Positions 1 through 64,000 of a DNA stretch of 64,000 nucleotides are shown piece after piece (positions within the stretch are counted from its first letter, which is position 1; every line of letters starts with the position of its first letter). Made by a program: the position numbers and the translations under genes. This DNA comes from the human T2T-CHM13v2.0 reference genome, Homo sapiens, in contig CP068257.2 of assembly GCA_009914755.4 (NCBI GenBank), positions 2,880,001 to 2,944,000 on the forward strand. Direction: 5' to 3'. The notes beneath the pieces were generated by a model. The model searched no databases. It was not told where the DNA came from and worked only from the letters and a program-made list of their open reading frames with translations.

Positions 1-2794
1 GACTTAATTACCTCTGACCTGCTAAGGCCATTACACTGGGGATTAATGTTCTGGAATGTGAATATGGTGGGGAATCACATAGTCTACTGCAACTTCCAAA
101 GTTATATTTCTAAAACAGCTATTATTTTCCTCCCACTTGCTCTGTCCTGTGCGTCCTCTCTCAATCTCTCTGTCTCCCTTTCTCTTTTTCTGTGCATACG
201 TCTGTCTATCTCTTTCATTTTCCATCTCTGTATTGTAATCCTCAAGATGAGGAAGCGATCTCCAGTGTCCTAAGATGCTCTAGGCACAGACCCACATGAT
301 AGAGAACTGAAGAACTGCCCAGGCCAATCAAAAGAAAGAAACTGGGGTTCTCAGTTCACACTGAATCTTGCCAATTTCCATGAGGCAGATTGGAGGCTGA
401 TCTCTCCCCAAATCCAGCTTCAGTTGAAATCACAGTCCCAGCCTCATAGGGGACCTTGAGGCAGAGGCACCCAACTAAGCTATATCGAGATTCTGGTTCA
501 CAAAAGTTGTGAGATAGTATTTGTTGTCAAAATGTGCTAAAATTCAGAGCAATGTTGTCACAGACGGGCAAATGACTAACCTCCTCTTTCAGGCCCCAGG
601 ATACACCCTCCCCTCTGTTCCTTTCTTTCTCAGGCTGCCTGCAGCCACACTTGTCCCGTTATAACCTCCTCTGCTAAACTGACTTGTGCCTCTGAGTCTT
701 TTCACAAAGAGTGGCTTTTCCCTGACACACTTTCCACACCTGCGCAGTTGTCATTCTCATCACAACATAATGCCAGCTCAGTGAGGTATTCATGTCCCCT
801 CCAGGCAACCTCTCTCCAGCCCTCCCTCCCAACATTCTACTTTATTTCCATTATAAAATGCTCTTTTCTTTCGCATGTACTTGCTTTAGTGTTTTTGTCC
901 TGCAGTCCTCAGACTGTAGGCTCCCCGCGGGGATGCAGGGATAACATAATCGTTTTTGGTACCACATGGTGAACCTACCAAGGTAGCTGCCACAGGGTGA
1001 GTGCTAGGGGAAGAGCCGCTGAGTAAAATAACATGGAAAATCACAAAGTCTTTCCTGCTTTCGGTCACCCAATAATGTGGAGATCAAGAATGATAACAGG
1101 AGCTGCAGGACCTCAGCCTGTCTCTCCCCCGGCTCCAGCTACTCCAGTAAAGTCCAGCGGGCACAAGAAACACGGGGTCTGCCGCCACCTAGAGGCCTCC
1201 GCTAGCACTGTAGTCCCAGGCAGAAGCATCACAAAACAGGTACCTGCACTGGGGAATTCTCAAGGCAGTGGCTCTTCAGGGACCCCTGGGAAAAGGAGCA
1301 GTATCTGAAGACTCCAAGGGCCATAAAAGTGACCTCGGAAGCCTCCCTTGATTCCTATTTTCCTCAGCCTCGTTGGGTGTGCTGTGCACTCATTAAACAT
1401 TTTAACAGCATTCGGCGACATTATTTTCTTCCACTTCCGAATGAGGACCTCAAGGACAGCCCAAAAAACTAGTATTTTTTTCTGGGCCCCACACTCCAGA
1501 GCCCAGTGCATTGTCACATTCTGCTTTATTCCAAGTCCTCATCCGCCCAAGTCTCTAGGCCTCTCTCTTCTCTGAAGGACCTCTAGAAACTGAAAAGCCT
1601 CTTCCCAGAGTCTCAAAGCACAGTGATTTACCAATGAAAAGCCAAGGGCGGCAGACACCTATGAGTATCTAGAATCCTTGGTATTATTCCTTCTCAGTAC
1701 CCCTATTTATGAGGGAGAAAACAAAGGCTTTCTTTCCCGTAGCCTGTCTTTATATCACACGGGGTGGTGGGTGGAGGGCATAGCTCATTTTAGTTCCAGG
1801 TGCCCACAGAAGTGGGAGTCACAACCCCAGTCCTGTCCTCTTGAAACAGCTGGGAAAGTCCCCAGGCTTGGAAGAACCCAGGGAACCTGGAGGATCCTTC
1901 ATCGCATGCTGTCAGCTCCTGGTCATGTAGCTGGGGGAGTGGATGCCTCTGCCTCATGGCAAAGCTGCATCTACTGTTTCTTCCCCTTTTGTCACTTCTT
2001 TGGTTTCCTCTTCCCTAACCTCACTTTAGAATCTCCACTTTAGATCTCCACTTTAGAAGCCTGTGTGTGTGTGATGTGTTTGTGTGTGCATGCCTGCACG
2101 CCTATGTGACAACATTGAAGAGTAGAAAGCCCAGGTAGAAAGTAGAGCACAGGGTTTTCCAGGACTCATGGGCTCTCATTTCCAAAGCAAACCTGATGGG
2201 TGGGGTGCATGCAAGGCCTAGGAAGCTGGATCCCTCCCTAATACTCTGTGCTCTGCCCAATTTCTGGGATCTGGACCAGTCTTTGCCTTTTTGGGAGGTC
2301 TCAGTCTTCCTGTTGTAAAATGAAGAGTTGGCTACAAAACTGTATGAGCACATGCTCAGTGAAGACAGGGTGTCATGCTCAATACCACAGAGAATATTGG
2401 GATGGGGAAAGTTTGGGCAGACTTAGGTGTCCATGCGTGCTCAGGCCTCTGAACAGGGCCAGTGCAGGCAAACATAAAGCACGGCACAGCCAGGTTTTCT
2501 TTCCAGGGCTACAGGATGAAACAGTGCACCACAGGATCTGCTCTTGAGGTCGGTCCCGCAAGATTTTCCCACCTTCAACCAGCAACTGTTTGATGAATTT
2601 CATGTCCTGTGAAGCCCATATCCACCCCCATTACAGTGAGGGGCACAGGGCACTAGACCTGTAAAATAATGTCTTTTGCCTTTTTTTCTTTTCTTTTCTT
2701 TTTCTTTTTTTTTTTTAATGAGTGGATGTTTCTTCTTTCTCCTTTTCTGTTTTGTTTGTTTTTTAACTAATTTTTAAGAGGTCTTTACAGGTCA

Positions 2795-3076
2795 GCTGTG
2801 GTGCCTCGCACCTGTAATTTCAACACTTTGGGAGGATGAGGCAGGTGGATTATTTGAGGTCAGGAGTTCAAAACCAGCCTGGCGAACCTGGTGAAAATCC
2901 GTCTCTACTAAACTTACAAAAAAATTAGCGGGGAATGGTGGCCCAAGCCTGTAGCCCCAGCTACTCAGGAGGCTGAGACAGAAGAATTGCTGAAACTTGG
3001 GAGGCGGAGGTTGCAGTGAGCCGAGATTGCACGACTGCACTCCAGACTGGGTGACAGAGTGAGTCTCTGTAAAAAA
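2795..3076 (+). mobile_element. Alu SINE (arm A copy).
   Basis: Dimeric Alu consensus motifs (ggtcagctgtggtgcctcgcacctgtaat...gcactccagactgggtgacagagtgag) followed by a poly-A tail. Confidence 0.9.
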
Positions 3077-3118
3077 AAAAAAAAAAGAGAGAGAGAGAGA
3101 GAGGGAGAGAGAGAGTGC
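3077..3118 (+). repeat. Poly-A tail followed by a (GA)n microsatellite.
   Basis: aaaaaaaaaaaaaaaagagagagagagagagggagagagagag. Confidence 0.85.
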
Positions 3119-3129
3119 TCTTCATGGAA

Positions 3130-4900
3130 ACATGAGCCCCTTTGTAATTTCATGTGTTGAAAATATTTATTCCAATTTTGCAATTTCTTTTCTTATTGTG
3201 GTGTTCTCTTTAAGTTTGGTTTAGATGTTATTAGTGTTTCTCCCCAAATTGATTTATTGATTTCCATTTTCACAATACAATATTTTGGCAGAAATCTTGT
3301 GGAAACTGTCTAATCAGTTTAAAATTTTAAATACATATTAAAAAATCAAAGAACTGTAAAAACTGTCCTGAAGAATGACAAAGTTTGTGAGCTTACAATG
3401 CCATATATTCAGACTTAGATTAAAGCTATAGTAATAAAAGCTATCTATGGTAGTAATGAAAAAATAGGCACAAAGAAAACTAGAAAAACTCGAGAGTCCA
3501 ACTCAGACTCACACATTTAGACATTTTGTATATTACAAAACAGGCACAGAAGAGCAGTGGAGAGAAGACAGCATCTCGGTAATTAGCCTTGGGTCATCTG
3601 GTTATTTATGTGAGAAAGAAATGAACCTATCTTATATTGTTAACAAATTTCGAGACAAGTGGATTTTAAATTTTAAGGTGAAAATTGAAAACAATATTTC
3701 TAGTAGATAACATAGATAAGTATGTCCATGACTTTGGCACAGGCCAAGATTTCTTGGGACACAAAATGCATAAATTATCAAGACAAAAATATGACAAATT
3801 GGACTTTATTAGAATTAAAACCTTCTCTTCATAAAAAAAAAAAGCTTCAGGAGAGCTGAAAGGCAAGAACAAAGTGGAAATCAACATTTGTCATATATTG
3901 ATCTGGCAAAAGCTTTTTATCTAGATTATTAAGCTAAATCCCATCACTTAATAAACAAAGATGCATACATTGAACAAAATTGGCAAAGATATGACTAGGA
4001 GTTCCACATACAGAACCGAAGGGCCAACAAGTAGATGAACATATCCACATTCTTATGCATCAGAACAATGCATATGAAAACTACAATTGAATACCACTAT
4101 GCAATCATTAACATTTTTGAAAACTGACAAAATTAAGTACTAGTGATGATGTCAAGCAACTGGAACTTTCTTATACCATTCTGTGTGCAAACTGTTATAA
4201 CCACATTCAAAACCACTTGAGTAGTAACTCCTTACATACACGATGTACATAAGCACACTCTAGAACCCAGCAACTCTGCTACTAGGTATATACACCCAAT
4301 AGAATTGCCAGCATATTTTCCAATGTAGTAAAGTGCTCGAAGTAGCATTATTTGGTACTTTTCCAAACTGAAAAAAACTCAAATGTGCATCAATAATAAA
4401 ATAACTAAATAAAACAGCTACATATTCCTTTATAAGGGGACATTATACAGATATAAAATTAATTGGAGACATATTAAAATATACAAAAATCTAACAAATA
4501 CAATTTAATTAGATTTAAAAGTCCTATCCACAGCAATCGGCCAATAGAAAAGAAAAAGGCATACAAATAGAAAAAGAAATTGAATTCTCTTTCTCCATTT
4601 GCAATATGAGTCACTACGTAGAGAATGCTAAAGCCTCTCCAAAACTACTTTTGGGGAAAACTTGAAAAGCCTCCTGAAACGGATAAGCAAGTAAAGTTTT
4701 AGGACACAAAACCAATGTACAAAAATCAGTAGCATTTCTATGCATCAACTACTTTGAATTCCTGAACATCTTCTGGTTTTATTGCATTTTCAATTTTTTC
4801 CCTCCATTAACTATACATTTTTTCTTTTCTCAGCTAAACTAATTTATTCTTCTGTATAATTTCACCTTGTTAATAAACCCCAGGCCAAAAAGTGGGAATA
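3130..4900 (+). mobile_element. Old L1 LINE fragment (3' portion of ORF2 and 3'UTR region), arm A copy.
   Basis: L1-like stretches such as ...cagcaactctgctactaggtatatacacccaatagaattg... (compare L1 cagcaatcccactactgggtatatacccaaag). AT-rich and degenerate. Confidence 0.5.
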
Positions 4901-6247
4901 AAGTATTTGTCTGCATCCTGTTTCCTCATTTTGAAAACTAGTCTAGATGAAACCTATACTTGTTCTAGGGAGTTGGCATAGACAGCATTTATTTCCATTC
5001 TCAGCAGTGATGCCAGCCAGAAAGAGGGAGTTCCCCATTTTCACTTTGGTTAGACAGGACTCTGGATGGTTGAAGGGGAAAAGTTTCAGACTCTAAGGGA
5101 GCCAAATAGGATATTACAAAGATTTATGCATTTACTCCGGGAGCAATTAATGTGTTAAATTTTGTGCAAAACACTGCGCAAAGAGCAATTAAAGTGAAAA
5201 TTATTAAGGCATTACCTTTACCTTGGGAAACTCACACTAGTCAGATTCTCCGAACCCCAGAACTTAACAACAACCTAGTAAAATCTTGTTCAGAGTGAAG
5301 AGAGGGTGGGATCAGGAAGGTAAGTTTAAAAATTAGGCTGGGTGAATGAGATAATTACCCCTAGTAATGCATTGGAAGTATGGATGGCTTTGGGATGGGT
5401 GAAGACAAAAGAATCTCAGCAGAGGGTGCAGATAAAAAAGGGCAGAAACACAGGAGGCTTATGCAGAAAGAGGAATGAGTTTGCTGGACTGGGGAGAGTG
5501 ACAGTAAAAAGCAGAGGATAATAGGCCTCTGTGGTCATCTAGGGACTATAGGATGGATTAGTTGGGGGTTACAAAATCAGTGAGGTACTTTTTAACAGTA
5601 GGATGGATAAAGAAGAGCTATATTTTGGAATAATTATGTAGCAATGGTGGTTAGGAGCAATAGAAACTCAAAGTATTACATAAATATGTTTTTTTCTTAT
5701 TCTCCCACACAAGCCTTTCGCCTTCCCTCTTAAACTGAGAACGGAGTGGTTTGCTATGATGTTTTTAAATTCTCACAGACAAGCATTACTCTGTGCTGCC
5801 TTTTAATAAAGGCTAATTTTAACCAAATTAAAGAAGATTGAATGGATTTTCTTGCTTATAATGGTTGAGTACAACATCTCTTACCTTCTACTAGTTTTCA
5901 GTATAACTGAAGTAACAGAATGTCAATACTCCATGGAGGGGTGTTCCTATTGCTAAGGCTCCCTCCTCTGGGCTAGGCCTTCTACACCATGGCTGTCCTG
6001 CTGTGGCTGGAGCTGGAATTTGGATTGACCTCTGTGTGTCTTCCTAGCACACAACAGGTGTCCAATTAGCATGGGCAGAATCAAGCTCCTCCCTCTCACC
6101 ATTTATTTCTCCATTTGTCCCTTGTTGGGAATGGAGAGTCCTGCCACTGAGTTCAGCCCAGGGTTGAAGTTCAAATCTCAGCTGATACTTGGTGGATGTT
6201 GACTTTTTTGAGAAGAACTTGGGAGAATAAAACATTATAAAGGCGCT

Positions 6248-6545
6248 GGCCAGGCACGGTGTCTCATGCCTGTATTCCTGGCATATTGATTGGCTGAGGA
6301 GATAGAATTGCTTGAGGCCAGGAATTTGATACCAGCCTTGTCAACATAGTGAGACCCCATTTATACAAAAAACTTGAAGCATTAAAAACATTTAGCCAGG
6401 TGTGATAGTTCCAAACTGTTGTCTCAGCTATGCTGGACATTGAGGCAGAGGATCACTTGAGCCAGGAGTTCTAGGCTACAGGGAGCTATGATCGTGCTGC
6501 TGCATTCCAACCAGGGCAACTATGCAAGATGTTTCAAAAATAAAA
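6248..6545 (+). mobile_element. Old Alu (AluJ-like), arm A copy.
   Basis: ggccaggcacggtgtctcatgcctgtattcc...gagccaggagttctaggctacagggagctatgatcgtgctgctgcattccaaccagggcaac. Confidence 0.85.
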
Positions 6546-7439
6546 TCTTTTATTATTCTTCACCCCTATAGTCTCTCCAGAACTTGTGCACTATGTAGCA
6601 GAAAGAATCAAACTCCCCAAGAGTTTGGTTCTTGCTTATGATTCGGTTTTCTGCTGCTTGGCTGCCCCGTCATGTCCCCATTTTGTATAAATAAGAACCC
6701 CCAGGTGAAGTGGAGTTTCTCCCCAGCAGAGGGTCTCACCAAGGCCCCAGGACTGGCACTTTAGGTGGAGGCTTGCTTTTCAACCTCTGAATAATAATTG
6801 ATACTAAAATTGAGAAGTTTTCCAGACACCAGCTTCCTGAAAGGAGCACTCAGTCGAGACAAGATGAGGTCAGTAGCGAAGGTGACTCAGGCTGAGTGGG
6901 CCGTACATTCCTCTACTTTTCCCAAACTTCCCTCTGACATCCTCCAAACTTTCTGTCTTCCCAGGACTTTCTTGCCAGGGAGTCTAGTGAAGTAAAAGCT
7001 TTAAAATTGCTTTGATTTTAAAAATAATTTTATTGGTTCTTAAAATGTACTGTTAAATATTACTGTTTTTCTTCCCCCAGGGGCTACGTGAACATAAGCT
7101 CATTTTTCACACTAGCAGCATTTAGAAATGTCTCTTCTGGAGGAACACTGATGCTCTCAAATCACACGTGGTAATTCTCTCCTCCAGGCACAAAATGCAG
7201 TCTCAGCATCTCTGTATCAGGAGTCACTGTCTAAGAGTCTCTCCAGAGAAATAAGCTACCCAGGCCATCCAGCTGCTGGTGAGTTGCTTTGTGGTCATGA
7301 ACTGGGTAGATTTCCTCATCTCTTGCTCATTGGCCACATTCAGGATTAATGATTCAATGCTTTTGTTGTTCCAGAAGCTGTGGTCAGTGGCTATGCAGGA
7401 ATCAGTCTTTCAGTGCTGATCTTTGCTGAGAAAATAATA

Positions 7440-8800
7440 GTATTGTTCAAACAGTATATAGGATTTGCACTCAATATTTAATAATTTAGTGACAAAAACC
7501 TCTTAAATACACATTATACTGATATAAAATAAGTTATTCATCTATTACCAAATTTACTCTTTTATTTAATATAACCCTTGGGATAACATTTTCTTTTATG
7601 CTTCCATAAATATGCTTCACATGGATATATCACATATTGTGTATAATTTCACACAGTGTTAACATAGTTTCCATCTATTTAGATGTTTGCACATTTATTT
7701 TATCTCAATGTTTGTTCTCAGGAAGAGTATTTTTCTTCATAAACTAAATTTTCAGCAAATTTTAAATGCATTTCACTGACATAATTATACTGTTTACATT
7801 GTATTTGTGTATTAAGTTACATTTTGTCCTTAAACCTGAAAATAACTTTTCAAATATATGTAATTTTAAATTTACATGTTTTTCCCTCAGAACTTTTAAA
7901 ACCGTAACCTATTGGATTCTTGATCTTATTCACATATTGAGAAATGTGTTTCTTTTCATTGCTTTATAATTAATTTGAATTTTATCTTAGATAGCTTTAC
8001 GTGATTTTCTCTATTATGGTATTATGCTTTTAACTATTGTTTTTCTTTTGATCAGAATGCCTTTAAGCTATTATAATTAATTATTTTAATAATTATATAT
8101 TTTTATTCCCTATTTGACATTCACTCCATTTTATTTATTCAAACTTGCACTTAAACAACATGACTTATTCTAGATTTTTATGTATTTTAATTTTTCATAT
8201 TGTTTATTTGTTTTATCCCTATTGGGACTTCTAAATATTCACTTCATCATATCTTCTAATTCATAATTTCTTTTTCAATTATGTAATTTTTCTATGTATT
8301 CTATCCTTTAAATTTAAAATTTTTACCTAATTATTTTGATAATATACCTTATTTTGATCTTACTTTTAAACTTTTCCTCTAATATATTTAAACATTATAA
8401 CTACTTATATTATTTCTACAGTATATATACAATTTTGGGATTTATTAAGATGTAATGGTACAGCTGTGTTTTTCTTATAATTTTATTTCTTAATAACTTT
8501 GATCTTGATGACTTTAACTTTGTATATTTTAAAAAGAATAGTAGACTTCATTTTATTATAAATGACTGACCTCAATTGATGGGGCCATAGAAGATTCTGG
8601 GTCGAGGTATTTTATTCCAGTGAAAAGTTATCTGTAATGTTAATAATGCACCCTTTACAGACACCTGAAAATGATTAAGTCTATATATTTACCTAAATTG
8701 TCCTGAGTAAAACACATAGTGTACATATGAACCAGAAACTCATATGATGATTGGTGTTAATTCCCAAATCAACCAAAGAGGAGAAATACCACCTCCACTA
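7440..8800. repeat. Very AT-rich, low-complexity block in the spacer. Probably a degenerate ancient L1.
   Basis: Composition only. No ORF structure is retained. Confidence 0.25.
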
Positions 8801-11800
8801 ACTAACCTATTTTTCTAAACTTTTGAAAATGTAAGGATTCTAGCTTTAGATAGCATAGTCAGATCCAAGTACTCCTGCATCTATGCTGCTGTGACATTAT
8901 ATTCACCAATCAGACATGTTAAATTCTAACAAACTGTGCTTCCATTATTAGCAATTCCCACAGGTAGCATCAACTTCCAGCCTAATTTTTCTCCTACAGC
9001 TGTGCTTCTTTATCCTTTCCTGAAAAATTATTTGTGGAGGTGCATGCCTTTGAAGTTTCTCAGCATATATTGTTATTTGAGGTTGAAAAGATAAGATTAT
9101 CTAAATTTTTGCCAGAAACTCTGATACCCACATTATATCTTTGAAAGCATTGGTTGTCACACTGCTGCTGACATGTGCATTTAGGAGAAGCATGTAAATG
9201 TCAGTGCATTGCAGTCTCTGAGGGGTTGAAATAAACAATACCGGAAATCTTGGCCACTGAGGCTCACATGTAGATTTTCATTCCCAGTCCAGGCATCTAG
9301 ATTCAGGGGCACCTAACTGAGGGGCTTTTGGTTGAGGCCTTCTTCAGAAACTTTTGTTCAGATCCCTGTTTCTGGAGAAGAAATGGAACTTTGATAATAA
9401 TTTTCATACATTCCTATTAATATTCAATTCTCTTTAATCTTGCTCATACATTCTCCTCTACGCTCTCCTGCCCCCTTTTCCACAAAATTGCGGGCCTGTT
9501 TTTTATGAGGGTGCCACCTCGGCAGTGAGACAGTGCCCCATGTTTGTGCTGATCCATCTGACCCTTTCCTGGTGCTTTTCCATGAGGAAAAAATGGAACA
9601 ATTAGGAGTCGGTGCTTGATCTAATGTTGCCTGTTGTTTAACACAATCACAGAAAGGAAGACAAAAAGGCGTAACTATTTCTTTGATGTGGGCCTCTTGC
9701 TTTAATTTAAAACTCTGATATTAAGCAGGTTAGCTCTTCCCAGCTCAGCTCAGCTCTTGAAATTTCATGGAAGAAATTCTGTTTTTATTGGTCTAAATTT
9801 TGTGTCTTTTATATAGAAAAACGGTAATAAAATTGCATCGTATATTTAAAAATTGAATGCCTTCTGTTTTGCCATTTTACTGAAGAGAAAATTTGTGTAG
9901 CCTATTGGCATTATTAACAGTGAAGCTCCAAGTACTAATATTCAGAAAAAATAATGAATCAAAATCCAACTATTTCTCAGTAGCATTTTCTTTTTTATAA
10001 ACTTTCTATTTTATTGTCTGTAATTAAAAAACTTCTGTAGAAAAGAGTTTAAAATTTTCAAAGTTAATACAAAATTATTTTTAGAATTTCTTTTTGCATA
10101 ATGTTTGTCGTAAGTAGCTAATATTAATAAATTGTAATCATCAATTCTTATCTAAGCTGCACGTTAAAAAATATGTTAATATTTGCTGCTGCCTAAAATA
10201 TAATACATATTTACATAATCTAAGCTACTAAAAATAGTAATAAACACACATATAAATAATCAACATACACAGGTCATTTTTTCTATTTCTTACTTATATT
10301 TTATGTTTCATATTTGTATCAGCACACTTTATGTCCTACTATCATATATGGAAACTTGCCTATTTTGCATCTTGTTATATTAAATAATAAGACATATGCT
10401 TAGCTTCCCCTAGGTTAAATTTTTTACATAATTGTTATTAATGTAAATAATCCAGAAATGAAAGTTTTTTAAAAAATTTCCAGTGCCCTCACTGTGCATG
10501 ATATAATTCTATTTTTTAAAGTGTTAGTGCTGTTTGCATTATATAAAAGAATATTTTAGTGTATCAACTAACTACATACCTGAAAGCATGGCTTACTTTT
10601 TCATTAGTATATACTTTTGGTTGTACTCGGCTATTTTTCTAAAAGTGCTTGCAAATCAGTTCCAGGCCACAGGGCTTTGTCTTCAACAAAATAAGAATGT
10701 CTCAGAGACCCACAGAAATAACTGTGCCAAGTACTCCTATAAACAGGCTTCTGATAGAATGACTTATATAACTTTGAAACACTATCAGTGGACTAATTTA
10801 TTTCTCTAATTCTAGCAGAGAAGCATATGTGCTTACAAGATAGAGTAAAACAAGTATGAGTAAAACAGGACTAAATGAACTGACGATGAATGATAATAGG
10901 TTTTGTTTGGAATGTGAACATAAAACATTCCTGCTATTATTTCCTTGGTATCTAAACATGAGCTAATGGGAGCCGTTGTTACATGTTGTACACCCTTAAG
11001 AAGGTTTACAGTTTTTCGTCTCACCTATATTCGTAGTTGTCTGTATTTGTGGTTTAGAATCTCAGCTATTTTCATAGTTGTAGCTATATTTATAGTTGCA
11101 TGCAATGAGTTGCATGGTTGCACTCAGTAGCCAGGGGATGGGCAGGGAGATGCAAACAATTCTTCAGAGTAAGTTATTATCTTCTGTTGCAGTGGAAGTT
11201 CTTGAGGCTTCATAGCTACCTGGCACTCATCTCGTATGAGCTCCTTTGTGTTTCTGAAGCCTCTGGCATACACCGAGGGTGTGGGTTTGCCTGGAATGTA
11301 GCATCAACCTGTAGAGAACAGGATTTTCCATGACCCAGTCATTGAATAAACTTGATATCTGCTTCTGCTGTTGAGAAAACATTATTTCTCCTTCAGGAAT
11401 ATCCACCCTCTTCATCAAGAACATCGTGTCATTCTTCAGGGTCACAGAATGCTCTACAGCCTACTTCCTGGTGTCCACCAAGGAGGAGATTAGTTGCATC
11501 TGAATTGAAGGAAGATTCGAGAGGGGTCACAGCTGCAGAATTCCAATCACGCTCAGTCTGACTGTGCTGATTTTAGAAAGACACATGGGGATCTGCCACA
11601 AGGAAGGCACTTTGCAGGGAGGCCTCAACCCCATGGCACACCCCTTCAGGAGGGCTCTTCTCCTTGTAACAGTCACTTAGCCACTTATAGAAAGGCAACT
11701 CTTAGAAAATTTAAATGGGGACCAAAATACTAACCCTAACCAGTTTATTATCTCAAAGAATTGGAAAAACAAAGTTTTCAAATACTACAGGATTAGAAGA

Positions 11801-12559
11801 GTAAACAAGATATGCTTTTTCTTTGGAGCTACATATATGTATTAAAAATGGGATGTACAAAGAATTTTTTATCACATGGAGAAGTGCTTATGAGATGATA
11901 TACCATTAAACATATTAATGAAAGGCATACATTAAAAAGTATAACCAAACTTATACATTAGAACCCAAAATTTAAAATGTGTAGAAAAATGATTGAGAGG
12001 AAATATGCCGAATTATAGGAATTGATGTGTTTCTTATAGGAAACAGGATCCTGTGAGAAATTAAATTGCTTTATTGATTCTCTTGTACTTTTATAGTTTC
12101 CAAAAGTTCTACAGAGAGTGTAATGTAGGACCTTAGTCAGGAATAAACATCTCTTTAAATAAGCAGCAGAGAATTTCAAAGGAAGTGTGTGGTATGGGTT
12201 TATGTGTTTCTTTCAAGATCTAATATTTTCCACGTAGTGCTTCAGAAAAGACAAGGTAATTTCAACAACTTAACCCCATCATCAAGAGGGTGTTACTTAA
12301 GTACATTATGGGAGGTCATAGATAAACAACCAGTCAGCCTCTAAGCATCAGAAAATCCGTGATGTCCATTGGCCTGAGAGATGGTCTGCATTTCTTTGAA
12401 GGAAAAAAGCAGGTTTTAAAACACTAGAGCCGAATCAAATCCTAAATTTGAATAGAAAGATTAGAAAGGCTTATGCATGGGAAAAAGATTCAGGGTATCC
12501 AATGGTTAATTCTGACTATTTCTGAGTAATTTAAATTTACCTATAATTTAAAAAAAAAA

Positions 12560-12864
<305 letters not shown>

Positions 12865-13539
12865 TTAGTTAGGAATCAAATAAGATAATTAAATGTAAAC
12901 TTACACTTAATTTACTTTTTAAGCATTTTAAGAATTGGTATTCTAATTTTGTGTCGGTACATTTTAAGAATCAATAAAATTATTTTTAAAATCAAAGCAA
13001 TTTTAAAGCTTTTACTTCTTTAGACTCCCTGGCAAGAAAGCCCTGGGAAGATAGAAAGTTTGGAGGATGTCAGAGGGAAGTTTGGGAAAAGTAGAGGAAT
13101 ATATGGAGGGCAGAAGGAGTGAACATTAGGGAAACCCTCCCCTAGCTCAGTCTTCAGATACGCTGGTGGACTTCCCCATTCAGCCTGAGTCACCTTCGCT
13201 ACTGACCTCATCTTGTCTTCTGACTGGATGCTCCTTTCAGGAAGCTGGTGTCTGGAAAACTTCTCAATTTTAGTATCAATTATTATTCAGAGGCTGAAAG
13301 GCAAGCCTCCACCTAAAGTGCCAGTCTTGGGGCCTTGGTGAGACCCTCTGCTGGGGAGAAACTCCACTTCACTGGGGGGTTCTTATTTTATACAAAATGG
13401 GGACATGACGGGGCAGCCAAGCAGCAGAAAACCAAATCATGAGCAAGAACCAAACTCTTGGGGAGTTTGATTCTTTCTGCTACATAGTGCACAAGTTCTG
13501 GAGAGACTATAGGGGTGAAGAATAATAAAAGATTTTATT

Positions 13540-13832
13540 TTTGAATCATCTTGCGTGGTTGCCTGTTTGGAGTGCAGTAGCGTGATCATAGTTCACCGCA
13601 GCCTAGAACTCCTGGCTCAAGTGATCCTCTGCCTCAATATCCAGCATAGCTGAGACAACAGTTTGGAACTATCACACCTGGCTAAATGTTTTTAATGCTT
13701 CAAGTTTTTTGTATAAATGGGGTCTCACTATGTTGACAAGGCTGGTATCAAATTCCTGCCCTCAAGCAATTCTATCTCCTCAGCCAATCAATATGCCAGG
13801 AATACAGGCATGAGACACCGTGCCTGGCCAGC
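13540..13832 (-). mobile_element. Alu (arm B mirror of 6248-6545).
   Basis: Reverse-complement Alu motifs (gttgcctgtttggagtgcagtagcgtgatcatagttcaccgcagcctagaactcctggctcaagtgatcc...). Confidence 0.85.
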
Positions 13833-15184
13833 GCCTTTATAATGTTTTATTCTCCCAAGTTCTTCTCAAAAAAGTCAACATCCACCAAGTATCAGCTGAG
13901 ATTTGAACTTCAACCCTGGGCTGAACTCAGTGGCAGGACTCTCCATTCCCAACAAGGGACAAATGGAGAAATAAATGGTGAGAGGGAGGAGCTTGATTCT
14001 GCCCATGCTAATTGGACACCTATTGTGTGCTAGGAAGACACACAGAGGTCAATCCAAATTCCAGCTCCAGCCACAGCAGGACAGCCATGGTGTAGAAGGC
14101 CAAGCCCAGAGGAGGGAGCCTTAGCAAGCGGAGCACCCCTCCATGGAGTATTGACACTCTGTTATTTCAGTTATACTGAAAACTAATAGAAGGTATGAGA
14201 TATTGCACTCAACCATTATGAGCAAGAAAATCCATTCAATCTTCTTTAATTTGGTTAAAACTAACCTTTACTAAAAGGCAGCAAAGAATAATGCTTGTCT
14301 ATGAGAATTTAAAAACATCATAGCAAACCACTCCGTTCTCAGTTTAAGAGGAAAGGCAAAACGCTTGTGTGGGAGAATAAGAAAAAAAATATTTATGTAA
14401 TACTTTGAGTTTCTATTGCTCCTAACCACCATTGCTACATAATTATTCCAAATTATAGCTCTTATTTACCCATCCTACTGTTAAAAAGTACCTCACTGAT
14501 TCTGTAACCCCCAACTAATCCACCCTATAGTCCCTAGATGACCAGAGATGCCTATTATCCTCTGCTTTTTACTGTCACTCTCCCCAGTCCAGCAAACTCA
14601 TTCCTCTTCCTGCATAAGCCTCCTGTGTTTCTGCCTTTTTTTATCTGCACCCTCTGCTGAGATTCTTTTGTCTTCACCCATCCCAAAGCCATCCATACTT
14701 CCACTGCTTGACTAGGGGTAATTATCTCATTCACCCAGCCTAATTTTTAACCTTACCTTCCTGCTCCCACCCTCTCTTCACTCTGAACAAGATTTTACTA
14801 GGTTGTTGTTATGTTCTGGGGTTCGGAGAATCTGACTAGTGTGAGTTTCCCAAGGTAAAGGTAATGCCTTAATAATTTTCACTTTAATTGCTGTTTGCGC
14901 AGTGTTTTGCACAAAATTTAACACAATAATTGCTCCCAGAGTAAATGTATAAATCTTTGCAATGTCTGATTTGACTCCCTTAGAGTTTGGATCTTTTCCC
15001 CTACAACCATCCAGAGTCCTGTCTAACCAAAGTGAAAATGCGGAACTCCCTCTTTCTGGCTGGCATCACTGCTGAGAACGGAAATAAATGCTGTCTATGC
15101 CAACTCCCTAGAACAAGTATAGGTTTCATCTAGACTAGTTTTCAAAATGAGGAAACAGGATGCAGACAAATACTTTATTCCCAC

Positions 15185-16955
15185 TTTTTGGCCTGGGGTT
15201 TATTAACAAGGTGAAATTATACAGAAGAATAAATTAGTTTAGCTGAAAAAAGAAAAAATGTATAGTTAATGGAGGGAAAAAATTGAAAATGCAATAAAAC
15301 CAGAAGATGTTCAGGAATTCAAAGTTGTTGATGCATAGAAATACTACTGGTTTTTGTACATTGGTTTTGTGTCCTAAAACTTTACTTGCTTATCCATTTC
15401 AGGAGGCTTTTCAAGTTTTCTCCAAAAGGAGTTTTGGAAAGACTTTAGCATTGTCTACGTAGTGACTCATAATGCAAATGGAGAAAGAGAATTCAATTTT
15501 TTTTTCTATTTGTATGCCTTTTTCTTTTCTATTGGCTGATTGCTGTGGATAGGACTTTTAAATCTAATTAAATTGTATTTGTTAGATTTTTGTATATTTT
15601 AATATGTCTCCAATTAATTTTATATCTGTATAATGTCCCCTTATAAAGGAATATGTAGCTGTTTTATTTAGTTATTTTATTACTGATGCACATTTGAGTT
15701 TTTTTCAGTTTGGAAAAGTACCAAATAATGCTGCTTAGAGCATTTGTCTGCATTGGAAAATATGCTGGCAATTCTATTGGGTGTATATACCTAGTAGCAG
15801 AGTTGCTTGGTCCTAGAGTGTGCTTATGTACATCGTGTATGTAAGGAGTTACTACTCAAGAGGTTTTGAATGCCGTTATAACAGTTTGCACACAGAATGG
15901 TATAAGAAAGTTCCAGTTGCTTGACATCATCACTAGTACTTAATTTTGTCAGTTTTCAAAAATGTGAATGATTGCATAGTGGTATTCAATTGTAGTTTTC
16001 ATATGCATTGTTCTGATGCATAAGGATGTGGATATGTTCATCTACTTGTTGGCCCTTCGGTTCTGTATGTGGAAATCCTAGTCACATGTTTGCCAATTTT
16101 GTTCAATGTATTGCATCTTTGTTTATTAATTGATGGGATTTAGTTAAATAAACTAGATAAAAGGCTTTTGCCACATCAATATATGACAAATGTTGATTTC
16201 CACTTTGTTCTTGCCTTTCATCTCTCCTGAAGCTTTTTTTTTATGAAGAGAAGGTTTTAATTCTAATAAAGTCCAATTTGTCATATTTTTGTCTTGAGAA
16301 TTAATGCATTTTGTGTCCCAAGAAATCTGGGCCTGTGCCAGTCATGGACATATTTATCTATGTTATCTACTAGAAATATTGTTTTCAGCTTTGACCTTAA
16401 AATTTAAAATCCACTTTTCATTGGAATTTGTTAATAATATAAGATAGGAGTGTTTTTTCTCACATAAATAACTGGTTGACTCAAGGCTATTTACCGAGAA
16501 GACTGTCTTCACTCCTCTTCTGTGCCTGTTTTGTAATATACAAAATGTCCAAATGTGTGAGTCTGAGTTGGACTCTCGAGTTTTTCTAGTTTTCTTTGTG
16601 CCTATTTTTGCATTACTACCATAGATAGCTTTTATTACTATAGCTTTAATCTAAGTCTGAATATATGTCATTTTAAGCTCACAAACTTTGTTATTCTTCA
16701 GGACAGTTTTTACATTTCTTCGATTTTTTATATGTATTTAAATTTTTTAAACTGATTAGACAGTTTCCACAAGATTTCTGCCAAAATATTGTATTGTGAA
16801 AATGGAAATCTATGAATCAATTTAGGGAGAAGTTACATAGAAACAAAGCAAAACAAAACACTAATAACATCCAAAACAAACTTAAAGAGAACACCACAAT
16901 AAGAAAAGAAATTCCCAAATTGGAATAAATATTTACAACTCATGAAATTACAAAT
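15185..16955 (-). mobile_element. Old L1 fragment (arm B mirror of 3130-4900).
   Basis: Reverse complement of the arm A L1 segment. Confidence 0.5.
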
Positions 16956-16991
16956 GGGCTCGCATTTCCATAAAGGGCACTCTCTCTCTCC

Positions 16992-17296
16992 CTCTCTCTC
17001 TCTTTTTTTTTTTTTCCACAGAGACTCACTCTGTCACCCTGTCTTGAGTGCAGACGTGCAATCTCGGCTCACTGCAACCTCTGCCTCCCAAGTTTCAGCA
17101 ATTCTTCTGTCTCAGCCTCCTGAGTAGCTGGGGCTACAGGCTTGTGCCACCATTCCCGGCTAATTTTTTGTAATTTTAGTAGAGACGGGGTTTCACCAGG
17201 TTGGCCAGGCTGGTTTTTAACTCCTGACCTCAAATGATCCGCCCGCCTCAGCCTCTCAAGTGTTGAAATTACAGATGTGAGGCACCACAGCTGACC
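16992..17296 (-). mobile_element. Alu (arm B mirror of 2795-3076), with a flanking (CT)n run and poly-T.
   Basis: ctctctctccctctctctctcttttttttttttttccacagagactcactctgtcaccc...ggctcactgcaacctctgcctccc... Confidence 0.9.
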
Positions 17297-18002
17297 TGTA
17301 AAGACCTCTTAAAAATTAGTTAAAAAACAAACAAAACAGAAAAAGAGAAAGAAGAAACAGCCACTCAGTTAAAAGAAAAAGATAAAGAAAAAGAAAAAGA
17401 AAAGAAAAGAAAAAAAGGCAAAAGACATTATTTTACAGGTCTAGTGCCCTGTGCCCCTCACTGTAATGGGGGTGGATATGGGCTTCACAGGACATGAAAT
17501 TCATCAAACAGTTGCTGGTTGAAGGAGGGAAAATCTTGCGGGACCAGCCTCCAGAACAGAGCCTGTGGTGCACTGTTTCATCCCGTAGCCCTGGTAAGAA
17601 AACCTGGCTGTGCCGTGCTTTATGTTCACCTGCATTTGCCCTGTTCAGAGGCCTGAGCTACCGTGAACACATAAGTCTGCTCAAACTCTCCCCATCCCAA
17701 TATTCTATCTGGTATTGAGCATGACACCCTGTCTTCACTGAGCATGTGTTTATGCAGTTTTGTGACCACCTATCCATTTTACAACAGGAAGACTGAGGCC
17801 CCCAAAAAAGGCAAAGACTGGTCCATATCCCAGAAATTGGGAAGAGCACAGAGTATTAGGGAGGGATCCAGCTTCCAAGGCCTTGCATGCACCCCACCCA
17901 TCAGGTTTGCTTTGGAAATGAGTGCTCCTAAGTCCTGGAAAACCCTGTGGTCTACTTTCTACCTGGGCTTTCTACCCTTTCTTATTCTCACATAGGTGTG
18001 CA

Positions 18003-18050
18003 GCCATGAACACACAAACACACCACACACACACACACACACAGGCTTCT
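18003..18050 (+). repeat. (CA)n microsatellite.
   Basis: cacacaaacacaccacacacacacacacacacacagg. The arm A counterpart at 2040-2100 is a degenerate (TG)n. Confidence 0.85.
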
Positions 18051-19989
18051 AAGGTGGAGATCATGGAGGTGAGGTTAGAGAAGAGGAAACCAGAGAAGTG
18101 ACAAAACGGGAAGAAATAGAAGAGGCAGCTTTGCCATGAGGCAGAGGCATCCACTCCCCCAGCTACATGACCAGGAGCTGACAGCATGCGATGAAGGATC
18201 CTCCAGGTTCCCTGGGTTCTTCCAGGCCTGGGGATCTTCCCAGCTGTTTCAAGAGGACAGGACAGGGGTTGTGACTCCCACCTCTATGGGCACCTGGAAC
18301 TAAAATGAGCTATGCCCTCCCCCAACCACCCCATGTGATATAAAGTGGGGCTACGGGAAAGAAAACCTTCGTTTTCTCTCTCATAAATAGGGGTACTCAA
18401 AAGGAATAATACCAAGAATTCTAGATACTCATAAGTGTCTGCTCCCCTTGGCTCTTCATTGGTAACTCACTGTGCTTTGAGACTCTGGGAAGAGGCTTTT
18501 CAGGTTCTAGAGGTCCTTCAGAGAAGAGAGAGGCCTAGAGATGTGGGCAGATGAGGACTTGGAATAAAGCAGAATGTGACAATGCACTGGGCTCTGGAGT
18601 GTGGGGCCCAGAAAAAATACTAGTTTTTTGGGCTGTCCTTGAGTTCCTCATTCAGAAGTGGAAGAAAATAATGTCTCTGAATGCTGTTAAAATGTTTAAT
18701 GAGTGCACAGCACACTCAAAGAGGCTGAGGAAAATAGGAATCAAGGGAGGTTTCCGAGGTTACTTTTATGGCCCTTGGAGTCTTCAGATACTGCTCCTTT
18801 TCCCAGGGGTCCTTGATTAGCCACTGCCTTGAGAATTCCCCAATGCAGGTGCCTGTTTTGTGATGCTTCCACCTGGGACTTCAGGGCTAGTGGAGGCCTC
18901 TAGGTGGCGGCAGACCCCGTGTTTCTTATGCCCGCTGGACTTTACTGGAGTAGCTGGAGCTAGGGGGGAGAGTCAGCCTGAGGTCCTGCAGCTCCTGTTA
19001 TCATTCATGATCTCCACATTATTGGGTGGCCAAAAGCGGGCAGAAGGGCTTTGTGATTTTCCATGTTATTTTACTCAGCGACTCTTCCCCTAGCACTCAC
19101 CATGTGGCAGCTACCTTGGTAGGTTCACCTTGTGGTACCAAAAATGATTATGTTATCCCTGCCTCCCGGCGGGAGCCCACGGTCTGAGGACTGCAGGACA
19201 AAAACACTAAAGCAAGTACATGTGAAAGAAAAGAGCATTTTATAATGGAAATAAAGTAGAATGTTGGGAGGGAGGGCTGGGGAGAGGTTGCCTGGAGGGG
19301 ACATGAATGCCTCCCTGAGGTGACATTATGTTGTGACCAGAATGACAACAGAGAGCCAGTCCTGCGCAGGTGTGGAAAGTGTGTCAGGGAAAAGCCACTC
19401 TTTGTGAAGAGACTCACAGGCACAGGTGAGTTCAGCAGAGGAGGTTATAACGGGACAATTGTGGCGGCAGGCAGCCTGAGAAAGAAAGGAAAAGAGGGGA
19501 GGGAGGATCCTGGGGACTGAAAGAAGAGATTAGTCATTTGCCCCTCTCTGACAAAATTTCCCTGAATTTTAGCACATGTTGACAACAAATACTATCTCAC
19601 AACTTTTGTGAACCAGAATCTCGATATAGCTTAGTTGGGTGCCTCTGCCTCAAGGTCTCTTACGAGGCTGGGGCTGTGATTTCAACTGAAGCTGGATTTG
19701 AGGAGAGATCAGCCTTCTATCTGCCTCATGGAAACTGGCACGATTCAGTGTGAACTGAGAGCCCGAGTTCCTTCCTCTCGATTGGCCTGGGCATCTCCTC
19801 AGTTCTCTATCATGTGGGTCTGTGCCTAGAGCATCTTAGGACACTGTAGATCACTTCCTCATCTTGAGGATTACAATACAGAGATGGAAAATGAAAGAGA
19901 TAGACAGACATATGCAGAGAAAAAGAGAGAAAGGGAGACAGAGAGATTGAGAGAGGACGCACAGGACAGAGCAAGTAAGAGGAAAATAA

Positions 19990-20400
19990 TAGCTGTTTTA
20001 GAAATATAAATTTGGAAGTTGCAGTAGACTATGTGATTCCCCACCATGTTCACATACCAGAACCTTAATCCCCAGTGTAATGGCCTTAGCAGGTCAGAGG
20101 TAATTAAGTCCAAAGCATGAGGACCTCATGATAGCGATTACGGGCTTTGTAAAAGAAACCGCAGAAGGTTGTCTCTCCCTCTCTCTGCTAAATGAGAAAA
20201 CAACCTGAAGTCTGGAGTTTGAAACTCAGAAGAGAGTCCTTACCAGACCCCAACCATGCTGGAAGCCCAATCTCAAATTTCTGGCCTCTAGAACTAATGT
20301 CTTTTATTTATAAGTTGCCTAGTCTATGTTTTTTGGTATAGAAGTCTGAACTAAGTCAGAAGTGATAACCTATCACATTTGTTGTTTTCCCTTTGACAGA
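19990..20400 (+). mobile_element. MaLR/MLT1-like LTR fragment that straddles the outer end of arm B. Its mirror copy is at window positions 1-110.
   Basis: Characteristic MaLR LTR end, ...ccagaaccttaatccccagtgtaatggccttagcagg...ctagaactaatgtcttttatttataagttgcctagtctatgttttttggtatagaagtctgaactaa. Confidence 0.4.
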
Positions 20401-21039
20401 AACTAGAACCAGGTCCCCAAAGAGTTCATCCAATGACTAGCAGAAATTCTTCAGTTTGCAGAATGACAGATAAGAAAAGATACAACTTGTTGAAAGAATG
20501 AAATTTATTCCACTTATGAGACTTCTAAAAAGTGGCTAAAATTGGTCGGAACCAATATGGTCAACTGGAGTCTGTGTGAAATAAGCTCACTGATGTGAAA
20601 GCCCAAATTTCCATCACATGTTTTGTACTGACTGTCCCCAAATTTGCACATGTGACCTGTGTGTAGCAAGAAAAAATAGTTGTTCATGCCCAGTGATTTT
20701 CCATACATTTTTCCTTTAAGCAATTCCGTACTAATCCAGAACCTACCTCCTAAACCTTTCTGAGAATATTACTACCTTTAAGTAAGCACAGGGAAACAGA
20801 CTTGAGCTGGAATCCCATCTCTTTGTTAGAAACCCGGTGTTATAGTACCTGCTTCTGAGGCACTGAGAGGTGAGCTGCGTTTTAAAATAACAGAGTCACT
20901 CACAACTTAGTGTTGTTGTAAGACTTTGTTGGGGGCGCCCACCACATAGGCTGAGATGAGGCATATACATATGATTCTAAAAATAATGCACAGCACTGGA
21001 ATATTTAATGCCAGAAGACAGTATCTGATTTTCTTTTAA

Positions 21040-21250
21040 TTTCAACCTCTTCTGCTGTGGAATGGAAAATTAAGGCCATATATATAAAATATATATCTTT
21101 TATGTATAAAGATACATAAACTATGTATCTTTTATATATAAAGATATATATGTATAAGTTTATATATTATATATAGTTATATATAATTGATATATATATA
21201 GTTATATATAATATATAAATAAAATTATTTATATACATTATATATATATA
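21040..21250. repeat. TA-rich simple repeat carrying an internal tandem duplication of about 45 bp.
   Basis: atatatataaaatatatatcttttatgtataaagatacataaactatgtatcttttatatataaagatatatatg...tatatatatatatatttttt. Confidence 0.8.
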
Positions 21251-21545
21251 TATTTTTTGAGACACAGTCTCGCTCTGTCACCCAGGCTGGAGTGCAGTGG
21301 CAGGATCATGGCTCAATGTAATCTCTGCTTCCTGGGCTCAAGTGATTCTTACACCTCAGCCTCCTGAGTGGCTGGGATTACAGGCATGCATCAACACATC
21401 TGGCTAATTTTTGGATTTTTAGTAGAGAAGGGTTTTTGCCATGCTGGCCATGGCTGGTTTCAAACCCCTGGCCTTAAGTGTTCCAGCTGCCTTGGTCTAC
21501 CAATCTGCTAAGATTACAGCAAGAGCCACTGCATCCAACCGATTT
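21250..21545 (-). mobile_element. Alu SINE.
   Basis: ttttttgagacacagtctcgctctgtcacccaggctggagtgcagtggcaggatcatggctcaatgtaatctc...gattacagcaagagccactgc. Confidence 0.9.
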
Positions 21546-23289
21546 TGATTCATTCTATCTCATATATCACCAAAGACTGTTTTTGGAAGTTGATGTTAGC
21601 ATAATCCCATTATGCATACTTCAGGGCTGGGGAGACCTGAAGCACACAGTCATTTTCATATGGTCACAGAAATGAAAAGGAAAAGAAGATTTTAACCCAA
21701 CTCTGTTCTCTCAAACCTGGGGCCCTGGCTGCATTTAGAACTTTTTGGGAAGTAAGGGACATAATTGTGTTTGCATAACTGTTTACAGGTAAAGAGTTGA
21801 CATGGGAGAGGAGGGTGAGCAATCAGCAGCCCAGCAGGGACTTTGCATAGATTTATGGAGGAAAAGGGCTCAGGGGATAAAACCTTGAAGAAGTTAACAG
21901 ACTTCCCTTGTGACAAAACCTAACAGAATTTAGAACTTTGGGAACCAGAAACCCACATTCTAGAGACAGCCCTGTATCTAGCTAACTTCTTGGGAGATGC
22001 TTGAGAGGGCACTGTGTTCTCATTGTAGGTTATATTCCCAAGCTGTTGCCTGAGAAAGGCCCAAAGTGAGAGCCTTTTCTGACAGTATACATACTGGCTC
22101 AGCCTACATCCTTGATACCATTGGCCATTCGACAAGAGGCACCCACAGGTAACACAGTGTAGCCCAGGGCAGTTCCGTCCATGCCAGGCCACCTGTGTCA
22201 TCTAATCTGGGCAACCCGACCCTGCCTACAATTACCCTGTGTTGCAAGGGGAGCAGGAAAGGAGGGGGCTTTTCCTCACAGGGGCAGGTTTTAAGACACA
22301 GGAACCCTGGTGGGTCTGTCATGTTCATACCCAGGTCACGGTTGGTGGAATAAAAAGTTGTGAGTTGCGGACCAAGTACGTCTACTCAGATGTGAATCCC
22401 AAGGCCTTAAGCTGTCCTCGGGTTTCCTCATTGGCTGGGGGTCTATGCAGATACTCCTATGTTCCTGATCTAGGAAACAGAATTTCTAATGGAGATGTCA
22501 CCTGGTGGTAAAAACAAAGAAGACAATTAACTTTTTTTGCTGCTGGGAACACTCTTTGTAGAGCTGCATTAAAATCAGTGAGCAGATATTTGATGGGTTC
22601 AAGTCCCCCATCTCCTTGGACAACTGGCAGGTTCACCACACCCCCAAGCATGGCATACAATGAGTTATGGTGAGAGCAGGCACATGGGGGTCTCTACAGA
22701 GAGGGACCTGACAAAACCAGGATGGGCCCAGGATCCAGACCCAAACATGGAATTTCTCTGCACTTTCTCCTAGGGGATTTCCATGAGTGACCCTCAGATC
22801 TACCCCCCAAAAATCTAGCCTTAACTGGTTCCAGTGGCAACCTGGTTAAGTGTAAAGTCCCTTTTTACATTCTTGTAGAAATATCAGAGAAGACCTTTGT
22901 GTTGTTTTTACTTTACACTAGGCTATATTTATTCATGTTACTACAGTTTGTATAGTTTTAATTATTCCCCCCGATATCATCTGTAGCAGGCAGCTTCACG
23001 GTACTGCCAGCCTTTCTCCAAGACTTGAAAGCCACCACTATCACTAATACTCTACAAAAATAGGGAAGAGTTTACATGAAAAAGGGGTTATATTGTTTCC
23101 TGCATTTGTCTGCAATGTGTCATCTAAGAGAACTCATCCCAGTAGCCCATCAGGGCAGAAGTGGTGCCCTCACATATCTTTGTAATGTTATATAATGGAG
23201 GTCACTTCCCAGAGTGGTTTAGCCTTTCAATGGCTATTATTTCTGATCAAAATGGAATAAAACTAGAAATGAATAACAGAACAAAACAA

Positions 23290-24150
23290 AAATAGCAACA
23301 TATATATGGAAATTAAACAACTCACTTTTGAGCATGCTCATGTTTAACGGTTGTAAGACTTAATATTATGAATAATGCTTATGATGTCTAAAGCGAGTTA
23401 CAGATTCAATGCAATCCCTTTTAAATTAAGAATTTTTTTTTGAAATAGAAAAAGGAACCAACAAATTATATGGAATGTCAAGCGACCATAAAGAGCCCAA
23501 AAATGTTTAAAAAAAAAACAATGTTAGTGACCTCACCTTTTCTGATTTCAAAGCACATTACAAAGCAACAGCAATGAAAACAGTTTGTTTCTGGCATAAA
23601 GACAGACAATTTTTCCAATAAAACAGAAGGTAGCAAACATGTAAACCTCACACATATGAGCAAATAGCTATTTGCATACCAATATTCATTGGAGCATTAT
23701 TCAGAAAGGCCAATAGGTGAAAGCAACACAAACTTTCCTCATAGGATGAATAAATAAATACAATTTGTAATATAAAAGTAATGGAATATTACTTAGCTTT
23801 TAAAGGCAGAAAATCTTGTACCATCCACAATAAAGAGGAATCTTGAGAACATAATGCTAAGTAAAATTAGTCACAATAAAACAGATACTCTATGATTCTA
23901 CTTATATGTAATATCTAAAGTATTGAAACTTAGAACCAGAAAATAGAATGATTTTTATCATGAGCCAGGTGGTAAGGACAATGGGTAGTTGTCATTTCAT
24001 GTGTACTGAGTTTTAGTTTTGCAAAAGAAAAAATTTTACAAATATGTTGCATAACAATGTAAATACACTTAACATGACTGAACTGTATAAGAAAAAATAT
24101 TAAAGATTCTAAATTTTATGTTATGTATTTTTACCACAATGGAAATTAAA
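23290..24150 (+). mobile_element. Old L1 3' fragment.
   Basis: L1 3'-end motifs (...gacaatttttccaataaaacagaaggtagcaaacatgtaaacc...tttacaaatatgttgcataacaatgtaaatacacttaacatgactgaactgtat...ttatgttatgtatttttaccacaat). Confidence 0.6.
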
Positions 24151-24165
24151 AATGACACCCAAGGG

Positions 24166-24465
24166 CCAAGAGTGATCACTCATGCCTGTAATCCCAGCAC
24201 TCTGGGAGGCTGAGGCATGCAGGTTACTTGAGGCCATAAGTTCAAGACCAGCCTGGCCAACATGGTGAAACCCCAGCTTCATGAAAAATACAAAAATTAG
24301 CCAGGCGCGGTGGTGCACAACTTTAATGCCAGCTACTCAAGAGGCAGCAGCTGGAGAATTGCTTTAACCTGGGAGGTAGAGGTTGCAGTGATCCAAGATT
24401 GTGCCACTGCACTTTGGCAACAGGGTGAGAGTCTGTCAAAAGAAAAAAAAAAAAAAATGACACCC
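24166..24465 (+). mobile_element. Alu inserted into the L1 tail.
   Basis: ggccaagagtgatcactcatgcctgtaatcccagcactctgggaggctgagg...gcactttggcaacagggtgagagtctgtcaaaagaaaaaaaaaaaaaaa. Confidence 0.9.
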
Positions 24466-24479
24466 GAAGAGACAGAGTT

Positions 24480-25950
24480 ACAAAGTTTCTGAAAAATTAT
24501 CTTCAAATCGCATAAATCTTTCTTTCACACTAAGATAATATAAACAATAGATGTTGAAATTAAGACAATTTCCATGATTACTCACTTAGACAGAATAAAT
24601 TATTGGCCATCAAATAAGAAGAAAATATACAAGTCATAAACAAAATAGGGGCAATATTTATACAGGCAAACAAACAGTGAAATCATTATATTAACAAAAG
24701 ACATAGGGATGGTTCATATTTGACTTCTGCCCCACACTGTCTTAATGCATACAGAGTTGAATATTGTTATACAATATTATATTATACAAATTAAAACTTA
24801 AAACAATAAACTAATATAAGGTGCCCTACCCTAAAACATGAAACACAGAAATGTAAAATTGCAAAACAAAGTTAAAATAAACATTAACCCCCAAATTCTT
24901 ATTTGAATAATGAAATTCAAAATCATAATAAATAGGTAGAAAGTAAAAACACAATTAACTGATGTGAGACAGCCTACTCTAAAAAATACAGAAACATAAA
25001 ATTATAAAACATAATTAAGAGAAACTTTAATCCATAAAATCCTGAATAAACATAGTGTCCAAATGAAAAAGAATCCTAGGTAACTACAATTTTTAACTCT
25101 TCCTGTGAATCTATGAAAAGTATGAATTTTGAATTATTTGGATACAGTTAGGACAACAACATTTCAGAGAAAACACATTATAATTATTACAAAGAGCTGT
25201 GATGAGAAAGTTTTAAGGAATAAGCATTTAAGTAATACTAGAGAAAGTTTTAAATTATGCTACTGATGCATTGCTGCTTTTCTTACACAAAACGGTAAGG
25301 CTGTAATCTAGCTTTTAATTGAAAAGTATTACATTTCTAAATATGGTAACAATATAAATATTGTAAATATAGTATAAAACATTGACATATAAAATAAAAA
25401 TTGGAAATAAATTGTACTATTAGTCAAATAAAAGTTGGGAAAACTGGAAGAAGATGCTAATAGTAACATTGTGCCTAGAGTCAATTAAACATACAAGCCA
25501 AATATTTTAATAAATTATAAATTATATAATTTATACATAATATATACATTTGAGCATGCTATTTTACAACTTCTGAAAGGAAATTACAGACAAATGTGAC
25601 ATATGATAATTTAGAAAGTGAAAACACAGTCATAGTAATCTTCATATTAAAGAAGACAGAATCATAAAATACTAAGTGAGAAATAAGGTAATAATTGTGA
25701 ATTCAATATATGTTGAACAATATTCTAATTTCCCTTACGGAAAAAGTTTTTGTAAGAAATCAGTAGAATGAGTACATACAATAAACCATCCTACAGTAGA
25801 GGCTGTTGGCATATAGAGTTTACATTTCTATGATTAGGTCCTACTAAGAAAAAGGAAATTTTAAAATAAAATACTTAGATTTTCCTATTTAATAAGATAA
25901 TTTTTGCCTATAAAGTTTTTCTGTCTAATTTTCTTGTAGAATTAGGTTTT
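24480..25950 (-). mobile_element. AT-rich degenerate L1-derived sequence.
   Basis: Composition and scattered similarity to L1. No intact ORF. Confidence 0.3.
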
Positions 25951-26399
25951 AGTCGTCGTAAAACTTGACATTATGAAGCAGAAAACAGGTGTCATCTGTC
26001 TCTGGTGTTCCTGGAATTTCTAACCCAAATGCCAATTCCTCCACAACTCCCCTCACACACTTCTGAATTGAAGCACAACAGATTTATTAAAAATGGCATA
26101 ACAGCGGTCTCCAGACATGTGCAGAGATTTTCCCAGATCCCCAAAAGCAATGACAAACTATTCAGATCATTTAGGTTCTCACAAGATACTGGGAGGACTT
26201 TGGCTTTCAGTGTGAATGCACTGGAAGATTCTAAGAGAGAGGGAGAGAGAGAGAATGTGTGTGTGTTGAAATCAGAACCCCACCTTATGTGTTTATTGTG
26301 GAAATTGAAAATGAAAGCCTAAAGTTGAAAATTAAAATCACACATGATAGCACATTGCAAACTATTTTCTGTGCTAGATGGGTCGTTCTAGGGTGTAGG

Positions 26400-29300
26400 A
26401 CCCTGGAAACACCGTTTTCCCCTCCTTCCGGAAAGAGCTACTCACACTGCTCAAAGCCTACATTTACATGTACCATGTCGAAGACCAGCTCAAGAACCTG
26501 GACCCATATGCCACCTTCAGCAGGGTTGACTGCAGCTGCTTGTTCTTCCTGAGCATCTTCTCCAATGGTGACCTGAGAGTTGCGGGAGGCATTGGGGCCA
26601 GGATTGAACAGAGGAAAAAGGAGCACGGAGGCCAGGTGCTGAGGACCAGGCCATCTCACCTGGAGAGTTCTGGCCCTGAGACATCCAGACCAGCATGACG
26701 TTTAGGTGCAGACAGCTGGCCCTGGGTGGCCCTGTGCTGATCACCGGCCTCGGCCCCTCAAACAGTGAGAAATGGAAGAATGGCTTGGAAATGGGCACTG
26801 TCGACAGTGTGTCACCTGAGCACATTCTCCCAGGGGCCCAAGAGGGGCCATCGTGTCTCTAGAACCAGAACTGGAAGGTGAAACTGCCAGGGGGAACAAG
26901 GAAGAGGGTCCTCAGTTGGGTGGAGGGTCTCACAGCAAGACGCCTGGCTTAATCAAGCTTGGCCATTCCTGAAGCACGTTCAGTGACTAAAAGTGCCTAC
27001 CATGAGCAGCTGGAACACACTCTCTGAGAGCTGCAAGATGCATGGAGACCTCAAGTACCTGTTTGTAATTACAGCCAAGGACCAGCAGGCAGCATTACCG
27101 CATCCACATGGGCTTTTGCTGGAAACAGTAAGTCTCTGCCAGCCCCTCCCAGGCTCCTGGGATGCCACTTGTTCTGGGTCTGTGGACAGATAACCAGGAC
27201 ACTTACTCAGTGAAGCCCATCGTTCAACCCCAGCCCCACCATACCCTGTCTCCTAAGCCATTCCTCATCCCAGAAGGAAAGGCAATGCCTTTGTCCCACA
27301 GCCCCTGCCTTGTGTCATGTCATGTGGGGGTATGGAATGAACCCGTCAGCCTAAACTCCAGTCCTTCTGCCTGAGGAATCTGTCCCCGCTGTCTGAGTCG
27401 CCCTCTAGGGAGCTGTCAGTGGGATAGAGAGCAGCCCTGGAAGAGAGGCCCACCTTCTTCTGTTTGACTTCAGGACAGCCTTTCAGGGCAAGAACCCAGA
27501 GCAGATGGAGGCCTCACAGAAGCCTGTGGCAGGGCTCTGGGCTTCGTGGGCTAAGCATCTCCCTCTCTGATGACTGCCATGGGGCCCACAACCACTCATT
27601 CAAGAGGGTCACCACCACATTGCAGGTGTGCAGCTGGACGGTTCCCCAGGCAGAGCCTGCCATGGACTGCATGCACAGAGACGATGCACACCTTGAAGTT
27701 GGACAATGAGGAGAACATTCCTGAAGAGGTGCATGCAGCCTGGCCCTGCCCTCACTGGGAACCCCCTTCCATCTGGGTACTAGACAGAATTCTGTGCACT
27801 TTTCTGGAGGCTCCATGCTGGTCTGTTCATTTGGAAGTTTGATGCTGTCCGTGAGGAAGTAACAAAAGAGATATCTCAGAGCCGGTTGTTTGTCACAGGC
27901 TGAGCGATTTTCTCCCTCCCTAATCCCTCTGCAGACACGGGGCTGGAACAAGGACCTATGGATAATGAGGGAATTTCTCTTCGAGAACCTGCCTGAGCTG
28001 CTGCTTCAAGAAAGAGCCACATTAAAGGTGCCTATAGCCCCTGATGAGGGAATGGCAGCCTCAGGCCTGCCTGCCATCTGTGAGCAGGTTTTCTTGCTAA
28101 CAGGATGAAAGCAAAGAAAGCTGGAATGAGCCCAGCCCTCTCAGGCACCTTGAAGACCGTTGGGGTTCCTTCCAGCCCTTCTAGCCTTATGCTTTTTGGC
28201 AGGCCACTCAGGCACCTTTTTCCAGCCTCTGAGACTTCCATGCTCTGGAAGAAGAGGGTCCCACTTTTCACTAGGCTATGGGGCCAGGCCCATCCAGCTC
28301 CCGGCTGCCACTAACAACCATGGGGCTCTCACCTGGGCACACACTGCCCAAACATGGCCCTTCTAAGGCAGAAGATCATGTGTCTTGCAGTTTCAGCTTG
28401 CTAGGGCTTAAAAGTTATCAGTGCTGTTATTAAGATAGGGAAGTGAGAAAGGAAAACTTGCTGTAAAAGTTTCCCATAATCTTACCACGGAGATCATCAG
28501 CACAGATGACAGCACAGGCAGGGCTGCTGGGGAGGCTGAGGGAGAGTGTCCAGCCTGTTCTGCCAGCTGGTCCTTGCCAGGGGTGTCTCGTGACCCAGTC
28601 CCTTAGAGAAGCATGCAGATATCTCAGCAAGTATCTGGAAGGTGTAGATCAGGGCAACCCAGCACTACTGATGGTGGAGTGGGGCTACCTCCCATCAAGC
28701 TGTGTCTCCACAGCTGACCCTTGTAACCCGGAGGTGTTTTACAACATGTGCAAGGCAATGAGCCCCATCAGCTGTGTGGCATTCAACACTCACTTCAACT
28801 CGTACATCTCACCAGAAAGCAGTGGGGACTGACCAGTGCAGAAGCCTGCAAAGTAGATCAGAGCATCATGGGGTGGGGGATGTGGAGCCTGCCTGCTCAT
28901 CTGAGCACTTCTCCCTGAGGGTGTGATCTGCAGGATTCCTGAAGGAGGGCTGTGAGCTCATCAGGGAGGCCCTGAGCCTGTGGAACATGCCTGAGGCCAA
29001 GCCCATGGGGATTTGTGTCTACTTGCACCTCCTTGCTCATCTCAGTACACTACAGGTGACTGTGCCGAGGTGGGCCTTGAGCATCCCCTGGGCTGTGTCA
29101 GCAAAGGGCTCTGGGTCTGGCCTGGCATTGAGGGATGGCAAATAAGGGGCCTGGGGTTGCATTGTCACCCCCTATGGTAGCATAAAATGAGAGAGTCCAG
29201 ACCTGCAGGACTGGAACCCTAACAAAGGGGTTAGGAGACTGCTCACTTTCCCTCAGGGACCCATGTGGAGGAGCTGAGGGAGGTTAAGGAGACCCTAGGG

Positions 29301-29501
29301 ACTCACTTGTTCTGTCTGGGCTTCCCCCTGCTCCATCGTTTGATGACCATTTTTTGGGAAGAGCTCAGGAACCTCCTGTGCTCTAGTGAGACGGGGCCTC
29401 CCCTCACAGGGTATTCTGAGACTGTGAGTGAGAAGCTAACACAGTGCCTTGCAATACTCACGGGAGCTGTCATCCTCTGTGACCATCACGTGGCCTTGTA
29501 G
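26400..29501 (+). pseudogene. GC-rich unique block with successive protein-like plus-strand ORF fragments (for example 26468-26698, 27890-28108, 28506-28832, 29265-29501). A candidate degenerate retrocopy or exon cluster of an unidentified gene.
   Basis: The region is repeat-free for about 4 kb. The ORF fragments show varied, protein-like composition, for example ...NLPELLLQERATLKVPIAPDEGMAASGLPAICEQVF... and ...KETLGTHLFCLGFPLLHRLMTIFWEELRNLL.... The minus strand also carries long ORFs, which is expected in GC-rich DNA, so evidence for coding is weak. I do not recognise a parent gene. Confidence 0.25.
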
Positions 29502-30569
29502 TGTTCAGACTGCCTGGCCTGCCTGGGGTTTGGTGAGGCTGTTTTGTGGTCAGCTGCTTTAGAAGCTCACTTTCTCTGCAATCAAACAGTGACTGTTTTC
29601 ATGTCTGTTTATGGGTTTAAAAAATCCTAATATTTCCTTTATAGTAGTTCACCTTGTATGTGTTTATTTGTATAAATTTTATTAGAGTAAAGAGAGCTTA
29701 AGACAATAGCATTTTAAGGTCTTAATGGGGCATAGACTTTCATGTCACAACAGCTAATGTTGACCTCCTTTTGCTGCCTTTGTGTAAATTACACATAAAA
29801 AGTGCAACCAGAGGTGACTAGAGCTGAGCTTCTTGGGCTTGCTTGCTGGCCTGCAGTCAGGTGGACTCTGGCTGTGAGGCAGTGCCCACCCTGGATCTAC
29901 ATCCCCCACTCTCTCTCCTTAGTCCCTGAGTAACCAACAAGGCCGTGCTAATGAGAGGGCGAGTGATGGGCATCGGGCACCCCAATACTATCCGGGAAGA
30001 TTTGAATGCCATCTGGGCTGGAGCTGTTGGGATTACGGGCTGTGGCTGTCTTGGCTTGTCATGGTGCCACCCACAGATGTGCCTGCCCTGTGCTGCTTCG
30101 CCAGGAGCCGGCTGCCCATGGCCCTGAGCCTGTCACACCATGCTTGCTACCTCATGCTGCTTGTGTTTGAAAAACCCATCCCGAGATGACGCTGCTGGAT
30201 GTAAGTCCTGAAAAGAGGGCATCACCTTTGTCCTGGGGGATTAGGAGCTGACCAGATTACTCTTGACTCCCTCCCAGAACAAGTGGGGCAGGTGCTGCAA
30301 TTAATGTTGCCCCCCAGAAGATGTGTTTGCACTGGCTGAGCAAATATACGATGCAGAGACCTAAATGAAGACACGTGAATGGGGTGTGTGGACATCAGTT
30401 AGTAGCTGGGAAACAGGTGCCTCTCAGGCCTCTCGTGCTCCAGCAAGTGTGGAATATGCCTGTGCCCATGAGTGTAGACATCTGGAGTGTATACATTTGG
30501 CTGCTGCTTTTGCTGCCACTATTCCCAGGCCCAACCTGGCTTAAAGTCCAGGTTTTAAGTAAAAAGTAG

Positions 30570-30690
30570 GAGGCTTTTTGCCACACAGCTACTTGAGAGG
30601 CTGAGGTGAAAGCATCACTGGAGCCTAAGAGATTGAGGCTGCAGTGACCCATGATTCAGCCACTGCACTGACACAGTGAGACCTGCGTGT
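30570..30690 (+). mobile_element. Alu right-arm fragment.
   Basis: gctacttgagaggctgaggtgaaagcatcactggagcctaagagattgaggctgcagtgacccatgattcagccactgcactg. Confidence 0.7.
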
Positions 30691-32454
30691 GCCTTTCTAC
30701 AGAGAATACCTCTGGGGCATTTGGGGATCCCTACAGTCCCGGACCCTCCCTGTCCCCTGCTGCCTGTGCTTCTTCCCTTGCCTGCTGTCAGAGCCTAACA
30801 TGGAGGAGGAGGTTGCCGCCCTGTGAGCCTGAGGGAGCTGTGTCTGACTGGAACTTCTGTCTGGGGTTTTGCGAAGACCTACTTATGAATATGGTCTGTC
30901 CAGATACCTTGTTTCAAAGGAAGTGAACATGAGCTAGCAAGTGTAGCCACCCCACAGCTGATAAACAACTTTGTCTTGTTTTTAAATCATCAATCTTCAT
31001 TTCACATTGGAATAAAGTAAGTGAAACCTGCTACCCCAGCCTCTCCCGTGTGTTCTGTAGCCCAGACTCATGTGGTTGTGTGGGCTGTTGTCAGAAATGT
31101 TATTAAAAGGTTATGCATAAATTAGATCAAATATAAAATTATGCTTATAATGTCACTTGATTGGGAGGTAAGAGGGTAGAGTCACAGGAAATCTGTTGGG
31201 GTTTACACCCCTGCTACTTACCAAGCTCATAAGAGTGTGGCACTGGTGACCATCACCTGACATTGGTGACAGAAGAGAAAAGGCCGAAGTGAAGGCCAGG
31301 TAGGAGAGAGGTGCCACGCTGTGGGGCCAGGCCCTGCGCATGCTGGGCCTGTTAGGTCACTGAACATCTAACTACCCGGGAACCAGCTCTTTTCACATCA
31401 TTTGAGGTAAGACGATGGGGGAGAACTCTCCAGAAGTCACACTGCGCTGGGAGAATGGAGGAGAGTCTACATCCCGCCTTCTTAGGGTAGGTTTTAGATT
31501 GAGCTGGACTGTCTTGGAGAGCTAATGAGATGGGAGGAAGACAGTCCCCCAGGTGCACCTGACAGCCAGAGCCTATGAAGTTAGGGGGGTTGTGTGGGGG
31601 TGGCCTGTCCCTATAAGAGGAGGAGCTTAAAGCTCTTAAAGCTGGTGGCTGCTGCTCTGCCATCCCTCTACAGAGCAGGCAAGTCCTCAGCTGCACGAAT
31701 ATCTGAATGTCTTTTGGAGTGTTAGAGTCCTCTGTGTCTTAGAAATTTTGAAAAGAAAAACAAATCTCAATTTTAATGTTGATTAGTTTCTCTGAGCCAA
31801 TTGGGAAAAAAAACGTCCTTCACCTCAAAGGTTTAAGTCACACCGAAGGGTAGCCAACAGTGTCTCGGCCACTGAAGCCTCATGCACGCTCTCACTACCA
31901 GTTTGATTTGCAGCCCCATAGTTGTGTTGTACTACATATTCTTTCCTCTGGCCTTGTCCAGTGAACACGGTTCACATGGCTAACACCACTTCTTGAGATG
32001 CGAGCACCATGCAAAGCTGAGAACGGATTGGGTTTTGTGACCATTGTGCCTCCTCCTCACCTGAGAGGCCCATTTTTCCTGGTTGATTCATTAAGTGTAT
32101 TAGTGCTGTCAGTCGCCTCTGGACAATTCCAATGACAAGTGGCTGTTGATTCATAAAGAAAATGAAGGCTTTAGATGTGACACCCTCGTTTTCTCTTGTC
32201 CTTCTCTTAGGTGAAAGATTTTATTTTTTTCAAAAGGCTACATACTGGTATCCTAGCAGGTGGAATGTGAGAACGGGCATTTGTTAGGCTATGGTATCAG
32301 TGTGGATGGGCAATTCTTCAAGATGGAAAACCAAGTCTCACTGAGTTGCTGGAGCCATAGTCACCTTTCTCCACATCCCCCACCATGGGCTTTCACTTTT
32401 CTCCTGTGCTTGAATTTTTTTCACATACAAATTGTTTATACACACACAAACACG

Positions 32455-32715
32455 TCACACTCTGTCAGTGCAGGGGCTGAACCTTGGTTCACTGCAGCCT
32501 CAAACTCTTAGGCTCCAGTGATGCTTTCACCTCAGCCTCTCAAGTAGCTGAGACTACAGGCATGCAAAGCTACGCCCAGACAATTTTTAAATATTTTTCT
32601 AGAGACTGAGCCTACTTATGTTGCGCAGACACGTCTTGAACTCCTGGGATCAAGCGATCATCCCACCTTGGCCACCCAAAGTGTTTAGATTACAGGTCTG
32701 AGCTACCACTCTCAG
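32455..32715 (-). mobile_element. Alu SINE (partial). An additional short Alu tail piece lies at 32760-32810.
   Basis: cactctgtcagtgcaggggctgaaccttggttcactgcagcctcaaactcttaggctccagtgatgc...gattacaggtctgagctaccactc. Confidence 0.8.
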
Positions 32716-34257
32716 CAAAAATATATTTTAAAGAACCGTTACAACCAAATTATGAGTTATGATTATACCACTGCCCTCCAGCCTGGGCACCAGAGCAAGA
32801 CCTTGTATCCAAAAACTAAGCAAAACTAAACAAGAACAAAAAAAAACCTTATAAACAAATTAAATTTTAAGATTATGTCATCTGTGTCCTTCCCTGCCCT
32901 CCAAGCTATCAATGTTAAATATAATGGTTATTGAGAAAATGGTTAGATATTATTAAGAAATTTCTATATATCTTCCAGCTGAGAATAGGTATTCTGATGT
33001 GGCCCAAATATTTTCTCACCACTACCTTCAGGGTCTCAACTAGCAAATCAGGACACCTGCAGAGGACAGTTGGCCGTTTTCAAATAGAAAGAGAAATACC
33101 CCCGTTCATGAGAGTAATCCAGTGATTTTCAAAAAGACAAGTCAGACTGACATGCAGCGCAGTCAGGCCACAATTACCCTGGAATAATCACTTCACACAG
33201 AATGGTTGAGGAGACTTTCTAAGATGAGCAAATTTGGGCAGCATAATCCTTGCTTATTTATTCCCGGCCCCCGCTGCCCGCCTGATTCCTAATGGCCACC
33301 CTACAATGTGGTCAGCAGTGGGATGCAGCGTGGTGACAGAGGGGCTCAGGGATGGGATGAAGGTCTTTCCTGCATTATCAAAATGCAGGTTAAAAAGTTG
33401 TTAAAAAGATGTCCAAATATTCTAATTCCTACTGTTAAATAGCTGCTAAGATGCATTATACAACAGACCCAGGTAAGGGAAGGAGCATGTGCATTTCAAG
33501 TCTCAGCTCACGTCTTAATTAGCTGTGATACTCTGGGCATGTGACCCCAACTATACGAGCCTGTTTGCCTGTCAACCCAAAACAATCCTAAGCAAAAACA
33601 CCAAAGCTTGAGGCATCCTGCTACCCGACTTCAAACTATACTACAAGGCTGCAGTAACCAAAACAGCACAGCACTGATACCAAAACAGATATATAGACCA
33701 ATGGAACAGAACAGAGGCCTCAGTAATAACATCACACATCTACAACCATCTTATCTCTAACAAACCTGACAAAAACAAGCAATGGAGAAAGATTTCCTAC
33801 TTACCAAATGGTGCTGAAAGAACTGGCTAGCCACATTCAGAAAACAGAAATTGTACCCCTTCCTTACACCTTATACAAACATTATCTCAAGACGGATTAA
33901 AGTCTTAAATATAAAACACCAAACCACAAAAACCCTAGAAGAAAACCTAGGCAATACCATTCAGGACATAGGCATGAGCAAAGACTTCAGGAATAAAATA
34001 CCAAAAGCAATCACAACAAAAGCTAAAATTGACAAATGAGATCTAATTAAACTAACGAGCTTCTGCACAGCAAAAGAATGTATCATCAGAGTGACCAGGC
34101 AACCTACAGAATGACAGAAAATTTTTGCACTCTATCCATGTGTCAGAGGTCTAATATCCAGAATCTACAAGGAACTTAAATTCACACACAAACACAAAAA
34201 AAAACATCAAAAAGTGAGTAAAGAATATGAACAGACTATTCTCAAAAGAAGACATTT

Positions 34258-34735
<478 letters not shown>

Positions 34736-35579
34736 TCAAGAAACACACAAAAAGGAAAAAGAAAAAAGCTCATCATCACTGATGATTAGAGAAATGCAAA
34801 TCAAAACCACAATGGGATACCATCTCACACCATTTGGAATGGCAGTTATTAAAATGTCAGGAACAACAGATGCTGGTGAGGCTGTGGAGAAATAGAAACG
34901 CTTTTACACTGCTGGGGGCGGGGGTGTAAATTACTTCAACCATTATGGAAGACAGTGTGGTGATTCCCTAAGTATCTAGAACCAGAAATACCATTTGACC
35001 CAGCAATCTTATTACTGGGTATATACCCAAAGGAATATAAATCATTCTAGCATAAAGACACATGCACTCATATATCTATTGCAACACTGTTTACAATAAC
35101 AAAGACTTGGAACCAACTTAATGCCCATTATTGATAGACTGGAAAAAGAAAATGTGGCACATATACACCGTGAAATAATATTCAGCCATAAAAAGAATGA
35201 GTTCATGTCCTTTGCAGGGACGTGAATGACGCTGGAAACCATTCTCTTCAGCAAACTAACACGGGAACACGAAACAAAACACCATATGTTCTCACTCATA
35301 TGTGGGAGTTGAACAATGAGAACACATGGACACCGGGAACAAAACATCACACACTGGGGCCTGTTAGGGGGTTGAGGTCAAGGGGAGGGAGAAAATTAGG
35401 ACAAATACGTAATGCATATGGGGCTTAAATCCTAGACGTCAGGTTGATAGAAGCAGCAAACCACCATGGCACATGTAAACCTATGTAACAAACCTGCACG
35501 TTCTGCACATGTATTCCAGAACTTAAAGTAAAACAAACTAACAAAAATGCACTAAGGCTGAGGGGGAGTGGGGTAAGGG

Positions 35580-36200
35580 CAGGAGTCAGGCGGGGGTGGG
35601 TGCGTCCTGGAGTTTTATCCAGTCATTGACACCGATGTGGGAACCGCCCAATCAGGCGCGCAGTTGGAGAGGACAGGAGAGGAGGGCGTGCCTTCCGGCG
35701 TTTGGCGGGATCTTTGTCTCCCGCTGGTGCTGGCACAGGAACTTGGGATCCGTCTCCTCTTTCGCCTCCTCCACTTTGGGAGCCCCGGGCTACTCTCTCA
35801 CAGCCCCTGTTGCCCTGTGATCTGTAGGTCCTTGGGGACGCACAGTTAAGATGACAGGACATCCTGGAAGCTGGGAAATGGTGAGTATACGGGGTTCGGC
35901 ATCCCGAGAGGGGAGAGCAGGCTGTGAAACCGGCAGGACCGGCCTCCCCACGGTTAGCTCCGAGTCTCCCGCAGCTTGGCCCTCAGTCCCCTGTGGCTGC
36001 AAGATGGCCGCTGGGCCAGCAGCGAGGACCCCCACGTCCCGTCCGGCCCATCCGGTGCTGTCCCTGGGCAGCGCCCTGCTCTGCGCCCACAGCCATGAGT
36101 ATTTCCCAGATTGTTCAGGGAGGCCTGGTGGGTCATCAGGGAAAATCCGCGACTGGGTGTTTGCGTGGGAGGAGCTGCGGCCCGTGGGGTCCCCAGTCTC
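35580..36200 (+). promoter_or_regulatory. CpG island (about 30 CpGs in about 620 bp), a candidate promoter. It has CCAAT at about 35648 and the YY1-like motif AAGATGGCCGC at 36001-36011. A mini-exon, ATG at 35851 to a GT donor at 35881 (ATGACAGGACATCCTGGAAGCTGGGAAATG|gtgagtat), is also present.
   Basis: High CpG density, visible directly, in an otherwise CpG-poor window. Motifs were read by eye. No gene is assigned. Confidence 0.45.
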
Positions 36201-36989
36201 TCTTGTTAAAAATTAAGGGGAGTCTATGTTAAAACGTTAACCAGTTTATCTGAACAAAGAGTGATTGGTGAAATGGAAAGCACCCAGCCATGATTTCTGG
36301 TCCACCAGAGGGGCATAAAGGAAAGGCTTTCATAAGATGCATGAGAAAGCAGCCCAAATTCAAAAATTGGTTCCAGTTATGTAGTCACCTTATTTGAACT
36401 ATCCAGATGGAAATGTCCTGGTTACATATTCAGAGGTTAATTGCATGTTTGCCATTGGTTAAACGTGCATTTTGTTTCAGGCTAAGATAATGGTTTATAG
36501 GAAATGTATTTGAGTTAGGTTTTAGTTTTTTTTTTTTTTTTAACCTATGAACCCAGGACACTAGAGCCACTTTAGTCTAATTTTCTGCTCTTTAATTATT
36601 TTAACTCTCCAGAGGAGGACTGGTTTTCTCCTGTGTTTTTTTTACTATATGGCAAGTGGAACCTCTAATCGACCACCCTGTTTTTCAGCCTAACTCAGGC
36701 TTGCGGTAAAATTATCAGTTCCCACTTTCTTTGCTGCATTCTCAAATGCAACACAGGAGAACAGCTTTCCCTTGCCAATTTACAATGCTGTTAACTATTT
36801 GTCCTTTATTATACATTTCATTAAAGTTTTCTATTATTGGATTTCTTTCTACTTCTCCCTACAGTTCTGCCCGTATTTTCTTTTTATATTTAGAAGCCTC
36901 CCTTTTGGGTGCATAAATATATATAGCTATATTCACTTGACAAATTAACCTCTATTATTATTGTATGGTAAACTCATTTCATGCTTGTG

Positions 36990-37330
36990 AGAGACATTGC
37001 TAGAAAGTCTATTTTGTCTAATTTAAGCATAACTACCATTGGACTCCTTTGGCTATTATTTGCATGGAATATCATTTTCTATCCTTTCACTTTTAGCCTA
37101 TGCTCTTAATTCATAATTGAGTCTCTTGTAAGCAGCAGATTACGAGGTTTAAAAGTTTCATTTATCCACTCTATCTGCTTTAGTCTCTTTTGACTGTTAT
37201 AACAGAATATCACAGACTGGTAATTAATAAAGAACAGAATTTTATTTGACTCATGATTCTGGAGTCTGGGAAGGTAAAAGAACATGTTACTGGTATCTGT
37301 TGAAGGTCTAGTTGCTGGATAATAACATGG
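36990..37330 (+). mobile_element. MaLR-type (MLT/MST-like) LTR fragment.
   Basis: ...ataacagaatatcacagactggtaattaataaagaacagaattttatttgactcatgattctggagtctgggaag... (compare MaLR ...gactgggtaatttataaagaaaagaggtttaattg...). Confidence 0.4.
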
Positions 37331-37689
37331 CCAAAGATGTGAGGGAGAGAGAGCTTTTTTTTTTTTTAATATATAACAGATCCATTCTTGTTAAAATTAG
37401 CCCATTCCCATAATAAGAACATTAATCCATTCATGAGGGCAGAGTGCTTATAGCTTAATTAATTTTTAAAGGTTCCACCTCTTAATTCTATCACATTGGC
37501 TATTTTATCCTAAATTTTGGAGATGACATTCAGTCTACAGAAGTATCTGTTTAGTAGATAATTTAATCTTTTTATTTGTAAGGTAGTGATAGGTAAGCAG
37601 TTACTATTGTACATTTGTAGTTTTCTGTCCATTTTAAGTTTGCTTCTTTTTTTTCTGGTTCTGTCTTTCCTGTGGTATTGTTCATTTTT

Positions 37690-37915
37690 GTTGAGACAAA
37701 GTTATGCTTTCTTGCTCAGACTGAAGTGCAGTGGCATATCACAGCTCACTGTAGCCTCAATCTCCTGGGCTCAAGCAATCCTCCCCCCTTAGCCACCCAA
37801 GTAGCTTGGACTACAGACACGTACCACAACACCCAAGGAGCTTATGATTCTTCCACCTTGGCCTCCAAAAGTGTTGGAATTATAAGCAGGAGCCACTGTA
37901 TCCAATGTGTAATTT
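37690..37915 (-). mobile_element. Old or partial Alu.
   Basis: agacaaagttatgctttcttgctcagactgaagtgcagtggcatatcacagctcactgtagcctcaatctcctgggctcaagcaatcctcc... Confidence 0.75.
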
Positions 37916-39168
37916 TTGTTGTTTGTGTATGCTTTAATTACTTTCTCTTTTTCTTTACTATGTTTTTTTTTCCCCCAGTGGTTATCATGAGACTTATGTA
38001 AAACCTCTTGTATTTTAATAGTCTAGTTTAAGATGATAACAATTTAGAGTATTCTGAATTTCAGTATGTATTTACCATTTTTAGTGACATTTATACTTTA
38101 GTATTTTTCATATTGTTAGTTAGCATTTCGTCATATCAATGTGAAGATTTCTTCCAGACCATGGCTGGAGAAGGAAAGAAGGTGTGTTTTGCCTGATTCA
38201 GGGACTATAGAGAGAACCAAGTTCTGCAGGCCTGTCACCTAAGTCTCAGATGAGTATGAATTCTCTTGTGTTTTTCACAGATTTTTGCAGTGGCAGGACC
38301 AAGTTCAAACGAGTCATAGCCAAGTCTACAGTAAGATGTGGTAGTATTCTGTTTTGAACCGAGGACCATGATTGGCAAGCTTGCCACTTGGTCAAGTACT
38401 TACCCTCTAAAGATGTCTTCCTTGGTCTTTGCCTCCAGCTGGGTGTCACAAACTCTGAACTGGATTCTAAGGCTTTCATGAATGCACTTATGTTTCCTGT
38501 GGCAGCTGCATTATGTTGTGGGGGATGTGCATGCCGAACCTCCCATTCTGTCGTCTTGCTTATGTTACTCTCCTTTATGTTTCACTTTCTCAAATGAATG
38601 TCAAGCTGGTGATTTTTAGATTCAAAAATTCTAAAATAAATTGCTCAAATTTCCACATTATGTAAGCTATTAATAAAATGTCTTGTAGGTGCTACATATT
38701 CATTAAAATTTTTGGTTGTAATTTTAAGCTCACTGCAGGCAGAATGGAATCATTAACATTTATATTCTTTTTTTTAGTCTGTATCTAAATGATGGTATAT
38801 TTTAATTCCAGATATTTACTTTATACTGCAGTAATGCTCGTCATATTTTGCAAAATTTATGTTGTTCTTTTATTTGGAAATATAAGGCTTTTTTAGCTCC
38901 TGAAATCTATATTATAGTCATATAATTTTATTATGTTTTGTGGTAAGAAGTGCAGCAACATATTGAGAACATAATAAAATTATCCTGTATTTTTAATGAT
39001 TATTTATTAAATTCCTCTCATTACAGCCTGTTATTAATGATTGTAATGTATTTTCTGTATAATTTTACTGCAATTTATTAAATTCTAATGACTTAAATTG
39101 TCTGCTTTTCATGAGTGCACACAGTTGAATGCTGTAGATATCTAAAGAAATATTTTTCGGCCGGTTGT

Positions 39169-39465
39169 GGTGGCTCATGCCTGTATTCCCAGCACCTTGG
39201 GAGGCCAAGGCGGGTGGATCACGAGGTCAGGAGATCGAGACAACCCTGACTAACATGGTGAAACCCCGTCTCTACTAAATATACAAAAAATTAGCCGGGC
39301 ATAGTGGCAGGCGCCTGTATCCCCAGCTACTCAGGAGGCTGAGGCAGGAGAATGGCGTGAACTCAGTGGACAGAGTTTGCAGTGAGCCGAGATCGCGCCA
39401 CTGCACTCCAGCCTGGGCAACAGGGCAAGACTCTGTCTCAAAAAAAAAATAAAAAAAAAAACAAA
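39169..39465 (+). mobile_element. Alu (AluS/Y-like).
   Basis: ggccggttgtggtggctcatgcctgtattcccagcaccttgggaggccaaggcgggtggatcacgaggtcaggagatcgagac...gcactccagcctgggcaacagggcaagactctgtctc followed by poly-A. Confidence 0.9.
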
Positions 39466-39789
39466 ACGGTTATTTTCCATTGTAAATCTATGTTGTATTC
39501 AGGATTTTATGCATGAAAATCTCTCTTCTTATTTTCAATTCCGTGTTATTGTGTTTCTTTTCTTGGGAGTTATGTTTTCTCAGATCAGTTAAATGTATTT
39601 TTATTTTAAAACTTGATATCATCAGTTGAAAGATAATTTTTAGCTCGGTACACTTTATCTCAATGTGATGTTTAATATATGTGTGAATTAGCTGTGTTTG
39701 TTGCTTATAGATATATCTGTATGTTTTTCACTTATGTAAGTATGACATCTTTTTCCTTGTTTTTTTTTTTTTTTTTCAGTTTCAGATAG

Positions 39790-53862: not shown

Positions 53863-54095
53863 TTTTTTTTTTTTGACAGGGTCTTGCTCTGTCACCCAGG
53901 CTGGAGTGCAGTGGCACAATCTCTGCTTACTCAAGCTCTGCCTCTCAGGCTCAACTCAAACAATCCTCCCACCACAGCCTTCTGAGTACCTGGGACCACA
54001 GATGTGCACCACTACTCCTGGCTAACAGTTGTTATTTTGCATAGAGACAGGGTTTTGCCATGTTGCCCAGACTAGTCTCAAAATCCTAAGAACTG
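53863..54095 (-). mobile_element. Old Alu (partial).
   Basis: tttttttttttttttgacagggtcttgctctgtcacccaggctggagtgcagtggcacaatctctgcttactcaagctc... Confidence 0.8.
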
Positions 54096-55274
54096 TAGGT
54101 ATTTTCTTTGTTGTTACTATAGATATTACCAAGAATAACTACTATTGCATATAAAACCCTGCCTCTTTATGGCTCCCTATGTGTTTTATTGATGTCACAA
54201 ATTATATCATTTTGTGTTGTGAATCTATTGGCACAGATTTATAGTCATTTTTAAGTCTTTGTTATCTCAAATATATAGCAGAATTAAAGTATTCTGTGCA
54301 TCTTCATTATAATTACAAAGAATATTATGATTGTGTACATAATTTTCTCTATTAGAAAAGGTCATATTTTACATAATTTTGTGTTGCTCTCATCATTATT
54401 TCATTTTTTAATATGAATGACTATTTAGCATTTTTTAAGACAGGCCTAGTGGGTATAAATTTATACAGTTTTTGTTGATCTTGAATATTCTTTATTTTTA
54501 TTTTTTAATTCATTTGAAATGATAGTTTTGGCAGACATAGTGTTCTTGGCTGGTACTTGCCATTTTTTCAGCACTTTGAGTATGTCATCCTACAACCTCT
54601 TACCTGTAAGTTTTTTTGCTGAGACATCTGCTGGTCATCCTGCAGGGGTAAACTTGTACATGCTAAGTCACTTTTTTCTTGCTGACTTCAAGATTCTCGG
54701 TGTTTTAACTTTTGAATCTCTGATTATAATGTGTCTTGTCATGGGTCTCCCTGTGTTGTTACTAGTTAGAGTTGGTAAAGTTTCATTAAATTTTAGGTCA
54801 TTTTCTCCCTCAAATTCTGAGTTCTCTGTCACTGTTTGTTTCTTGAAATAACTTTGCTGCTCTCTTTTCTCTTTTTATTTTAGAATTCCCATTATGAGTA
54901 TATTGGCCATCTTAATGGTATCCTATAAGTCCCTTAGGCTCTCTTAATTTTTTAAATTATTTTTAGCCTCCTCACCCTATAATTTCAAATGACTTCTTAT
55001 GAGGCTTGCTGAATTTTTTCCTGCTAGATCAAACCTGTTGTTGGACCTTCTAGTGAATCTCTAAACTCAGGTATTTTACTTTTCAGCTCTACACTTTGTT
55101 TCTATTTTGCACTTTTAATCACTTCTTTGATAATCTCATTATCTTCATGCATTGTTTTCTTTTTCTGTTTAGTTTTCTATATTCTTCTTTAGCTGACTGA
55201 GCATCTTTAAGCTAGGTGTTTTAGCCAGGCACAGTGACACTTGCGTGTAACTCCAGCTACTTTGAAAGCTAAGG

Positions 55275-55610
55275 CAAGAGGGCTACTGTATTAATCCATT
55301 ATCATGCTGATAATAAGGACATAAACAAGACTATGTAATTTATCATGAAAAAAGGTTTAATGGCCTCTCAGTTTCACATGGTTAGGGAGGTCTCACCATT
55401 ATTGGAACAAGCAAGAGACTGTTCAGGGGAACCTCCACTTATAAAACCATCAGATCACATGAGACTTATTTGTTATCATGAGAACAGCACGGGAAAATCC
55501 CACCCCCATGATTCAATTACCTCCCACAGGGTACCTCCCAGGACATATGGGGATTATTACAATTTAAGATGAGATTTGATTGGGGACACAGAGCCAAACC
55601 CTATCAATTA
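55275..55610 (-). mobile_element. THE1/MST (MaLR) LTR.
   Basis: Reverse complement of the THE1 consensus: tgtattaatcc...ataataaggacat... at one end and ...cacccccatgattcaattacctcccacagggtacctcccaggacatatggggattattacaatttaagatgagatttgattggggacacagagccaaaccctatca at the other. Confidence 0.65.
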
Positions 55611-55839
55611 CTTAAAGCCAGGAGTTTGAGACTACCCCGGGCAATATTGTGAGAAGCTATTGGTAAAAAATATTTTCACATATTACTCAGGCATTGTGGA
55701 ATGTTCCTGTAGTCTCAGGAAGTTGGAGGCTGAGGTAAGATTATTCCTTGAGTTCCCCAGGAACTTGAGGCTGCATTGAGCTATAATCATGGTATTGTAT
55801 TCCTGTCTGGGTGAGAGAGTAAGACCTCTTTTTAGCATT

Positions 55840-57700
<1,861 letters not shown>

Positions 57701-57749
57701 TTATTTTACTATTAATGATTTAAAGCTATTTTTTCTTAAAAGAGAAACA

Positions 57750-58030
57750 ATTCCAGGTATGGTAGCTTGTGCCAGCACTTTCAGACTGAAGCAGTCGGAT
57801 TGCCTGAGACCAGGAGTTTGAGACCAGCCGAGGCAACACAGCAACATACTGTTTGTACAAATTTTTTTAAAGAAACTATACAGGAGGGGTAATGTGCACA
57901 ACTGTGGTCATATTTACTCAGGAGACATAGGAGGCATGACTGCTTGACTTCGAAATTTGAGGTTACAGTGAGCTGTGATTCCACCAGTGTACTCTGTCCC
58001 AGGAGATAAAGTAAGATCCTCTGCATAAAA
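57750..58030 (+). mobile_element. Old Alu (AluJ-like).
   Basis: ccaggtatggtagcttgtgccagcactttcagactgaagcagtcggattgcctgagaccaggagtttgagaccagcc... Confidence 0.75.
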
Positions 58031-59274
58031 TGAAAAAGTAAAGAAAAATAAAAAGATTTTAAGTTAAAAAAATAATTCCTAGATCTCCACTTCTTTAGGT
58101 TCACTTGAATATATATTTTTCTCCTTTGATTAGGTTATATTTCCTGGTTGCTTTTACTTACTGTAGTTTTGTTAAGGTTTTGATCAATTAAGAAACCACT
58201 ACCTATTTTATCCTTTATGAAAGAGCTTTATACATGGGAAAATTGACAACATTCAGCCACAGTAGTCATACTGGGAGCTTCTCCAATCTGTTGTCAAAAT
58301 GTGTCTTCTTTGGACTACTGTATGTATTTTCTTGTTAATAAGGTTTACCTCTGTTTCCTCTTAGGAGCCTTTAGTCTCTTCCCTTCGTCACTGTTGTAGG
58401 CACTACAGTCTCTGTTGTTGTAAGAAGCATTTATCTTTATTCTCAGTTGACCCAAGCTGTCATTTAAACTCAGTCTCTATTCTCATCAACACTAAATGTT
58501 AAAGGAAGCAATTTCCAGTCTTTAGATAACCCCGGTATAACTCAGTAAGTCAGAAGTTTGCATACGCATTTCACTCTTTTTTCTTTCCCAAAGGAGAATC
58601 ATGGAATGGACAGATTTTTATCTAACTGCGCTGTTCTGTAGTGCACAAATGTGACCAAATTTTCTTCTAAATGTGGTTATGGTTGGCTTTTTTCTCATGT
58701 GGGGTGCTACAAACTCAACTGGCTTTGTTCACCCAATTGTAGTTAAGTTCATATGTCAATGGAGAGAAACAGGATCTCAGGTTCTGCTTAAACTGTCATT
58801 GTCTTCTCAGCTGACCTCATTTTGTACATTAGATTTATAAAATATATTTACTTTAATCTCATCACCGAATTTTTAAAAAAATTATTATTTTTCAGCTCTT
58901 TTAGCAATATATCCAATCAAGACCCAGAGAAAACAGTACATAGAAGCTTCTTTTCAAAAAGTAATATTGGGAAGATATGGGAGCTCTGGCCTTGAACTTT
59001 TACACTTAGGAGAGTGGGAAATTGAAGGATAAGTGTAAACGGCACAAAGTATGCTATGATGAATATACCAGATATACAGCAATTACCTACAGCAAAAATG
59101 TCACTGCTAGAAGAGCTCAAAACCATAAAGTATTTTGGAAAAAGCATAATTAATGTTGATTCTTTTTTCTGAACTATATATTTATATAATTACATACCAA
59201 TAACAATTTTTGAAACATATCATGTTTTTGAAACAAAATTTAGAAAATCGCAATAGTGGCCTAGGCCAGGAATA

Positions 59275-62200
59275 TTTCTTCTAATGCTATCCCTCCCATA
59301 GTCCCCCACTTCCCGACAGGCTCCAGTGTGTGATGTTCCCCTTCCTGTGTCCGTGTGTTCTCTTTGTTTAACTCCCTATTATGAGTGAGAACATGCGATG
59401 TTAGCTTTTCTACTCTTGTGTTAGTTTGCTAAGAATGGTGGTTTCCAGCTTCATCCATGTCCCTGCAAAGGACATGAACTCATCCTTTTTATGACTGCAT
59501 CGTATTCCATGATGTGGACATGCCAAGTTTTCTTTATTCAGTCTATCATTGATGGTCATTTGGTTTGTTTCAAAGTTTTTGCTCTTGTGAACAGTGCCAT
59601 AATAAACATACGTATGCAGGTATCTTTATAATAGAATAATTTATAATCCTTTGGGTATATACCCAGTAATGTGATTGCTGGGTCAAATGGTATTTCTCAT
59701 TGTGGATCCTTGAGGAATCACCACACAGTCTTCCACACTGGTTGAACTAATTTACACTCTCACCAACAGTGTATAAGTCTTCCTATTTTTCCACATCCTT
59801 TGTTGTTTCCTGATTTTTTTAATGATCACCATTCTAACAGGTGTGGGATGGTTTCTCATTGTGTTTTTGATTTGCATGTGTCTAATAACCAGTGATGATG
59901 TCCTTTTCTTCATTTGTTTATTGGCTGCATAAATGTCTCCTTTTGAGAAGTGTCTGTTCAAATCCTTTGCCCATTTTCGATGTTGTTGTTTCTTTTTTTC
60001 TTGTAAATTTGTTTAAGTTCTTTGTAGATTCTACATATCAGCCCATTGTCAGATGGATAGATTGCAGAAATTTTCTCCCATTCTTTAGGTTGCCTGTTCA
60101 CTCTGATATAGTTTTTTTTGTTGTGCAGAAGCTCTTTAGTTTAATTATATCTCGTTTGTCAATTTTGGCTTTTGTTGCCATTGTTTTTGGTGTTGTAGTC
60201 ATGAAGTCTTTGCCCATGCCTATGACCTGAATGGTACTGCCTTGGTTTTCTTCTGGGGTTTTTATGGTTTTAAGTCTTATGTTTAAGTCTTTAATCCATC
60301 TTCAGTTATGTTTTGTATAACGAGTAAGGAAGAAGTCCAGTTTCAGTTTTTTGCATATGGCTAGCTAGTTTTCCAACACCATTTATTAAATAGGGAATCC
60401 TTTCCCCATTACTTGTTTTTGTCAGGTTCATCAAAGATCAGATGATTCTAGATGTTGAGTGTTATTTCTGAGGCCTCTGTTCTGTTCCATTTGTCAATAT
60501 ATCTGTTTTGGTACGAGTACCATCCTGTCTTGGTTACTGTGGCCTTTTAGTATAGTTTGAAGACAGCTAGCATGATGCCTCCACCTTTGTTCTTTTTGCT
60601 TAGTATTGTCTTGTCTATGCAAGACCTTTTTTGATTCCATATGAAATTTGAAGTAGTTTTTTTTCTAATTCTGTGAAGAAAGTCAACGGGAGCTTGATGG
60701 GGATAGCAATGAATTTTTAAATTACTTTGGGCAATATGGCCATTTTCATAATATTGATTCTTTCTATCCATGAGCATGGATTGTTTTCATTTGTTTGTGT
60801 CCTCTTTCATTTCCTTGAGCAGTGGTTTGTAGTTCTCCTTGAAGTGGTCCTTTACATCATTTTTAAGTTGGATTCCTAGGTATTTTATTCCCTTTGTAGC
60901 AATTGTGAATGAGAGTTAACACATGATTTGGCTCTCTGTTTGCCTATTATTGCGTATAGGAATGCTTGTGATTTTTGAACATTGATTTTGTATCCTGAGA
61001 CTTTGCTGAAGTTGCTTATCAGTTTAAGGAAATTTTGGGCTAAGATGGTAGGGTTTTCTAGATATACAATCATGTCATCTGCAAACAAAGACAATTTGAC
61101 TTCTCTTCCTATCTGAATACGCTTTATTTCTTTCTTTCTTTGGCTGATTGCCAGAACTTCCAATACTATAATGAATAGGAGTGGGGAGAAAGGGTGTTCT
61201 TGTCTTGTGCAGGTTTTCAAAGGGAATGCTTCCAGTTTTTGCCCATTCAGTATGATATTAGCTGTGCATTTGTCATAAATAACTCTTATTATGTTGAGAT
61301 AGGTTCCATCAATACATAATTCATTGAGAGTTTTTACCATGAAGAGGTGTGGAATTTTATTGAAGGCCTTTTTTGCATCTATTGAGATAATCATGTGGTT
61401 TTTGTCATTAGTTCTGTTTATGTGATGGATTTTATTTATTGATTTGCATATGTTGAACCAGCTTTGTATCCCAGGGATTAAGCTGACTAGATCGTGGTGG
61501 ATAAGCTTTTTGATGTGCTGCTGGATTCGGTTTGCCAGTATTTTATTGAGGATTTTCGCATCGATATTCATCAGGGATATGGGCCTGAAATTTTCTTTTT
61601 CTGGTGTGTCTTTGCCAGGTTTTGGTTTCAGGATGATGCTGGCCACATAAAATGAATTAGGGAGGAGTACCTCTTTTTCTATTGTTTGAAATAATTTCAG
61701 AAGGAATGGTACCAGCTCCTCTTTGTACCTTTGGTAGAATTCGGCTGTGAATCCGTCTGGTCCTGGACTTCTTTTTGTTGGTAGGCTACTAATTACTGCC
61801 TCAATTTTAGAACTTGTTATTGGCCTATTCAAGGATTCGACTTCCTACTGGTTTGCACTTGGGAGGGTATATGTGTCCAGGAATTTATCCATTTCATCTA
61901 GATTTTCTAGTTAATTTGTAAAGAGGTATTTATAATATTCTCTAATGATACTTTTTATTTCTGTGGGATCAATGGTTATATCCCCTTTATCATTTCCTAT
62001 TGCATGTATTTGATTCTTCTCTTCTTCCTTATTAGTCTGGCTAGAAGTTTATTTATTTTCTTGATCTTTTCAAAAAACCAGCTCCTGGATTCATTGATTT
62101 TTTTGGACGGGCTTTTTGTGTCTCTATCTCCTTCAGTTCTGCTCTGATCTTAAATCTTGTCTTCTGCTAGTTTTTGAATTTGTTTGCTCTTGCTTCCCTA

Positions 62201-62320
62201 GTTTTTTTAATTGTGATGTTACGGTGTCGATTTTAGACATTTTTCTGCTTTCTCTTGTGGGGATTTAGTGCTGTAAATTTCCCTTTCAGACTACTTTAGC
62301 TGTGTCGTATTTTACTTTTT
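59275..62320 (-). mobile_element. 5'-truncated L1PA-type L1 (3'UTR plus about 3 kb of ORF2). It contains an open 315-aa reverse-transcriptase fragment at 60885-61832 on the minus strand.
   Basis: Reverse complement of the L1 3'UTR (ctaatgctatccctcccatagtcccccacttcccgacaggctcc...). The ORF-track protein carries L1 ORF2 RT motifs (...[33 protein letters not shown]...[12 protein letters not shown]...). Confidence 0.9.
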
Positions 62321-62899
62321 AAGCCCTCAATCTTTCTTTTTCATCATGATAGTCTTTACTGTTTTATGTTTATGTAATGTAAAATTGACTACACAATTTT
62401 TACAAAGATTTTATGAAAATATTTTATTGAGAATGTACAAACCTGTCAGTCAATTAGAGGAGAAGTTACACTGTCGTAATAAATAGCCACAAAGCAAAAC
62501 CCCAAAAGACATCCAAATCAGAATAAAACAAAACATTTTAACAAAAACAAAAAGAACAAACTGGCAACAAATATGTGAAGTTTATATTACAAAGATGCTC
62601 ACTTATCCACTCTAAAGAGAGCTTTTAGAATTTGATTTAAAATATGGCAAAGACATTATCCCACACTTCACAGAAAAAATAAATTTAAGCAGCTGTTAAC
62701 ACATGAATGTATTATCAAGCTCAGATATAATCAAAATTAAATATTTGACAAGAGATTCTACAGTTTGGGAGAAATAGAAGTGTTTTTTTCTTTTCCCCAG
62801 GCCCACAAGTCTAGTTTCTTGCTCTTCTTCACTATAATGGGGTTTGTCATCAGCTCCCCAAAATATGGGAAGCACAGAGCAGGTGGTGGCTGAAGGTGG

Positions 62900-64000
62900 G
62901 GTATCCTGTGAAACCATATTTAAGATCAGAGCCCTTGGTCCATTGTGTTGTAATCAGCTGGCTCAGGAAAGAACACCTGGCTGTCCAGAGCTCTACACCT
63001 ACTGCACTGGGTGTGAAAGGAGGCCTGAGAACCCATGGGTCCCAAACCCACCCCACTCCAAATTATCATCCAGTATTGAGAACTCTGACACCAAATTCTC
63101 ACAGAGCATATGTTTATGCAGTTTTACATTTAATTTCTCATTACATTACAATTGGGAAACTGAGGCCCCAGAAGAGGCAGAGACTGGTCCAGATCTCAGG
63201 AGGTGGGCAGGCTCCAGAGCATTAGAGAGGGCTCCAGCTTCCTAGGCCTTGGCTCCGTCCCACTTATCAGGTTTGTTTTCGAAATTAGAGTCTGTAGCTA
63301 CACATTCAGGAGCACAGAAAATGAGCAGATTCAGGGTTCTGTTCACATGGGACCTCTCCATGTCATTTTCAAGATAACAGGACTGGGGTTCTGCATCCAG
63401 CTCTGAGGGCAACTGGAAGTAAAATGAGCTATGCTCCACCTCAGCCTAATGTAGACAGTGCCTACAGGAAAGCCTGTTTTCTTCCTCATAAATAGGGGTG
63501 CCTGAAGTGGGTGACCTTGATGATTTCACATACTCATAAGTGTCTGCCAGCCTGGATTCTTGCTCTGAGACTGCAAAAATGCACCCACTCTGCAGATCCT
63601 TCAAATCAGAGGGAGGCATGGCCACTTGAGAGGCATCTTGGGTAGATGAAGATGAGACAGAGTTAAATGTGCCAGAGCACTGGACTCTGAGGCTGAGGTC
63701 CACGGAAAATCCCAGCTACTGTTGCGTTCTTAAGGTCCTCATTTGAAAGTGGTAGAAAATAATTTCACTGGATAAGGGGAGGATACCTCATGAGTAAATA
63801 GCACAACCAAAAAGGTGGAGGCAAAGAGAGGGCAAAACGGGATTCCTAGGTCACTCATTATACTTGGGGCCTTCAGATCCTGCTACTTTATCCCCTAGGA
63901 CCTTGAAGAACCAGTGTCTTGAGGACAGAAAAATCAAGGTATCAGATTTGTTCAGTAGTGCTCCTGCTTGGGGCTGTAGGGTTAGTGATGGCCAGGAGGT
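62900..64000 (+). repeat. Diverged paralogous copy (about 70-75% identity) of the palindrome-arm segment 17780-18830 (the same as the reverse complement of about 1250-2330).
   Basis: Eye alignments: 63170-63290 gaggcagagactggtccagatctcagg...gggctccagcttcctaggccttgg...cccacttatcaggtttgttttcgaaat matches 17800-17930 ggcaaagactggtccatatcccag...ggatccagcttccaaggccttgc...cccacccatcaggtttgctttggaaat. 63415-63560 ctggaagtaaaatgagctatgc...ctcataaataggggtgcc...catactcataagtgtctgc matches 18295-18440. The 63850-63900 window matches 18770-18810. Confidence 0.7.

What the first reader, a model, noticed from the sequence alone, without database searches (positions are those of the whole stretch)
26400..29501. 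Repeat-free GC-rich block with a run of protein-like plus-strand ORF fragments
For about 4 kb there are no Alu or L1 elements. A chain of plus-strand ORFs has natural-looking composition and hydrophobic periodicity (for example WIMREFLFENLPELLLQERATLKVPIAPDEGMAASGLPAICEQVF, LMVEWGYLPSSCVSTADPCNPEVFYNMCKAMSPISCVAFNTHFNSYI, KETLGTHLFCLGFPLLHRLMTIFWEELRNLLCSSETGPPLTGYSETVSEKLTQCLAILTGAVILCDHHVAL*). The pattern is consistent with a decayed retrocopy of a large (possibly HEAT/ARM-repeat-like) protein or with clustered exons. I cannot name the parent. The minus strand also shows long ORFs, so the block may simply be GC-rich non-coding DNA.
Basis: inference. Interest (0 to 1): 0.5.

Follow-up and report, generated by a model that had tools for sequence, protein, structure and literature searches.

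The report
Dead copy of the CLUH gene
The GC-rich block is a broken, intron-containing duplicate (pseudogene) of the mitochondrial-distribution gene CLUH, one of a known multi-copy primate family, and it also carries a degraded copy of the doubtful microRNA mir-1324; it is ordinary.

Summary
The block is real: it has GC 0.49-0.55, is free of Alu and L1, and contains the quoted peptides. ORF length is not the signal, because it is what chance gives and the minus strand does as well. The plus strand nevertheless holds about ten collinear relics of CLUH (KIAA0664, a ~1300-aa TPR protein) across 26432-30210. Genuine database CLUH sequences match them at E 1e-4 to 7e-12, and reversed controls match nothing. 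The spacers between relics have GT...AG borders at the same codons where a real CLU gene has introns and where CLUH cDNA is contiguous. It is therefore an unprocessed pseudogene, not a retrocopy, and it has no poly-A signal or tail. Exons for CLUH aa ~384-684 and ~723-991 are missing. In-frame stops, frameshifts and a neutral substitution pattern across six related copies show it is dead. The third (29265-29501) is a chance ORF inside an 853-nt intron. An Rfam mir-1324 hairpin (27720-27810) straddles an exon-intron junction, and this copy is degenerate. All of this fits the annotated human CLUHP pseudogene family, so it is already known and of low interest.

The parts
26432..30210 (+). Whole CLUH-derived unprocessed pseudogene fragment (CLUHP-type). 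Collinear relics of CLUH aa ~117 to ~1107 with two large internal gaps.
   Evidence: tblastn of genuine database CLU/CLUH sequences. Recalled human CLUH gives 11 collinear HSPs and its reversed control gives none.
26432..26611 (+). Exon relic, CLUH aa ~117-179 (KELLTLLKAYIYMYHVEDQLKNLDPYATFSRVDCSCLFFLSIFSNGDL vs [47 protein letters not shown]).
   Evidence: L008 ORF1 tblastn E 1.1e-9.
26761..26877 (+). Exon relic, CLUH aa ~167-210, with an in-frame stop and a 3-codon gap.
   Evidence: summed E 7e-12 with the next relic.
26951..27127 (+). Exon relic, CLUH aa ~204-260 ([18 protein letters not shown] vs KMHGDLMYLFVITAEDRQ), with an in-frame stop and a frameshift. GTAAGT donor at 27128, the codon where real gene L051 has an intron (after FYLNQ).
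   Evidence: sequence.
27220..27264 (+). Weak exon relic, CLUH aa ~265-281 (SFNPSPTIPCLLSHS vs NFNPKPANPSFLSHS).
   Evidence: significant only as part of the collinear group.
27593..27728 (+). Exon relic, CLUH aa ~306-351 (HSFKRVTTTLQVCSWTVPQAEPAMDC...EENIPEE vs [26 protein letters not shown]...EEHIPGQ).
   Evidence: L008 ORF1 E 4e-7. Donor GAG|GTGCAT at 27728/27729.
27729..27934 (+). Retained intron (206 nt), GT...CAG, at the IPGQ^TRDW codon boundary where real CLU genes L051 and L048 have an intron.
27720..27810 (+). mir-1324-family hairpin, made of the last 9 nt of the exon relic plus the first 82 nt of the intron. The mature-arm equivalent lies in the intron. This copy is degenerate.
   Evidence: Rfam RF03247 97.7 bits (gathering 70), 6 mispairs. 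MFE -26.9 kcal/mol, z +0.32. 3 mismatches to mature miR-1324, including seed position 2.
27935..28030 (+). Exon relic of 96 nt, the same length as the 32-codon parental exon (TRGWNKDLWIMREFLFENLPELLLQERATLKV vs [32 protein letters not shown]).
   Evidence: L008 ORF1 E 3e-6. Exon limits match L051. GT at 28031.
28031..28694 (+). Intron or deletion remnant. The exons for CLUH aa ~384-684 (the whole Pfam CLU domain) are missing.
   Evidence: No relic found even with a lenient tblastn. In L051 aa 384-529 is a single exon. Pfam CLU domain at aa 356-576 of CLUH.
28695..28808 (+). Exon relic, CLUH aa ~685-722 (ADPCNPEVFYNMCKAMSPISCVAFNTHFN vs [29 protein letters not shown]). The following ~270 codons (eIF3_p135 domain) are missing.
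   Evidence: L007 ORF1 E 1.4e-4.
28934..29069 (+). Exon relic, CLUH aa ~992-1041, start of the TPR region (GFLKEGCELIREALSLW vs GFLKEGCELINEALNLF), with a frameshift near its end.
   Evidence: P0037, P0028 and P0064 give E 3e-6 to 6e-7. L007 DNA 76% over 28930-29070.
29070..29922 (+). Retained intron (853 nt), GAG|GT...CCTTAG|, at a point where CLUH cDNA (L007) is contiguous.
   Evidence: L007 nt 1133-1277 and 1275-1360 abut.
29265..29501 (+).
   Evidence: An exhaustive HMMER search found only ORF calls on copies of this locus and spurious repeat proteins. Frameshifted by 14+2 bp in clade-B copies. Another copy has a 54-bp deletion that removes the stop.
29923..29998 (+). Exon relic, CLUH aa ~1042-1064 (KAVLMRGRVMGIGHPNTIRE vs [20 protein letters not shown]).
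   Evidence: P0037 and P0064 give summed E 2e-10 and 9e-11. L007 DNA 83%.
29999..30076 (+). Retained short intron (78 nt). Donor mutated (GA); acceptor CACAG intact.
30077..30210 (+). Exon relic, CLUH aa ~1066-1107 (ALCCFARSRLPMALSLSHHACYLMLLVF...HPEMTLLD vs [39 protein letters not shown]), with an internal frameshift. No relics were detected beyond this point.

Best explanation
The block is an unprocessed (DNA-duplicated, intron-retaining), internally deleted pseudogene of CLUH/KIAA0664, and so a member of the CLUHP pseudogene family that travels with primate segmental duplications. It makes no protein. It lacks the 5' exons (aa 1-116), the CLU-domain exons, the eIF3_p135-domain exons and the 3' exons, and what remains carries stops and frameshifts and drifts neutrally. 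The long plus-strand ORFs are a mixture of decayed exon relics read through into introns and pure chance ORFs in GC-rich intron DNA. Its only candidate activity is as a source of RNA. The 5' end of one retained intron, together with 9 nt of the upstream exon, folds into the hairpin annotated in a sister copy as MIR1324. That miRNA is itself low-confidence, and the window's copy is weaker and has a changed seed. Shown here: homology, collinearity, intron retention, disablements, neutrality, multi-copy status and the Rfam hit. Inferred: origin by segmental duplication, and lack of function.
For: (1) Genuine CLU/CLUH sequences hit the plus strand collinearly. L008 ORF1, a 928-aa ORF carrying CLU_N, CLU and eIF3_p135, matches at 26432-26611 (E 1e-9), 26707-27097 (E 7e-12), 27593-27691 (E 4e-7) and 27923-28030 (E 3e-6). 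L007 ORF1 matches at 28695-28808 (E 1e-4). P0037, P0028, P0064 and P0034 match at 28933-29043 (E ~1e-6) and 29936-30200 (E 2e-10 to 9e-11). Reversed queries give nothing better than E 0.06. (2) Introns are retained. L007 cDNA nt 1133-1493 is contiguous but is split in the window by 853-nt and 78-nt spacers. The real gene L051 has introns after FYLNQ, IPGQ and IFKV, exactly where the window has GTAAGT (27128), GAG|GT (27729) and AAG|GT (28031). The relic 27935-28030 is 96 nt, equal to the parental 32-codon exon. (3) There is no poly-A signal or tail. (4) It is disabled: in-frame stops, relics in different frames, and two missing exon blocks. (5) It evolves neutrally. Identity to six related copies is the same in relics and spacers. 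Substitutions are even across codon positions, and 20 of 102 changed codons are synonymous against ~29% expected under neutrality. (6) It is multi-copy, with two clades 88-91% apart and copies 96-99.5% alike within each clade. (7) The literature agrees. The miR-1324 clone was annotated with host 'KIAA0664' at 3p12.3 (PMC2254388). MIR1324 lies in a >10-kb segmental duplication with at least 4 other copies (PMC7648123). Eleven annotated human CLUHP genes of ~8 exons, 80-90% identical, flank segmental duplications.
Against: No Pfam family is detectable in any frame. The deleted CLU and eIF3_p135 exons and the fragmentation explain this, but it means family membership rests on pairwise similarity alone. 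Residue numbering and some alignments use a human CLUH sequence recalled from memory that is not exactly in the database. It is, however, 81% and 92% identical to the real L008 and L007 ORFs and has all the CLUH Pfam domains. I had no mammalian CLUH genomic DNA, so direct intron-to-intron homology with the parent was not shown. No BSAT or LSAU satellite is present in this 64-kb window. The species and the specific CLUHP locus are unknown.
Confidence: 0.92

Rival explanations
1. It is a processed pseudogene (retrocopy) of CLUH or of another large protein: an mRNA was reverse-transcribed and inserted, and later decayed.
For: The exon relics are tightly clustered (about 920 codons of parental span in 3.8 kb), which at first sight looks intron-poor.
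Against: Spacers with GT...AG borders sit exactly at ancestral intron positions. The compaction is due to two large deletions of whole exon blocks. There is no AATAAA/ATTAAA within 1.2 kb downstream and no A-run of 8 or more anywhere in 26-31 kb.
Confidence: 0.02
2. It is merely GC-rich non-coding DNA whose ORFs are all chance, with no protein ancestry.
For: ORF lengths and counts are within chance, and the minus strand has equal or longer ORFs. No Pfam, PDB or large-database hit was found at first. There is no coding constraint.
Against: Ten or so collinear, same-strand matches to genuine CLUH sequences at E down to 7e-12, with clean reversed-sequence controls. Exon borders are conserved with a real CLU gene.
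Confidence: 0.02
3. The relics are live exons of a functional truncated CLUH paralogue, or the 108-aa ORF at 28506-28832 (open in all six copies) encodes a young primate-specific protein.
For: That ORF's frame is open in the window and in all six related loci. F1 and F5 show nominal 3-base periodicity.
Against: The relics lie in different frames with in-frame stops. For the 108-aa ORF region (my F3), 0-4 of 12-25 changed codons are synonymous, which indicates no purifying selection. Only 29 of its residues derive from CLUH. The copies share ancestry, so openness in six copies amounts to only one or two independent observations.
Confidence: 0.02
4. Besides being a pseudogene, the locus works as a non-coding RNA gene: a spliced CLUHP lncRNA that hosts a processed miR-1324-like microRNA.
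For: The Rfam mir-1324 match is above gathering score. CLUHP transcripts such as CLUHP3 and CLUHP4-201 are used in expression and annotation studies. AG/GT borders are preserved across the copies examined.
Against: miR-1324 was a single clone with a negative Northern blot. It has 48 reads, is absent from MirGeneDB and is undetectable in TCGA. The window's hairpin folds no better than shuffled sequence (z +0.32) and differs from the mature miRNA at 3 of 24 positions, including the seed. The hairpin diverges between copies as fast as its flanks.
Confidence: 0.08

Closest known systems
CLUHP pseudogene family (human CLUHP1-CLUHP11 plus unannotated copies)
   Same: Derived from CLUH, multi-exon with retained introns, and multi-copy. 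Divergence between copies here is 88-97%, against 80-90% reported. The copies are embedded in segmentally duplicated primate DNA, and a sister copy hosts MIR1324.
   Different: I could not assign the window to a named CLUHP locus or species. No BSAT, LSAU or D4Z4 array lies within the 64 kb. The window belongs to the clade that does not carry the canonical miR-1324 mature sequence.
CLUH / KIAA0664 (clustered mitochondria homolog; CLU1/TIF31 family), the parent gene
   Same: Collinear order of exon relics from aa ~117 to ~1107. Intron positions are identical at five or more junctions. Residue identity within relics is 45-75%.
   Different: It lacks aa 1-116, ~384-684 (CLU domain), ~723-991 (eIF3_p135) and ~1108-1309. 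It has stops and frameshifts, no detectable Pfam domain and no selective constraint.
hsa-mir-1324 (Rfam RF03247)
   Same: A full-length match to the covariance model at 97.7 bits, above the gathering score of 70, on the same strand as the pseudogene.
   Different: It has six mispairs against 0-2 in clade-B copies, and scores 97.7 against 107-115 bits. MFE is -26.9 (z +0.32) against -33.2 (z -2.25). The mature-arm equivalent is CUAGACAGAAUUCUGUGCACUUUU against CCAGACAGAAUUCUAUGCACUUUC.
Processed pseudogenes (retrocopies)
   Same: Both are a disabled, neutrally evolving copy of a protein-coding gene.
   Different: This copy retains introns, and it has no poly-A tail or signal.

Membership tests
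CLU/CLUH (CLU1/TIF31) gene family, as a derivative | Significant, collinear sequence similarity to bona fide CLU proteins | tested here: met
   tblastn with database-derived sequences gives E 1e-4 to 7e-12, all on the same strand and in order. Reversed controls are negative.
CLU/CLUH (CLU1/TIF31) gene family, as a derivative | Pfam domain set CLU_N, CLU, eIF3_p135 and TPR_10/12 detectable | tested here: not met
   No Pfam hit in any of six frames at E<=1. The same library finds all these domains in CLUH itself. The CLU and eIF3_p135 exons are deleted. The block is therefore a relic, not a functional member.
CLU/CLUH (CLU1/TIF31) gene family, as a derivative | Intact reading frame under purifying selection | tested here: not met
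   In-frame stops and frame changes. Synonymous fraction is 0.20 against 0.29 expected under neutrality, and substitutions are even across codon positions.
CLUHP unprocessed pseudogene family | Multi-exon structure with introns at parental positions | tested here: met
   Junctions after FYLNQ, IPGQ and IFKV match real gene L051. cDNA L007 is contiguous across the 853-nt and 78-nt spacers.
CLUHP unprocessed pseudogene family | Several paralogous copies of 80-97% identity in segmentally duplicated DNA | tested here: met
   Six related loci fall into two clades. L006 is a mosaic of the two, which implies that both occur in one host. The literature agrees.
CLUHP unprocessed pseudogene family | Identity with a named, annotated CLUHP locus | not testable with these tools
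   No primate genome or annotation was available to search.
CLUHP unprocessed pseudogene family | Adjacency to BSAT, LSAU or D4Z4-type satellite arrays | tested here: not met
   Tandem Repeats Finder finds no such array in the 64-kb window. This is a reported association rather than a strict requirement.
mir-1324 (Rfam RF03247) | Covariance-model score at or above the gathering threshold | tested here: met
   97.7 bits against 70, model positions 1-91.
mir-1324 (Rfam RF03247) | Mature sequence and seed identical to hsa-miR-1324 | tested here: not met
   Three mismatches in 24 nt, including seed position 2. The mature sequence was verified from PMC7573169 and PMC2254388.
mir-1324 (Rfam RF03247) | Hairpin more stable than expected for its composition | tested here: not met
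   z +0.32; 119 of 200 shuffles fold at least as well.
mir-1324 (Rfam RF03247) | Drosha/Dicer processing and expression | not testable with these tools
   No small-RNA data were available. The literature rates even the canonical locus as low confidence.
Processed pseudogene (retrocopy) | Absence of parental introns, and a 3' poly-A tract | tested here: not met
   Introns are retained. There is no poly-A signal or A-run.

The most novel reading that the evidence does not exclude
The CLUHP copies collectively form a young, primate-specific miRNA gene family born from a CLUH exon-intron junction. Diverged copies such as this one would then contribute seed-variant miR-1324 isoforms with their own targets. 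Alternatively, the 108-aa ORF that is open in all copies (28506-28832) is translated as a primate-specific microprotein.
Probability: 0.04. Interest if true: 0.35.

Novelty: already known. Interest (0 to 1): 0.12.

Why it matters
It matters little biologically. CLUHP pseudogenes are annotated, and the link between miR-1324 and 'KIAA0664' was printed in 2008. There are two small practical points. First, the MIR1324 hairpin can be explained as the last 9 nt of a CLUH exon relic plus the start of the following intron, present in many paralogous copies. This reinforces published warnings that its 'mutations' and reads are paralogue artefacts. Second, there is a methodological caution for this kind of scan. 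A heavily decayed, exon-deleted pseudogene escaped Pfam, PDB and a word-indexed 5.8-billion-protein search, and was caught only through a literature note followed by direct tblastn with the parent.

Tried and rejected
(1) Pfam on five ORF fragments and on all six whole-frame translations of 25.9-32.1 kb (plus strand) and ~25.9-29.7 kb (minus strand) gave nothing. In retrospect this was a false negative, because the surviving relics lie mostly between Pfam domains.

(2) The search for homologous proteins with a 226-aa and a 1213-aa concatenation of ORF segments returned only short ORF calls on copies of the same locus, or nothing. The decayed relics share almost no exact 5-mers with CLUH, and short alignments cannot reach E<=1e-3 against 5.8e9 sequences. 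A haemoglobin control showed that primate proteins are in the collection.

(3) PDB sequence searches with the ORF concatenation and with recalled CLUH (aa 1-865) returned nothing, so no CLUH structure is deposited.

(4) An exhaustive HMMER search with the F5 segment found only copies of the same locus plus two tandem-repeat proteins with spurious summed scores.

(5) The decayed ERV or LTR-element idea was rejected: there is no flanking LTR pair and no retroviral domain.

(6) The CpG-island idea was rejected: CpG observed/expected is 0.16.

(7) An exact look-up of my recalled CLUH sequence failed, so I relied on real sequences L007, L008, L051 and P0028-P0064 instead.

(8) The metagenome scan for mammalian CLUH genomic DNA found no mammalian contig, only more distant CLU genes. 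Those were still useful for intron positions.

(9) The tamarin locus L009 (P0117) proved to be a different CLUH-like pseudogene, not the orthologue of this block.
Full report
OBSERVATION. The block exists as described. GC is 0.49-0.55 between 26 and 31 kb, with flanks at 0.26-0.40. It is strongly CpG-depleted (observed/expected 0.16), so it is not a CpG island. Blastn of 25900-30585 against the rest of the window, which is rich in Alu and L1, finds nothing. The nearest Alu fragments are at 24229-24413 and 30586-30691. All quoted peptides are present. ORF content is not unusual, however. In 1000 dinucleotide-matched simulations the longest plus-strand stop-free run (121 codons) is below the simulated mean of 136 +/- 33. 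The count of runs of >=60 codons (15 against 11 +/- 2.4) is reached in 6.5% of simulations, and the minus strand has a 163-codon run. Against a null conditioned on being stop-free, 3-base periodicity is nominal only in F1, its overlapping frame and F5 (p 0.01-0.03 among 17 segments). An L1 reverse-transcriptase control in the same window is far stronger.

FIRST ROUND: EVERYTHING LOOKED NON-CODING. Pfam found nothing in the fragments or in any of the six full-frame translations. PDB sequences gave no hit at E<=10. A search of 5.8 billion proteins with a 226-aa concatenation returned only six unnamed ORFs of 132-151 aa from gut-metagenome assemblies, and a second search with all other segments of >=70 aa returned nothing. 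A haemoglobin control confirmed that human and other primate proteins are in that collection. The six ORFs come from host-DNA contigs (L001-L006) that align colinearly with the window over 26.2-34 kb.

The related contigs form two clades. The window, L003 and L004 are 96-98% alike. L001, L002 and L005 are 96-99.5% alike. The clades are 88-91% apart, and L006 is a mosaic of both. Identity is the same inside and between the ORF fragments. Substitutions are even over codon positions. Only 20 of 102 changed codons are synonymous, against ~29% expected under neutrality. The second fragment (F2) has a premature stop and the last (F5) a 14+2-bp frameshift in the other clade. There is no AATAAA/ATTAAA within 1.2 kb downstream and no A-run of 8 or more in 26-31 kb.

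THE LEAD. Rfam placed a mir-1324 precursor at 27720-27810 on the plus strand (97.7 bits, gathering score 70). PMC7648123 reports that hsa-mir-1324 lies in a segmental duplication of >10 kb with at least four other copies more than 95% similar. It also reports that this is a low-confidence miRNA (48 reads, not in MirGeneDB, undetectable in TCGA). The original cloning paper, PMC2254388, lists the clone ccagacagaattctatgcactttc at 3p12.3 with one read, a negative Northern blot and the host note 'KIAA0664'. KIAA0664 is CLUH, a ~1300-aa TPR protein (my own knowledge).

VERIFICATION WITH REAL SEQUENCES. A CLUH TPR segment recalled from memory retrieved 270 proteins at E<=1e-20 (best 120 listed). Those that carry a name are called clustered mitochondria protein, TIF31 or CLU1, and the hits have TPR domains, some also eIF3_p135. 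tblastn of those database sequences against the window hits the plus strand at 28933-29043 (E ~1e-6) and at 29936-30007, 30085-30186 and 30177-30200 (summed E 2e-10 to 9e-11). Reversed queries give nothing better than E 0.06.

Contig L008 is a near-full-length vertebrate CLUH transcript whose 928-aa ORF carries CLU_N, CLU and eIF3_p135. That ORF hits 26432-26611 (E 1e-9), 26707-26877 with 26951-27097 (E 7e-12), 27593-27691 (E 4e-7) and 27923-28030 (E 3e-6). The L007 ORF hits 28695-28808 (E 1e-4).

My recalled 1309-aa human CLUH is not exactly in the database. It does have all the CLUH Pfam domains and is 81% and 92% identical to the L008 and L007 ORFs. It gives eleven collinear matches, aa 120 to 1107 over 26432 to 30200, and its reversed control gives none. 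A lenient search adds weak relics at 27091-27264 and finds nothing for aa 1-116, ~384-684, ~723-991 or 1108-1309. This explains the early false negatives. The Pfam CLU (aa 356-576) and eIF3_p135 (aa 767-948) domains fall in the missing stretches, and the surviving relics share almost no exact 5-mers with CLUH.

PROCESSED OR UNPROCESSED? At the DNA level, L007 cDNA nt 1133-1277, 1275-1360 and 1367-1493 are contiguous. In the window they map to 28930-29070, 29921-30004 and 30085-30210 (76-83% identity). The intervening 853 nt starts GAG|GT and ends CCTTAG|. The intervening 78 nt ends CACAG| and its donor is mutated.

A scan of metagenome contigs yielded real CLU genes with introns. L051, nearly identical to vertebrate CLUH in this region, has introns exactly after ...FYLNQ...EEHIPGQ and ...RAIFKV, and L048 shares the second of these. 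The window has GTAAGT at 27128, GAG|GTGCAT at 27728/27729 with the acceptor CTCTGCAG| ending at 27934, and AAG|GT at 28030/28031. The relic between the last two is 96 nt, exactly the 32-codon parental exon. The copy is therefore a DNA-level (unprocessed) duplicate that has since lost two blocks of exons.

In the first example...FLFENLPELLLQERATLKV is the 96-nt exon relic, and the rest (PIAPDEG...) is read-through into the intron. In the second, ADPCNPEVFYNMCKAMSPISCVAFNTHFN is the aa ~685-722 relic. The third (29265-29501, ending ...HHVAL*) lies wholly within the 853-nt intron. An exhaustive HMMER search of 1.84 billion representatives with that segment found only ORF calls on other copies plus two tandem-repeat proteins with spurious summed scores. 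One of those copies has a 54-bp deletion that removes the stop.

THE HAIRPIN. The Rfam match begins 9 nt before the end of the ...IPEE exon relic and runs 82 nt into the 206-nt intron, so the mature-arm equivalent is intronic. Clade-B copies score higher (107-115 bits, 0-2 mispairs) and fold better (-33.2 kcal/mol, z -2.25). L002 and L005 carry the exact mature miR-1324 sequence. The window's copy scores 97.7 bits with six mispairs and folds at -26.9 kcal/mol (z +0.32). It reads CUAGACAGAAUUCUGUGCACUUUU, which has three mismatches, including seed position 2. Between clades the hairpin diverges as fast as its flanks.

COMPARISON WITH WHAT IS KNOWN. 'Clustered mitochondria homolog pseudogenes (CLUHP)' are an annotated family. 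There are eleven NCBI-annotated human genes plus further BLAT-detectable copies, each full-length copy having eight exons. Identity between the gibbon and human copies is 80-90%, and the copies flank segmental duplications and satellite arrays (bioRxiv 10.1101/2024.08.29.610280). CLUHP4 lies about 2.3 kb upstream of D4F104S1, next to the D4Z4 array on 4q35 (PMC12977661). The window's element meets the testable criteria: CLUH ancestry, retained introns, multi-copy status and divergence in the reported range. I could not name the exact locus or species, and no satellite array lies in these 64 kb.

VERDICT. This is an ordinary, already-described kind of element, and very probably an already-annotated CLUHP copy. 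The mechanism (retrocopy) and the best-looking ORF were wrong. Interest is low.

Noticed in passing
window 40455-42594, minus strand: Relics of a CTD-small-phosphatase-type (NIF/FCP1-like) gene. Pfam NIF PF03031 matches at E 5e-19 in two stretches (…DMDETLVHSSIKPISNADCVV… and …[34 protein letters not shown]…, followed by a C-terminal-like …SGAEGVYTSLGQ). About 1.4 kb separates the two main pieces, so this is probably another pseudogene.
   Followed up: partly
window 1-6900 and 13175-20110: A large inverted duplication (6966 aligned bp, 93.4% identity) with a ~6.3-kb spacer. A third partial copy of part of it seems to lie near 62700-63700.
   Followed up: partly
L006 (aligns to window 28159-29918): This contig is a mosaic. 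Its 5' part is 97% identical to the clade-B copies and its 3' part is 98% identical to the window's clade. That indicates either gene conversion between CLUHP paralogues or a chimeric assembly. Either way, both clades occur in one host sample.
   Followed up: partly
L009 10001-10575 (tamarin genome CM063182.1): A 156-aa 'hypothetical protein' annotated in Saguinus oedipus (P0117) is a decayed CLUH TPR-region ORF. It lies about 6 kb from a meprin-like gene (Astacin, MAM and MATH domains). It is a different CLUH pseudogene, mis-annotated as a protein, and not the orthologue of this block.
   Followed up: partly
window 60885-61844, minus strand: A 315-aa open fragment of an L1 ORF2 reverse transcriptase. 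I used it as a positive control for 3-base periodicity.
   Followed up: no
window 41455-41592: A 41-bp tandem repeat (3.4 copies, consensus AGCTAGACACAGAGTGCTGATTGGCATATTTACAAACCCTG) inside the GC-rich stretch at 41-43 kb that interrupts the NIF-like relics. From memory it resembles the repeats of LTR12-type LTRs, but I did not test this.
   Followed up: no
window 34577-34715: A long (AGA)n/(GAA)n microsatellite of 46 units, directly after an Alu tail.
   Followed up: no
method (versus 54, 62): A heavily decayed, exon-deleted pseudogene gave false negatives in Pfam, PDB and the word-indexed search of the 5.8-billion-protein database. Direct tblastn with the parent against the 64-kb window gave E down to 7e-12. 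A negative from those tools should not be read as 'no protein ancestry'.
   Followed up: yes

What the first reader, a model, noticed from the sequence alone, without database searches (positions are those of the whole stretch)
62900..64000. Third, more diverged copy of an arm segment at the window end
62900-64000 aligns colinearly, in the same orientation as arm B, with 17780-18830 at roughly 70-75% identity over about 1.1 kb. Blocks are conserved and small ORFs are echoed (LGRAQSIREGSSFQGLACTPPIRFALEM versus MGRLQSIREGSSFLGLGSVPLIRFVFEI). One explanation is an unrecognised interspersed repeat shared by the arms. The alternative is that an older duplication seeded the locus before the palindrome formed. 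Either way the arm sequence is not single-copy even outside the palindrome.
Basis: seen in the sequence. Interest (0 to 1): 0.55.

Follow-up and report, generated by a model that had tools for sequence, protein, structure and literature searches.

The report
Old diverged duplicate of palindrome-arm DNA
The window end holds a real but very old (~67% identical, at least 4.4 kb) non-coding duplicate of DNA that later became part of the palindrome arms; this is ordinary for a duplication-rich human region such as 3p12.3 and shows no sign of function.

Summary
Window 62308-64000 is colinear with arm B, in the same orientation, and with arm A inverted. The best HSP scores 223 bits against at most 28 for shuffles. 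Identity is 64-69%, not 70-75%, and the true partner of 62900-64000 is about 17530-18905. Human metagenome contigs about 99% identical to the window extend the copy. The shared segment is then window 16662-21079 versus 62308 to virtual 66772, about 4.4 kb each, running past the visible end of arm B.

It does not behave like a transposon family. All six frames lack Pfam domains, and there is no L1 ORF2 match in the body. The left edge lies inside an old L1 remnant in the arms, and the right edge has no poly(A). Block ORFs find 11 and 3 relatives, against more than 7,400 for the window's L1 RT.

Each lineage carries its own Alu or other insertions, with empty sites in the other copy. K80 is 0.46-0.47 for C versus A/B and 0.07-0.08 for A versus B.

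The best reading is an ancient DNA-level duplication that predates the palindrome. The "conserved blocks" fit binomial noise. This is ordinary and of low interest.

The parts
62308..64000 (+). Copy C: the visible part of the diverged duplicate. It continues beyond the window to about virtual position 66772, judged from contigs L001 and L004.
   Evidence: Sensitive BLAST and MAFFT colinearity with arm B 16662-18905.
16662..21079 (+). The A/B-lineage counterpart of copy C. It lies in arm B up to 20110 and continues about 1 kb past the visible arm end.
   Evidence: HSPs 62308-62609/16662-16970, 62805-63288/17435-17922, 63367-64000/18247-18905, v64015-64991/18919-19926 and v65413-66357/20066-21012. 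A local alignment reaches 21079 with z=14.7.
104..3407 (-). The arm A counterpart of copy C, inverted. Arm A is cut by the window start.
   Evidence: HSPs 62308-62565/3407-3136, 62805-63290/2662-2173, 63334-64000/1879-1187 and v64016-65043/1172-104. Arm A 1-6900 matches 20110-13175 at 93.4%.
17003..17295 (-). An Alu inserted in the A/B lineage after the split from C. The same Alu lies in arm A at about 2772-3100. C shows the empty site at about 62605-62625.
   Evidence: Rfam Metazoa_SRP and mir-1268 partial matches at 17019-17295(-).
17925..18165 (.). A ~240-bp stretch containing a (CA)n run. It is present in both arms and absent from C. Whether it is an insertion in A/B or a deletion in C is unresolved.
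   Evidence: Alignment A1 columns about 1370-1605. The HSP spacing is 325 bp in B against 79 bp in C.
15663..16847 (-). A very decayed L1 ORF2 remnant (about aa 812-1222) in arm B. It crosses the left boundary of the shared segment at 16662.
   Evidence: tblastn with the ORF2p probe gave linked HSPs with E=1.1e-5. Targeted hits were aa 813-825 at 16844-16806 (E=0.002) and, in arm A, aa 852-916 at 3341-3532 (E=0.003).
59273..62309 (-). A younger L1 fragment abutting copy C. It is 5'-truncated at about ORF2 aa 288 and lacks its 3' terminal ~100-130 bp (by comparison with a recalled L1 3' end) and its poly(T). It defines the left breakpoint of C.
   Evidence: ORF2p aa 288-1275 align colinearly to 62309-59371. 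The RVT_1 ORF is at 60885-61832. The 3' end was read.
63206..63286 (+). The echoed peptide in C (GRLQSIREGSSFLGLGSVPLIRFVFEI). Its partner in arm B is at 17840-17920. It is simply the translation of homologous non-coding DNA.

Best explanation
The segment is one product of an ancient DNA-level duplication of ordinary non-coding genomic DNA. An ancestral stretch of at least 4.4 kb already contained part of an old L1 plus about 3.7 kb of its non-L1 flank. That stretch was copied once, giving the ancestor of the arm sequence (now window 16662-21079) and the ancestor of copy C (62308 onward), in direct orientation and now 45.6 kb apart. The two copies then decayed neutrally to about 67-69% identity. 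Each picked up its own insertions. The A/B lineage gained an Alu. The C lineage gained an Alu and a 336-bp repeat, and an L1 fragment now truncates its left side. Much later, the region holding the A/B-type copy was duplicated in inverted orientation to form the palindrome, whose arms are 93% identical. The region around C has also been re-duplicated recently, giving variants about 99% identical. Nothing indicates a present function. Shown here: the homology, its extent, its mosaic content, the lineage-specific insertions and the order of events. Inferred: the DNA-level mechanism and the absolute age, which is roughly that of the mammalian radiation (on the order of 100 Myr), based on 0.23 substitutions per site per lineage.
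For: The homology is significant, colinear and about 4.4 kb long. A and B are equidistant from C (K80 0.464-0.471, ts:tv 1.15), whereas A versus B is 0.079. So the C split predates the palindrome. The Alu at 17003-17295 and the ~240-bp segment are shared by A and B and absent from C, which shows an empty site. The C lineage has its own Alu (v65037-65360) and a 336-bp insert (v66370-66706), with empty sites in the window. The content is a mosaic. In the arms an old antisense L1 ORF2 remnant crosses the left boundary. Both copies switch from T-rich (42% T) to A-rich (43-64% A) at the same aligned point. The 3.7-kb body has no Pfam domain in any frame, no ORF2p match and no Rfam match apart from the Alu. 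The ends are not transposon termini. The left end is a breakpoint against a doubly truncated L1, and the right end has no poly(A). Copy-number proxies are low: 11 hits for the C ORF and 3 genuine hits for the arm ORF, against more than 7,400 for the window's L1 RT ORF. By inference, two independent copies of any non-L1 family landing 45 kb apart, in the same orientation and colinear over 4 kb, would be very unlikely.
Against: No RepeatMasker/Dfam library or primate genome could be searched, so a long, old, non-coding, low-copy repeat family cannot be formally excluded. The protein-based copy-number proxies cannot see relatives as diverged as A/B is from C; the C-ORF search did not even recover the A/B copies. 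L1 ancestry of the left part is shown only in the arms and is weak (22-28% amino-acid identity). In C it rests on nucleotide homology to B. Everything beyond position 64000 comes from metagenome-assembled human contigs that are 99.0-99.3% identical to the window, not identical, and could be paralogous copies. Both ends of the duplicated unit are obscured: a truncating L1 on the left, and an AT-repeat, an Alu and the contig ends on the right. A K80 of 0.47 implies great age, which is surprising inside a young duplication-rich region. The two copies may have been brought close together secondarily.
Confidence: 0.72

Rival explanations
1. Both the A/B ancestor and C are independent insertions of a long, old, non-coding interspersed repeat not recognised here, such as a decayed ERV internal region or another low-copy mammalian-wide repeat.
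For: An identity of about 67% is typical of two copies of a Mesozoic repeat family. No library search was possible. A weak 48-nt MIR-like match exists in C and B (z 4-5), showing that old repeat fragments may be present.
Against: All six frames of the body lack Pfam domains, and there is no ORF2p match. In the arms the left boundary falls inside an L1 remnant rather than at a terminus, and the right end has no poly(A). Proxy searches find very few relatives. No further copy occurs in the other ~55 kb of the window. Two same-orientation colinear 4-kb copies 45 kb apart are improbable for any family other than L1.
Confidence: 0.13
2. One copy arose by an RNA-mediated route: L1 3' transduction or retrocopying of a read-through transcript that carried the L1 3' end plus downstream flank.
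For: The architecture, an L1-derived left part followed by an A-rich stretch ending in an A-rich tail (arm B ~17380-17425) and then several kb of flank, resembles a 5'-truncated L1 with transduced flank.
Against: No poly(A) tail or target-site duplication is seen where homology ends (window ~21079 / v66772). The L1 part adjacent to the boundary is antisense, so a simple sense read-through does not fit. The left end of C is a breakpoint against another L1 rather than a clean 5' truncation.
Confidence: 0.07
3. The two copies are retained because they carry function, such as paralogous lncRNA exons, enhancers or small ORFs, as the conserved blocks and echoed peptides might suggest.
For: Sub-blocks reach 80-84% identity. 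ORFs of 121-133 aa overlap the segment.
Against: After removing the unalignable A-rich stretch, the variance ratio is 1.25 (p=0.067), and the best window (0.84) equals the binomial expectation (P=0.59). There are no Pfam domains. ORF relatives are only near-identical copies of the same loci, with frameshifted variants among them.
Confidence: 0.05

Closest known systems
Ancient (diverged) intrachromosomal segmental duplications, as listed in genome self-alignment ('self chain') tracks
   Same: A multi-kb, non-coding, colinear paralogous block. It contains pre-existing repeat fragments and is interrupted by lineage-specific Alu/L1 insertions with empty sites in the paralogue.
   Different: It lies far below the operational threshold of at least 90% identity used for 'segmental duplications' (PMC2640414, PMC3878106 abstracts). 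Only one end of each copy is visible here.
The recent segmental-duplication/CNV cluster at human 3p12.3 around MIR1324
   Same: The window carries mir-1324. MIR1324 lies in a CNV-burdened interval at 3p12.3 (PMC3938728). Human-derived contigs covering 52862-64000 and beyond differ from each other by about 1%, as expected for recent paralogues.
   Different: Those recent copies are 97-99% identical, with some at 91-96%. The C versus A/B relationship is an order of magnitude older.
L1 3' transduction
   Same: L1-derived sequence is followed by kilobases of co-duplicated flank.
   Different: There is no terminal poly(A) or target-site duplication, and the adjacent L1 part is antisense.
Primate large palindromes (X/Y-type inverted repeats with a spacer)
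   Same: The A/B pair is such an inverted repeat, with arms of at least 6.9 kb at 93% identity and a ~5.9-kb spacer.
   Different: Copy C is not a third arm. It is in direct orientation to arm B, 42 kb away, only ~67% identical, and predates the palindrome.

Membership tests
Interspersed repeat / transposable-element family | Recognisable coding remnants (RT, integrase, gag, transposase, L1 ORF1/ORF2) in a multi-kb element | tested here: not met
   Pfam on all six frames of 17400-21100 gave 0 families at E<=1. tblastn with L1 ORF2p gave no hit in 17440-21079 or 62310-v66512.
Interspersed repeat / transposable-element family | Discrete element termini (poly(A), LTRs or TIRs) with target-site duplications at the ends of the homologous block | tested here: not met
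   In arm B the left boundary lies inside an L1 ORF2 remnant that continues on both sides. In C it abuts a doubly truncated L1. The right end has no poly(A). The true ends may be obscured.
Interspersed repeat / transposable-element family | Many dispersed copies genome-wide | tested here: inconclusive
   Proxies only: 11 and 3 ORF relatives, against more than 7,400 for L1 RT, and no further copy in the window. These proxies cannot detect relatives at ~67% DNA identity.
Interspersed repeat / transposable-element family | Match to a curated consensus (Dfam/Repbase) | not testable with these tools
   No repeat library was available. MIR and L2 consensi recalled from memory gave no significant BLAST hit and only a weak 48-nt MIR-like local match.
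Segmental duplication (operational definition) | Length of at least 1 kb | tested here: met
   About 4.4 kb per copy, with 3,624 aligned columns.
Segmental duplication (operational definition) | At least 90% sequence identity | tested here: not met
   64-69% identity and K80 0.46-0.47. It is a duplication by origin, but too old for the operational class.
Segmental duplication (by origin) | Co-duplication of unrelated sequence types across their junctions, plus post-duplication insertions with empty sites in the paralogue | tested here: met
   An L1 remnant plus non-L1 flank are colinear in both copies, with a strand-composition switch at the same aligned point. There are A/B-specific and C-specific Alus and a 336-bp insert, each with an empty site in the other copy.
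L1 3' transduction / retrocopy | Poly(A) tail at the 3' end of the copied segment, flanked by target-site duplications | tested here: not met
   There is no poly(A) where homology ends (window ~21079, v66772). The boundary could be secondarily eroded.
Palindrome arm (third arm copy) | Arm-level identity (about 93%, as for A versus B) and inverted pairing | tested here: not met
   C is about 66% identical to both arms, in direct orientation to B, and forms an outgroup to A and B.

The most novel reading that the evidence does not exclude
The ~4.4-kb unit is a member of a long, ancient, low-copy mammalian repeat family that has not been catalogued. Alternatively, a pair of ancient paralogous non-coding elements has been retained near mir-1324, with the slightly better-conserved stretch (arm B ~19346-19764, 76-80%) under weak constraint.
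Probability: 0.08. Interest if true: 0.35.

Novelty: already known. Interest (0 to 1): 0.12.

Why it matters
It matters little beyond bookkeeping. It shows that the palindrome formed on sequence that already had an old paralogue about 45 kb away. Arm sequence is therefore not unique outside the palindrome, which is relevant for read mapping, primer design and reconstructing the duplication history of this 3p12.3-like, CNV-prone region. It also warns that "echoed ORFs" and "conserved blocks" in diverged paralogues can be pure noise.

Tried and rejected
(1) MIR and L2 content. Consensi recalled from memory gave no significant BLAST hit anywhere in the window. A targeted Smith-Waterman test gave only a 48-nt MIR-antisense match in C and B (z 5.3 and 4.2) and none in A. 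A second suspected MIR was not supported. I did not use MIR as evidence.

(2) My first reading of C 62540-62790 as a sense-strand L1 ORF2 C-terminus ("ANKHMKRCS...CWRGCGE") was not supported by tblastn and was dropped.

(3) A twin-primed L1 structure (an inverted ORF2 segment followed by a sense 3'UTR and poly(A) at arm B ~17425) fits the T-rich to A-rich switch. It could not be tested and is kept only as a possibility. Arm B also holds an out-of-order L1 piece (aa 726-748 at 15318-15386), so more than one old L1 is involved.

(4) A search for renewed homology to the left of the L1 that abuts C (window 50000-59273 against arm B/spacer) found only Alu and L1 matches.

(5) An Rfam E-value scan of both copies found only the Alu.

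(6) An exact-ORF lookup of window 62844-63245 was not on record. The locus was reached instead through P0001 and P0121.

(7) Pfam with DNA references failed because of stop codons. I repeated it with X-masked translations.

(8) I tested v66776-66925 for a partner beyond the window's AT-repeat and Alu and found none.

(9) I considered a metagenome DNA-pattern scan as a copy-number census and did not run it. Exact-pattern matching has almost no power for relatives at ~67% identity.

Full report
Context. The window is primate, and almost certainly human, genomic DNA. GC is 40% and CpG observed/expected is 0.21. It holds many ~290-bp Alu-like repeats and several L1 fragments. A full-length match to Rfam mir-1324 lies at 27720-27810 (97.7 bits). 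MIR1324 lies at 3p12.3 in a CNV-burdened interval (PMC3938728). Arm A is cut by the window start, so the arms may be longer.

Check of the observation. Standard BLAST of 62900-64000 against the window finds pieces in both arms at 75-91% identity. Sensitive BLAST gives long colinear HSPs:
- 62308-62609 with 16662-16970
- 62805-63288 with 17435-17922
- 63367-64000 with 18247-18905
The mirror-image hits fall in arm A, all at 62-68% identity. The best real HSP is 223 bits, against a maximum of 28.3 bits for 30 shuffled queries. A three-way MAFFT alignment gives C-B 64.3%, C-A 64.9% and A-B 92.9%. The echoed peptides exist at C 63206-63286 and B 17840-17920. Identity is about 65-69%, not 70-75%. 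The true partner of 62900-64000 is about 17530-18905. The copy begins 600 bp further left, at 62308.

Extension beyond the window. The L1 RT ORF at 60885-61832(-) has a 99%-identical protein, P0001, in the public collection. Its 7.4-kb ENA metagenome contig, L001, matches window 59084-64000 at 99.33% and continues 2.5 kb further. The ORF at 62844-63245 has a 100%-identical product, P0121, on many human gut metagenome contigs up to 14.5 kb long. These match window 52862-64000 at 97-99.3%. I used them as a proxy for the sequence after position 64000 and call those positions 'virtual' (v). In that sequence, copy C stays colinear with the window:
- v64015-64991 with arm B 18919-19926, at 70%
- a C-specific Alu at v65037-65360
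- v65413-66357 with window 20066-21012, at 66%
- a C-specific 336-bp insert at v66370-66706, related to window 55286-55608
- v66704-66771 with 21007-21079 (z=14.7)
No partner was found for the next 150 bp, and the contigs end in an Alu. The shared segment is therefore window 16662-21079 against 62308-v66772, about 4.4 kb in each copy. It runs about 1 kb beyond the visible end of arm B. After removing lineage-specific insertions, 3,624 columns align at 67.8% identity.

What the segment is made of. A human L1 ORF2p sequence recalled from memory served only as a probe. It validated itself by aligning colinearly (aa 288-1275) to the L1(-) at 62309-59371 and to the other L1s in the window.

With that probe, arm B carries a very decayed antisense ORF2 remnant, aa ~812-1222 at 15663-16847 (linked E=1.1e-5). 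Targeted hits were aa 813-825 at 16844-16806 (E=0.002) and, in arm A, aa 852-916 at 3341-3532 (E=0.003). This remnant crosses the left boundary of the shared block at 16662, so in the arms that boundary is not an element terminus. Copy C is too decayed there to give a protein-level hit, but it is 65-74% identical to B across the stretch.

Both copies switch from T-rich (42% T) to A-rich (43-64% A) at the same aligned point. In arm B the A-rich part ends in an A-rich tail near 17380-17425. The remaining ~3.7 kb has no Pfam domain in any of six frames, no ORF2p match and no Rfam match other than the inserted Alu.

The left end of C abuts a younger L1(-) fragment at 59273-62309. That fragment is 5'-truncated at about aa 288 and lacks its own 3' end and poly(T). 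It is therefore a rearrangement breakpoint. No homology to the arm resumes on its far side.

Order of events. Over ~1,400 shared sites, K80 is 0.471 for C-B and 0.464 for C-A (ts:tv about 1.15, near saturation), and 0.079 for A-B, or 0.069 without CpG sites. The 91-99% relatives of C (L002, L009, L008) are all equally far from A and B (0.46-0.49), so A/B and the C group are two clades.

A and B share an antisense Alu at 17003-17295, confirmed by partial 7SL matches. They also share a ~240-bp segment containing a (CA)n run. C lacks both, and it shows the uninterrupted target for the Alu. C has its own Alu and its own 336-bp insert, with empty sites in the window.

So the C versus A/B split came first, the lineage-specific insertions followed, and the palindrome formed last. 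At 0.23 substitutions per site per lineage, the split is roughly as old as the mammalian radiation. This is an inference from commonly used neutral rates and is not measured here. The palindrome, at about 0.035-0.04 per lineage, is of the order of 30 Myr old if gene conversion is ignored.

Repeat family or duplication? Several lines point to duplication:
- The block is a mosaic of an L1 remnant plus non-L1 flank, in the same order in both copies.
- It lacks transposon termini and coding remnants.
- No other copy occurs in the window.
- Block ORFs find very few relatives. The C ORF finds 11, all C-type at 65-100% amino-acid identity. The arm ORF 1678-2043 finds 3 genuine relatives among 1.84 billion representatives. 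The L1 RT ORF from the same window finds more than 7,400.
- For any family other than L1, two independent insertions 45 kb apart, in the same orientation and colinear over 4 kb, would be very improbable (inference).

The caveats are real. The protein proxies cannot see relatives at ~67% DNA identity, since they did not recover A/B from C. No Dfam/RepeatMasker run or genome-wide DNA search was possible. I therefore put 0.72 on an ancient DNA-level duplication, 0.13 on an unrecognised old repeat family, 0.07 on an RNA-mediated (transduction-like) origin and 0.05 on functional retention.

Conserved blocks. In 50-column windows the identity is overdispersed (variance ratio 1.95, p=1.7e-6). This comes from three windows in the unalignable A-rich stretch, 16978-17420. 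Without them, mean identity is 69.1%, the variance ratio is 1.25 (p=0.067), and the best window (0.84) is what binomial sampling predicts (P=0.59). The echoed peptides are simply translations of homologous DNA. Related 'proteins' in the database include frameshifted variants.

Comparison with known things and verdict. By origin this is an old intrachromosomal duplicated segment, of the kind recorded in genome self-alignments. It fails the operational segmental-duplication criterion of at least 90% identity. It sits in a region that also carries very recent duplications: human-derived contigs over 52862-64000 differ from each other by about 1%, and relatives at 91-96% exist. It is not a third palindrome arm. 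The finding is real but ordinary. Novelty is 'already known' in kind, and interest is low.

Noticed in passing
window 27720-27810 (+): A full-length match to Rfam mir-1324 (97.7 bits, gathering score 70). MIR1324 maps to 3p12.3 in a CNV-burdened interval (PMC3938728), which probably identifies the locus. It lies in a GC-rich stretch (26-32 kb, 50-52% GC).
   Followed up: partly
window 52862-64000 and beyond (loci L001-L007, L010): Human gut metagenome contigs cover this region at 97.1-99.3% identity to the window and differ from each other by 0.2-3%. That is far more than allelic variation. It suggests that copy C and at least 14 kb around it belong to a recent multi-copy segmental duplication, or that the assemblies are chimeras of such copies.
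   Followed up: partly
L008 (1-1513) and L009 (1-1818): These are further relatives of copy C at 91.2% and 94.4% identity to the window, and 96% to each other. P0123 looks like a mosaic of the two types. I could not decide whether they are human paralogues or orthologues from other host species.
   Followed up: partly
window 1-7050 vs 12957-20110: The palindrome arms are 93.4% identical (K80 0.079) with a ~5.9-kb spacer. Arm A is cut by the window start. Because old homology to copy C continues past 20110, the arms may be longer than the visible 7 kb.
   Followed up: partly
window 59273-62309 (-): An L1 fragment with an intact 315-aa RT ORF (60885-61832). It lacks both its 5' part (it starts at about ORF2 aa 288) and its 3' terminal ~100-130 bp (by comparison with a recalled L1 3' end) plus poly(A). 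Both its ends are breakpoints rather than a normal insertion.
   Followed up: yes
window 55286-55608 and virtual 66370-66706 (L004 10884-11220): A ~330-bp interspersed repeat of a family I could not name (65% identity between the two copies). It is inserted in the C lineage only.
   Followed up: no
window 15318-15560 vs 15663-16847: Two antisense L1 ORF2 remnants in arm B lie in an order (aa ~700-748, then aa 1222-812) that a single element cannot give. This implies nested or independent old L1 insertions.
   Followed up: no
window 21090-21250: An AT-rich microsatellite with an internal inverted repeat (21133-21246) lies exactly where detectable homology to copy C ends. An antisense Alu follows it.
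   Followed up: no
window 34561-34715 and 41028-41608: Short tandem arrays: ~9-bp-register A-rich repeats after an Alu at 34.5 kb, and ~80-100-bp direct repeats in a GC-rich stretch at 41 kb, seen in the self-comparison.
   Followed up: no
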